A stretch of DNA of 64,000 nucleotides from assembly GCA_030704615.1 (NCBI GenBank), contig CM060733.1:36952001-37016000 (forward strand), written 5' to 3'. Source of the DNA: Takakia lepidozioides (Eukaryota > Plantae > Bryophyta). Within the stretch, counting starts at the first letter, position 1, and the number at the start of each line of letters is the position of its first letter. Shown here piece by piece: positions 1 to 64,000 of this stretch. The translations under genes were made by a program, and so were the position numbers. Below the pieces are notes generated by a model, which saw only the letters and a list, made by a program, of their open reading frames with translations, was not told where the DNA came from and did no database searches.

Positions 1-2485
1 CATCAGAAAAGAAGATGAAGGGATCCACGTTGTCAATGGGTGCCTGAAACTCCTCATCGTCCGTAAACTCATCATAAGAATCATCGGAGTCATCCCCATG
101 TGTTGAGAAGACTTTTGCCTGTTCAGCCCAGCAGAATCAACAGATCATCTCACCAAACAGATGAACATCAGTGTCAGTTCTACGTCCACACTCAGGCCTA
201 AAGGAATCCAGTACAGATTGTGAACATGAAACGAGTAATCCAAATTGAGAATACCCACACTGATTTGAGGACACATGGCTTGACTCTACAAGCATGTATT
301 CTACCTGAGCGGCCATTCTGGAGCTTGTGTTTCAGCTCCTTATCCCAGTCCCCGTCATCACCAGAACGCCAGCCATCCAAATCTTCATCATCCTCATCCA
401 CATCCTCCACCTTACCTAACTCTATAAACAGACCCTCCCAGACATGTCAGAAAGTGAAGGAGATTGAAAAGACATACATGAACATTAAAAGAGCAACTGG
501 GTACTGCCATAACAATGACGAAGACATGTCAAAGACGACAAATATCACAGCATCCAGAAGGCACCCTGCAAAAGAAATACGAATGTCATTAAAACAAGTA
601 GAAACCAACCTGCGTGCTGATCCTTGTAGGCCACAAGCAGCTTGAGGAGAGCCCGGAAAACCTGATCCAGACCTACCTGCAACTCAGGTGGCATTGCTGC
701 CACCGGCACTGGCAGCAAAGATACCATCCTCAATATGCAAACCTTCTTATCATGCTCCCTGTAACACACCATTCCCCAAAATGAGTAATCAGAAGGAACC
801 TCAGGAGCCATATAAACGAGTTCAACAAGCCACTAGTTACAATCAGAAGACCACTTTCTTGTATGTTTCATGGTTAGTTGTTTCATGGTATGTTTCATAG
901 ATAACAGGTGCCAGTCTTCCTTGTATGGCTTACAAATACAACAATACCTCGTAGGAATCAGTACCTGATGAAGTGAACAGGTTTTCCGGTCTTCTTCACT
1001 TCGTAAAGCATTTGAAACCAAGCTTGGAAAACTTCGCCAGTCACTCCCAATTTTTGTAGAATATTGAGACATAGGCCTGCATTGTAGTAGAGCCCATTTG
1101 CAACCTGCAGAAGTAGAATCCCACAAGCCTCGAACTGAAACTCAACCTATTAACTTGCTATTTAAAGTTAAAATGAGCTTTTCAGCAAGGTACATCAATG
1201 GTGTCAGACATCTTTTAAGGGCTAACCAACCAAGGAGCAAACAATTGGCAAAACCTGAAGAAGTGATGTAGGCATGCTTCACACTAGGAAGCACACACAA
1301 CCCCTTCATGATACAACTAATTCAACTCTAATTATTCCAAATGATACACAATGCCAGAAATTGCATGACTATCCGAATGAATTGATGAGTGATATTAAAT
1401 GACAAAAAGGATAGCGAGAGGCGAGGGGCCGGGGGGGTGTGGTGCTTTATCCGTCAACTGAGTCGCGCGAAGGTAAGTTCAGAGACCTGTGAGAGAAAGC
1501 AGACGTACCACTTCCATCACTAAGTCCTTCAAATAGTTCTTCCTGGTCTTTCGAAGACTTTCAACACTGACTTGTAAGTAGGGCTCCACCCATTGACCCA
1601 CACGTCCCCGGCAGTTTTGTAACACTGCCTCTATCAACTTTGGTGCTGGCTCGATATCACTGTCTTCAAGTTTGTCATCTGATAATACCTGTCACATCTT
1701 AACACTTTAAGCAGGTGCGATAAAGAATGTACTCATTAGGGATTGTCTACCGCAGCCTTGTGGCCATAGACCCTGCGTGCCCAGTTTGGGCGGAACAAAA
1801 GCGACCAGAAACTACCTTTGTGAGGGGCTCAATCCGGTAGTGGGACTTACCTTGGTATAGACAATTAGTTCGGGCTTTCCAGATATCCTCTAGAAAGCCC
1901 TTCACACAAGCATCAATCTGCTGTGTGTGAGCAGCCCAAAGTTAGACCCCAACAGGGCCAGGGCGTTAGGCTCAACCTCACGATTTTGGAAGTTGGTGCA
2001 CAGAGGAGCCAGGACAACGTTCTTGATTGTCCAGAAGAGGGTCACTCTATAGCAAGAAAATCCCAGACAATGTATCAGGAAATGGATACTGTAATCAGGT
2101 TGCCACATCAGGCAATTACAATCTCCTCTTCCTCTGTGCATCTGTTTAAAGGTAGGCTTCCCGCCTGGGGTTTAAATTTCAGTCTAGCGCCAAGGATAAA
2201 AAGACAAATATAGAGAGAAACGAAGCTCAACTCAGGATCAGTTTTTGGAAGCACAAGCCAGCAATGAAGAAGCAAGAATAACATCTTCACCTTATCCTTG
2301 CTGTCCCTCATGGAATGTGCAGGTGAGAACTCTCATGGCTTGATGTCACCAAGGATAACATATTTGAAACAGAGCTCTTACCGTGGATAAAATCTTAAAA
2401 AGGCTTTGTTGGTAGTCTGGATCTTTACACAACAAAAAATGCTCCGTACTCCTTGAAATGTAATTATCCATTGGCACCAAAACGT
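1..2485 (-). pseudogene. SAD2: Importin-7/8 (SAD2-like) C-terminal fragment with introns; probable duplicated pseudogene, running off the left edge of the window
   Basis: GT-AG exons 2382-2485 ([34 protein letters not shown]), 1509-1688 (DDKLEDSDIEPAPKLIEAVLQNCRGRVGQWVEPYL), 965-1104 (VANGLYYNAGL...WFQML), 610-758 ([10 protein letters not shown]...[14 protein letters not shown]), 305-421 (acidic tract), 1-118 (AKVF...DDEEFQAPIDNVDPFIFF) match the plant SAD2/importin-7 C-terminus. No SAD2-like exon found upstream of 2485. There is a frameshift near 315 between the DKELKHKLQ and MAAQ|AK frames. Confidence 0.85.
1724..1930. ncRNA. Putative structured RNA / small mobile element, copy 1 (in SAD2-like intron 1689-2381)
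   Basis: Aligns colinearly with 31450-31652. Five predicted helices are retained in both copies, some with compensatory changes. Function and strand unknown. Confidence 0.55.
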
Positions 2486-4604
2486 CTGCAACAAGACGTC
2501 CACTGTTAATCATGAAGCAACCAATGCTGAAGGACCCAAAACACCTTGGCTGCTGCTCATTGAAACACAGAAACGGTCACCCTACAACCTCATACTGCTG
2601 TTTCCACTGGGTTCTTGGTTAGGTGTCTACCCTAGATTGAAGAGTTGTTCCTTGTTAAACAAGCTTTTGATCGACAACAGCATTAAAGTGATGAGTAGCC
2701 ACCAGCAAAGATTGGGCAACTAACAGGGGAACTAGACTATTATATTACGGAACAGCCGATCTTCATGCGTCAAGAACTACACAACAAAGGGAAGTTCGGT
2801 GTCAAAACATTATAATCTTTCAGCATCACTTTGACTTTGTTTTCGACGATTAACAGATCGGCTAGAGAGAGAGAGAGAGATCTGACAGATGCGCTGACTG
2901 ATCAGAGTGATGTGGGAAAGACTAAATTCAAAGGCAGGAACAGAGACCAAATGAGAACGAATTTCGAGAACGAGAAGAATGTCTTTTCAGGGGGCGATGT
3001 GATGGTCACTTGAAAAAGTTTACTGAGTACTTACTCGAGCAGCAGGCGACGTTTCCTCCTTGATTGCACGCTTCCGAAAGGAACTCGTAAGGATACACTG
3101 TGCCTCTTTTATCGGCTGCTTGTCTGCTGCCGGCAACTTTCTTTTATCCTCCTCATGAGAGTCAACATTCAGCACTATTGATCGGAGGACGGAAACGATG
3201 AAGAGATTCATCGATGAAAGAGCTGTGTGCATGCCATTTTGCCCTCATTTTCTGCCTGAACCTTGCACTCCTACCACAGATTAGAGTTTGCCTCCACATG
3301 AGGCTGAAAATGACTAAAACAATCGCCACCATCCTGAACACGGTAAGAGCCCTTTATCCCTTGTTGTGAACTTTAATCCCACACATCACTGCTCCTACTT
3401 CGCACTTTCAAGAGCTTATGGTGCTGCCCAACACCACTTTAACAAATGCCCATATGTTTATAACATTCTCTGCTCCTCACTACAGGAAGAAGTCTACTAT
3501 TGTACCCTTCCATACTAGTTGGCTAGCTCACCCACAGAGCTACTGACTGCACTTTAATGACAAAAACACATGATAATAACACAAATGCAATGATCCAACC
3601 CTTCACTCGTATTACTATCCACACACATTCTCTACATTATACCGCCCTACCAATTCTGGTACAAGTCTTATTACTACATCACAAATACCATACATCAGCA
3701 TATGAACTCCTCCTTTCATACAAGTATTACTCAAAAGGCACTACCTCCATCCCTTCACAAAATAGACATAAGCAAATCCCTTCTCAGAAGAATGGTAAAG
3801 GCACATATCTCTTAGTCTCGTCATATAGATTCTGCTCAAAAGCTGCAGCCTCTATTCCCACTTACACCAAAAATATACAGGCCTCCCCCTCCCCTCCCAC
3901 TACAATACACCTATCTTACATCTATCTTGGCATAAATGCTTTACCTCTTCCCACCACTCCTAAATTACCATGACCAAATGCCTACCTGCCTCTTCTCAGA
4001 TTTATCACACCCTCAGACAACATGTTTCTCTGTCAAATAATACCTGAGATGCTCTAGTGTAACATCTCTACTACCTCGGCCCACCACATTAACCAGATCA
4101 TATGACTATGCTACACACCATTCACACACATTATACGACCAATTTTATAAAAAGTACGGAGTGCCAAGCACTCCATTGAGTGTGGAAAAAGTCATAAGGC
4201 CATCAGATCCATTGTAAGGATCTCTAACCGTAGCCCCCAATCTCGATACTGCTTAAGCCCTAACACTCACCATAACCCGCGGGTCACACAAGATACCTCA
4301 GATCCCACTCTCTCATCTGTATTTTACCATACCTCTGCTAATACTATAACTGCTACATGGAGGGTCTACCAGGTAGCGCTATCTGGATTAGAGAATGGAG
4401 ATCTTGCCCCACACAGGTGGACCTCTGGATTAAGGAAATCCAGCTTTGTACCCACCCAATTGGTACTCTTTTACTATGCAAAAAACCCTTACTGCACTCT
4501 CCAGCAGTGCTTCAGCTGTAAATCCTCCAAGACCCACGTACAAGCAGTACGACATGCCGGAACCCCCTATCTTTTGGCCAAACCACAGATCACACCCCAC
4601 TTTG

Positions 4605-5228
4605 TCAATTCAAGGCGAACCCTAAGTGATAACATAGGAGGAGTCGCTTCGAATCCACATCACCGGTCACAGGGAGGCCATAAAAACGGAGTAGCTCGTT
4701 GAGGGCGTCCTCTGCCAAGCGTGTACATGCAACCTTGCTTGCCGGGAAGCGAGGGGGAATGTCCCCTTCGTCATTCACCACTGGCAGCAAAGGGGAAACC
4801 AACGCCAGGGAAGAGTTTACTATCCTGGATAGGCTTTGCTTCTGCGTAGTACTCACCCTTTGTTCCAAACGTTGGAACCCACCAGCTTGACTGACCTGGA
4901 GTGCCTGCACCGCCTGCACCTGTGCCTGCACTTGTGCCTGGAGTGCCTGCACCTGTGCCTGCACTTGTGCCTGGAGTGCCTGCACCTGTGCCTGCACTTG
5001 TGCCTGCATATTGTTCAACACATTCAAGATGTTCTGCTGCGCTTGCTGCAGGGTCGCCATGTTTTCCCGCATCGACTCCATGCTCCTCGCTATGCGTAAC
5101 ACTGGTAAGTTCTCCAGTTTGGGGACCTCTTCCCCGATAGTTTGGAATGCTACCCCTAGGACAGGGACCTCGACTCCCATAGAGCGGAATGCTGCCCCTA
5201 AGGCTACCATATTAGGCTGTTGGGCCAT
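4605..5228 (-). CDS. Intronless 207-aa coiled-coil protein with a Mug135/DUF1773-like C-terminal domain
   Basis: Clean ORF. N-terminal MAQQPN...EVPKLENLP motif, Q/A-rich heptads, and C-terminal PLLPVVN..GDIPPRFP......L....LNELLRFYGL.......KRLLLCYHLG resembling the fungal family (recalled, not searched). Confidence 0.65.
   Translation of the reverse strand: MAQQPNMVALGAAFRSMGVEVPVLGVAFQTIGEEVPKLENLPVLRIARSMESMRENMATLQQAQQNILNVLNNMQAQVQAQVQALQAQVQAQVQALQAQVQAQVQAVQALQVSQAGGFQRLEQRVSTTQKQSLSRIVNSSLALVSPLLPVVNDEGDIPPRFPASKVACTRLAEDALNELLRFYGLPVTGDVDSKRLLLCYHLGFALN
4895..5008. repeat. 33-bp coding tandem repeat (about 3 copies) encoding QAQVQAQVQAL
   Basis: Repeated cctggagtgcctgcacctgtgcctgcacttgtg units visible directly. 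Confidence 0.9.
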
Positions 5229-5889
5229 CGAGAAAATGCGAGGGACTGGAAGATAGAGGAGAGGAAGGAGACGAAGGCGAAGGCGAAGGCGAAGGCGAAG
5301 AAAACGTAAGGACGCTTTTCTTGGAGATGGGTGAGTGGCGGACGGAGAAGTGCGACGACTACCTACCCAAATTCTACTTAGTGCACGTTCAGTCTCGCTA
5401 AGCAGTTTATAGTCTAATTATTAATGCTAATCTGCGGAATCGAGTCTGCAGGAATGACCAGGATTTGTGAACTGTCAGTGAGAAAGGGCCAAAGATGAGG
5501 CTCAAAGGTAAGCCAACACTCCAAAAACGACAGCCTGCTTCACGCATTCCACGCCACGGAGGGTATGGTGCCCAGTATGGTGAGGATTCATATATTGCCC
5601 CCATGCGGCCGCCTACTTATGGTATATGAGTTGCTCCACCCCCAACGGTATAGGCCTCAACCCCCCGCCCCCTCCCCCCCCGTCAATATGCTGATCCAGG
5701 GATGTTTGGAGAGTATGGTGAGTATGGCGAGTACGGTGAGGGTCATGAAAATGATGATGAATATTCTCCGCAGCCGCAACAAGCGCGGTATGCTGCCTTG
5801 AATTGTGGGGGTCGTTCAGCCTGGCCATAGGAAGGGCAGGTCGCAGATTACAACGAGGAGTCTGATCATGTGGAGGAGGCTGCACCTCT

Positions 5890-6620
5890 AAAGTGTCAGG
5901 GAAGGGCACAATGCCAGAAGAAGGGCTAACCGGGCTGCAAAGGCAGCTGCAACACAACAAAAATTGGATTGTGTAAAGCAGGGGCTTCCCGGACATACAA
6001 TGATAATGCTGGATGGGCATGGAGAGCCCATTAATCCTTCTAGAAATTTATGGATGATAGGGCTGAAAAGCCAAGTCCTTCGTTTTCTTGATTTTACAAA
6101 GCACGTGGACCAACAAAATGAGGTTGTTGTCCATCTCATTAACAAGAATTTGGCTGCTATGTACACCTACAGCCCTGGCCAATTGGATTTGAGCATATGA
6201 GGGAAACAACCAACAAGATGCTCAAGACAACTAGATACAATCTACATCGTTTGTTTAAAAATGGTAAGGGAAAACCTGCCAATGTGTCTGATTCCCAATG
6301 GGATACTCTTGTAAAGTACTGGTCATCACAGTCTTTTGCAAAAGTATCTCAAAATATGAAGAAAGCCAATTCCTACATTCAAAAACCAACCAAGACCAGG
6401 CGTGGTGGCAAGGCAGGTGTTGAAGCGCGTCTAGTGAGCATCTCAGGCACCATTGAACTTCAGTTTCGGTTTCATTTTTTGGATAGGGAAGGGGATATTG
6501 ATAGGCAAGGTACTAAGGTATCCCTATGCATGCAGGCTGACTCAAGTGGCCGGAGCCCTTCTCTTCAGGAGATCCAAGATGAATTTGTCAGTAAAGCAGC
6601 CCACTCCGAATACCGGGTAA
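5890..6620 (+). mobile_element. Degenerate CACTA/En-Spm (Ptta/En/Spm, Transposase_24-like) coding remnant
   Basis: RYNLHRLF...KPANVSDSQWDTLVKYWSS..FAKVSQNMKKANS....T..RGG is typical of plant En/Spm TnpA-like proteins. It is split by a frameshift near 6197. Confidence 0.6.
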
Positions 6621-9123
6621 GTGCACTTGTATATACATTTTGTCTCTCCCCTGTGGCATTACCTTTGGTTTGGTGATTGTCCATTGCTTTCAGTTTGCCT
6701 CTAGCTTCCATTTGTGCCTCTAGCATCTCATTTTTTCATGTTGTTGACTGGACCAGAATTCTGCCCTACGGACTTTGTCGAAGCTACTAACCCCCAACCG
6801 TTGAACGGGCCCTACCTTGCACAAAATTAAGATCCGTGCAAACTGCCAACTGTCACGTAGAAGGTAAGCTACCGACCTAAAAAATGCCACCTAGAAGTTA
6901 TTTTAGTGGAGGACTTTTGGGCATAACAATTCATTTAATTTCTTATAATACAAGATTTCTTTCTAGGAGCAAACTTTTCAAGATTCAGGAAAAAGCCTCC
7001 ACGGCCTCCCTGGTGGTTATTTTTTCCACTGTTTTGTGAACCTTATTTTGATTAAAAGGGCCTCTGTCCCCCTTTCCTTTAAAAAAAAAGAATTAAAAAA
7101 AGAAGAATAGTTTACTTGTGGCAGGCTCCTTTCCAGTGCCACTTGGGAGTCTGGAAGGCCAGTCAGGGAAGGGCAGCCAAAAATTTTACTTTTTCTTTTG
7201 CTACATACTCAATCCAACGGCAAGTGTGGGCTAGAGATGTAGTCAAGTGCTTGGGCAGTTAGGGGTCATTCAAAGTTGGTCATCAGCATTGTTTATCATT
7301 ATAATTTGATATAAAAAGAATGAAAACAAAAAAACAATGGATTGTTGTTATTTTCGGAAAATTTGACGGCGGAGATGAACAACAAGAACAATAATCTTTA
7401 GTACCACAATTCTTCACTTGCTTGTTTTTAAAAACAGGACTTACCTCAATATCCTCTGACTTGGGACATACGGCTTGGGGAGTTTTTTCCGCAGGTATTG
7501 GTAGGGGATTTTGACCCCTCATCGACTCTGGTAGATTCCAGCCTTCCCTAATGCTCGAGGCTCACCGAATCCCTGGCCCTCGCTCCGGATCAGGAGGAAG
7601 ACAAAGACATCAAAATTCCACCACACCTCGATCACCATACTCACCATTAGCCTTTTAAAGGCTAGTATTAAAAGTCTTACTGATTTTGCCACTAGAGTAC
7701 TTCTCATTTCTACTAATCTCTCACCATATTCTCGCTCTACTAATTTAGCTATGGTCCTATTTGGGGCCACTCGAGGGAGCCCCCTAAATACTAACTAAAA
7801 TAGTTACTAGATATGTATAGTAGTGAGGGGAGCACCCCCCTTATATAGGCTTGGGAGGCCGCGCTGGAGACTTCCAGAAGACCCCTCTCTACTCGACCGC
7901 CCCCCTTTTCTCTCGCCCTGCGTGTCCCCCCACTTCAATCGTTCTAGCTAGTCACTCTCCTTGATTGAAACTTGGGTTTACATATTCTCTCTTGTGGGTG
8001 GCACCCTATCGACGCACTCCTCATGGTTTCCTGCTCTGGTTATTTTCTTTTAGCACCACTAAAAATATTCCCAAGGCCTTCATCCCCTGTTTTTCATTTT
8101 TTCAAAAAGTTCTCTGCTTGTTAATCGCTTCGTAATTTCCTCCGGGAAGCTTTTCCCAGTGAATTGGGCAGTTATTTGTTTGCTTTTTGTAACCAGCGGT
8201 TCGGTTGCTTCAAAAATTTAGAAAAATCCTGCGATTGTGATTAATAAATTTACACGGCTAGATATAGCCTCCGGTTCCAGTTACTTGCAAAACCCTTAAA
8301 TAACCAGCAGTTTACATCAAATAAAGTGAGGATATTGGCTTGGACAAAGCTCACCTAATTATTAACTGCAACAGCAGAGCCGGAGGTGGCAGAAATCCTG
8401 GAGATGCAGCTAAGTTTTTTTGCTCGATTACCTATTTGAATGCCTAAGTTAACCTCTCCTAATTGGACTGGTCACTTCATTTTTTTCACCTTTATATATA
8501 TATCCGGATAGGTAATTAGAGAGAAATTTAATTAACCGCCCAACATTGGTTTTTCCCTTGGCAATGGGGTTAGGGGTACGCTTCATGGCCATCGCAAGGT
8601 TAATTGATTCCTTGCTCCGCTCACGGGCCCTTGTGCCGATGATGATGTATTTATATATATGACGCCAACCGAAGCTAGCATAAATAAATGTGCGACGATG
8701 ATGATGATAACAACAAGCACAACAACACCCCCACATTGAAGACTGTGCTCACAGGATGCCAATCCCCCAGTGAAGAGTGTGGAGGAATGGAATGGACAGT
8801 AACCGCCAGTAGAGTAGAGTAAGTAGAGTAGAGTAAAGGGGAGTTAGGCGTAGAAAGGAGTCAACCCTAGAGTAGCGAGCGTGCGTAGCGCAGGATTCAT
8901 CGCATGCACGACACTGGATAAGCCCCTCGTGCACTCCGATTGTTCACGCACAGCCTTGCCTTCGCAGGCAACATACAAGCATGTGCCCCAGATTGCACAG
9001 GGGCCGGCTTGACAGAATTGCAGTGGGGATTCCTGCTGGACGGCCCCTGGGAACTGGCATTGCATTGCATGTCCAAGTGAGGCGTTCACCTGGTATTCAT
9101 GAGGCGTAAGCAAGTGAAGCAGG

Positions 9124-12100
9124 ATGACGCGCACGATCATGGAAGGGTGGATGGTTAGGTATGGGCGTCGCAAGATTGGACGCTCATTTTTCCACAAGCG
9201 CTATTTTGTATTGGAATCCCTATTGCTTGCGTACTACAAGCGGAAGCCATCTGACAAAGAGGTGCGCTTCCGTCAACACCAGGTGACATCCCCATTGATT
9301 ATTCTAGACGACATTGTGTTGTTTTCCGCACACGTTTCTGCACCTGCGATCTCATTGCTGTGAGGTTGAAGGACTCTATCCAACCCCGTTAGATCGAGTT
9401 GTGAGGTAGACATGCTGTTGCAATGTTGTATGGTCGTGTCTCCGTTAGCGTAGATTGCAAGGTTCAATGCGACGATCATAGTGCTGATAACTCTCAATGC
9501 GTTGAGAGTTAAACGCTTCTCAGAGTCTAGATGTGAGTTGAGTTCCAGCTGGCGTGAGCTGCAATTGCTTTGGGGACGCACGGAGAGAAAAAGGGGGAGG
9601 TATGGCGATAGAGACAGAGACCTATCGATTATCAACCTCATCATTACACTCGGTGCTGGGGGCGTGCACTTCATTTGTTGGTGTTTGGCTCAGCAGGGGT
9701 GTTTCTCGCGTCATATGAGCCGATTCAATGTTGTGACAGTGAACATGGAGTGTGTTGAACTTCGGATTCAGTTGTCAAACGTTGATCGACACTTAGTTAG
9801 GTACTTAGAAGCGGTTATTATGGTACTATGCAGGGAAACCCTAGGTTCATTGGTTGGTATGTCGTTCTAATGCACCTTCGGTAGACAATCCCTTACCCTT
9901 GGGAAGTATAGTGGACAATTCCCCTATGTTTCCAGTGGTAAGATGAACTTGCCTGCTGAGATTTTTGAATGCACATTGCTTGTAAAGACTATTGAACAGT
10001 TCTCTGCGGAATTGATGGGTATGGTCATGCAGGTTCCACTCAAGTCACTCATTATTGATGGAAATTGCAGAGTGGAAGATCGGGGACTTGAGACACACAA
10101 TGGGCATGTGCGGTGATGACCTCTGTGTTGATGTTTATGCTCTGTGCTTGGGAAGTTGAGAGACATGCGTTTTTCATGAGAATTGCACACTAGGATTAAA
10201 AACCATCTGGAATCATTTACTGCTTTCAAGATGGATTGGCATCCACTCTTAGTCTTTTGGGTTGGAAGGCAGATTGGTTGGTTTGGTCCTTGAGTCAGTT
10301 TCCTCCCAATGTCCTTATGGCGTGTGATTGCAAATTGAGTACAAGAGCTTCCCAAGGTTGTGTAAAGCAGTGACCTGTCACTTTGGTTGCCACAGTTGGA
10401 AGTCTTTATTGTGCAGTAAATGTGGATGCCTTAGGGGCCTCCACTACCAGCTTTGCCTGAATCTCTTAGCCTTTGTTGCATTACTGATTTGACGCACAGT
10501 GTAACCTGGTCAACACATCGCTAACCTATTCCGGCACTGCATTATAGTGTATTAATGCCAGAATTAGGGAGATGTACCTGCAAGGTATATGTTCGTCTAT
10601 TGCCAGGAACCTATAGCCTCAGAGAGCAGCCGACACTGCTACACGTTGCCACACTATGTGGAATTGTCCCCTGAGGAAGAGCAGTCCGATGTGGGCTGCA
10701 TGAAGAAGTTTTAGGTGACTATTCGGCAACGGCCCCTCAGATTGTGGTACAAGGGCAGCATATGTCTGTGGCAGCTTGCATGGAAATTTGGCTTTCTGTA
10801 GTTTTCATTTGGCTGGCTGTGATGACAGGCTGTATATGTCTTGTCAGTGCACAACAAAAAGGACCGCTCTCATCGCATCACGGTAGTTCCCTCCCTTGAA
10901 GCTGTCTGAAGAGACATATTTTGGTGGGATGTCTGGTGGGATGACTTATACTGGGGAAATATGCGTGTGATTATTCTCAGTAAGTGTAACCTTTGAGAAT
11001 TTGCTCTACGAGTTTGCTGTCCTGAACCTTGACGTTATTGGAGAGATGTTCATTGGAGTAATTTGTTATGCTGCAGATGGCCGCGTTGAATATTCAGGAG
11101 GCATGTGCATGGAAAGAGGCATTGGAACAAGTGATAGATCAGGTGCTACGCTACTTGCAAAGTTGGGTCTTGGTTTGTATCACTAGGCGAGGGTTCTCAC
11201 GTGGGATTCGATAAAGTCCTCTGCTGCAACAGTGTGCAAATGACCTTCAAATGAGTTACATATGTTCATGCATGTGCATATGTCACCCAATTGGACTACA
11301 GTATTCAGAGACAAGAAACTTGTAGAATGCAATTCCGAATATCTTTAACTTCAGCTTTATTTTGGGTTTAGCTTTTACTTAAGGTCAATGTTGTAAGGCA
11401 TTCCTGCTCTGTAAAGGCCTGAGTGAAGTTGCTGAAGTTGGAAGGTTTAAGCTGGTGCTGTGTATCACCAGAACAGTGAATCTGAAGTGAGGTGCAAGGC
11501 CAGTGAGTTGTACATGCTGACTGCTTGTTCTATTCATGAGGATTGAGGTTTAGTGCTACAAGGGCCTTTTGCTGCAGCTTAACCTACTGCATTGTAACGA
11601 ACATTTCAAGATAGACGTGAGCACAGCAGTAGTACAGAGCGTGTTTCTGACGGGGGTTACTGGCAGTACTCGAACATGCACACTGCTACTGGGAGCAGCA
11701 GCCGCTATGCACCTGTTGAACTGAAAGGAAGTGCAGAGCCTGAGCGAACTGCTTCGTCCTCCGATCGTGAAAGCCAGTTTGTATTCTGCTCATCTCACAT
11801 TTTGTGGTCACTAACTTTACATCATATTGTCATGTGTTTGGCACTTCTTGGTGCTTTTTCCAGCTTAAACCAGCCTTAGTAGCTTGTTGAAAGGTGTATT
11901 GATGTCATGTCTGTCTGTACCTGGCCTTTGAAGGGGTCAAAGTGGCAAGTCTCAAGTAGAGGAAGAGGAGGAGAAGGGAAGAAATCACGTTCGAAGGAAG
12001 GCCGGCAGTGGTATGGAGACTTTTGCAAAATGTTCACACACTGTCTGTAGCATATTTGCTTTCCTGTTGTTAGTTTGAATTTGGGTTCGGTTGCCATGAT

Positions 12101-15100
12101 ATGTGTAGAGTGTCCAGTGCTGAGTGGCACATGGCTTGCTGTGGCAGGCCCTCCGGAGTTGGTAGATGATTGGAGTTATGGGGGGGAGCGCCCACTGGAT
12201 GCTGCTGCTGCAGTTCGAAAACACTGGCATTTGGTTCAATGCCAAAATGGCAAGTTCGTAGCTCCTTGTCTGCTTTCCAGCAGGATGCAGCTGAATGGCA
12301 GTATTGCAGTAAATGTTGCTTGATCACTGTTTGGCATTTTCTGATACCTGAGCTCTAAACTAATCTTTGTACTGGGTTCTATACTGCAGGGCTTCGTTTC
12401 TTTGAGGAAATACCTGATGTTGACCATAATGTAAGTGGCTTCAGCCTCAAAAATCTCTCTTTTGTGTTCAGTAGAATGACTGCATTTTTGTAAAAGATGC
12501 TGATTTATGCCAATCAGTACGGAGCTTTGTGTGCCGCAGATAAGATAGGGGAGGTATTTAGGCAGAGCCAGTCGTTGCAGGCGCAGAGCCGGAGCAGGGC
12601 AATGAAGGCGGTGGGGGTGGTGGAAGCAGCCTGTGCTGACATATTTGAGCTAATAATGGGCATGGACGAGACACGCTATGAGTAAGCTGCAACCTTTTAT
12701 TTGAGTCTCTTAATCATTTTGCAACTGTAATATTCTGCTTTGGGCAAAGTCAAATGATGCTTGATGCTGGGTGGCAGATGGGACTGCAGCTTTCATCAAG
12801 GCAGCTTGGTCGAGGAGGTAGATGGTCACACTGCCATCCTCTATCATCGCCTGCAAATGGACTGGTTTCCCATGTGAGGCAGTCAGATGTTCACCTTTCT
12901 TCATTCAGAAGGAGCTTTGCTTTTGTCTTCTCCTTGCCTGCATGTAATGTTCAGCCTAAGTTATCCAATAGATGCTTCCAGTTCGCACGACACCACCAAA
13001 GGTAGAAGTGAGCAATGACTCATGCACAGAAACACATCTTGTGAGGGGTGTGAAATTGGTGTTTCTGAAAAATAGACTGGATGATGCAGGTTTATTTGGC
13101 CTCGTGACCTTTGCTATGTTCGTTATTGGCGCCGCAATGATGATGGGAGCTACGGTAGCCACCCCAACCTATAATTGCAGCTACTTGGTTGTGCATGATC
13201 TGAAGTAGCAAGTTTGTGAAAAAGTTTGTGTCTGGTACAATGGCAACTGCATACTTCAATTCTGACTGCCACCAGTTGGTTCCATTTGCCTAACTTGTAG
13301 TGCATTGGTCCACAGTTATTCTGTTTCGATCTAAGGAACATCCAAATTGTCCTCCACAGCCTGGTTGTGTTCGTGCACACATTGAAAGTACGTACTTACA
13401 TTTTGTTTTTCTTTGCGTTTTCTGGAGGTGGGAGTAGTGGGAGCACTCAAATTGCCTGGATTAGTTGCTGAGAGGAATGGCCTTGGTCTTCAACATCCTC
13501 TGCCAGCTGCATGCCAGCAAATCATGTGACCAATACCACATGTATGTGAAGAGTGGCTTGATGATGTGCATGACCGACAGGAGAGGACACGAGGACATGG
13601 GGAATTACTATCTGGGTTAGAAGATGTTCAGTTGCTGATAGGAATGGCCTTGGTTTTGAACATACATTGGCAGGCCAGGTTCATGCAGAAATGCTGGGTA
13701 GACAGTGGCAGGATGTACATGTGCCTGATAGATGGGAGGACATGAGAGGATTTTATCGGAAGGTCTTTGTAATGCTACTATGCCTGCAAGGGATGCTGCT
13801 GAATGAAGTGATGGGTGCATGTTGCCTAGGTGGAGGTTTCGTCATTGCCCCTCTAAAACAGCGTGGGGCTGCCGCAGAAGTGCGGGCACGAGTGCAACAT
13901 TTGGTGCAGATTGATTTGAAGGGCTGGGGAGCCAACCTCGTACCTTTCTGTCACCAGCATACAGTGACTCAAATGCTCAACAGTGTTGCTGGTAGACTGC
14001 AAAACTACCTTGCAGCACCTCCTATCTTATAGTATGTATGTATGTTATGTTTGGGACGACACCACCCCTACACACCATATACTTGTCTTTAGTTTTCTTC
14101 AACTATTTTAGGTAGTTATGGGCCCTTGATCAGAAAGCTTCCTGAATGCACTTTTTGAGATCAATCAGCTGGCAACATTTTAGAAAGACAATTGTCGTGT
14201 TACTGGAGACCCTCGATTCAGAAGTGTGGGTTCTTATTAAAATCTCCTGTAGCTCCATTAATTTTATACGTCACCTGCATATCTTTGTTGGAGTTTACAC
14301 AATTACCCACTTACATGGTTGTTAATTGTGTGGTGGCAATTATACACATGGTAACAGGTTTGCGGGAGTGGTTTGCTCAAAGAGATGGAGGCCAGGTGCC
14401 TCATCCTGTGCAAAGGATGGCTAAGATGGGTTCAGAACTGTTACCTGGGAAAAAGCTGAGAAAGCGACAGGCAGGGCAGGCCAATTTGTCATCGGACCAG
14501 ATGCTCGCAGCAGGTCGATGTGTGGATTCGTTTGCCTTTGAAGAGTCAGATGACGAGGCCGATGATGGTCAGACTGTTCCTAATTCTGAGGTTCGTACCT
14601 GCCCTCTGGATATATCCGCAGAGTAGTTCTCAGAGTTGTGAGTTCGAACGGTGATTTATGTACATGTGGATTGGCGGGGTGCTTGGGGTGGTTGGCAGTT
14701 TGTCACTGGAGCGGATATTGCCAGCTCACCAGGTAACACCTATTTTCGGTTTGCTTGCTGGTGGTGCTGTCCACCACCTTTTTGGTCACCTGATGGAAAA
14801 ATACCTGATTTTCTCCTTCTAGATGAGGAGCCCTAGATCACATGAAACTCATCCTACTTATTGATCACTAAAGATTAGAGTAGGAGATTGTCATTGCAGC
14901 CAGAGTAAAGAACACTCAATACCATTGATTGGACTGACCTGATCTATGCATATGAACGAGAACCCTTGTTTAGCAGAATGTCTGATATATTCAATCTCTA
15001 GACCTAGTCTTGGTAGTACTTATGCTTCTACTAATGCCATCTATGCTGCCCCATACGGTCATGGTTGTTCTCAAGCCTCCCTTATGCGAGGATAGATGTA

Positions 15101-17952
15101 AACTCCTATTCGTTTACCATGCCATCCTATGTACTTGTCGAGAGAACTTTATCATTGAGACCGACCCTGAAACTGAGAATGTTGATCTGTCAAGGAGTTA
15201 TGGTGGTGCTTCTCATACACAATTTTTTTTTGCAGTAAGCCTTGTGCAAAAGGACCTTTCGGAGAATGTCGATTGGTCAATATTTTCCGGTTCATTCAGT
15301 CAGGGGTCTCATGAGAATGGTAAAAACTGCTGGAGTATACCAAATGGCAATAGTTTCCGTGTTCGAGGCAAGCGTTTTTTTGCTGACCGCTCTAAGGTTA
15401 GTTTGTCCACCCAAGCATCTCTCCAGAGTCTACAATGGCAGATTGCTTCTAAAGCTAGGAGTGTTGCAAGCGACAGGTTGGGAGAGGGTGTATCTGAGAC
15501 TGCAGAGTCTGGTATGGTGACAGACTCCTGCAGGGGAGCCATTGATGAAGCTAGTAGCTGTGGATTGGTTTAAAGACAGCAAGCGCATGGACCACTTGGC
15601 CAGGCGCAAGGACTGCGTCGCACAGGTTGTTGTTCCTTTCAATTTTGTTCATGAACTGATCTTGTGGTTTTCTTCTTTATTGCACCAATATGGGAAGCTA
15701 GTGAGGGACGTCCATGAAGGGAAAAAGGTGTATGACTCCTTGCTCATTCTATATTTCTGTTATCCATTGTGCTCTACCTCTTGGCATAAGGCCATAATTT
15801 TCTCTTCACTTTATCACCAAATAGATGCATAGATGTACGATTGTGAATTCATTTACCCTTTCTATATGCTGGTGTTTGCATTATAATATTTCTTCTGACC
15901 ATGGTCGCTCACCAGTGGGTGCATGTATATACGCTCAAAAGTGCACAAACTAATCTCTATGAGTGCTAATGCTTAGTACATAACTTGACTCCCAAGTGCC
16001 AGTTGCATTCCACAGGTGGCAGCTGAGAAGGGCTTATTCACAATAGCCTTTAATGTTCAGGTACTTTCATCCTATGTCATTCACAGATAGATGACACATC
16101 TTAAATTTCTTGTTATGAGAAAACGGCAGCACTGTAAGCCCCCTGCACAACCTTGCAAACAGATGGAATGGCCACCCATGGGCCAGAACCACCGGGTGCT
16201 AGCACTCAGCAGTGGAGAGTCATCATTGTGTACAAATTGGGCATACAAATGTAGACCGTTGTAGCCACATCAGTAATCTTACTCTCCAGCCACTCTCGCA
16301 TTACCTTCCATTCTACCTAATATTAAGTCCCCTTGGTTCTCTTCATTTTGCAAATCAGGCTCATTGCAGGTTTCTTAAGGAATCACCATGGGTTTATGAG
16401 CCTGTGTCTTGGGTGACTGTAAATCATGGCTGCATTTTCACATTTCTATCCGCAGCCTTATGCATCCATTTTGATCCTCCATAGATGAATATCCTGCTTC
16501 ATAAAGGAGGAATATGGAACTTCCTGTGTCTTTGATGTCCCTTATGTATGGACATGTATACATGTATTGATCAGGTAGCTGGGCAGTGGTGTCATTTCTC
16601 ATGGAGAGAGTTAATAAAGCAACGGAAGAAGATGACTCCTTTCACTGGTCTGCAAACAGGTGCCCGGATCCACTCATTATAGCATGGTATTTTATTTTTT
16701 GACAACCAAGGCGCCTCCACAAGGTTCCTTGTTGCAACGCTTCGTGGATGGGGATGACTCCTTTCGCAATAGTCGCCTCAAGCTCATCCCTTCTGTTCCC
16801 AAAGTTGGTACCCCCTTATCCTAGATATTACTGTGAGAAATTTGGTTCCTCAATACCGAGCTCCAGTGTGACACCTGACCCATTGAATGTGTCATTTTTC
16901 AGGGATCTTGGATTGTAAGGCAGAGTGTGGGCAGCACTCCTTGCATCCTTGGCAAAGCTGTAGATTGCACCTATTATCGGGGTCCCAACTATCTTGAGGT
17001 ACTGGTTACTCTCATTTCTCCTTACTGGAGATGTCATTAGCTTTTAATACACCTTTCCCACACTCCAAACAGCTGCTTTTAGGGAAGTACAGATATCCTA
17101 GCAAGATGAGACTCCAGTGTTTTCTGTTTATGGTATCCTCATGGTTTAGGGTTTAAATTGGGGCAAAGTCAATCCTTGGAAATCCTTGGAAATCAATACA
17201 AAGTCAATCCTTGGGTTACTCAGCCCTATTGTGACAAGCAGCTGTTTGAAACTTCCGTGGAATAGCTTCCAGCCAAGTTCTACGCATGTATAAGGTTGTC
17301 CCTGTGTGATGAAATTGAACCTGGTTTCTTATTCTCCAGGTTGCACTTAGTAGCTAACATTCGTATGTGATGGAACACATCACATGAGTGTTGGAACAGG
17401 CTTGTTATGAACATGGTAGGCTGGTGCTGTTGGGGCAGGTTGACGTGGACATTGGATCGTCTACGGTGGCAAATGGTGTACTTGGCCTTGTGTTTGGTGT
17501 GGTGACATCCTTGGTTGTTGACATGGCCTTTTTGGTTCAGGTATGTCTTAGGTTCATAGTTGGTGCAATGTCTCTCCAGTTTCATTGCCAGGCAAGGTTG
17601 TGGGATGGTTGTTAAAGGAGCAAATGAAGGGCGAGAGTTTAGTTTCTCTATTGCAGGTGTAGAGAAAGGAAGATGTTAATATTGGCTTTAAGCGTAGAGA
17701 GCTTTTCGGGTATGCTTCACGCTACCTGCCAACTTACATCCGAAATTGCAATGGTATCCACACGCAAGAAGCTTTGGAGGTTAGATGCAAGTCCAGTAAG
17801 TGTGCAAGGGGGATTGGATGGCACAGAGCAACAGCATGGAGGAGCTACCAGAGCAACTGTTAGGTGCAGTACGTGTGTCACAGTTGGTCCTCTCTTGTGC
17901 CATCTCTCCCTCGGTAGCTGCTGAGGCTTCTACTAGCTTGGTTGCAATATAG
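9124..17952 (+). CDS. EDR2: ENHANCED DISEASE RESISTANCE 2-like protein (PH + START + DUF1336/EDR2_C), about 20 exons
   Basis: Exon 1 MEGWMVRYGRRKIGRSFFHKRYFVLE; exon 2 IIDGNCRVEDRGL; START-domain WPRDLCYVRYWRRNDDGSY and QIDLKGWG; C-terminal FRVRGK, LVAVDWF, DDSFRNSRLKLIP, GSWIVRQSVG, VDIGSSTVANGVLGLV, EELPEQLLGAVR. Stop TAG ends at 17952. Confidence 0.93.
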
Positions 17953-18649
17953 TTCTATGGTTGGTGTTTTCATTCATTCTGTTGAATGCTGGTAGACTTA
18001 CATTCAGCATGGAGGGTCCACCCAGAAAGAGGTTGAAAATATCAGCCTAAATTGGATATGGCGATGTAGATGTATAGCAACGGGACATGCATAATTTTGC
18101 ATGTACAGAAAAATCTCCATTATTCCTGAAAGTGGCTTTGTCAGCAAATTTTGTTCAAACCTCTGTATGTTTTGGACATTGCATACTGTTTAAGTTCTGG
18201 AGTTGACAAATCTGGTGGTCTGTGAAGATTGAGATCTGTCCTGCTCTGATCTGTGTGACAGTGAAGCACCCTTTATTTGACTCGGTGCACCACAGCTCTA
18301 AAACATACAGTGGCAAGCAATGGAGGTGTATTTAGTAGTCTCCTATTTGTTTCTCTCCCCCTCATCTCTCTCACCAATGTTTCCTGCATATATCCTGGTC
18401 TCCGGTATTCCCTGGTCACATACGTTTTGTGAAAAATGTGATTGATTGAGGATTTGTAACTGATATTTGGTGCAACATTCAAAAATAGATCCAAACATGG
18501 AGCCTAGAAAAAAAGGCAGAAAACGGACATAAACAATCTATAGTCTATGCAAAGAAGGTGGATTTGAAACGCACTGGTTACAGACCTCACTCTCAATTCA
18601 CACACAATTCGCAAACATAGGAGTCCCATTTGTTATCATAGCTATTCTA

Positions 18650-21600
18650 ATCATCTTTTCAACCCCTCCTCTTAACTCTTCCAGTCTCTGTTTTACTGGT
18701 TTGACCTTTCAGACCACTGCAAATCAAATTCCTCATTCTTGTTCTACGTCTAGAATTTTGTCCCCAGCACAGAGAATCTCTGATTTACATGTCCCTATTA
18801 TATGGACAAGTGTTGGCAACCAACACTCAGTGGTGTCTTAAGACCTCTGCCCTGGGCAGTATTGATTAGTTCTCACCCAACTTCTGCTCTATACCATTCA
18901 TCTTACAACATGTTTCTGTGCAGCCTAAAGGTAGTCTCATGCTTTTTCAAGGCAGGTGGTTTCCTGTCTCACTTTCTGCAATCCCTGCAAGTTCTCTAGG
19001 TGCTGCTGTTTCAAAAGCAACTCTGCCTTACTATGGGACGCTGTGGCCTCTGGCAGTTTTCCCTCATCAAATGTCCACTCCTCCTGGTGAAAATAACGAA
19101 TGTGAAAGATGAGTGTGGATATTACAAGGTAGAATATTACAAAGTAATGAACTGTGGCAGGAACAAATTTGGATAGTCGACTCATGCTGAGATGCTCTCT
19201 AGCAGGACAGGACTTGGATGCCTGCTGTGTGGTCCAACAGGTAAGAGGCTTTTGAATGGATGCTTCCAACTTTCTCCTTCACTGGTTTTTTATGACCCTT
19301 CAGCCTACGCTACCAGAGATCCATAGCAGTCTCATCAGTAAACCTAGGCTGCACACTCTGTCTACCTCTATCTATTTATTTGTAGTTTTCAGGCTGCTTG
19401 TTGAGGACCCCATTTTCTCATGTACTGTTTTGCTTGTCCCATAAGCTCTTTCAACTTGCTGTACATGCTATGAAGTTCCTTTCGTCCTGGAAAGTGAAAA
19501 ACATTACTTTTCTTTTTTTGCCCTTTATACTAGTGTTTCTTTCTTCCTTGTCCCATAAGCTCTTTGACCTTCACACAGACGTTCACTTCAATTCTTTCTA
19601 AGAAGCAATGGCTGATTGTGGGACGGAATAAGCTTCCAGCGTGACATTATGGTCTGCTGTACCTTGCATGCATACATTAACATGCTTTTCCGTTGAGCCA
19701 AAGATGCTCACCTGTATTGTAGCCTCCTGCAGACAAACCTCTGCTCACACAATTTCCTCCTTTGCCGTGGTGACCTCCAACCTCAATTTCACCATCTGTG
19801 ACTTAGCGTCGTTGCCACCTCCAGCGGATCCTTGTCATTAATAGCAAGTTCTGTACCCTGTATTTCTGTCTGAGACAATTCATCTTTCCCCTTCTTCTCC
19901 GATGCCATCATTCCTTGCCTCCTTGCAGCAAGCTCAAGGTTCCCTTTCTCTACCTCAGTCAGAGCATATTGCTCCCTCTGCTTTGTTTCTCTCAGGTCTT
20001 GCTTCACTGCAGCTAACTCCGAAGTTGCTCTCTCCAACTGCCCTCGGGCATCGTGTTCTTCCTTCCTCACCTCCACCAGCTCCTTCTTAACCAACGCCAG
20101 CTCTGACCTCAACTTTTCCACTTCCAACCGTGTATCTACTTCCTTCTTTACCACCGTTCCCAGCTCTTCCTTCAACTCAGCCAGCTCTTGTCTCAATTGA
20201 GCCTCTACCTCAGCTTTCTTAGCATCTTCGAACTCACCTTGAAGGGTTACCTCAATCTGAACGTTTTGGAGGTCACTCTGAAGACTGGCAACCATCTCTT
20301 CCTCCCCTGCAAGTTTCTGTGCCTGCAGTCTGCAGGTTTCCTGGGTCTCAACAACTCTGTTCCCCTCAAGATCCAACGCTTGCTGCAGGGCTGTGGATTG
20401 GGCTTCTAAGTCTAAGACTTGGCATTGGTAACCCAGAAGCTGTCGCCGCAACCCTGATGCTTCAATCTCCAAGGCTGTAGCACGGGCTGTTGTTTGCTTA
20501 TTTGCAGATCTCAGAGAAAGAAGGTTGTCTGACTGGAGCCTAAGTAGTTTCTCCCTTGCCTCCAGCCTCTCCCTCAGTCTTCCCACATTCTCATCAATTA
20601 CCTGCATCCAGAAAGGAACCATGATGTCTGAACAATTGATGAAGACCCTATCTAGGATTTTGTTCACAATCCTTTGGTTCTTAAAATTGGTTTCTTAGGA
20701 GAAAAGTTACAGAAGGGCACACCTCCACTAATGGGCTGCTACTCGTTACTGTGAATACCCAACATTAAATGTATGAGGCCAGAATATGCCGACCTGATTT
20801 TGTGTTACATTCTCCGATCGTTGACTCTCTGTCAATCGAAAGACCTTGTTCAAATGATCCACCTCTCGCTTGGCACACCCAACCTCTGCTTCCATGGCTG
20901 ACAACTTCTGTAAAAGTTCCACCAGTGAGTCGTCATTAAGGTCTTGCTTCTTCTCATCTGCACCCTTGCTATGGCCCCTGTGAGTCTTGAGCTCTGCCTG
21001 GAGACTATCCAAATGTACTTCCAGTGCCCTTACATCCTTAACCTTGGTGTTGCCTTCGCAAAGCTCCTCACGGGCTAGGTATAAGTCAGAGCTTGTCAGT
21101 TCAAGCTGCAAGGTTTTCTCGGCCAATTCCTGCTCGAGCTGTGCAACGATAGCCCCGAACTCCCTTCTAGAAGACTCAAACTCAGCTGCCAACAGTGCCC
21201 TCTCATCCTCGTGGCAGGAGAGCAACTCCACATGCTTTTTACTCTCTAGTTCAGCTTCCTCCAGCTTTGCCTGCACACATAAGCATCCGGGGGGCCACAA
21301 ACATGTTCAAGAGTAGATGAATTCATCAGTGTTGGAAATTGTAACTCTGTAGCCAGTGGCAGTCGGTTGGATGCTTTCAAAGAGAGTCAATGCAATCAAA
21401 GCAAGAGAAGAGATAGGAGAAAGGAAGGAAGAAAGCAACTTTATAGCATCCATGGGACAAAGGAAAATAGAAAAGCAAAGTGGGCCACCACAGCCAGAAA
21501 CTACAATTCAACTTTGAGAGATTTTTCTCCAAGGTGGAGAGAAGTTTGAGGATATGCCACAAGGCGTCTCTGGTTCGAAGACCTGTAAGAAATTGGCTGT

Positions 21601-24600
21601 CTGTAAATAGACCAAACTGGAGAGGGGGGGAGAGAAAGAAACCTTTTAACATTGACTGTACACCAAAGGGCCCAATGGACACAAGTATGCACATAAACTT
21701 TGAGCCCATATAGCTAAAGGCCTCTGCATGAAATACAAAGAAAGATCACAGAGAATGGAGTAATGGCTCCAATAGATTAGATTTTACACCAGAAAATATG
21801 AAATTGATGACAGCACTCCTGCTGTAGTACTTTGGCTTGGTAGCAGAAGGTCAAGACTTGATCTCATAGGTATTTGCTTCTGGACAAATTTTACAGGAGT
21901 CATATGTCGCTTTTGGCTCAACAAAACAGTGATAAGCTCTTCTGGACTCTTCCATCAGTTTTTTAGGGGAATTGAGGCAGAGAAGGATATATTGGACAAT
22001 GCAACCTGATCCATTGATTGCTCTGCCCTCTCAGATGTTACTATGGAGAAACCTCTTCCCCTGGGTGAATAAGACATACTTTCATGAACTTTAAAACCAC
22101 AGCCAATAGCATTCTAATCACCAAACAGTTGAGAAAGCCAACCGACTCTGGATCATGTCTTGACAATCCAACATCCAAAGGAACAGCAATTGAACTACTC
22201 ACAACAGGTCACTGGCTGCTCAAATGACAAACCATTAATCCAACAACGGTACCTGGAGCCACACCACTTGACATGCCAGCTGACCATCATCGACTTGTAA
22301 AGGCCGTGCCTGTAAGGTCAAAGCATCCTCAAGCTGCTCCTCCATTTGCCTCAATTTACCAGCAACAACCACATCCAAATCAATACCACTAAGTTCCATT
22401 AGCTTCCCAAATTCATGCTCATTGTGCTCTAGCTGGCTTGATGGATCCTCGACTCGCTTCTCCCGCCATGTGATCTGCAACAAGACAGATAGCTGTCACT
22501 GCCTTTTTCCAAACTCTGAATCAGCGCCAGCTGCTTTTACAAGTCTCCTACAAGTATCCAGATCAATTTGAGTAACAGTAGGTATGTTCTTGAGGAAATA
22601 TGGTAACCGTCACCTTATGCTAAGCAATCTTGTTTAAAGGACAGAATTGTACAATTTTGCGAGCTGTACCACATACACAAGTCAGTCCATTGTGAATAGC
22701 TACAGATGAGATAGGCAGACCAGGAAGTTACTGGGTTGCTGACAGGAAGTTACTGACATATACCTATATCTTGGAAGACATTGAAAGTCAGTCAACTTTT
22801 GCAACAACTCAACATTCTATTTATCATTACAACCAACCAAGACTCCATCCTCAATCACAAGCAACAACTATTTTGGTATATGTGAAGCCCTTCTCACCTC
22901 CTGCTGCCACTTCTCCCTCTCCTTTCCAGATTCTCCGCTCCTAGTCTCAAGTGGAACTTTGAGGAGCTCTTTCTCAACTGTGCTTGCTGGGATTGAGTTC
23001 CTATCTTCAACCACTCTCTCACAAACTTGGGAGGACAGCCATCCAAAAGATTCATCTTGTTCAGCACTCTTCATCCCGGTGTCTTCAATGCGAGCATGAA
23101 TCTCCTCTCCACTGACAGTCTCACATACGTCACGTGCCTCCAACCTTGACATATCAACACTAGTGGTATTAGATCTACAGAAAGTACAGAATGCTAGTTC
23201 TAGTTGGCTCTCCTATTTGTACCTGGCTATGGCCTGCAGCATCTCATGAGTACATTCTTTGTACGCGGTAAATTGAGATTATTCTCCTCGTCCTCAGGAG
23301 ACATCAAGACTCTTTTATAGTATGTTTCAAACCAGGGCTTGCTCACGTGAGGACCCTTGCCAGTTTGCCTGTGTCTGTCTGTTTTGAGGACTTGGATCAG
23401 CTGACCACCCTGCTGACCACCCTTCTCTGAAAGAGCTTGCATGAGGGGGTACTACTGTTTGCCAACCCAAACTGTCCTTACAAACCAGCCGTCTGCTGAC
23501 CATACAGAAGGACACCCTTACTACAACCACTCTCATAATTTCCAGCATCCTGCTATCACTATCCAGGAAATAGATGAAGCAAACCTGTCTGTTTCATCTT
23601 TCAACCATGTAGCTTCCTTGCTATCTACTACATGCTCTTCACATCGGGTTTCTATGACTCCATGAGCAGCGTGATACTCCAATAGCTTCTGATGCACGGT
23701 CGCAAGCTCACAGCGTGACTGGCAAAGCAGGTCAAGAGCAAGTTTCCCCCATTCTTCCACTGCCCCACTAACTGCAAGCTTCGTCTGGAGTGCTTTCCTG
23801 GAGACATTGCACCAACCCTTGATCCGGGACTCGGAAACAGTGAGCGAATCCCCCTTGGTGGAGAAGGGGGCCCTGACAATCAAGTGCAGATGTTTAGTGA
23901 GCTCCTCAGTTATGGACTCCACAAGTTTAGCAATCTCTTTCACTGCCCACGTGCAGTCTTGATTTGTGATGCAAATGTGCTTGTCTTCCAGCTCAGCGTA
24001 GCAACTTGGTGTGCTAGGGGCCTCTTCGTATATCCTTACCTCGGATATGCTCATGTTGGGTGGAGTCGAATTGTAGGTGCCAATCCTAGCAGGGGATTGC
24101 ACTTCTTGCAATATTTCTGATTGCATGTCATAGTTGCCAGATAATGCTTCCACCTCCACTTTAGGTTCCATCTGTACACGGAGGCCCTCCACCTCTGCTT
24201 TGAGTTGCTCAACGACTTTGAAATGCTTGACTGCCGAGCATCTCCCAACATTGTTCAGTGGTCCAACATCCAGAGAAGCTTCAACTGCCTCTTCCTTGTT
24301 CTGAATTGTCATACCTAACAGCCAAAGCAGCTCTCAAAATCTTGTCCACTATTTCCAACATAAGCTGGCAGGACATGACACATCGCACACCTAGGCTACA
24401 AAACTGTACCAGAGTCGGGAACTGCTTATGGCAATGCCAAAACTGCTCAAAATATACTGAGTGTCAATTTTGAAATCTCACTTGGTGCATGACAGTTTGG
24501 AACCCCTTCCAAGCTCACCTGATGTCCCCATGAGCATGTCACTGACTGATAACGTACTCAACTCCAAATGTAGCTGGAGCCACTGAAGCTCTGCCTGAAG

Positions 24601-27600
24601 TTGCTCGTTAGCACCACGGAGCTCAGCTATGCACTCTTCTTGGAACTTCACTCTCTCAATCACAGTGCCTGTAAACGCACAAATAAGGTGTTTCAGTGAC
24701 AGAGTTTATAAACTTCATCAATCTGCTTTCTTTAAAATAGCATCCGTAAGTTATTGTTTTTGTAGAGGAAATTTGTAATGCCCACAATAATTGTTTATAG
24801 TACCCTGGTGCGATAAGCTCCCTGAGAATAGGATCTGTCCATCAGCTTCGTAGGCATACGACTCCGAATCTAACAGGCCTGGCCCCGACACCTGTACAAC
24901 ATACAACTCAAGGCTGTTCCCTTACAACCTCACAGTGGAAGTGCAGGTCTAGTAGTTCTATGTTTAGATTCCTTTCGCCTTCTCAAGACTTCAAGACCAT
25001 TCTTGTGGGAAAGACATTTACAGTAATCATTAGCCATGCAGATCGCTAGCCAGGTGGAGTTTGCTTACCTAGAGATCCTTAGATGTATAAGGAGACAGGA
25101 ATTATAGCTTTCATTCACACTCCTACAAAAACCACAAGTTCAGTTAAATTGAAAGGCCAAGACATTCACCCAGATTTCTGTCTGCTCGTTGATGCCTGAT
25201 TGAGGGTGTAGCTATCTCCACTTTCAAATCCCCACAAGTTTGCTGGACCCCCAAGAGGTCACAATCCAGTAAGACCTTCTCTGTCTCGATGACATCAAAC
25301 TTAGCAGCTTCCACCATGACACTCAGACAAGTATTATTCATCTCTCCAAGCATGTACTCTTCAGACTTGCCCTCTTTTCTTCCGCTAAGCTCCTTAATTT
25401 TGTGACTCACTGAAGCCTCTGATAAAGATTTCAGCTTATGAGAAGCTATCTCTATCGTACTGTTGGCTTGGAGTATGGTTTCACCGTATTTGCCAATACC
25501 TAAGGAAGAAAATTCCACACTCCCTGATTCTTTGCTTTGCATATTGATAGGCTCCCCCTCATACAGTTTAGCAGCCTGTTCTTCCACATCCAACACTCCA
25601 TTGTCAAGTTTACCCAAAGAAGACTTCGAGGCTTCAAGCTCTTGAGCGATTCCATCTCTCTCTTTCTTAGCTTGAAGGACATCTTCATCCACCGTCATCA
25701 CCCTTACTGCACACTCATCTAAGAAAATTCTCTCTTTTTCCTTAACGGCAAGTAGTTCTTCCTCTTTCCTTTCCAAAATTTCCCTAAGTTTGGCAGTGGT
25801 CGCAAAGGCTTCATCAAGACTCTTCAGCAGCTGCAGATTCTCACTGGCCACGAGCAGCACGCATTTCCCCCTGGACTCTGCATCTTTGTCAAGCAGTTGA
25901 TTTGCCATGTATCCCTGCACTGCTTTTTGCAAATCCCTACTTATCTAAATGGGTTCCAAGCGTTCCAGGTAGAAAGTGCCCTGATACCTGTAGATCACCT
26001 TCCAGCTTTGCCTTGAACAACTCTGAAATGTCTTCATTGACTCCCTCATTGTCTGCCTCCTGAAGCTTTTTAGTGTACCATGCACTCTCTTTGGCTTCTC
26101 TCAGTTCTCGGTCAGCTTTCTGCATATAAACACAGAATATGCTTATTTTACCAGTGCAGCAAATGCCTTTGCCTCACAGCCTCTGAGCCTTGACAGACAC
26201 TTCCATCATGCTACTGCTCCATCCCATTCACCTATCAGTAGATGTTGATAGACCACACAAAAGCCATTGTTCATGGCCCTTCAACGTCATCTATGCAATT
26301 CTTTCAAAATTACTCCGCGCAAGGCCTCTGTACTGCATTCACCTTGATGGCCAGCTGTAAATGTTGATTCTCCATGACCAGGTTCTCTGCTTGGACTTCA
26401 GCTTCTCTCCGCCGGGCTAGGGCAGCTACAGCGTCATCTCGTGCATCCTTTACCTACAATTTCACCACTGTTATCAGTGTGGACGGTGGTGAAAGACAAA
26501 ATGTATCATCTAGAAAGATTGCAGCAACCTTTTCAGAATAACTTCAACATGGACAGTATAAAAGGCTGTTAAAGATGACAACCTCCTTTGCCATCATACC
26601 TTCCAGATGGCTCCCCTCCTAAATTAGTTCATTAACTGCCAGATCTCTAAAAGACTTCACCTCACTAGAGGGGCAATGTACCTGGGCCTCTAGTTCCTCC
26701 ACACGATGCACCGAAGCCTGTTCAGTTTGAGCACGCAACTCGCGTTCTTGTTCCACCATCTCCATTAGTTGGTACCTTAGCTCTGCCATCTCCTGGGTCA
26801 AGTCCTCGGCTTCATCTTTCGCCTTTACTTTCTCCTCCATCAATTCTGCCTGAAATCAAAACATGTTACCCTACTGCAAATCACTAGTATACATCTTGTC
26901 TCTCTCATGCTTGCAAATTGTCTAGAGAATACCATGCCAACCATCGCAGAGACTATGGATATTCCATGGATGCTCTTAAATGACTTCCCTGCCCAGTCAG
27001 TTTCTGGTCTGGGACTCCTAAGCAGATGTAAGGCAGTATCCAAGAACTTGGCCATACCTTCGATTGGGATACAACTTCTCTCAGCTCCTCAAGCTCCCGC
27101 ACTTTCACATGAAGATCGTGTGCAGCATTCTGTGCCTTAACCTCTGCATCTGCAAGCCTGGTATGCAGCTCATTGAGTTCCTCTCCCGTAGCCAGTGATG
27201 CTTCTCCAAGCTCCAGGAGCATCTGTATTGAACTACTTTTGGGGGTCCTGGGGGACACCGGCATCTCCGTGTTCAAATACCCTTTCTTCACAGGTGTGAG
27301 GAGAAAGTCAAGCTCACTGTTGCCACAGCTACCATGTTGAAACTCGCCCTCCAAGTCAGCCACACGGGCCTCCCATTCTGCTCTCTCTTTTGCCCAGTCA
27401 TCTTCCCTCCTTGCATGCTGCCCAAACAGCTCTCAATGTGAGACTCTTCACAGCTTTTCAAATCCCATGGTGATGATGTACCCCATATCAATTGTGCATG
27501 AATGCGAAATCCCATTGATGGTACATAGCGATCTCGAAAGGCATCCAGCTAAGAAAACAGAGCTTGCACATAAAGATTTGACCAACAACAGACTTGACAG

Positions 27601-30600
27601 TAGAGCAAAGAACTGTGAGTAAAAAGATCCAATAAATGTTAGATAATTCACTGCTTACTTACATCATTTCTATCTTGTTCCAGCTCAAGCTGCAGTGCTA
27701 GCTGCTCTGCTTTGAGTTCAATAACCTCTTGTTTTAACATCAACATTTCCTCTTTGAGTCTTCTGACTCTGTCCACTGACTGCGCCAGATGTCCCTGAAC
27801 ATGGCACACGGCCTTTCTTTTAGCCATGAGTCCATGCTCTTTAGTTGTACAACTTGTTTGGCATCTATATACTTCAATTCAGATTGCACAGGCTGTTCCT
27901 GAAGATGTAGTTGCCAAATTCACAGAATCCATGTACTTCTCCTGCTGAGATCAATTGCTGAAATAAATGGTAAGAAGAATATGTTGGCTCAGCAAAGCCC
28001 AACAATGTAGGGAGGACTGAGGCAAGAAGGAAGCCTAAAGCATTTTCACTCCTATCATGGAAAGACTAAGAACTAGATGACAAGCCAAAAAACACCAGTA
28101 ACAAATACCACAGTGGATAAAGGATACAATATAGAACAACAGACATCTCTCAGTGACTTGCAATGAATGAGCATTACACCTGCAGTTGAATGACCTCCAA
28201 TTGGAAGTTAGTGGTGCTCAGTAGCAGGTGGTCTTCCAAGTTTGTGACCAATTGCGCCTCCCCACTTTTTTCATCTAGTGCTTGGGACAACTGCAGGTGC
28301 TCTACTTCTGATTCCACAAGATCCTTCCTTACACGGTTAATGGTTTCATGAAGCTCACTCAGGCTTTGATCACCCTCTCGTAGGAGGGCTTCAAAACTAC
28401 TTATATGCTCGCCTGCACCGCTTCCCTCAAGACCTTGCAGTTCTTGCTCTAGTTTTGCTGCATACTCCCATGCCAAACAGCAGATCAGCATAGTACAACC
28501 CAGTAGGAATGAAATGCGTTTGTCCTTGAGCTTTCCTTGCACGGAATATTAGTTCCCAGCTCATATTGAAGAGAAAATTGTATTTGGGGGACCCAGAAGA
28601 AAAAGCTGCCATCTTAATTTTCTCAATTGGCTTCAAAGACCTTCTGCATGTTTCCTCAATCACTGTCAGTGGCTGAGGGCAACATGAATGTACCAAAAGA
28701 GCTAACTCAAAACAGTGTACATTCTAGCATTGCATACTTTCCAAAAAACCCATCATCAGCCTACTGCAGGAGAGATTGAAAGACATCCAGAATGGAAACC
28801 AACCCAACATAGACAGTTGAAATTTCTCCAGAAAACTGGTTGACCAGAAAGGCTATCGCAATTTGCTCTGCAAACTTAAAGGTGGAGTTAGCATTACCAC
28901 AACGGTCGGAGAAAAACTTAAGCTCTCTCTCTAGATGCACCACCTGAGATGCTTCTTGCTTCAAACTTGCCAACTCTGCCTTGTTAACATTAGACATCTG
29001 CACAGTCACATTAACTTATGGAATATTACTCCTCGTGGTCATACTTCATCATATGCCCTGCAAAACATGCAAGAGCAAGAGACAGACAGAAGGGAGACAG
29101 AAAGTGGAATCAAGAGTGCAGAGTGTACAGTAAGAGAAATACCTCCTCGACATCCCGGAGCTTAAGCTGCTCAATAAGGAACAACTGCTCGAAAACATCT
29201 CGCTCCTCTTCAAGCTTATTAAGTTCAATAAGATTTCCAAAAACCGTAGCCCATGCAAACACCCAGACACAGCAGAGTCATTGGAAATAGCATAAGTAAC
29301 ATTCATTCATCTAAGATGATGATGCTTCCAGACAAAATATCAGCCTGCAACCAACACACAGAATGCCATTTCTCTCATTTCTTACTTGCCAGATTGTCTG
29401 AGCTGACTGAGACAGCACATGAAAAAGAAGTCCCAAGGGAAAGGACCTGTTTGCAGGCTTGCTCCAGTTGCAAAATGTCGCTGACATGCGAGCCCATCAG
29501 TAATGATCCAGTACTGTCGCTCCTTATGTGGCCCAGCCTCTACCATTCAAGCAGCTTACATCACCCTCTTTTCACTTTAACTTCCAAGTTGTGCTCAAAT
29601 TTCAGCACCAAGAAACATCTCCTCACAGTAAACTGGATAAACGTCGATATTAGACTGGTGTGACTGGCACAAATGCCCCACTGACCATGACCACATTTCC
29701 TGACTGTTTAGACAGAAGATAGCATAAGCTCAGGCCTGAACAAGTTGCTTACACTAACAAATGGTCCGATGAGTGATTCTTGGATGGCACCTAGGCAGCA
29801 TTACCTAGGGCCCCTGCCATGAGGAGGCAGAGTAAATCAGTTGGGAGAGACTGGTGTTCCCAGCAGCAACGAAACACAAATGAAACAATAGAAGAAATAC
29901 CTTTGCTTCAAGAAAATCCGAACTCTTGTGAATCCTTGGAGATTCTGACAGCCTGAAAAGGAATTTCAACTAGTGAGATGGTCACAAATGCCGCATGTGA
30001 AAACAATCCCCCACTATTGACAGCAAATGAGCAACTCATCCGGTCATTCCATCATCAACCATTGACAAGTCTCTTTATTGTTATGCAATCTGCTGAGAGG
30101 GAGCGAGAAGTATAAATTAGACTAAGCCTGCCTACAGTTTCACATCTCGAATGTTATCCCATGTTATCCCACAGGGCACAGCTCCGGCACCTCAACAATC
30201 AGTTCCAGAGTAACAATGCAATCTTGTCAAAAAAATCTCATACACTCTAACTGAGCGTGGATTGAGCATCGTAAGTATTCATAACAACATCCATTCTACC
30301 AATAAAGTGTAAAAGGTTGAGCAAAGAACTGTATGAAGAATGAATGACAAGTTTCAGTATAAATAGAAACACTTGCCTCACATCAGAAAGAGTTCGCAAT
30401 TCTTGCCCTGGCAAAGTGGAGCTGGCCATGCAATGCTCCCCGCAGTCCTGCTCAGGAACAACAGCATTCACTCACTGACACAGGAGCTCTTTGACAACTT
30501 TTGAGCTACAAGACAGTTCTCTAGAAGAGAGAGACAACATAAATGAGAGCCCCATCCCCACCAGGGGTACCGCCCTCTTTGGAGGGGGGGCTCTAAAGGC

Positions 30601-32316
30601 CCCAGACAAATGTTGGCTAACAGCTGCATGGGACCCCTCAGAATATGAAGACTGTCCACAGTCAGTAGCATTTTATGTCACTTGCATCTGGGGGACTCTC
30701 TATTGAAGCTGTTGCTTTGAGTTTGGAAAAAATCTTCCAATTGTCTCAACATGGAGCATCACAGTCTCCAACAGCTTCATATGGGTAAACTACGTCACAT
30801 TTACACAAAAAAGGTGATACATTCCCAGATAACTGAGGCTGTCTCAGTGAAGGAATGGACATTGCTACAACAGATGAAGACAGCAAGATAGCAATTGCCC
30901 TCTCAATTGAGAATTGTTTCATCCAGCTGAGGTACTTCAAAGCAGCAGTGATCAGTGCTTACAGCGGTAACTTATGGCTTGCTCCACAGCTGTAATTGGA
31001 CAAGGAAGTTTCTAAAACATATCTGGCACATTGTTTAGGAATCCCTAGGTCCCTGCAGATTTCTCATACTAGAACAAAAGATTGTTGCTCCCTCCTTTGA
31101 AGCACCCTTAACCTCCAAGCATAACTGTCCTGATCCGAGAGGGCCACAATGTCAAGAGCACCATTCTCCTAATTAAGGGAAGCAGAGGGGCAGATGGTGC
31201 ACATAAAATTAAAAGACAGGAACCCAACCACATGATTTTAAACATACCATGAAGTCCTGACCGGAAGACCAGCCATAGGGAAGTGGAGACTCCACCATTT
31301 CTGGCTCCTTTGCCTGCGAAACACCCCTCTGACAGCAACGTGAATTTGTCTGTACAAGAACAACATACTCTTTCCGTGCAACTGAGGACAGGAAAGGAGA
31401 AATTGTATACTCAATGATTTCATTTGCCAGACGTGACACTCCTTGGCACAGAATGTACTCATAAGACGTTGTTTGCCTTAGCCTTGTGGCCATTGACCCC
31501 GTGCTCACTTTGAGCGGAACACAAAGGGACAGAAACTACCATTGTCATGGGCTGACACCAGTAGTATAACTTACCTTGGAACAGACAATTGATCCGAGGT
31601 TTCCAGATATCTCTAGAGATCCCTTTACACAAGCATCAATCTGCTGTGTGTGGTTTGGCACAGAGAAAAGAGGACACCAGGGAAGGACAGGAGGATTACC
31701 ATTCACTGCAGAAAGCTGTTTGTCATTTGTCAAACTGAGACATACTGCACTTGCTAACTGAGGACTAATCAGTGCAGTGACAGTTGGTACTTTGAAGAGG
31801 ACCCCTATTCAGAAGAAGACCCACTGAATACCATCAGAACACATAGGTTGATAATGGAATGGCCACGTGATGTGGGTGCCAGTAAGGCATGGTCACCCTG
31901 GGGAGAGAAGAGGAGAAAAAAAGAGAGGCCACATTTTATTCTTTTCACTACAAAATAGGGTATGTTGGGTGTAACATTCAAGCCAACCAGAACAGTACAT
32001 TGCCATGCTTGCACATTGGTGGTTGAGAGAAACAAAGAGATCCTCTTAAACCTGAAATGGAAAAGCGACTGTCTGCCACAATACCTCTTCCACCAAGGAG
32101 GACGACAATAAATATGTGTCTCCCTCCCCACCTCTGCCTCTTGGGGCACTGTCTTGATCTGTGAGTTATGCATGCACCCATCGTTTGCATTCTTGCACTT
32201 GGACTCATTTCAAAAACCAGCCTCAAAGCAAAGATCTAGGAGGAACACGGATGTATTACCCGTGACTTGCCCAGACGCCAGCTCCCTGACTTCCATTTCT
32301 TGGATCCGGTGGACAT
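18650..32316 (-). CDS. Large multi-exon coiled-coil protein; central part resembles the plant 'myosin heavy chain-related' At5g07890/At5g61200-like family. Both ends approximate
   Basis: Heptad-rich exons at 19789-20600, 20775-21270, 23230-24312, 25170-25932 and 27056-27400. EEKVKAKDEAEDLTQEMAELRYQL...EQASVHRVEELEAQV (26682-26843) matches the family C-terminal motif. The start MSTGSKKWKSGSWRLGKSR at 32316 is tentative. Confidence 0.7.
31450..31652. ncRNA. Putative structured RNA / small mobile element, copy 2 (probable intron of the coiled-coil gene)
   Basis: Homologous to 1724-1930. Flanked by the 10-bp direct repeat TTGGCACAGA (31443-31452 and 31655-31664). Confidence 0.55.
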
Positions 32317-34388
32317 CTTCCTCAAATAGGTGTCACTTGAACAGGGCCTTTAAGCAATTCTTCATGACTCCAGTGCAATCCACAGTGAAACCGAAATACT
32401 TTTCCAGCACAAGAACAGAATTTCAATACAGCTCCAGTGGACTTCACGTTCTCACATCCTTATCGGATCACTGGCTACCCTGAAGTTCAAACAAGGAAAT
32501 AAGTCACCTAGGTCTGAGAACTGTAATAAGAGACATCCCAGCTGGAGCGCCAGCAAATGTTTGATACTTGATCACTCACGATTGTGCAGAGGAAGAAAAG
32601 CCGAATCTTAGAATTTTCATTACATGCGTCGTCAGACCTCAGATCACAATCTTTGCTAGCCATAAACCCAGTTCCTTAAAACCCTCAAAAGCTCCAGTTT
32701 GTAGAGAGGCATAGAAGTTCAAATTCTGAGATACAGACAAATTTTACAGACGAATAAGGGGTGCTTGCGGATACTTGGAGAATGCAACCTTCGGAATGTA
32801 GGTCGCAACATTAATTTTGCCTCTGCAGATATATTACTAAAACTTTCTTAATAATTGGTGGGGTAGGGGGCTATGTCCCACCATTTTTGCGCCGATACTC
32901 CTTACTACACTCACATCAAGACTGCGCATTCTGATTAGGCCTCCATAGCAATGTGAACACCGCAGAACAAAGAAGGATAGACGATAAAAACGATTCGAGG
33001 AAGCTCCAAAAACTCTGAGCTTTTCTTCAGGTCTCTCCGCAGAGCGGATTAAAGAGTAGCAATTACCAGAACATTCGCGGCGTCACTAATTAGAAAGTTT
33101 AACCGTCTCCCAGGAAACTGAGACAGCCCGGAAACTGTAAGCAAGAGACCTAGTGAATTCTCTCTCTAAATGGAATGAAGATCTCACTGAGTCCAAAGCA
33201 AGGGCAGCTGGACACAATGTGACAAGCAAAATGAGAAACAAAACAAGAGTGACAACTCGTTGCTGGAATCTAGAAGAATTCTGAAGCACCTCAGAGCATT
33301 TCTTACTTGTTCAAGAGCCAAGTGACATAAAGCTGCACAGAGAGAGCACGGCAAGAGAATCCGCGGATCGCTCGCTCGTATCTGTGGGGAAAGCAAAGCT
33401 CTGAATGACGGCAGCAAGATAGAATCCTCCGTCGACATCTGTAGCTTGCCGGTAACTAACGCGACTTTAGTTACCTGCTGAATTTCAAATGCACCCTCCA
33501 AAATCGTTCCCACTCATCGTTACTTGACGGAACACTGTAGCCTCAAATGGGAAGAATAAAGGTTACTCTACCCCATAGTTTTTCATTTTTTTCAAACAGG
33601 GGACAAAAGGCCCTCCTTAGCCCAGCCTTAGGATGGGATACCCTCTCATTTGTTAGCCTTATGGCTCTCCACAAGGTTATTTTTCCTTGTTTTGATGTGA
33701 TCTCAACAGCTTCTTCTACTTCCTTCAACACAATGAACCAGAATGTTTCTTTTATCACGCATTGTTGTGGGCTCAGAAAGGGGCCATTGACAGTATGTAA
33801 ATTCTATGACATTTTGAGAGAAGGATCTGGGCTAACTAGAGGTGTAGGTGATTAAGGGTTGACACAAACATGCTGAACATTGGCTTGAACAAAAAATAGC
33901 AACATGATGAAAACCATGGAGGTATCATATGGTATGGGGATTCCCCACCACAATGAGCATGACCAACATGTTAGCTCTTCATGGAAGATGTCCACCTCAT
34001 GAGCTCCCTGTGTGACTGGAATCACCTCTGATAGTCTCTGTTCATACATCACAACATGCTCTCTCTTCTCTATTTCAGGCTGTCAATCCAATTGCTAACC
34101 AGGTTTGCAAAGCAACATATGCACATCCAGCCTCTCGTAAGAATGAATATGGCTGTGATCAAGAATTATGAATTGTGTTTTCAATAACACTAGTAGTTTG
34201 GTAAGTTTCTGACATACTAGGAAAACCTCTCTAAAGCGGCCAGAGCTGCACTAGACAACCTCACCTTTAACAGTGGAGACAAGTATGGTCAAGGTGTTGG
34301 TCTACGAGGGGATGCCTCCCCTTGATCTCACGAAGAGAGAAACAGAGAGACATGGTGCAGGTAAGCCAGTCTCTTCCTTAATAAAAAC

Positions 34389-37300
34389 TCAACAACCACC
34401 TTCAGACTCATGGGGAGGCCAACCAAACTGATTACTCAAAACATCCCTTGAAACCTGCCCGAACCCATTTGAGATTGCAAGCATAGACCTGAAAGTGTGC
34501 AGCCCTTCTTGCACCTTCTCAGACTGGTCTTTCAGATTGGCCATCAGGGTGTCACAATCTGCGATCGATAGCCCTAAAGTCTGCTCAGCATATTTAAACC
34601 GAGCAGTCTCAAGGTGCTGTTGCTGGCCCAGAATCAATCTTTTCTGTGCAAGTAGTGCTTCTTTGGCACAAGCATACTCAGCGACCTGTGACTGCTTTAG
34701 CTTCTGTAAAGCATCTGAAATGTTCTGCTCATAGTGTGATTCCAGTCGATCTATCGGGGTACCCAACAGCACAGGGGAGCTGGACCCGTTGAGGAGAGAG
34801 CTAGAGGAAAGTAATAAATCCTTGGTATTTGACCCCAGGATTTGACCAGAACTCTCCAATGCAGGTACTGTACTGTATGAACTTGAAGCTGCAAGTCCTG
34901 AAGAAGTCAAAGAGCTTTGTGATACCAGCATCTCCCCTGCCCCACTTGTCATCATCTCTGTCTGGGGCAACACCCCAACTGGGCATGCATGGAAAGTGGA
35001 CCTTGCTTGACCAGTTACCAGACTGCCATCACCATGCCTAACAACCTGCAGACTAGAATTTCCTGTTTCTAACCCAAATCCCCCTACCAAGCTTGACACT
35101 GCACCAGGAGAGGGTGTCTGGTAAGCTACAACTGCTTGGGATGTTTGAGATATCACCAGAGGAACTGTCAGTTGCCCGGCGTCCTTCACCCTGTTAGCAA
35201 GGGCTTGGCACTCCTTCATATGGTCATCTATTGAACCAGTTTGGTTTATGGTCCAATCCATATCACTGACTGCTGATAATGCTACTCCACTGCTCTTCTC
35301 GGTATGATCTGGAGCTGACATGTCAGATGCGAATTCTTCCTTATGAGCTAAAGGCAAAACCTTGGGGCCTTCTGTGGTGGCTCTCTCCTCTGGTTCAAAT
35401 CCCTCATTGCAGGCAGATATAGTATCAGGCAGAGGCAAACCCTTAGTACTTACTGTGGTGGCTTTCCCCTCTGCTTCGCATCCTTCACTGCAAGCAGCTT
35501 TTGTATCAGTTGCATCTGGTAAACCATATGGGCTGCCCCCCTCAGCTTTGCATCCTTCATTTTGGGCAGGTTTTGAATCAGTATCCGGTGAATCATGACC
35601 ATTGGCTTTGCTGTCCGCGTGGGAAGTGAAGCTGGAAAGAGTGGCTGGTGTGGGGCGGGAAAGTGGAGTGCTGCAAGATGGAAGCCACTGGTCTAGACTA
35701 GCCTCAGAGTGATGAACAGCGCCTTCTTCAAGCACACTCCCTGGTCTTCTCAAGGCCTGCTGCTGCTTGCCTGTCCGTAGGATAATCCGCGATTCATGTC
35801 AGTTGTGCTTCAGAGTGCGCAAAAGGGGGGCAATGCGAGGTTTGTTGACATTGTCTCAAAGAATGAAAGCATGCTTTGCTTGCACATTCACTTAGTTCGC
35901 CCTGTCACACCATCCACTAATGTTGTACAACTGTGCCATCTGGTTTCATTAGATATTCAGGGAAAAGAGCCTGTCCAAACTGTTAACCTGCTGAAAGATG
36001 ATGCAAACATATCCTGTACTAACGATAATTAAATCATCATTATTCTAGACCTTATATACCTTGCACATACCGAGCATGCCTGAAAAGAAGTTACCTGCAT
36101 CAACAGCATTAGATTTATCTTGCAAATCTCTGAACACCTCCTGAATTGATTCTCCATTTTGAACCTGCCACTCCAATTGCCCTCCAGAGTCTTAACACAC
36201 AAACTCTGACTCAGATAAGACCACAAAAAACAGCACCCACGAAACAGTGGAAAAGCTGAGCTGAAATCAGCATACAGCCAATAGACTTGCATATAACATT
36301 CCCCACAAAGACCTTCCGACCAATACGGACCTTTTTAAGAGCTGTATCAACTAGAGACACCAGAATCATTCCTTGCCCATGCTGTGTGCCTTGCATTATC
36401 TGAAGTGCAAGCCTCAGGCTTTTCTCAGCCTGGGGCCTCATGGTCATGCCTTCTATATCATCAAGCAGGTGAGTAACAAGCTCTCTCAGATCCGTTTTCC
36501 AATCACACCGCCGGCAGAGATACTCTATATCAATCTTGTTTTCCTTCACAACCCCAGCCATTTGGGATGTCAGTGCACACTCGAGGTGAGCCGCATGCCC
36601 ACAAATGCCGGCCGCCTGTGAAGGCCTGTTCAAGCACCGTATCGAATTGCTTCCATTAACATCTGACCGGAGGTCTTTGCAGCAAAGAAGGCACTTACAC
36701 TCCCGGCAAAACCCCGGCTCTGAGCAACAAATGTTACACGGCAAACCTCCTAATGGTCCTGAGAGTAGACTATTCCCTGTTTCCAGGCCACACTGAGGGT
36801 TCTCTGACTGACATCCAGTCCTTGACTTTTTCGCCGAACTTGGCAATTTTGCATCATCACGAGGTGGCCTTCCTTGCTTGGCTGAGACTTCCCTTGAAGC
36901 TGCAAAGTGCCAAGATCGAATCCATTATCAATAGTTTTCTGTGTAGAGGTGACATCATCTGTAAGTCCCAGACATGAGTTAGAAGCGCGCTACATTGTTA
37001 ATTTCCTGCAACAATCTTGATGGCGACGTGCTTCCTGTACTGACAGCTCTACTGTCACAACAGAGTGGCACAGAACATCGATTTGTCAATTGCAACAAAA
37101 CCTACTAAAGATGACTGAGCACTGAACAAATCAACAAAAACTTGAATATTCAACTACAATACTGAAAAAGAGATTGGTCTATTGATCAGACAGCCTTCAC
37201 TATCAAATTGGAATTAGCAACAACAGCCGATGGCCAATGCAGCTCCAGTAGGATGAGACACATGGCACCAAATCAACAAAGACCATGAGCAATGTGGATG

Positions 37301-38755
37301 CTACCAGTAAAGCTCAAATATACTGCCCCGGTGCACATAATTGCGTCCAAATCTTGATACATCACTTCACTCTCTCAATGCTTCCATAAACGTATGCAAT
37401 AGTGTAGAGCATTAAAGACTGGATTGATGATTCCTACCTGGGAGCAGAATTCTTTTGTTGAAGAGAAAATACAAATGTCCCGTGGCATTTAATTGGCTCA
37501 CACGTCAGGGTTCACTTTGAATGAGCATCATATAAGATGTTGCTCAAGAAGCCCTGTTACACTACCCCCAAAATGCTGAAGCTGATTGGCGGTGTCCCAC
37601 AGGAGTCAAGAGTACAAAATTGTCTAAAACCTCTAGAAGTCTGTTCTTTCCACCGGACAACAAGATTCTTTGGAAGACCAGGGGAAGGTAAGAAATCCCT
37701 GTACCTTCTGAAGAAAGAGGGCCTCCACTGGCACCGGAAGAAGGCACTTTCCACTGGAATGAGTTGAAAAATCTTTCGACATTTACTCCTGTAAAGTTCT
37801 TCTTAAGGTATTCAGTAATGCTCTTCCTGCTGGCAAAGTCCGTGATCTTTCTACCTCTGGCCAAACTCTTGGGAAGGAATAAATATCTGTCTATCCAATA
37901 CCCATTGCTGGCTCGTTTTCCCACCCTCCAGCCCCATTTATCATCGGGACTTGGCCATCCCTGTGGAGCATAAGGCCAACCCTCTCCCCTTTCACCTGCC
38001 ATGACGGGCCTTCGGGGACAAGATTCCTCGTTTGGAAGTGGTGGAGGTCCAGACTTTACAATGTGCGAGTCTGTAGGAAGCCTTTTCACCCCTATGTTGT
38101 CTTCAGGGCACAATGCAGGATCTACACCGGGGTTAGGCATGGAGGCGCCGGCGCTCTCTGGTTTTGAGGGACAGTCGATCTTATGCGTATCTGAAACAAG
38201 TTCCGTAGAGAGAGAACGAGACCCATCAAATCTGCTTGGTGCTGGAGACATTGCAGACAAAGAAACCAAAGCGCCAGGAGGTGATAGAGATGTGGAAGTT
38301 GGTTGTGGTGAGATAACTCTTTCGTTCAGATTCGAATCGTCTAAGCACGAAGGAGATGGTGAGGATGTGAGTCCCACAGATACCGACAAACAAGGATTTG
38401 CACCTGCTATTGTTGCACTTGCAACTGTACTTGTTTGAGGTAGAGGTGATGAAAGAGGCTCCAACGGTGAAGGTAAAGTGGACTGTGATGACTGCGAAAC
38501 GGATGCGACAGCAGATGGCGGCTTCATTGCAGGAATTGAAAATGCCATGCGTGCAAGACTTGTCGAGCCTGGTTGCAAGGCTGACAGACAATCGGAAGAT
38601 TCACCTAATGAGGACGATGCTATTTCCGACCGAAGCAAGTTAGAGAAAGACATTGACGGATCAAGAGAAGACAACCGTGAGACAGGCTGCGAAGCTAAAG
38701 CTGGAGGAGAGGAGAAAGCTGCGGAATCGGAGACCGAAGGGGGTGTCCGTACCAT
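34389..38755 (-). CDS. Oberon-like PHD-finger protein (At1g05410/At3g22520-like)
   Basis: GEGWPYAPQGWPSPDDKWGWRVGKR...DRYLFLP...FASR...FFNSFQWKVP domain, then CNICCSEPGFCRECKCLLC...CGHAAHLECAL...MAGVV...EYLCRRCD, then a C-terminal LQKLKQSQVAEY...LLAQK coiled coil. Exons about 37705-38755, 36331-36900, 36095-36165 and 34389-35770. Confidence 0.85.
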
Positions 38756-39607
38756 TTGACTAATATTAGGGGAAGCAAAAGTAAAGGTGAAGACCGCAAG
38801 GAGAGTAGAAGACGAGGCTGCCGTGTAAACTTCCTGCGAGACAGGGGGGGTGCAATGACGAAAGACTTTCAGAAAAAGGAGACCAACAAGAATTTGCTGC
38901 TGAATCCAAAAAAGAGATGGTGGCTAAACAAATTGATTTGGGATTCACTCAGGCGAAATCAAGGCAACAGGTGCGACAGTATAGTTGAAATGCCGGATGA
39001 AGAAACCACTCGTCCAAGTTTCGCCTTATCTGTATTAGCCGACAAACCACACCAACCTCATCAGCCATGCATTCAGAATCATCGCTAGAAGCACCCGCGA
39101 AGATCCCTGTTCTCAGTCCACCCCATGTGAATATCTGTCAGAAAACCACACTCCGGGGGAGACCAACGGAAGAGAAGAATGACATCGTTCAAATACTCCG
39201 AACAGCTCTCCCAGCGTGTGGAGATCCACTTCTATCTACACAATTCAGTCGCATCACTGGTGCAGCAACAGACAGCCAAGCTCCATACCAATACATAGCC
39301 ACCATGTGCAAATGCAAACAATCTACAACCACAAAAGCATCCTCGCACCTTTGTTACAGGAGACCGATCCATATGTGAGCAGCAGCTGATCGTGTGAAAC
39401 ACAAAGACGCAGAAGCACACCACACCGACTGTGAGCGCACAGGTGCTCCCCTTGAGACTTTATGGACCCTTCCCTCACTCTCGCATAAACGATTCACCTC
39501 GCTTAACCGTCCTGGGAACTTTTACCGTCCCGTTGATGGCCGTTTTTGGATGAATGCTGACGTTTTCTGGCAAAGCTTGGATGTATCGGATGGAAAGGTC
39601 GGCGGGA

Positions 39608-39678
39608 AATAATAATAATAATAATAATGCAATAATTCGTCAGCGGTAGTAATAATAATAATAATGAAATAATAATAA
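39608..39678. repeat. (AAT)n microsatellites
   Basis: Direct inspection. Confidence 0.9.
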
Positions 39679-41353
39679 AAACATTCCCGCGAAGGATCGT
39701 GGCCCTCCCAGTTTGGAAAAGCTCTTCTTGAGGCTTTTGATGTCTCGTGGGCCAAGAGCACCCTCCTCTCCACGCCTATTCACGAACTCAGACAGCATGA
39801 TTCACTCCCCGGCATTGGGACCTAGCCTAGTGATGGAGAAGAGAGGGACGCAAATTGGAGGCACAAACGCATTCGCAATGGCAAAATCAAGCCTCGATTT
39901 CGTTTAGTTGATTGAAAGGGCCCGTCCCCTGCTAAAGAGATTGGGTGTGTGTTATTGTCCATCTCTGGGGTCGGGGCTTTGGGTCTTGTTTTTCATGCTT
40001 ACTTATGTAGGGATTCTTTGGTTAGCAGACCATATTGAGGTTGGTAGAGACCCCTTGTTTGATGTTCGGATCTTCTAGTTAGAGTTTCGAATTCCCAACC
40101 CTCGTCTTGGGCCTTTGTTTTCGGAGGAGTTGAGGATGATGACGAATGTGGTCTGGTTTCTAAGGGAGCTCTTCCATCTCTTGGAGTTTGGGTTGGCTTG
40201 GATAGTGGAGTTGGAAGCTACCCAACTCATTTTTGTCTTTTCAGCAACTAGAACTTGCTTACAAGCTCATTTCCCCTCTCTCACCTTTTTAAGCCAAATG
40301 GAGTGGCAAATGGCCCATATGAACACGTCGATTCATCGGAAGTTCTAAAGTAATATTTACAAACGAAAGTTTGGTACTCTCCCAAGCTTGGAGAACGATT
40401 TTGATTGGCCTAACAAAGATATTTTTTCAAGCCTCGTGTTGCATTTGACATGACCGTGTAGCTTCATATATGTTATATGCAAAAAGATCATCTAGCTCCT
40501 CGCATCCAGCCCCGTGCCTTGCATTTGTTTTTTTCACACTCCATATGAATAAACATGACATTTTCGTGTAAAAGACGGAATGTGCTGACACGATATGGCA
40601 TGTTGAGCGCACTCCCGTGGGGTCAAGAATGGATTGCACCGTGTCATGGTTTTAGTCATGGTTATCTAGAATTACCTACTTCTAGTTAACTAGGACATTT
40701 TAGATATTTATATTTATATTTTGTGTGTTGGGACTTCTCACATGCCAAGTGAGGTGTCGAGCCTCACTTGAGACATGGAGATAGGTTTTCCCCTTGTGAG
40801 TGTTGAGGAGGCTCATCTTCTTGTAGTTGAGCCTCCATGAGCTTCTCTCACCTCCATAGCTCTAGGTATTGAGAGGGAGTGTGTTGAGGGCTTTGTAGGG
40901 TGGATTCCTTTAGCAAAGGTGTCCTTCGCTTGACTTAGTTTATGTGATAGAGTGGATTTCACTTGGAAGGACTAGGGCTTGTTCTTCATGTGATTGCTTC
41001 ATGCTTTGAGTGTCGCGCACCTCACTTCGGTAAGCTCCCATTCAAGTCATAGTTACTCGCTTTGATGCGCGCGCCTAACTCCCAACCTGGCCGCCGGGCC
41101 AACTTGGAGCTTCGGCTGCTCACCGGGGCATAACGGTCCCCCTTTGATCTCCCAAGAACCCTCCACCGATTTGGGCCCAGCGGGAATTCCCTTTGGTAGT
41201 TGGCAGTCCGGAACATCTCCCCAATTTTTGGTCGCTTTCCGGCTCGCTCGCTTACTCACTAGTTTTTGGTCACCAACGGGCTTGCACCGTTCTCGGGGTT
41301 ACTACTCCCTATATATACTTCTGTAGCTGTCCGCGGGGGTTTCACAAACAACC

Positions 41354-44300
41354 TGTTCCGGACTGCCATCTAACAAAGGGAATTCCACTAGTCCCAAATA
41401 GGTAGAGGGTTTAGTGGGAAGCGAAAGGGGACCATTATACCCCGGTGAGCAGCCGAAGCTCCAAGTTGGCCCGGCGGCCAGGTTGGGAGTCAGGCGCGCG
41501 CATCAAAGCGAGTAACTATGACGTGAAGGGGAGCTTACCGAAGGGAGGTGCGCGACACTTGGTATCAGAGCTTAGAGTTCAGTACACGATCGTCCTTGGG
41601 ATTGGCCTCATAATGGGTCGGGCAAGCCGAAGCGAAAGCGGAACGGCCCAAAAGATGATGATCCTGGTGAGCCCGATGGTCACCGAGGCGGCCGTTTGAG
41701 GAAGCGATGAATGTTTCCGAAAACGAGGCCGCTCAAGAGCGGGAGGAATCCGAGGAGTCGGAGCCTGAGGAATCCTTGAGAGCTCCGACAAACCAAGAGA
41801 TGCCTCCCATGTCGGCAGCCTTTTGGGAAGGGTTGTTGGCGCAGTTTGGCGGGACGTTGAAAGACGTGTTGAAGGCGGCTAATGCCACTTCCACAAAGGC
41901 AAAGTTTAAAGTGAAGCCTAAGGAACCCGGCACCTTCGAGGGCGTCCGAAATCGGAAGGCACTCAACACCTGGCTCCTGGAGCTAGAGGTACTTCGAGGA
42001 TCGGGTGGAAGTGGCTCCTACCTATTTGAGGGGCTATGCTCAACAATGGTGGCAGAAACGCCTTCACGACCGAGGTCCAAGCCCGGAAACCTTGAACTAG
42101 AGTGGGTTCAAGGAATTGATGAAGAGACAGTTTGTGCCCCCTCAACGCGTCCTGGCTTGCCCGGACAAGATGAGGAATTTGAAGCAAACAGACGACATTC
42201 GGGGATATGTCCAGGCTTTCAATGTGCTTTTGCTCGAAGTCGCGGATATGGCAGAACCGGAAATGGTCTTCAACTTTGTGGCGGGACTGAAGACCGCGTG
42301 CAGGACAAGGTATGGTTCATATGAGTTCTTGTTAATGCCTTTTGGGCTCACCATGCACCTGCGACCTTTAGCACGCTGATGAACAGCCTTTTCTAGGAGT
42401 GGTTGGATGACTTTGTGATCGTGTACATCGACGACATCTTGGTGTATTCGAAACAAAAGGAGGAGCACCTGGAGCATCTCGAAAGGGTGTTCCAGAAAAT
42501 TGCGAGAAGGAAGCTGTATGCCAAAGCTTCAAAGTGCGAATTCGGGGTCACAAAGTGGAGTTCCTGGGGCATGTGATTACACAGGATGGGAATCAAAATG
42601 GATGACAGGAAGGTGAGGGCAATTTGGACTGGGAGCCTCCGACTTCGGTCCCGGGAGTGTGATCCTTCCTAGGACTCGCCTCCTATTACCGGAAGTATGT
42701 GAGAAATTTCGCCAAAAATCGCGGGGCCGCTGTCAGACCTTCTGTGTAAATCTAAAGTCTGGGCATGGAACACCTTTTGTGGCCAAGCTTTTGCTGAATT
42801 GAAGCAGCGGATGGCGGAAGCTCCAGTCTTGAAATCCCGGAGTTCGATCGTCCGTTTGAGATATATACAGATGCGTCGGACTTCGCGATTGGTGGTGTGC
42901 TGATGCAAGATGGACGTCCAGTGGCTTACGAAAGTAAGAAACTGAATGAAGTGGAATGACGGTGGCCGACGCACGAGAAAGAGATGAAGGCGGTGGTGCA
43001 CTGTCTTGAGCTTTGGCGCCACTATGTTGGTTCCAACCCAGTGAAGGTGTTCACGGACAATGTCACGGTGAAGTATTTTGCCACGCAGCCAAGTTGTCCC
43101 CAAAACAACTTAGGTGGCAAGATACTTTGGCGGTGTTCGACGTGGATATCCAGTACAACCGGGACGAGACAACGTGGTGCCGATGCTTTAAGTAGAAAGC
43201 AGCAGCTCTTGTAGGTGTACAAGGGCGAGACGGCGCTCCAAAGGAAGATCCGGAAGGCGTGCCGGAAGGATGAGCTGGCAAAGTCCGTGATGCAGGACTT
43301 GAGGATGGGGGTTAAATCGCAGTTCCACTTCAAAATTGGACTGCTCTGGTATAAGCAAAGCGTCTCTACGTGCCGAAGGGAGGGATCAGAGATAGCCTCT
43401 TGAGAGAATGCCATGATAGCCCGCTTGCGGGCCACGGAGGAGCCAAGCGCACTGCGGCACTCTTGAAGAAAGAGTATTTCTAGCCCAAACTGAGGGAGGA
43501 GGCGGAGGAGTATGTCAAGACATGCACCACATGCCAACAAAACCGGAGCGAGTACAAAAAGCAAGCGGGGCTGTTACAACCCTTGCCGATTCCAGAGGGG
43601 ACTTGGGAAAGCGTCTCGATGGATTTCATGACTGCTATGCCGCTGTCAAAAGGATTCGATGCAATCATGGTGGTGGTGGATAGGTTCAGTAAAATGGGTC
43701 ATTTCATCCCCACCAAGGAGACGGCAACGGCGCAGGAGACAGGGCGACTTTACTTCGCCCACGTCTTAAAGCATCATGGAGTCCCGAAGGATATTGTCTC
43801 GGACCGCGATCCAAAGTTTACGAGTAAATTTTGGAGGGCACTTTGGAAGAAGATGGGGACGAGGCTGAAGATGAGCACCGCCTTCTGACCTACGACCGAC
43901 GGCCAAACAGAAAGAGTGAATTCCGTAGTGAAACAGATCCTGCGGAATTACGTGTCGGCAGACCAAACAGACTGGGTGGAACACTTAGACGCGGCAGAGT
44001 TCTGTTATAATAACACAGAACACTCCGCAAAGAGAGTTTCCCCTTTTGTATTGGTCTATGGAAAAGCACCCCTGGTGCCGACAAGTTGGGCCGCCCAGGA
44101 CGTCGAGGAACCGGCAGTAGCGGCGATACTGGAAGAACGCGAGCGTTAGTTGAAGCTCGCAAAGTACAACATTGCCAAAGCTAGGAAACGGTATGAAAGG
44201 CAGGCGAATCGGAAGCGGAGGGAAGTGAAGTTTGAGGCAGGCACGGAGGTCTGGTTGAACATCAAGAATTCCCGACTACCTCCGGAAGTGAGTCCGCCGT

Positions 44301-46303
44301 ATGCGAGACCCTTTCACATTCGGAAGGTTATGAATGAGGATGTGTATGAATTGGAGCTGCCGGCAAACAGCAAGGTGCACCCCGTATTCCATGTCTCCCT
44401 TTTGAAGCCTTACTTCAAAGATGAAGTGCGTCCGAATCGGCATCAAGTGTTGCGTCCGCCACCTATGCTGTTGGATCATGAAAATGAACCTGAGTACGAG
44501 GTGGAGGCAATACTTAAGTCGAGGAGGTTCAAGAACCGAGAAACGGAGTATCTCGTCAAATGGAAGGGCTATCATCATGTGGAGGCATCTTGGGTGCGTG
44601 CCTCAGAAATGGGAAACGCATCCGAGGCGGTTGCAGCTTTCGAAGGGCGACCTCCAAAGCGGAAGAAACGTTGATAGGGACATCAACCTTGGAGCGTGGG
44701 GGAGGAAATGCATGCTTAGCCCGGCTTAGCTAGCTCAGAAATTCGATTACAAAAACTTGTATTGTACAAAAATTTGTTATAAAGGAAATGGGTTCCAAAT
44801 GTTGTGCGTCCTATTTTGTTTGGAATGGTGATGCATGGTATGGTTGGCTAGTCTGTACAATGCATGCTAGCTTATAAAAGTGGGAGAGGTAAATTGGGTT
44901 AATCGTGTGTTTGCGTAGTGCCGAAATCGGGTGACCCCCATCCAAGGGGCAAGGAAACTTGCGACTTTCTTTTGGAGTTCACGTGCTAGGCGCACCTGGC
45001 GCGTGCGTGTACTATAACTGCGCTAACCGAGGGGGTTGCCTTGTAGTGCGGGCTAACGTGGAAGCTACGTGCTTCCGTTCACGTACTATAATCGTGTAGC
45101 CTCGGGACGAAGTCGTAGTGCGGCTTCGGCGTGTTCCCATACCTCAGGCCAGCATTCCAAGGCGGACCCAATTGTAGTGATTGGGCGCACGGTTGGTTCA
45201 AGGTTATCTTCCTAGTCAAACAGGGTTCCAGGGAACCCTTGCTTAAGGTGATGCCAAAAGCGGCATCATGAGCGATCGCAAGCAATGTTGTTGCAGTAAG
45301 GCGATTCGATCCTCGGGGAGGATCGTTCCTTGGCCTTGAAGTAGGCCAAGAAGAGTGCACTGGGAGGAGCTGGAGAGGCTCCACCCTTGGCCGGGACTTG
45401 GAGGAAGTCGGCCGAACTAGCTAGTGGAGAGTAGAGTCAAGTGTGGGGTTTGGTTCTTTGCCATGGGATGCCATGGTGCGGAAACAAACTCCTTGATGTG
45501 GGACGCCACATCTTGGATGTTCGTTTCTACAAAATGGACAAGTCGATGAGGACATCGACTCCCTGTTGGTAGGGGTGTGTGTCGCGGCCCTTTGCCTTGA
45601 GGGCAGGGGGTCGGGACACATGAGGGGCTGCCCCTGTGGTGGGGGCATCGGCAGCGATAGGTATGGGGGGCTGAAGCACCCTTGAGTGCCCAAAGCACTG
45701 AAGGAGGCGGAGGCGCTCACTAGGTGGAGCCCCGCACACCGGGTTGCGGTGGGGGTGGCTCCACAAGGGGTGGTGGTAGCTTAGCGGGACTTAGTGGGGG
45801 TGGCATAGGACTCACCATGGGGGCGGAGACCTCGTGGTGGGAGTCGTGGGGAGTCTTGGGACTCATCACGGTCCATAGGGGCCGTGGTGAGTGGGCCAAG
45901 ACTCACCGCGACTCATCACCGGAGTCGAGGGTTTTCGTGGTGGTTCGCCATAAAATGGCATGGCTGGTTATGAAACCCCCGCAGACAGCTACAGAAGTAT
46001 ATATAGGGAGTAGTAACCCCGAGAACGGTGCAAGCCCGTTGGTGACCAAAAACTAGTGAGTAAGCGAGCGAGCCGGAAAGCGACCAAAGAGTGGGGAGCT
46101 GTTCCGGACTACCATCTACCAAAGGGAATTCCACTAGTCCCAAATAGGTGGAGGGTTTAGTAGGAAGCGAAGGGGGACCGTTATGTCCTGGTGAGCAGCC
46201 AAAGCTCCAAGTTGGCCCGGCGGCCAGGTTGGGAGTTAGGCGCGCGCATCAAAGCGAGTAACTATGACGTGAAGGGGAGCTTACCGAAAGGAGGTGCGCG
46301 ACA
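41354..46303 (+). mobile_element. Chromovirus element A, internally deleted, inserted in opposite orientation into element B
   Basis: Partial 5' LTR 41354-41557; PBS TGGTATCAGAGC 41560-41571. Gag is joined directly to RT near 42288 (about 1.45 kb missing relative to B), followed by RNaseH, IN and chromodomain (44150-44674). PPT GGTAGGGG precedes the full 3' LTR 45580-46303. Confidence 0.9.
45580..46303 (+). repeat. Complete ~724-bp LTR of element A
   Basis: TGTCGCG...CGCGACA termini; near-identical in reverse complement to 51762-52488. Confidence 0.92.
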
Positions 46304-47144
46304 CAAGTTGTGGCGTCCCACATCAAGGATTTGTTTCCGTACCATGGCGTCCCATGGCAAAGAACCAAACCCCACACATGACTCTACTCTCCACTAGCTA
46401 GTTCGGCCGACTTCCTCCAAGTCCCGGCCAAGGGTGGAGCCTCTCCAGCTCCTCCCAGTGCACTCTTCTTGGCCTACTTCAAGGCCAAGGAACGATCCTC
46501 CCCGAGGATCGAATCGCCTTATTTGCAACAACATTGCTTGCAATCGCTCATGATGTCGCCTTTGGCATCACCTTGCGCAAGGGTTCACCTCAAACCCCCT
46601 TTGACTAGGAAGATAACCTTGAACCAACCGTGCGCCCCAATCACTACAATTGGGTCCGTCTTGGAATGTTGGCCTGAGTACGGGGACACGTCGAAGCCGC
46701 ACTACGACTTCGTTCCGAGGCTACACGATTATAGTACGTGAACGGAAGCACGTAGCTTCCGCGTTAGCCCGCACTACAAGGCAACCACCTCGGTAGCGCA
46801 GTTATAGTACGCGCACGCGCCAGGTGCGCACTAACACGTGAACTCCAAAAGAAGGCGCATGTTTCCTTGCCCCTTGGATGGGGGTCACCCGATTTTGGCA
46901 CTACGCAAACACACGATTAACCCAATTTACCTCTCCTACTTTTGTAAGCTAGCATGCATTCTACACACTAGCCAACCACACCATGCATCACCATTCCAAA
47001 CAAAATAGGACGCACAACATTTGGAACCCATTTCCTTTATAACAAATTTTTGTACAATACAAGTTTTTGCAATCGGATTTCTGAGCTAGCTAAGCCGGGC
47101 TAAGCATGCATTTCCTCCCCCACGCTCCAAGGTTGATGTCCCCA

Positions 47145-50100
47145 TCAACGCTTCTTCTGCTTTTGAGGTCGCCCTTCGAAAACTGCAACCGCCTCGGATG
47201 CGTTTCCCATTTCTGAGGCACGCACCCAAGATACCTCCACATGATGATAGCCCTTCCATTTGACGAGATACTCCGTTTCTCGGTTCTTGAACCTCCTCGA
47301 CTTAAGAACTGCCTCCACCTCGTACTCAGGTTTATTTTCATGATCCAACAGCATAGGTGGCGGACGCAACACTTGATGCCGATTCGGACGCGCTTCATCT
47401 TTGAAGTAAGGCTTCAAAAGGGAGACGTGGAATACTGGATGCACCTTGCTGTTTGCCGGCAGATCTAGTTCATACACATTCTCATTCATAACCTTCCGGA
47501 TGCGAAAGGGTCCCACATACGGAGGTACGAACTTTGGACTCACTTCCGGAGGTAGTCGGAAATTCTTGATGTTCAACCAAACCTCCGTGCCTGCCTCAAA
47601 CTTCATTTCCCTCCGCTTCCGATTCGCCTACCTTTCATACCGTTTCCTAGCTTTGGCAATGTTGTACTTTGCGAGCTTCAACTAACGCTCGCGTTCTTCC
47701 AGTACCGCCGCTACTGCCGGTTCCTCAACGTCCTGGGCGGCCCAACTTGTCGGCACCAGAGGTGCTTTACCATAGACCAATACGAAAGGGGAAACTCTCG
47801 TTGCGGAGTGTTCTGTGTTATTATAACAGAACTTTGTCACGTCTAAGTGTTCCACCTAGTCTGTTTGGTCTGCCGACACGTAATTCCGCAAGATCTGCTT
47901 CACTACAAAATTCACTCTTTCTGTCTGGCCGTCTGTCGTAGATCGGAAGGCAGTGCTCATCTTCAGCCTCGTCCCCATCTTCTTCCAAAGTGCCCTCCAA
48001 AATTTACTCATAAACTTTGGATCGCGGTCCGAGACAATATCCTTCGGGACTCCATGATGCTTTAAGACGTGGGCGAAGTAAAGTCGCCCTTTTTCCTGTG
48101 CCGTTGCCGTCTCCTTGGTGGGGATGAAATGACCCATTTTACTGAACCTATCCACCACCACCATGATTGCATCGAATCCTTTTGACAGCGGCATAGCAGT
48201 CATGAAATCCATCGAGACGCTTTCCCAAGTCCCCTCTGGAATCGGCAAGGGTTGTAACAACCCCGCTTGCTTTTTGTACTCGCTCCGGTTTTGTTGGCAT
48301 GTGGTGCATGTCTTGACATACTCCTCTGCCTCCTCCCTCAGTTTGGGCCTGAAATACTCTTTCTTCAAGAGTGCCGCAGTGCGCTTGGCTCCGCCGTGGC
48401 CCGCAAGCGGGCTATCATGGCATTATCTCAAGAGGCTATCTCTGATCCCTCCCTTCGGCACGTAGAGACGCTTTTGCTTATACCGGAGCAGTCCATTTTG
48501 CAAGTGGAACTGCGATTTAACCCCCATCCTCAAGTCCTGCATCACGGACTTCGCCAGCTCATCCTTCCGGCAAGCCTTCCGGATCTTCCTTTGGAGCGCC
48601 GTCTCGCCCTTGTACACCAACAAGAGCTGCTGCTTTCTACTTAAAGCATCGGCCACCACGTTGTCTCGTCCCGGTTTGTATTGGATATCCACGTCGAACA
48701 CCGCCAAAGTATCTTGCCACCTAAGTTGTTTTGGGGACAACTTGGGCTGCGTGGCAAAATACTTCACCGTGACATTGTCCGTGAACACCTTCACTGGGTT
48801 GGAACCAACATAGTGGCGCCAAAGCTCAAGACAGTGCACCACCGCCTTCATCTCTTTCTCGTGCGTCGGCCACCGTCGTTCCACTTCATTCAATTTCTTA
48901 CTTTCGTAAGCCACTGGACGTCCATCTTGCATCAGCACACCACCAATCGCGAAGTCCGACGCATCTGTATGTATCTCAAACGGACGATCGAACTCCGGGA
49001 TTTTCAAGACTGGAGCTTCCGCCATCCGCTGCTTCAATTCAGCAAAAGCTTGGCCACAAAAGGTGTTCCATGCCTAGACTTTAGATTTACACAGAAGGTC
49101 TGACAGCGGCCCCGCGATTTTGGCGAAATTTCTCACATACTTCCGGTAATAGGAGGCGAGTCCTAGGAAGGATCGCACTCCCGGGACCGAAGTCGGAGGC
49201 TCCCAGTCCAAAATTGCCCTCACCTTCCTGTCATCAATTTTGATCCCATCCTGTGTAATCACATGCCCCAGGAACTCCACTTTTGTGACCCCGAATTCGC
49301 ACTTTGAAGCTTTGGCATACAGCTTCCCTTCTTGCAATTTCTGGAACACCCTTTCGAGATGCTTCAGGTGCTCCTCCTTTGTTTTCGAATACACCAAGAT
49401 GTCGTCGATGTACACGATCACAAAGTCATCCAACCACTCCTGGAAAAGGCTGTTCATCAGCGTGCTAAAGGTCGTAGGTGCATTGGTGAGCCCAAAAGGC
49501 ATCACCAAGAACTCATATGAACCATACCTTGTCCTGCACGCGGTCTTCTCCTCATCTCCTTCCGCCACCCGAATTTGATGATAGCCGGAGCGCAAGTCGA
49601 TCTGGCTGAAATACTTCGCTCCTGCCAACCGATCGAAGAGGTCGTCGATCCTTGGCAAAGGGTACCGGTTTTTGATAGTCACCTTATTCAGAGCCCTGTA
49701 ATCGACACACATCCGCAACGTCCCATCCTTTTTATCTGCAAATAGCACCGGGGCTCCGTAAGGTGACTTACTCGGCCGGATGTACCCCTTTGACATTAGA
49801 TCTTTGAGCTGAGTCTTCAGCTCGACCAACTCCCTGTGGCTCAACCGGTAGGGCGCCTTGGCAGGCGGTTCCGATCCCGGTATCATCTCAATCTTGTGGT
49901 CAACTCCTCTTCGCGGTGGCAAACCGCTTGGTAAATCCTCCGGCATCACATCCTGGTATTTCTCCAAAATCCCCCTGATCCAATCTGGGCTCGGCTCCCC
50001 ATCGCCTTCTCCCTTCACTTCTCTAATGTAGAGCAAAAACTGGGGCTCGTGTGCCTCCTCCACGACCCACTCCCTTGCTGATAGAAGGTTTACTCGCCCT

Positions 50101-51600
50101 CCCACGGGTTTGGGCATTTCCGACACTCGTAAGACCTCGCCACCATTCCCACATGGCAGCGTGACTACTCTCTTGCGGCCATCTATGACCGCTCCGGATT
50201 TGCTCAAAAAAGTCATCCCCAAAATGAGATCCACTCCATCGATCTCGCAGATGGTGAAGTTCTCACGTCCCTCCCAACTCCCTAGTTGAAGAGGAACATC
50301 AAACGCTAACCTTGTCGCCAGTTGTGGTTCTCCTTTGGCAGAACGCACCTCAATAGAGGCCCCCACGTCACTTGTCGGGAGTCCCAGCTTTTGTGCCGTT
50401 GCCAGTGTCATGAAGGAGTGCGACGCTCCTGTGTCCACCAACAACGACACATTAGTTCCGGATATTATCCCATCCACGAACAATAACTAACTCCCTTTAC
50501 GTAAGGCGCAAGTTTCCAAATACAACTCACAAGAAAATTTGCCTACCTTGCAAGTCCTGGCGACCACCGCTTCCACCAAGCGACTGATGGTATCTTCCGA
50601 CAGCTCTGTGGTCGCCCGAGTCATGTTCAATTGCCGGGGCTTCGTGCACTTCTTGGCCATGTGCCCGGGCTCCCCACAATTGAAACACACTCCATCAAAG
50701 GTTGCCTTCTGTCCGCCATAGGCCGCTCCACCCGCTTTTCCTTTCGAAGCACCGGGTGCCGCCTTGACTTGTGATGGCCCTCCCTTTGATTTCCACATGC
50801 CATTGTCGCCGCGTGGCCTATCCCACTTCTTTTCCGGTCGGAAGGAGTCACCTTCCCGCCGGGTCTTCTTGTGGTTCAGCTCCGTACGGCCTTGTCTTTC
50901 ACCCCTAGGGACATCTGAGAAATATTCAGCCCTCTCAATTGCCTCGTTCAAAGTCTTAGGTGGCTTCTCCTCCAACTTTCGTCTGGCCCATGGGGCCAGT
51001 CCCGCCACAAAGTTGAAGACCATTTCCGGTTCTGCCATGTCCGCGACTTCGAGCAAAATCATATTGAAAGCCTGGACATATCCCCGAATGTCGTCTGTTT
51101 GCTTCAAATTCCTCATCTTATCCCGGGCAAGCCAGGACGCGTTGAGGGGCACAAACTGTCTCTTCATCAATTCCTTGAACCCACTCCAGTTCAAGGTTTC
51201 CGGGCTTGGACCTCGGTCGTGAAGGCGTTTCTGCCACCATTGTTGAGCATAGCCCCTCAAATAGGTGGGAGCAACTTCCACCCGATCCTCGTCACTCAAC
51301 TTGGCCGCCCGGAAGTACTGCTCTAGCTCCAAGAGCCAGGTGTTGAGTGCCTTCCGATTTTGGATGCCCTCAAAGGTGCCGGGTTCCTTAGGCTTCACCT
51401 TAAACTTTGCCTTAGTGGAAGTGGCATTAGCCGCCCTCAACACGTCTTTCAGCGTCCCGCCAAACTGCGCCAACAACCCTTCCCAAAAGGCTGCCGGCAT
51501 GGGAGGCATCTATTGGTCGGTCGGAGCTCTCAGGGATTCCTCGGGCTCCAACTCCTCAGATTCCTCCCGCTCTTGAGCGGCCTCGTTTTCGGAAACATGC
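47145..51600 (-). pseudogene. Element B gag-pol: Gag (CCHC knuckle), protease, RT, RNaseH, integrase, chromodomain; one frame broken by stop codons
   Basis: CFNCGEPGHMAKKC; [10 protein letters not shown]; YIDDILVYS; TDASDFAIGGVL; VSMDF, VSDRDPKF, DGQTERVN; GPF; EYEVEAVL...EYLVKWKGY. ORFs 50487-51509, 49074-50483, 48423-49037 and 47856-48368 share one frame. Confidence 0.93.
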
Positions 51601-51761
51601 ATCGCTCCCTCAAACGGCCGCCTCGGTGACACGTCGCCCCCATCGGGCTCACCAGGATCATCATCTTTTGGGCCGTTCCGCTTTCGCTTCGGCTTGCCCG
51701 ACCCATTATGAGGCCAATCCCAAGGACGATCGTGTACTGAACTCTAAGCTCTGATACCAAG

Positions 51762-52488
51762 TGTCGCGCACCTCCCTTCGGTAAGCTCCCCTTCACGTCA
51801 TAGTTACTCGCTTTGATGCGCGCGCCTGACTCCCAACCTGGCCGCCGGGCCAACTTGGAGCTTCGGCTGCTCACCGGGGTATAACGGTCCCCCTTTGATC
51901 TCCCAAAGAACCCTCCACCAATTTGGGCCCAGCGGGAATTCTCTTTGATAGTTGGAAGTCCGGAACAGCTCCCCACTCTTTGGTCGCTTTCCGGCTCGCT
52001 CGCTTACTCACTAGTTTTTGGTCACCAACGGGCTTGCACCATTCTCGGGGTTACTACTCCCTATATATACTTCTATAGCTGTCCGCAGGGGTTTCACAAA
52101 CAACCATGCCATTTTATGGCGAACCACCACGAAAACCCTCGACTCCCGGTGATGAGTCGCAGTGAGTCTTGGCCCACCCACCACGGCCCCTATGGACCGT
52201 GATGAGTCCCAAGACTCCCCACGACTCCCACCACGAGGTTGCCACCCCAAGGTGAGTCCTATGCCACCCCCACTAAGTCCCGCTAAGCTACCACCACCCC
52301 TTTGTGAAGCCACCCCCACCGCATCCCGGTGTGCGGGGCTCCACCTAGTGAGCACCTCCGCCTCCTTGAGTGCTTTGGGCACTCAAGGGTGCTTCAGCCC
52401 CCCGTACCTATCGCTGCCACTGCCCCCACCATAGGGGCAGCCCCTCATGTGTCCCGACCCCCTGCCCTCAAGGCAAAGGGCCGCGATA
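51762..52488 (-). repeat. Complete ~727-bp 5' LTR of element B
   Basis: Adjacent to the PBS and the TSD; the terminal CA reads TA on the + strand. Confidence 0.92.
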
Positions 52489-53844
52489 TTGAGAGCTTTC
52501 ATTGTCTTCTACTTCTCTCATTTCTCATCTCTTATCACTACAAGAAGATCACCTTATGCTTGTGAGTGCGGAGTGTAAAGATTAGTTTTGCACTTGTATT
52601 TTAAAGAGGTTGAGAGCTAGGAGAATTTAGCTCTTGTATCACAAGGCTTGCAAGGGGTTGCAAGGAAAGGTGCTCGAGTATTGCATGCACCAATGAGTTG
52701 GAGAGCTTGAAAAGAAAGCTCTCGAGTCACAATATTTTGCAAGGATTGTAAAGAGGAAGTCTTGTGTGTGTGGAAGCATGGATACTAGGGTTTGAGAATC
52801 TTTTGTATGCATTATGGAGTCGATGGTGTGCGCCATGGCTTGTGGAGAGTGACTAAAGGCTTGTTAGTGCTCATTTCACTATCAAGCTAGGGTTAAGCAA
52901 GTTCAAAGTGTGGATGTTGTGGAAGAGAAGCCAAGGAGCTATATATGCTTGGGCTTGAAGACAACAAGGGCAAGCACTTGGAGAGCACTAAGAAGCTCAA
53001 GAGGTTTTGAAAGGGAGCATATGAAGAAATCTTCCAATCATGGTGGTGTGGAGCCAAAGTTAGGGTGCCATTGGAAGGGCTTGGAGAACATGTGGTGGGA
53101 AATCCCTGAAGGGAAATTATCATTCAATGTATGCATAGCTTCACCCTAACTATGTAATGTGACAAGAGGGGGAGGCAATACTTGGCTATTCATGCTCTTG
53201 GTAGTGCGAGCTTTGTGGTGGACAGTTGACCAAGCAAGTGGTGCATGTGTGGAGCATGCTCGCTTGAGTTTGTAAGTTCAAGTTTGAGAAGGGGAGCTCT
53301 TGAACTAGCAAGAGATGAAGCCTTTGAGATCCATTTGTGTGTGAAGTGGAGAGGTGTTGATTCATGTTATGATGAAGGAGAGCAACACATAGGCCAAGAG
53401 GTCATGAAACATGCATTCAAATGACCACGGGGAGCATATGGATGATGGATTGGTGCAAGACCCCAAATGAGGCATATGGCGAGAGAGTGGGATCTAAGGC
53501 GGATTGCTTGGGAGCATTACTGTAAGTGACAAGCATTGCTCCTACACATTGAGATAATTTGTGTTGATTTGGAGCAATTGTCAAGTGATGAGGAGACAAA
53601 TGCATGATTGCTCGGCTATGGAGCTACGTAGTTTGCAATCAAATCCCAAGGACTAGAAGGGGGATTGATTTGGTGGACAATGACTTGCAAGTTGAGTTGG
53701 ACCACTCTTGGTTGCACATTGGGGTGGAAGAGAGCAAGAAGATGCCTCTTATGACCACCTAGAGACCATATTTTTGCTTGAGTAGAAGCATAGAAGTCAA
53801 GGACTTGCATTCTAGCTCTTCATTACAAACCCTATTAGTGTATG

Positions 53845-54325
53845 CTCAGACTATACCTTTGTTAGTATACCAAACAGGAGCTTGTCCCTTTGACTATACC
53901 TCTGTTGAGGTATCACCATATGTGAACCCTAATGTGAGACTATACCCTGTTAGTATACCAAACAGGAGCTTGTCCCTTTGACTATACCTCTGTTGAGGTA
54001 TCACCATATGTGAACCTTAATGTGAGACTATACCCTGTTAGTATACCAAACAGGAGCTTGTCCATTTTACTATACCTCTATTGAGGTATCACCATATGTG
54101 AACCCTAATCAGCTCAGACTATACCTCTGTTAGTATACCAAACAGGAGCTTGTCCCTTTTACTATACCTCTGTTGAGGTATCACCATATGTGGATCCTAA
54201 TCAGCTCAGACTATACCTCTGTTAGTATACCAAACCGAACCTCATTTTCAGACTATATCTCTGTAAAGGTATCATCAACATAAGGGACCCTAGCAACCTC
54301 AGACTATACCTCTGTTAAGGTATCA
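53845..54325. repeat. Tandem array of about five 88-92-bp units, each with two GACTATACC(T/C)-TGTT sub-repeats
   Basis: GTTAGTATAC recurs at 53861, 53949, 54037, 54129 and 54221 (spacings 88, 88, 92, 92). Confidence 0.92.
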
Positions 54326-55074
54326 ACAGTGAAAGGACTTAGTGAAATTTAAGGGCCTTTGGAGGATTGTTTGGAAGATATTTGAGGGCCCTTGGAGGAG
54401 TATTTGGAGGATCTTTGGGGTCCTTGGAGGACCCTTCGAGGAGCTTTGGTGGACAATGTTGAAGAGCTCTTTAAGGATTGATTGAGGGATATTGAAGGAT
54501 ACTTGCCACGGCCATACAAGCGAGTGGATAGAGACAGGAGGGAGAGTGGTGGGATGAGAGCATTCTGGGGTTAGGAATTGCTTTAGTTTCTCTTCTCCAT
54601 AGTCTTTCACTCTCTCTGTAGGCCAAAACCTTTCCGTAGGTGGAGGCAAGAGTCAGTCCAAGTTTGGGCTGGGTTGTCCTTGTAGGAGCAACACTGTGGA
54701 GTGTTTTTGGTGTGGGGGAGTTGCTGTCTTGATTTTCTTGTGTTTGGATCCCCTCCACACCTGCATGCTTGACTGTGCGCCATGTTAGCTTTGTGTGGGT
54801 GCTTGTTTTCATAGGAGGTTAGTCCGGATTTGATCACCGGCCAATCCTAGAGTATGCTGTCGGTGGTGAGGCTGGAGTAATGACCAGCAAGACTACCAGT
54901 GTTTCTTCTATGGTGAGGCTGACCAGCAGACCATAGGAGTGCTTGCGGTGGATGCAAGTGCAGGTACAGGTCTATGTTAGAAACCTATTATTCCTGCTTG
55001 AACCAGTAGCCGCAACATGTTCTTTACCTGGTTACCTTATAGAAAGTGGGGATTAGAGACAGGTTGACAACCGG

Positions 55075-57514
55075 TTGGGTTGTGAGTTTTCATCACGAGC
55101 TGCTGAGGGGAGTGCCGGTACAAGCACCAGCGATACTAGTGGGTACACAAGACAAGGTGTGCGGTTTAGGCCACTTTCATCTTCAGTGTCTTCTGAGGAA
55201 GGTTCAGACTCAGAGTCAGGAGGATTCTCGCCAAGGGTGCAAGTCATTTCCGTGCCATTGTTGTGGGACACGATGGAGGAGATGTATGGAGCTACCAAGG
55301 GGCCACGTAGGTACTCTGGAGCTGTGGGCACCATCGAGCTTGCTGACTTTATACAAGAGTTTGACAGTTGGTGTGATTTGCAGCAAATGCGCAATCCACA
55401 ACTGTTTACGCCCTTTATGGCGTGGAAGGGGCTATTCCAGCACCTTGAGGGGCCGCCCATGGATGATTACCATGAATTTAGGCAGGGACATGCGGTGGAG
55501 ATTGAGGAGTGGCGAGAGTATTGGTCACCTAACTATGTCTCAATCACTAGAGGCACAAGGGCAGCGGTGACACCAGCAGCTACACAAACATCTCCAACTA
55601 CAAGCACTAGTAGTGAAACAAGTAGTGCCGACACTTCTGCAGGTGGTACCAATTCAAAAGGTGCAACTACTCCTCCTGCCACGACTACAACATATGTGCC
55701 TAGATTCAACCCGGTGGTGGAGTTCTTCCAGGAGTTGCGGAGAAACTACCAAGGTGTACGGACAGAGAAGCTGCGAAGTTTGCAAGACTTCCAGCGCAAA
55801 TCCAGTGAGAGCTTGCGAGAGGCCTACACTCGTATGAGGCGCTTGATAAGTGTGACCCAAGGGGATACTGAAGCTCAGGTAGTCCAGTTCTGGTATGGAA
55901 TTTTGGACAAGGAGCTCAAGAGAAGGGTGCGGGTGTTATGACTTGCACCCTGAGTTGCGCCCAGGCCAGTTCCAAGGGAACAATGGTGGCCGGGGGCGAG
56001 GTGGACCAGCCCAGAGAGGACGAGGTGGTCGGGCACGAGGTGCAGGCCAAGGGCAAGCTCAACATGGCCAAGGACGTGGAGGTCAGGGTGTTGACCAAGA
56101 CATGGCCATCCGGCTTCAGCAGCTAGAGCAGAGGCTCGCTGCCATGGCTACAGCTCAAGTGGTACCGGCTCCCAGGCGGGATGGTCCACCTCCGGCTCCT
56201 GAGAGAGGAGATATGGGAGGCATGGGATTCATGTGCGGAGCAGCACTACCACTAGTGTAGGTGGAGTCTGCTGCAGCCGTGACTCGAGGAGCAGCACGAG
56301 TTCCTGAGCCACGAGGCGCAGAGGTGGAATTGGATCCACAGCGTGAGGAGGCAAGCCGTCAGGCGAGGCTTCCTCAGTCATTCACATTGGCAGAGACAAT
56401 GTCGACGCCATCCATGGCACCTATTTCTCGCCCGACTGTTACCGAGGCGGAGGTTACTATGCCATTAGGGAGAGCTACACGTGCAGCACTTACACCTGCT
56501 ACCAAGGCTAGTGCAGCCGGTGTGTTATTGGGGGCAGCCACCTCTGTGTGTCAAGCCCCACTGTTCTCGGCAACCATGATTGCGACGCCGGGGGTAAGAC
56601 CGGTTGCAGTGTTCAGACTAGCAGCAACACTCTGCGAGAGTGGGGAGGTCACTTCATCTTCTGCGGAGTTACTGGAAGGTGTAGTGGCAGAGGGATCCTC
56701 GGATTTGAGGGTCAAGACTACCACGGATGCGCCATGGCAAGCTGCAGCTGCCAGGTTGACGGAGCTGCCAGCTAGGCTAGCCTTTGAGCGCACCATGGTG
56801 ACACTTGGAATTGTCTTGTTAGACAACCAGAGAGACATTTTCACTTTGAGTGGACCGGCAGGCAAGAAGTACCGGCCACTGCGGGTCTTGTTGGACTCAG
56901 GAGCTCAGCCACTGATGTTGGGCAGAGCTGCTATTGCAGGTTTGGGCCTCATGGAGGCGGATATGGAGCCTTGTCCTTTCCAGATACAAACATCTCTGGG
57001 AGGATCAGAGCAGGCTCGGGGCATGACACGACGTGAGTTGGCCATTGGACTACAACCAGATCATCCTGTAGATGGCTCAGTGATGCGAGCCAAGGCCATT
57101 GTGACAGACGCGGTCTCTTTTGATGTCCTTGTTGGTGGGGCAGTGTTATATCCCATGGGCTTCACCCTGGACTTTTGGGAGGAGTCAGCATCCTATAGGC
57201 CTGGATGGCAGTCAGGGGATGGTCGTTGTGCACAGCTCCCTGTGACATTCATTGGGGGTGTTGCGGCTGCCCAGCGGGGCAAGATACCAACATTAGCCGC
57301 CTTTACAGCTGCAATTAGTTGGCCTGGAGAGTTGCTTGAAGGCAATGTCCATGCAGAGGATGTGCCACCTCCAGCAGAGCACGATGACATGCATGGTACG
57401 ACAGAGTTGCCTGCCATGGTTGCTCACACTCCATTATGGGGTACGAGCAAGGATTTGCAGCAGGCTGCTGATGGACGGGTACAACAAGCCTGGGTAGAGG
57501 CCTTCGTACTGTAA
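55075..57514 (+). pseudogene. Element C Gag, RGG-rich linker and aspartic protease
   Basis: Retrotransposon-gag-like FFQELRRNY...LQDFQRKSSESLREAYTRM; RGRGG repeats; RVLLDSGAQ catalytic motif and FDVLVG. Confidence 0.8.
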
Positions 57515-57601
57515 GGAGAAGAGGAGAGTGCGGTGATTGCACCAGGACCACCTCAGTTATCGACATTGGACACCACACCTCTTGTGTGGCAGTGCCCGGA
57601 T

Positions 57602-58520
57602 GAAGGCATATGCCTTCTGGACTTGTTTGGCGGGATCAGCACTGGATTGGCTGCAGTACTGCAGGCAGGTGTACGAGTTCGATGTTACCTGTATGTGGAG
57701 AGGGATGAGACTGCACGACACGTCTCACTGCGCCATGTTGCTCAGTTGGTACAGCAGTACCCTGATTTGTTGCCAGTGTCTGTTGTTCGTGGATACCAAT
57801 AAGCCTTGCCAACAGACATTTCGTTGCTGGGGGCGCAGGATTTGGAGCGGGATGGCTCCATTGATCTGGTAGTGGAAGGTTGGCCCTGCCAAGGGCATTC
57901 ATCAGCCGGTCATGGCAATGGATTGCGAGACTCGAGGACGGGTCTGTTTTGGGAGATGGTGCGGATTTTGCGCCACTTGCAGCTTCATCAAGCTGTATCT
58001 CCAGCATACATCTTGGAGAATGTGCCACTGATGGGTGATTCTCGGGCCAGGGTGATGACCAATGTGCATCAAGTCCGGACGTGGCTTGGGTCAGCAGTGT
58101 TGCTGGATGCAGCTGCAGTGGGGTCATGGGCTCATCGTCCACGGCTATGGTGGACTAACTTGATGCCACCCGCACTGCTCAAGCGTACATTTGATGGGGT
58201 GCAGCGGCCAGCACACCTCACAGTGGATAGCATTTTGGACACAGGGAGGCAGTCTCAACGTGTGAGACACGATGACCGTTCGTCTTTGGCAGTGGTCAAC
58301 AGGGTGGGTCAACCACGAGCAACATTACCTACACTGCTCAGCTTCCCAGGATCCCATGCTTTTCGGAATGGTGGACCTGGCCTCTTGTGGGATAGCCAGT
58401 TGCAACAATTAGTGGAGCCCAATGCTGACGAGCGCGAGCGGGCGATGGGTTTTACCACAGGTACCACGGCGGTGCCATCTCTTTCTGAGGCATCACGTCA
58501 TCAGGTGTTGGCGCAAGAGT
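57602..58520 (+). pseudogene. DNMT3-like cytosine-5 DNA methyltransferase domain within the retrotransposon polyprotein
   Basis: Motif I LLDLFGGISTG; II YVERD; IV DLVVEGWPCQGHS (PCQ at 57884-57892); V GLRDSRTGLFWEMVRIL; VI YILENV; VIII DAAAVGSWAHRPRLWWTN; IX ERERAMGF. One in-frame TAA at 57800-57802. Confidence 0.92.
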
Positions 58521-58937
58521 ACGGAGTACACTTCCCTTCATGGTCTCCCTGCCTACCGAGACGGTACAGGCAGCGAGTGGGGGCAAGCAGGTGAGGACCA
58601 CGAGGTGCAGGCCGCATCCATGGCACACGTGGGAGGTGCTCGAGGTTCAGAAGGAGTTGGCAGCCAAGGTAGCTGTGATGGATGAGGTTGGGGATTCTTC
58701 TCGGATTGATGAGGTCCTCAAGGATGAGATGATGGGGCAGGATGAGGCCTTGTCATTGACTGAGCAGGCAGGGAGTACTGCTCAAGAGGTTGCGGCATAG
58801 CAACCACGGGACGTGTCCTCTACCTCTAAGCCCACTGGACTTAAGGTGCAGTTACGGAGGACAATTGGGAGCCTAACATTGGACCCATTGTCACCGGAGG
58901 AGAGAGACGACGTATACGGTGGTTCCTGAGGGCTTAC

Positions 58938-61688
58938 ATGAATTGCTTTGCCTTCAGTTTGAAGGACTTAGGAGCACTGAAGGGTCAAGAGATTCGCATT
59001 GAATTGGCTACTGACACGCCAATCTTTCGGAGACCCTATAGATACAGTGACATGGAGAGGTCCTTGATTCAGATGAGAACTCAGGACCTTTGGGAGGCTG
59101 GTTTGGTGGAGCTATCTGAGGGAGAGTATGCTTCAGCCATAGTGATGCCAGCCAAGAAGGATGTCTTTGGCAATTGGACGGAGAGACGTATGTGCGGTGA
59201 TTACCGGCCTGTAAATCGTCAGACCAAGTCCGATAGGTATGCCATGCCAACACCAGAGGAGATCTTTGATGCCATTGGGCATGCCAAGGTCTTCAGCACG
59301 TTGGATTTATGATCCGGATATCACCAGTTGCCGATCAAGGTGGCGGATAAGCAAAAGACGGCATTCTGGGGGATCAATGAGCACGGGGTTAGGATTGCCT
59401 ATACCAGTGGCGGTTCTTACCATTTGGGCTTAAGAACGCTCCGGCAGAATTTCAGAGAGTCATGGACAGGATTCTAGCAGGGGTGGAGTTTGCTCGGTGC
59501 TACATAGATGACATCATCATTTTTAGTGTTACGGTGGAAGAGTATGAGAGACACCTTCAGGGGGTATTTGAGCGCTTGAGGGCGCACGGATTGAAGTTAC
59601 ATCCGGGAAAGTGCATGTTTTTCCACAACCAGATTGAGTGTCTAGGTCACATGATATATTCTAGAGGATTGGGGGTACAGCAGACTAAGGTAGAGTCTAT
59701 TGCACAGGTTCCACGCCCACGGATGTGAGCCGAGTTCGAGCTTTCATGGGGTTAGCAAACTATTATAGACGGTTTGTTAAGGGATTTAGTGCCATTGCAA
59801 AGGCTCTAATCAAACTGACCAATGTGGACCAGGAGTGGCAGTGGGAAGATGAGCAAGAACAAGCTTTTCAAGAGCTCAAGGCGAGGGTGACCTCGGCGCC
59901 CATCTTGAAACGACCTATCAGGGGGCGTCCTTTTCAGCTGCATACAGATTGGAGCATGTTGGGGCTTGGAGTGGTGCTCACACAGGTGGACGATGAGGGG
60001 AGAGAGTTCGTAGTGGCTTATGCTAGCCGCTCGAACAACGTTGCAGAGTCTAAGTATAGCTCATATGAGGGAGAATGCTTAGCTGCAGTGTGGGCCGTGG
60101 CACACTTCAGGTGCTATCTATACGACAATCTCTTCACCCTTGTCACAGTTCACCAACCACTCAAGTGGTTGATGGAGTCAGACAAGCTTACGGGGAAGCT
60201 TGCACGGTGGGCACTCATCCTTCAAGAGTAGGACTTTCAGGTGGTGCATCGACCGGGTTTGGTCAATCGCAATGCAGATGGGTTGAGTCGCAATCCATGC
60301 ACGAGCCAACAAGATGACACTGGAGCTCGGTGGCATGGTGAGACGGACGAGGAGATGGTGCCCGGATGGCATGCATCTGCATTTCTGTGTATCTTGACAG
60401 CAGAAGGCCAGGTTGGACGTGCAACAGGGATGACTGTAGATCAAGTGTCTGAGGATCCTGAGGCTAGCAATGAGCAAGGTGGCGCCAAAGATATACATGA
60501 GGATTCAGTTGTGTTGGACTACCTCCGCACTGGAGACACTGCAGCCACTGTGACTGCCAAGGAGAGGGATCGGATCCTACAACGAGCCAAGAGGTTCAAG
60601 TGGGAGGGGACACACCTGCTCCAAGTGTGGGAGGATGGTCAAGTGAGGATTGTGCCTCACCCAACACAGCGGGCACAGTTAGTGCGGCATGCCCATGAGG
60701 AGTTGGGGCATTTTGGGGTGCGACGCATTCATAGTCTACTGTAGGGGCAGTATTGGTGGCGTGGTATGCACACGGAGGTGCAACAATTTGTGGCTAGGTG
60801 CATGGTGTGTGACAGGGTGCGTGCTTCATTCAACGCCCCTACTCCACAATTGCACCCTCTTCCGATCATGGGATTGGGCTACAGGTGGAGTTTTGACTTC
60901 GCAGGGCCGTTGCCACTGACCATGCGCCACAACAAGTACGTGTTGGTGATGGTGGAGCACTTCTCCAAGTGGATTGAATTGGTTCCATTGCCTGATAAGG
61001 CTAGTGAGGGAGCTGCGTATGCATTCTTGGATTGTGTGCTTAGCCGATTCGGTGCTCCAGCTGAGGTACTCACGGACCAAGGGAGAGAGTTCTTGGGGGA
61101 GTTTCAGGCTTTGTGTGACAAGGTCTTGATAGACCACCGCACCACTTCTCGGGATCATCCTGAGGCCGATGGCTTGGCAGAGAGAGTTGTTCAGACAGTA
61201 AAGAGGGGTTTGCGCAAGTATGGCTTGCAGAAGGGACACCTAGGAGATTGGGACCTTCAGTTACCCTGGTTAGCCATGGGCTACAGGTTCAGCAAGCAAG
61301 CATCACTTGCCTCCTTCTCACCATACTTTCTTCTCTTTGGCCGAGAGCCGGATTTGCCTACATCCATTCGCAGAGAAGCTGCTACAGTTCTTAACCTTGA
61401 CGATCCGGACGTGTGGGCACGTGCATGTGAGCAGCGTGCAAAGTTGTTCAAGAAAGTCATGCCCATGGCTTTTGAGAACCTTGCCATTGCACAACATCGT
61501 GATACGTTGAGGTATGCTACCATACGTGGTGGGGGCTATCGTCCTGGGGTTCGGAGATTCAACCCTGGTGACTATGTCTATCTGCAGCAGACTGCTCCTA
61601 CGACATTGGATGTGACTGCAGGACGTGTTATTTTGAGGGTTCGAGAGGTTTTGCCCTCAGGAGTCCTGATCTTGGAGGGTCGGGATGG
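58938..61688 (+). pseudogene. Element C reverse transcriptase, RNaseH and integrase (3'-truncated)
   Basis: MCGDYRPVN, FSTLDL*SGYHQ, YIDDIIIFS; LHTDWS...VAYASRS...ECLAAVWAV; HEELGHFG...CMVC, WSFDF, LTDQGREF, DGLAERVV. The frame is cut after ILEGRDG by LTR-derived sequence. Confidence 0.92.
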
Positions 61689-61711
61689 CTCACCTCCATA
61701 GCTCTAGGTAT

Positions 61712-61928
61712 TGAGAGAAGCTCATGGAGGCTCAACTACAAGAAGATGAGCCTCCTCAACACTCACAAGGGGAAAACCTATCTCCATGTCTCAAGTGAGG
61801 TTCGACACCTCACTTGGCATGTGAGACCAAATGAAGTCCCAACACACAAAATATAAATAGAAATATCTAAAATGTCCTAGTTAACTAGAAGTAGGTAATT
61901 CTAGATAACCATGACTAAAACCATGACA
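61712..61928 (-). repeat. Inverted copy of the first ~210 bp of the element C LTR
   Basis: Reverse complement of 40642-40850 with a few substitutions and one 8-nt indel. Confidence 0.93.
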
Positions 61929-62149
61929 GCTGTCGTGCACCTAAGCATTGTGCCACAACATACATCGTTGTCCACCACACAATCTAAGCACACAATCCTA
62001 GAAAGCTATACCACAATATAGGTGCACGACAACTGCAATACCATCTAATACATTTCTGAAGTGCAAATGTCAAATAGTAGCAGGTTAAGATCCATTAGAA
62101 CAAACATAGTCGGGGCTTTCAAAATTGGTAACCAAAGGCGGAGCATCCC

Positions 62150-62342
62150 TACGGTGCTAGAGAGCCCAAGACGATAAATCCTTCCTCACGTTGTATCTTC
62201 AGGATGCGACGTTTTTTTTGCGACGCCCATGCGACTCCCGGGCGATGGCTAGTGTCACAAATACGGCGCCTGCCCCGTGCCTGAAATTGGCTTTTTTGCG
62301 GCGTGACCCGGGCGTGGCAAAGGCCCCCCTTTTCCTGTAGTG
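62150..62342. mobile_element. Possible CACTA transposon end fragment
   Basis: Ends in TTTTCCTGTAGTG (CACTACAGGAAAA on the minus strand), preceded by GCGACG/GCGGCG subterminal-type repeats. No partner end with a TSD found. Confidence 0.35.
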
Positions 62343-62394
62343 CACAGCTATAGGTGCTATATGTTTCTGAGGACATGGCATCTGGCAAGTTGTC

Positions 62395-62630
62395 CAGATG
62401 CCACGTGAGCCAGATAACGACATGTCAGCAGGCCCTCGCCACGTGAGCCTCACGCTCACGCCACATCAGCTAGTGTGCGGCTGCGCTCACGCCACGTCAC
62501 CATCGCGTGAGCGTACGCTCTCACGCTTACGCCACGTCAGCGTGACCCCATGCTCACGCCACATCAGCTGTTATGCGCCTGCGCTCGCATTACGTCACCA
62601 TCGCGTGAGCATACGCTCTCACGCTCACAC
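62395..62630. repeat. GCCACGT/GCCACAT-rich cluster containing a ~98-bp tandem duplication; DNA-transposon subterminal-like
   Basis: CGCCACATCAGCT...CGTCACCATCGCGTGAGC.TACGCTCTCACGCT occurs near 62459 and 62557. Confidence 0.7.
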
Positions 62631-62767
62631 GGAAGTCACGTCCCTGAGAGCAGCAACACTTGCTGTTCTTAGGCCTTCACATGCTTTGTTGGCTCTCTCT
62701 CTCCATCTCTTCTTGCCCCTCTCTCTCCTCTCTGATTTTTGTTTTTTTATTGTGGGGAGTGACAAAA

Positions 62768-62786
62768 AAGAGAGAGAGAGAGAGAG

Positions 62787-62820
<34 letters not shown>
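62768..62820. repeat. Compound (GA)n(TA)n microsatellite
   Basis: Direct inspection. Confidence 0.95.
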
Positions 62821-62822
<2 letters not shown>

Positions 62823-64000
62823 AGAGGGACAGAGAGGGCGAGACGAGCAAACAAAAACAAAAAAGGTGGGGGGGGGGGGACTGAGCAGTTGTTGCTGCTC
62901 AGTCACTCTCTCCCCCACATTTTAATTTTATTTTTCTTGCACCCTCACTGGTGGGGGGAGCTGAGAGCAGCAACACTTGCTGCTCTCACCCCCCCCACAT
63001 GTTTTTTTTTTTTTTTTTGGATCTGGAATGTAGAGATTGTTTCTTGGTGAGGCCAACTTTTGGGTTTGCATGACAAGTGCCAGGCTTATGGGGAAAGAGA
63101 AGAAGTCCCATGCCCCAAAGAAATGGGCGGAAAACCCGTTTGCTCTATCGGCACATATGACGCGGGCTGGTGTCTCACGGTTAACCAGCCCCGTCGACAG
63201 CCACAGCCGAAGGGCTCGTCTGCCCCCTGAGGCCAGTACCCCCCCCCCCCCTCTTGTCCCCGTCTTGGATTCGCCAGGGGCCGGCTCAACCACCTCTCCT
63301 ATTCGGGAGGTTGTTGTTGGGCCGGATGCTTAGTTGAGCACACCCCCGGCCACCAAGACAAGTGAAATGTACCTTGGCAAGCGCATCACCCGTTCGGGGG
63401 CCCGGTTCGGGCAACTTTTGGATGTCACCCCTATACAGACCCCTTCCTCCGCAGCGAAGGCCGCACTTGCCAAGGCCCAAGGTCAGGTTGAAGGGCCTCG
63501 GGATGTGGCTATTCCTAGCCCAATGTTGAGCATGAGGGAGGAGTTGACGAGGAGGGCCAATGACGAGGCCGAGATAGCGAAGCGCCTCAAATTAGTCAAG
63601 CCGGGTGAGGGCTTCTACCCTGCTTCGCATTTTGGGGGGGGGGAGGAGGAGCTACAGGCCCAGTGTTTTTTTTTCTGGCGAATAATCGCCAGATTTCGAC
63701 TTGGAAAATGGGTCAGCGACTTTTACTAAGGAATTTTGGGATTAAAAATCAAAGAAAATCGCTAGAAAATGCCAAAGGGTAAATACCAGGAGCCAGATTT
63801 GTCCTACGTGGACCTGTCAAAGTATGACACCTGTAATATAGCCTCTTTTCCAGCTCTGTCACCCCGTTATTCTCGCCACATGGGCGTTGGGTAGAATCTA
63901 CATGTCGCCCTGCAAGCGATTTTGGAAAAGTGAAAAAAAAAACACTGTAGAGGCCGGTTTGGAGCGGCCTAGCTGATCAGTGATGCCGCCCCCTCAGCCT

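Follow-up and report, generated by a model that had tools for sequence, protein, structure and literature searches.

A short repeat with a fixed 3′ end, put forward as a structured intronic RNA, is probably a non-autonomous retroposon

Two stretches of about 200 nt that match each other from end to end raise a simple question: do they represent a structured RNA that the genome maintains for a function, or copies of a mobile element? The original prediction for this locus described them as a structured element with compensatory substitutions, shared by introns of two unrelated genes, and offered four readings: a new intronic non-coding RNA (ncRNA), a ribozyme, a splicing-regulatory cassette or a SINE-like family. 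We examined this question across the window, that is, the whole 64-kb stretch of DNA analysed here, which is eukaryotic, has 47.8% G+C and contains plant-type genes together with Ty3/Gypsy elements. The evidence on the family comes from two full copies (A and B) and one fragment (C), all from this one 64-kb window.

The relationship between the two full copies was borne out. Over their whole length, copies A (1724-1930) and B (31450-31652) are 82% identical (blastn E 2e-50), and their similarity breaks off sharply at both ends, leaving flanks that are unrelated. The motifs quoted for them are likewise all present, including GCCCA/TGGGC, which becomes GCTCA/TGAGC, the stem ACTACC...GGTAGT, the closing helix, the 26-nt hairpin and the three blocks that are all invariant, the CAAG/GTAAGT sequence on the minus strand and the ...GAGTACATTCT end. 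At the 5′ end, A and B start at the identical nucleotide, which favours a discrete unit of about 205 nt. The limits of the two units are listed below.

1727-1930, minus strand of the window (the sense strand of the unit): copy A, full length, about 204 nt
1724-1726, minus strand: TCT directly after GAGTACAT at the 3′ junction of copy A, belonging either to the end of the element or to the beginning of the target
31453-31654, minus strand: copy B, full-length unit of about 202 nt, with the same 5′ start as A plus two extra junction bases

The window was then searched for further copies with blastn, with nhmmer --max and with an unfiltered covariance-model search. Beyond A and B only copy C was detected, bringing the total in the 64-kb window to three. 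This copy, which the original prediction had missed, lies on the strand opposite to A and B and retains only the 3′ end of the element. Both blastn and nhmmer recovered it (E 0.01-0.035), as did a covariance model built on the 3′ domain (E 0.011), and its ungapped alignment with the final 35 nt of A and B shows about 77% identity (hand count). All three copies end in the terminal 13-mer ATGAGTACATTCT, which occurs 3 times in the window against 0.09 expected, and in 3 out of 3 copies GAGTACAT is followed by TCT. For A and B the RNA strand of the element is the minus strand of the window, for C the plus strand. Comparison of the junctions revealed direct duplications around B and C.

23223-23257, plus strand: copy C, 5′-truncated, 33-35 nt, 3′ end of the element only (blastn, nhmmer, covariance model)
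23216-23222, plus strand: target-site duplication of C, 5′-side copy, TTTGTAC (7 nt; 9 nt with one mismatch)
23258-23264, plus strand: target-site duplication of C, 3′-side copy
31655-31664, minus strand: target-site duplication of B, 5′-side copy
31443-31452, minus strand: target-site duplication of B, 3′-side copy, TCTGTGCCAA on the sense strand

The duplication around B is a perfect 10 bp, and a 10-mer common to both junctions is expected by chance with P of about 0.003 (20000 random placements); in this copy the TCT belongs to the duplicated target. For C, the 7-mer has a P of about 0.08 under random placement, yet it falls exactly at both junctions. Copy A has no recognisable target-site duplication, since the only sequence common to its junctions is a 5-mer (P 0.69). 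The flanks upstream of B and C are 70-73% pyrimidine.

A stretch of 41 nt at 24759-24799 on the plus strand is 78% identical to element positions 35-75 (blastn E 8e-4), the similarity ending there; it is either a very old internal fragment or a chance match. A scan of metagenome DNA with the invariant 22-mer returned no match, and a scan with a gapped 3′-end pattern returned 18 matches, all of them unrelated coding sequences.

A fixed 3′ end, one-sided 5′ truncation and target-site duplications of unequal length (10 bp in B, 7-9 bp in C, none recognisable in A) together point to target-primed reverse transcription by a LINE enzyme, and the same three features do not fit a cellular RNA gene or a DNA transposon. 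We therefore consider A, B and C to be, more probably than not, copies of a short non-autonomous non-LTR retroposon. Such an element could be either SINE-like without a recognisable Pol III head, or an internally deleted derivative of a LINE. A SINE in the strict sense carries a Pol III head derived from tRNA, 7SL or 5S, and none was found here: ARAGORN finds no tRNA in the window, with a very relaxed threshold its single match lies in A, on the complementary strand, B giving none, and Rfam searches up to E 10 return no tRNA, 5S or 7SL match in either copy. Inside the 64-kb window there is also no LINE with a shared tail. Among the four readings first offered, it is the SINE-like family that these features support.

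The surroundings of the copies are consistent with insertion. Copy A lies inside a 692-nt intron on the minus strand, with the donor G at 2381 and the acceptor AG ending at 1690; it has the orientation of its host gene, and its 3′ end is 34 nt from the acceptor. From the exon translations we take this host to be an importin-7/SAD2-like gene. The host exons were searched singly, and the best PDB match of the exon downstream of A is Xenopus importin 7, residues 732-785, a weak one (E 0.13). The location in introns of two genes, as first proposed, holds in this way for A; copy B is placed only between two genes, in the roughly 5.4 kb that separate an OBERON-like PHD gene from a long coiled-coil gene. 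Copy C lies between two long ORF blocks of the coiled-coil gene, opposite that gene's strand.

34392-38755, minus strand: OBERON-like gene of the PHD-finger type, three long exons carrying the domains PHD_Oberon, DUF7081 and DUF7615

With the exon just downstream of A as the query, five related contigs of bryophyte-like type (L001-L005) were retrieved, in which this exon is 78-84% identical in protein. In L001-L005 both exons flanking the intron of A are present, 70-84% identical in protein, and the orthologous intron spans about 95-310 nt compared with 692 nt here. Neither the element nor its GAGTACAT end left any trace in these five contigs, the orthologous intron included. As far as these sequences allow us to judge, the element is an insertion and not a conserved part of the host intron. 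Insertion into CT-rich DNA just before TCT is also the simpler explanation for the host orientation and for the location towards the 3′ end of the intron; the invariance of the terminal block, too, is explained by how and where the element inserts.

An alternative that deserves serious weighing, unlikely as we hold it to be, is that A and B are ordinary 5′-truncated LINE copies, each consisting of the last 200 nt or so, and that there is no separate short element. The 3′ end common to three copies would be expected in this case, and copy C shows that 5′ truncation does occur. Copy A also carries a 60-codon open frame that ends 26 nt before its 3′ end, which made it a candidate for the final part of a LINE ORF2, as could be the case if the LINE had a short 3′ UTR. 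However, two independent truncations are unlikely to have left A and B with the same starting nucleotide, and the frame shows no coding signature. It is broken twice in B and its stop codon is not conserved, which speaks against the candidate ORF2 end. The differences between A and B are distributed over the three codon positions as 7:10:14, with 8 synonymous and 16 non-synonymous codon changes, which carries no coding signal. An exhaustive HMMER search of the element's ORF against 1.84 billion representative proteins yielded no LINE ORF2, its four matches being spurious ones to repetitive proteins, Pfam was blank, and so was a word-based protein search, which is limited by the length of the query.

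We give a small chance to the proposal that the element is a functional structured intronic ncRNA (snoRNA-like, regulatory or catalytic) that is under selection and was spread by retroposition. What recommends it is above all the fold. On the minus strand, A folds with -74.3 kcal/mol (z -4.0) and B with -64.2 kcal/mol (z -2.6), which is unusually stable, against z values of -1.9 (A) and -1.0 (B) for the opposite strand; the strand that folds best is the one with the fixed 3′ end, that is, the strand of the would-be retroposon RNA. In the predicted consensus, the RNA of the element would comprise two 5′ hairpins and a multi-branch 3′ domain and end in ...AUGAGUACAU(UCU). The parts of the predicted fold in copy A are as follows.

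1904-1928, minus strand: 5′ hairpin 1, a 9-pair stem with a 6-nt loop, unchanged between the two full copies
1872-1900, minus strand: hairpin 2, 12 bp in A, of which only the inner 6 bp are retained in B
1743-1864, minus strand: multi-branch 3′ domain, in which a closing helix encloses three hairpins

The three clear compensatory changes all fall in the 3′ multi-branch domain (column pairs 73/182, 101/109 and 142/150). As a null for covariation, the minimum-energy structure of one copy was taken and the differences of the other copy were permuted among like bases; 3-4 double compensatory changes between A and B were observed, against an expectation of about 0.8 (P 0.004-0.04). To this extent the proposed preservation of pairing is upheld, but of the 62-68 pairs that the fold of one copy predicts, 10-14 fail in the other, which is near the 15-18 of the null. 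In copy B the GGGCTTTC/GAAAGCCC stem is eroded on the sense strand, and the evidence from wobble pairs is mixed, one stem favouring the minus strand and the closing helix the plus strand. A comparison of two sequences such as this one gives a hint of structural constraint and weakly suggests a selected fold.

The element has further traits that a functional RNA would share, namely invariant terminal blocks, the 26-nt hairpin and an ACA a few bases from the 3′ end. It resembles the intron-encoded snoRNAs (H/ACA and C/D) and the retroposons derived from them in that it is intronic, sense-oriented and structured with this ACA near its 3′ end. Unlike the intron-encoded snoRNAs, it has no conserved H box (ANANNA hinge), no C/D boxes and no hairpin-hinge-hairpin layout, matches no Rfam family and is not conserved at the orthologous site. 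At gathering thresholds, no Rfam family in the whole window matches the element, and with E up to 10 the two copies give chance matches only (U7 hairpin, mir-506, sR4 and lncRNA fragments), none of them common to A and B; the original prediction had described the element as unrecognised, which agrees with this. Catalytic RNAs fare no better. The motif nearest to a hammerhead, CUAAUGAG, does not have the core G, no Rfam ribozyme family appears at E up to 10, and an HDV-like layout appears unfit on our reading of the predicted folds, in which hairpin 1 is simple and would leave no P2 strand.

The ncRNA, ribozyme and splicing-cassette readings are accordingly not supported, given the blank Rfam result, the orthologous intron that is empty in five contigs, the duplications at B and C and the truncated copy C, a 35-nt fragment with its own target-site duplication that points to a mobile element. 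Nothing beyond the weak compensatory signal speaks positively for a new functional ncRNA or ribozyme.

A slim chance remains for a more unusual reading, in which the element would be a structured retroposon lacking a promoter and residing in sense-oriented introns, its RNA being supplied by transcription of the host. The spliced intron would be trimmed down to the fold, in the manner in which intronic snoRNAs arise, so that the 5′ end would come to lie at the base of hairpin 1, and the donor-like site, by binding U1, would aid nuclear retention or processing; or else the family would have been domesticated as an intronic regulatory RNA.

The donor-like site itself bears on two other questions. 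Read directly from the sequence, it has the following position.

1845-1854, minus strand: 5′-splice-site-like CAAG/GTAAGT inside the element

Together with CACACACAG at the start of the element, this site could delimit a candidate 70-nt, frame-shifting pseudo-exon, placed at 1855-1920 on the minus strand, in the importin-7-like gene. It might also be taken as the relic of a captured or retro-copied piece of a host gene, made up of about 70 nt of exon up to CAAG/GTAAGT and about 130 nt of intron. This we find highly improbable: although the frame of A is open up to the perfect donor site and 4 of 9 changes in the first 26 codons are synonymous (hand count), the putative exon has no counterpart in either of the protein searches described above, its frame is broken in B, and the 3′ end and TCT junction are shared with the independent fragment C. 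In the retroposon reading, the splice-donor-like site would be a passenger feature, with occasional exonisation possible. Least credible of all is a DNA transposon or MITE, or an intron-creating introner-like element, for despite the short length, sharp ends and splice-site-like motifs the two ends lack the complementarity of terminal inverted repeats, the duplications are unequal, copy C is truncated on one side only, and the host intron is already present without the element in relatives.

The window holds several other repeats that are observations in their own right. Two arms of about 210 nt, at 40642-40850 and 61712-61928, are 99% complementary and 21 kb apart; they flank nested Gypsy copies and a Gypsy element with a DNA methyltransferase, and may represent the termini of a large DNA transposon or a boundary left by a recent inversion or duplication. 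Two Ty3/Gypsy copies of the chromodomain type occupy 41009-52486, about 95% identical and inverted, with many collinear inverted-repeat blocks. At 55075-61701 a Gypsy-type element includes a C-5 cytosine DNA methylase domain among its ORFs (PF00145, E 6.6e-13, 57806-58591). Four to five tandem units of 88-92 nt, which are 80-96% identical, form an array at 53859-54326, and a short-period repeat (12/21/33 nt) at 4901-5006 falls in a 207-aa ORF whose AQVQ(A/L)Q repeats suggest a coiled-coil-like protein.

If the three copies do belong to a short non-autonomous retroposon, known systems offer two kinds of comparison. LINEs of the RTE clade have short derivatives, such as Bov-tA and Bov-A2 for Bov-B, and RTE-X types appear in plant repeat annotations. 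The element resembles RTE-clade LINEs and their derivatives in its 3′ end without poly(A) and in its presumed priming by microhomology at the target, and their short derivatives may lack a tRNA head, as it does. The proteins of stringent-type LINEs recognise a stem-loop in the 3′ tail that they share with SINEs (PMC4176376, PMC1636434), and UnaSINE1 is an example of a SINE copied through its folded 3′ tail by such a LINE, UnaL2 (PMC1636434, PMC4176376). Like the SINEs of stringent LINEs, our element is short (about 205 nt) and dispersed, with three copies in the 64-kb window, has a fixed 3′ end, variable duplications and a 5′-truncated copy, folds stably on its RNA strand and has no poly(A); unlike them, it shows no detectable tRNA, 5S or 7SL head, and its shared tail is presumed.

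A mechanism can be proposed along these lines. A partner LINE, itself devoid of a poly(A) tail, would nick CT-rich DNA right before TCT; the end of the element RNA would pair with the nicked DNA, and the LINE reverse transcriptase would copy the RNA into the site. The outcome would be target-site duplications of variable length and, at times, insertion of only the last few dozen bases, as in copy C. The fold, or at least its 3′ part, would probably serve as the handle by which the LINE enzyme recognises the RNA, and such a role would account for the compensatory changes, few as they are. As for the 5′ hairpin, which is invariant, it may mark where the transcript starts or an internal promoter.

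What appeared to be a candidate for a new structured RNA or ribozyme thus gives way to an ordinary mobile-element explanation. To our knowledge, short dependent elements of this sort are poorly catalogued in seed-free plants. For the importin-7-like gene, the perfect donor inside the element and the acceptor 34 nt away from it may have a minor effect on the host through the predicted pseudo-exon.

Follow-up and report, generated by a model that had tools for sequence, protein, structure and literature searches.

A decayed Ty3/Gypsy element with a DNMT3-type methyltransferase between protease and reverse transcriptase belongs to a green-lineage family with a conserved, probably leaky stop codon

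Retrotransposons of this kind are already known from KnitGypsy-Dnmt3 of Klebsormidium nitens (de Mendoza et al., 2018; PMC5890265). As published, that element shares with the family described here the Gypsy domain set, an intronless and unpermuted DNMT3, DIRS-like split repeats and purifying selection. However, its methyltransferase lies in the Pol ORF together with reverse transcriptase (RT) and RNase H, whereas that of our family ends the Gag-protease ORF ahead of a conserved stop; moreover, it was described in few copies in K. nitens, whereas our family is far commoner and its hosts include land plants. The KnitGypsy-Dnmt3 enzyme gave no activity in yeast, a result that its authors regard as inconclusive, and de novo CG methylation was demonstrated in yeast for SymbioDIRS-Dnmt3 (PMC5890265). 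The latter resembles our family in combining a retroelement DNMT3-type domain with A-coding-B-A-B repeats, but DIRS elements employ a tyrosine recombinase, whereas the family has a protease, a DDE integrase, a polypurine tract and 4-bp target duplications. Chlamydomonas Gypsy-7a_cRei is likewise a green-lineage Gypsy element with a PHD finger, although no methyltransferase is among the domains described for it (PMC9940879). Among host enzymes, PpDNMT3a/b and MpDNMT3b (Mp5g09290) are reported to have an unpermuted DNMT3-type catalytic domain like that of the family (PMC6453930; bioRxiv 10.1101/2021.02.12.428880), but the host plant DNMT3s bear a C-terminal DUF3444, whereas the element domain lacks it and lies inside a Gag polyprotein. 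The puzzle of a transposon that keeps the very enzyme by which it is normally silenced dates from 2018, and its algal hosts do not lend themselves to experiments.

The feature in the window (the whole 64,000-nt stretch of Takakia lepidozioides DNA analysed here, from whose first letter all coordinates are counted) is a decayed copy of a Ty3/Gypsy element in the order protease, RT, RNase H, integrase, with a DNMT3-type methyltransferase between protease and RT. The original prediction, which had placed such an enzyme there in a dead copy, was right on both points (non-permuted PF00145 match, E 6.7e-13, above the cut-off), but the extent that it gave, 55075..61688, was too short. The element continues well past these coordinates and probably spans 40642-62031, with split direct repeats instead of two ordinary LTRs. 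Its probable left end is the first part of repeat A (40642..41010, plus strand), which starts with TGTCATGG, carries a terminal motif common to relatives and agrees at 95% with the inverted copy of A at 61712-61928; ACCG directly before it (40638-40641) is a likely 4-bp target-site duplication. Nested chromovirus insertions that are foreign to the element (41011..52488, minus strand, TTGAG on each side) interrupt repeat A. Its remainder follows at 52489..52536 (plus strand), and contigs of runs X1 and X5 connect 52536 to 62017 on the opposite strand, giving the A-to-B junction. The 5′ leader (52537..55272, plus strand) contains 88-92 nt tandem repeats at 53844-54317; upstream of about 54420 its contig depth is lower, and this part may be subfamily-specific or a further insertion. 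On the right, the inverted B-A junction of the 3′ repeats (61692..62019, minus strand) reads GTGCACGACA GC TGTCATGG on the minus strand and has a similarity score of 82 to repeat B of the relative L066, against a shuffle maximum of 70. The probable right end, with CACGACA (62020..62031, plus strand), is followed by ACTG (62032-62035), which agrees with the left flank in three of four letters, and contig depth drops about 35-fold beyond 62100.

The A-coding-B-A-B arrangement, of which the window holds remnants, is complete in three relatives (L039, L066 and L074), and B-A-B is present in two others (L018 and L043). In relatives the ends read TGTCA...CACGACA, there is a polypurine tract, and 4 bp of the target are duplicated (AAGG for L066, TCTC for L039, no clear case for L074). 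Inspection by eye revealed no tRNA primer site after repeat A. A canonical LTR retrotransposon was rejected because split repeats take the place of two equal LTRs around the coding region, and a DIRS retrotransposon was ruled out by the rve integrase and the 4-bp target duplications of relatives.

All coding parts lie on the plus strand. The four ORFs that were predicted to share one frame, separated by single stops, do so (stops at 56258, 57512 and 57800). Gag (55273..56260) matches Marchantia Mp4g09160 at 65% identity over 222 aa, its Pfam match (55057-55938, E 0.001) being below the cut-off. About 135 codons, including most of two zinc knuckles, have been lost at 55933, where loose contig ends lie (size estimated by eye against P0124), so that the N-terminal part of Gag is in a different frame. 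The Gag-protease linker and aspartic protease follow at 56261..57514, with DSG at 56894-56902 and a Pfam match (E 0.002) that is also below the cut-off. The DNMT3-type C5 methyltransferase (57605..58517) comprises motifs I-IX, with the catalytic Cys codon at 57887-57889 and the stop at 57800 inside it. This copy alone lacks motif X, about 56 nt having been deleted at 58517; the letters are still present in a related contig. Because of this deletion, the ORF predicted at 57806-58594 is correct in frame but its last 25 codons are off-frame. The C-terminal tail of the Gag-protease-DNMT ORF (58519..58797) can be aligned with the tails of relatives, and it ends at TAG CAA CCA (58798..58806), an amber stop in type I (CAR-YYA) readthrough context that occurs family-wide. 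The stop at 58798 is a feature of the family and not of decay. Beyond it lie a linker and RT (58807..59713; RVT_1, E 6e-21; two frame breaks, near 58846 and near 59389, and a stop at 59310), RNase H (59716..60231; Pfam E 7e-33; frame break near 59716, stop at 60229) and integrase with zinc finger and core (60232..61691; rve, E 3e-14; stop at 60742). The integrase is truncated at about 61691, upstream of the PHD finger present in intact relatives.

The methyltransferase had been called DNMT3-like and not circularly permuted as in DRM, and the family profile agrees, being colinear with DNMT3A/3B (E 7.5e-20) and matching DRM2 only partially. It had also been called part of the polyprotein rather than a captured intron-bearing host gene; the domain is indeed intronless and kept family-wide. 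A host plant DNMT3 or DRM was rejected as its identity, the element lacking both the C-terminal DUF3444 and the permuted motifs; a Pfam search found neither DUF3444 nor any other targeting domain in the element. Between families the domain is under purifying selection, with dN/dS of 0.11-0.14 at dS 0.25-1.4 and 0.09-0.19 for near-saturated pairs, compared with 0.12-0.30 for protease and 0.04-0.09 for RT. Close moss-type copies gave 0.40-0.60, as expected for dead copies, and lend no support to selection. Across 88 diverse sequences the catalytic Cys and the Glu of ENV are each conserved in 87, and both motif VIII Arg in 85. The natural relative L053 is predicted to retain an intact DNMT3 fold: the model of its domain has pLDDT 97, with DNMT3A/B/C as best PDB matches (TM 0.79-0.83 by target, isolated domains). 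A single sequence folded by itself reached pLDDT 34. The CG ratio of the element is 0.50-0.54 and that of the nested chromovirus 0.88-0.90, but this depletion is no specific sign of self-methylation, other Gypsy-like elements of the moss-type contigs being even lower (0.37-0.48).

Other family members carry the domain, which is no one-off insertion. Two sets of homologues, 122 and 44 in number, include named hosts Marchantia polymorpha, M. paleacea, Calypogeia fissa, Riccia sorocarpa, four Sphagnum species and Closterium; the relatives from Marchantia, Calypogeia, Riccia and Sphagnum are up to 68% identical, the Marchantia and Calypogeia elements being known here as proteins alone; Mp5g09290 was absent among the named matches. 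Most of 80 metagenome loci have the flanking element domains in the same order. The larger lineage comprises 600 clusters at E up to 1e-30 and extends to chlorophytes. In Klebsormidium KFL_013780020, whose domain is 36% identical to that of the window, the methyltransferase follows a protease-like region and the protein, marked partial, ends 24 residues past motif X. Occurrence in a land plant, as originally predicted, is thus upheld, but as an old and widespread green-lineage type akin to the published Klebsormidium element and not as an isolated land-plant novelty. On sequence evidence the host is a streptophyte and probably a non-seed land plant: among proteins within the length range searched, an OBERON-like exon had a single named match, from Ceratopteris at 49%, and unnamed ones of up to 56%, and the Atlas placed the host no more narrowly than Streptophyta. 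Judged by contig depth in host runs, which is a sign of abundance and not a copy number, the family is very abundant in its host. Run X9, which may be RNA, was kept out of the evidence. Searching viral contigs yielded five distant phage-type methyltransferases and no element. Quick DNMT and RT trees (67 and 45 chosen rows, SH-aLRT support only, host DNMT3 sequences left out) each recovered the stop-bearing clade (SH-aLRT 98 and 99), and in the DNMT tree, which has no host DNMT3 outgroups, one Klebsormidium DNMT took a separate branch. A search of openly accessible article text found neither the family in land plants nor its leaky stop; bryophyte copies may already stand in figures, supplementary trees, bioRxiv supplements, Repbase or subscription journals, because two later papers speak of 'streptophytes'.

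The original prediction made the methyltransferase part of the polyprotein, to be packaged with RT and integrase. Its place in a polyprotein is upheld, but it shares an ORF with Gag and protease, and a conserved in-frame stop precedes RT; one ORF joining DNMT with RT and RNase H was found only in Closterium-type relatives (e.g., P0157). Stops were scored in the 52 of 80 loci whose DNMT end and RT start lie at most 700 nt apart; these loci are redundant (re-assemblies and one dominant family) and represent about six to seven independent lineages. DNMT end and RT start share a frame in 38 of the 52. The junction is TAG or TAA in 51, followed by CAR-YY in 50 and by the full CARYYA, which is also the stop context of SIRE1, in five; the background among 16,810 TAG/TAA is 196 and 66, respectively. 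Although their linkers align poorly or not at all, the window, L003, L052/L053, L063 and a second, decayed family in L074 have the full TAG-CARYYA. Most of the 52 loci come from the moss-type family, with CAACCC in 43; this matches five of six consensus bases and misses the sixth. In two host runs (1,738 and 529 contigs) and in two further contigs, positions 58796-58806 show no variant at ≥5%, whereas 20 variant rows lie at other positions of the 211 nt. Five Marchantia ORFs of 1,278-1,281 aa terminate 95 residues past motif X. RNA structure 3′ of the stop (z = −2.5, −2.1, −2.0, −1.6 and −0.7 for five sequences, each folded separately) is a lead only.

Type I readthrough is defined by UAG followed by CAR-YYA (PMC3542737), and in sequence the window stop with CAACCA is the tobacco mosaic virus (TMV) readthrough signal. 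The family resembles TMV in having the in-frame UAG and CAR-YYA between two coding regions (PMC3542737; PMC2754532). It differs from other retroelements described with such stops in that its stop comes after Gag, protease and DNMT and before RT, whereas murine leukaemia virus (MuLV) uses a pseudoknot at gag/pol and SIRE1 has the stop before an env-like ORF (PMC2194720). We regard the architecture described above as nearly certain, readthrough of the stop as probable, and catalysis by the enzyme on the element's own DNA as favoured, though not strongly. The complete reading, of a decayed member of a family in which Gag, protease and DNMT make up the first ORF, the conserved UAG-CAR-YYA stop is leaky, and DNMT is packaged at the level of Gag and methylates the new DNA copy, we hold to be somewhat better than an even chance. 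RT, RNase H, integrase and the PHD finger would likely come from readthrough, with DNMT at capsid-protein level, because stop and context are family-wide and the stop is the only internal one of an intact relative. Most ribosomes would halt after the DNMT tail; TMV readthrough is about 10% (PMC2754532), and if roughly one ribosome in ten continued here, DNMT and protease would exceed RT and integrase about tenfold. The protease would then release the domains inside the particle, and DNMT would methylate the cDNA, most likely at CG by analogy with SymbioDIRS-Dnmt3. The integrase would insert the cDNA, and the PHD finger might read histone marks. Already methylated on arrival, the copy would keep its methylation through host maintenance enzymes, and this might serve as a self mark or as a brake on the element's own copy number.

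The evidence at the junction also bears on a different reading, in which the stop is a true terminator and RT, RNase H and integrase come from a spliced RNA, from an internal promoter or by re-initiation, a scheme proposed for Ogre and discussed for Tca2; DNMT would still be made with Gag. In the moss-type family an in-frame AUG lies 7 nt past the stop, L052 and L063 have one at codons 5 and 14, respectively, and Tca2 is described as having an in-frame stop without detectable readthrough in yeast (PMC2194720). Nevertheless, CAR-YYA is retained across otherwise unrelated linkers, and the frame is unbroken apart from the single stop both in intact L053 (2,418 codons) and in the DNMT-to-PHD part of L063. 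The first later AUG of L053 is codon 117, within RT, and the sole joint bypassing the stop is a 37-nt skip in one DNA contig. We give this alternative a small chance.

An active enzyme might instead target host chromatin or other copies in trans, for example by adding non-CG silencing of rivals or of its own family, and not its own cDNA. Gag-level output would be much more enzyme than one cDNA requires, and the host DNMT3s of moss and Marchantia target CHH/CHG of transposons; on the other hand, an enzyme fused to Gag would be pulled into the particle, and no targeting domain such as DUF3444 was detected, which leaves this unlikely but not negligible. The domain could also serve to bind DNA or RNA, play a structural part or methylate RNA, with no role in DNA methylation. 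The negative yeast result for the Klebsormidium enzyme and a dN/dS above that of RT would suit this, but the near-invariant catalytic residues, and a fold and sequence nearest to DNMT3 and distant from DNMT2, make it quite improbable. Finally, we consider it very improbable indeed that a host DNMT3 or DRM gene was captured once only, that the domain is a neutral passenger or that the contig comes from a contaminating alga, a concern raised in the original prediction. Against this group of readings stand the same domain arrangement in chromosome-scale assemblies of named liverworts and mosses, purifying selection, the missing introns, DUF3444 and permutation, equal contig depth over DNMT, RT and integrase, and the streptophyte-type host genes that adjoin the element; single capture and neutrality are refuted. 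None of the four refuting outcomes named in the original prediction was borne out.

In summary, the DNMT3-bearing Gypsy of Klebsormidium was already known, and what appears new here is a DNMT at the end of a Gag-protease ORF with a conserved, probably leaky stop in land-plant hosts. The stop bears on mechanism, since the element would likely make as much enzyme as capsid protein but only a fraction as much RT. Marchantia polymorpha, a genetic model for which methylomes and methylation mutants have been published, has uninterrupted Gag-protease-DNMT ORFs, so that activity and sequence context are directly testable. Counts of bryophyte DNA methyltransferase genes include element-borne copies, whose link to RT is hidden because gene callers split the elements at the stop. 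The type is a large lineage that reaches the chlorophytes and not an oddity of Klebsormidium. Tentatively, split-repeat Gypsy elements may form an old clade of the green lineage that already bore both DNMT3 and PHD finger when land plants arose, with the enzyme shifting between two polyprotein positions; in the liverwort and moss clade, a viral-type leaky stop might have made the methyltransferase a bulk component of the particle, so that each new insertion would be born methylated, and several uninterrupted, unannotated Marchantia ORFs of this kind, for de novo methyltransferases, would perhaps add to the methylome.

The Takakia lepidozioides window carries a dead copy of a Ty3/Gypsy element that encodes a DNMT3-type methyltransferase. 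Pfam analysis gave the Ty3/Gypsy order Gag, protease, DNA_methylase, RT, RNase H and integrase, in which the Gag and protease matches were weak and below the cut-off and the DNA_methylase match (PF00145) had an E value of 6.7e-13. The ORFs that the original prediction had placed in one shared frame are indeed so arranged, with single stops at 56258, 57512 and 57800. Its assignment of the enzyme to the DNMT3 type also held: a family profile built from 19 sequences was colinear with human DNMT3A/3B over motifs I to X (E 7.5e-20), the DRM2 match was limited to profile positions 50–176, and bacterial enzymes and DNMT2 matched weakly. The predicted structure of the DNMT domain of L053, a natural intact relative among the metagenome loci (pLDDT 97), had DNMT3A/B/C as its best matches. 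The window copy was rightly called dead, as it contains several stops, frame breaks, a deletion at 55933, a deletion of about 56 nt at 58517 that takes out motif X, and an integrase cut at about 61691.

The terminal repeats of the relatives are split into A (about 340 nt) and B (113 nt). The order A, coding region, B, A, B was found in L039, L066 and L074, the same layout as described for the Klebsormidium element KnitGypsy-Dnmt3 (PMC5890265), and B-A-B was seen in L018 and L043. A polypurine tract lies upstream of B, eight loci (L053 and L063 among them) carry a CACGACA-NN-TGTCA junction, and 4-bp target duplications are present in L066 and L039. Repeat A of the moss-type family, which supplies most of the scored loci, contains telomere-like TTTAGGGTTAG motifs and a TATA-like box (L066:1676-2017 and others). 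In the window, nested chromoviruses split repeat A, which runs from 40642 to near 52536; at the latter point host contigs connect it with the start of B. On the 3′ side the repeats have been rearranged, an inverted B-A piece (61692–62019) preceding a terminal CACGACA (62025–62031). The element probably spans 40642–62031, and its flanks, ACCG and ACTG, are one transition apart, at a CG. The chromoviruses (41011–52488), Ty3/Gypsy elements with a chromodomain, are two near-identical copies (94–99% alike) in opposite orientation with TTGAG on both sides as a 5-bp duplication, and their CG observed/expected ratio (0.88–0.90) is far above the window background of 0.40. Contigs of a second organism join 40961 and 53325, as if the intervening stretch were inverted in its copy. 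Tandem repeats of 88–92 nt occupy 53844–54317 in the leader, and two repeats of 83–89 nt lie beyond the right end (62442–62628), near AG and AT microsatellites.

Directly left of the element is a host gene whose three separate ORFs carry PHD_Oberon, DUF7081 and DUF7615 domains (34389–38923, − strand). Farther away are exons for a long coiled-coil protein that by eye resembles a kinesin tail (19789–27432, − strand), an EDR2_C protein exon or fragment (14986–15573, + strand), a CACTA-type Transposase_24 fragment (6143–6676, + strand) and an ORF that contains QAQVQAL repeats and weakly matches DUF7722 (4605–5417, − strand). Look-alike clusters of the genes beside the element are streptophyte; taken with the element's position among liverwort and moss relatives, this makes a non-seed land plant the likely host. 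The occurrence of DNMT-bearing elements in land plants has an independent basis in named genomes.

Protein searches with the element returned 122 and 44 relatives, making the DNMT a family trait rather than the one-off insertion considered in the original prediction. Named relatives belong to Marchantia polymorpha, M. paleacea, Calypogeia fissa, Riccia sorocarpa, four Sphagnum species, Closterium and Monoraphidium, with 65–68% identity across more than 90% of the query for the best of them. A single cluster (15 of 18 members listed) holds five uninterrupted Gag-protease-DNMT ORFs from Marchantia, each 1,278–1,281 aa long. The stretch 52500–64000 was matched by 77,696 contigs from one host-species run, in which summed contig depth was 0.5–1.4 million over the coding region versus 5,000–32,000 past 62100; the family is plainly very abundant in the host, contig depth not being copy number. 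Because depth over the DNMT matches that of the rest of the coding region, the DNMT is not a local insert. In the second organism, one contig of 5,009 nt covers DNMT through integrase. Neutral evolution of the domain was not what we found: pairwise dN/dS (Nei–Gojobori script) was 0.09–0.19 for the near-saturated between-family pairs of the window, L003, L059 and moss-type copies and 0.11–0.14 among L052, L053 and L063, indicating purifying selection. Values were 0.12–0.30 for protease, 0.04–0.09 for RT, and 0.40–0.60 for close moss-type copies, the level expected of dead copies.

When the family profile was searched against 1.84 billion representatives, 600 matched at E up to 1e-30. Among 192 proteins, comprising new profile matches and earlier long ones, three layouts were distinguished: RT-RH-DNMT-IN(-PHD), including Scenedesmus and Monoraphidium; PR-DNMT-RT-RH in a single ORF, including Closterium; and an ORF closed by PR-DNMT. 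Some Marchantia and Sphagnum gene models fuse DNMT and RT, apparently through predicted introns. In quick, midpoint-rooted DNMT and RT trees, a stop-bearing clade containing the window, Marchantia and moss-type elements was recovered (SH-aLRT 98 and 99, respectively), as were a chlorophyte-type group (84 and 100) and a single-ORF group (91 and 100). The DNMT tree placed one Klebsormidium protein, of 36% identity, apart. The chlorophyte-type group (P0153-P0162, P0235-P0373; examples are P0267 of Scenedesmus and P0165 of Monoraphidium) has the same DNMT3 family between RNase H and integrase and mostly a C-terminal PHD, with at least 35 complete RT-RH-DNMT-IN-PHD proteins. A DIRS-like protein, P0164, combines a DNMT of the element's family with a Dam adenine methyltransferase.

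Between DNMT and RT lies a conserved stop. In the window it reads TAG CAA CCA (58798–58806, + strand), a context absent from the nine other stops listed in the element; the window's + strand has three occurrences of the nine-mer pattern. DNMT end and RT start were at most 700 nt apart in 52 of 80 metagenome loci, which are redundant and fairly counted as about six or seven independent lineages; of the 28 left out, the gap was 1,155 nt in one and the others lacked one of the two matches. DNMT and RT share one frame in 38 of the 52, and the junction holds TAG or TAA in 51, the single exception being frameshifted. CAR-YY directly follows the stop in 50 loci (CAACCC 43, CAGTTA 2, CAACCA 2, CAATCA 1, CAACTC 1, CAACCT 1) and one locus has TAG CCA; across the same loci, 16,810 TAG/TAA triplets are followed by CARYY in 196 cases and CARYYA in 66. 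The linkers around the stop differ greatly between lineages. A second, heavily decayed DNMT-bearing family, 35–51% identical (L074:1-2700, − strand), has TAG CAA TCA there. Intact L053 consists of 1,369 codons (Gag, protease, DNMT), TAG CAG TTA and 1,047 codons (RT, RNase H, integrase, PHD), without any other stop. Host copies show no variant of at least 5% at 58796–58806 and 20 variant rows at the remaining positions of the 211 nt examined. Called proteins of the stop-bearing clade end 75–184 residues past motif X (95 in Marchantia). The Klebsormidium-type Gag-protease-DNMT proteins P0260, P0379 and P0370 all end 24 residues past it, and these shared ends hint at a stop in that place in some Klebsormidium elements as well.

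Type I stop-codon readthrough is signalled by UAG-CAR-YYA (PMC3542737) and has an efficiency of about 10% in TMV (PMC2754532); in L053 the first AUG of the second ORF is at codon 117, within RT. Against readthrough, moss-type elements have CAACCC after the stop and an AUG 7 nt past it, and Tca2 shows that local context need not make an in-frame stop leaky (PMC2194720). We nevertheless consider a leaky stop likely.

The DNMT3-bearing Gypsy kind is already published (PMC5890265); what appears to be new is the land-plant family and the probably leaky stop after DNMT. The authors place the DNMT of KnitGypsy-Dnmt3 in the same ORF as RT, whereas the window family has the conserved stop between them, and the supplementary files examined of that paper make no mention of Marchantia or Sphagnum. 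In the portions consulted, PMC12344493 and bioRxiv 10.64898/2026.05.21.726589 give hosts as 'streptophytes' only, and the bryophyte methyltransferase literature names host enzymes alone. Literature searches turned up no published account of the land-plant family or the putative leaky stop, although figures or supplements may still show bryophyte copies.

Taken together, the most likely scheme is that a single transcript would start from repeat A and be translated mainly into Gag-protease-DNMT, with readthrough of the stop adding RT, RNase H, integrase and PHD. The products would be packaged and processed by the protease inside the particle. The order of domains, the stop, the selection and the element ends are observed, whereas readthrough, packaging and methylation of the cDNA are inferred steps. 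Self-methylation is not settled by the element's base composition; in this scheme the cDNA would be methylated by the element's own DNMT, and integration would produce the 4-bp duplication.
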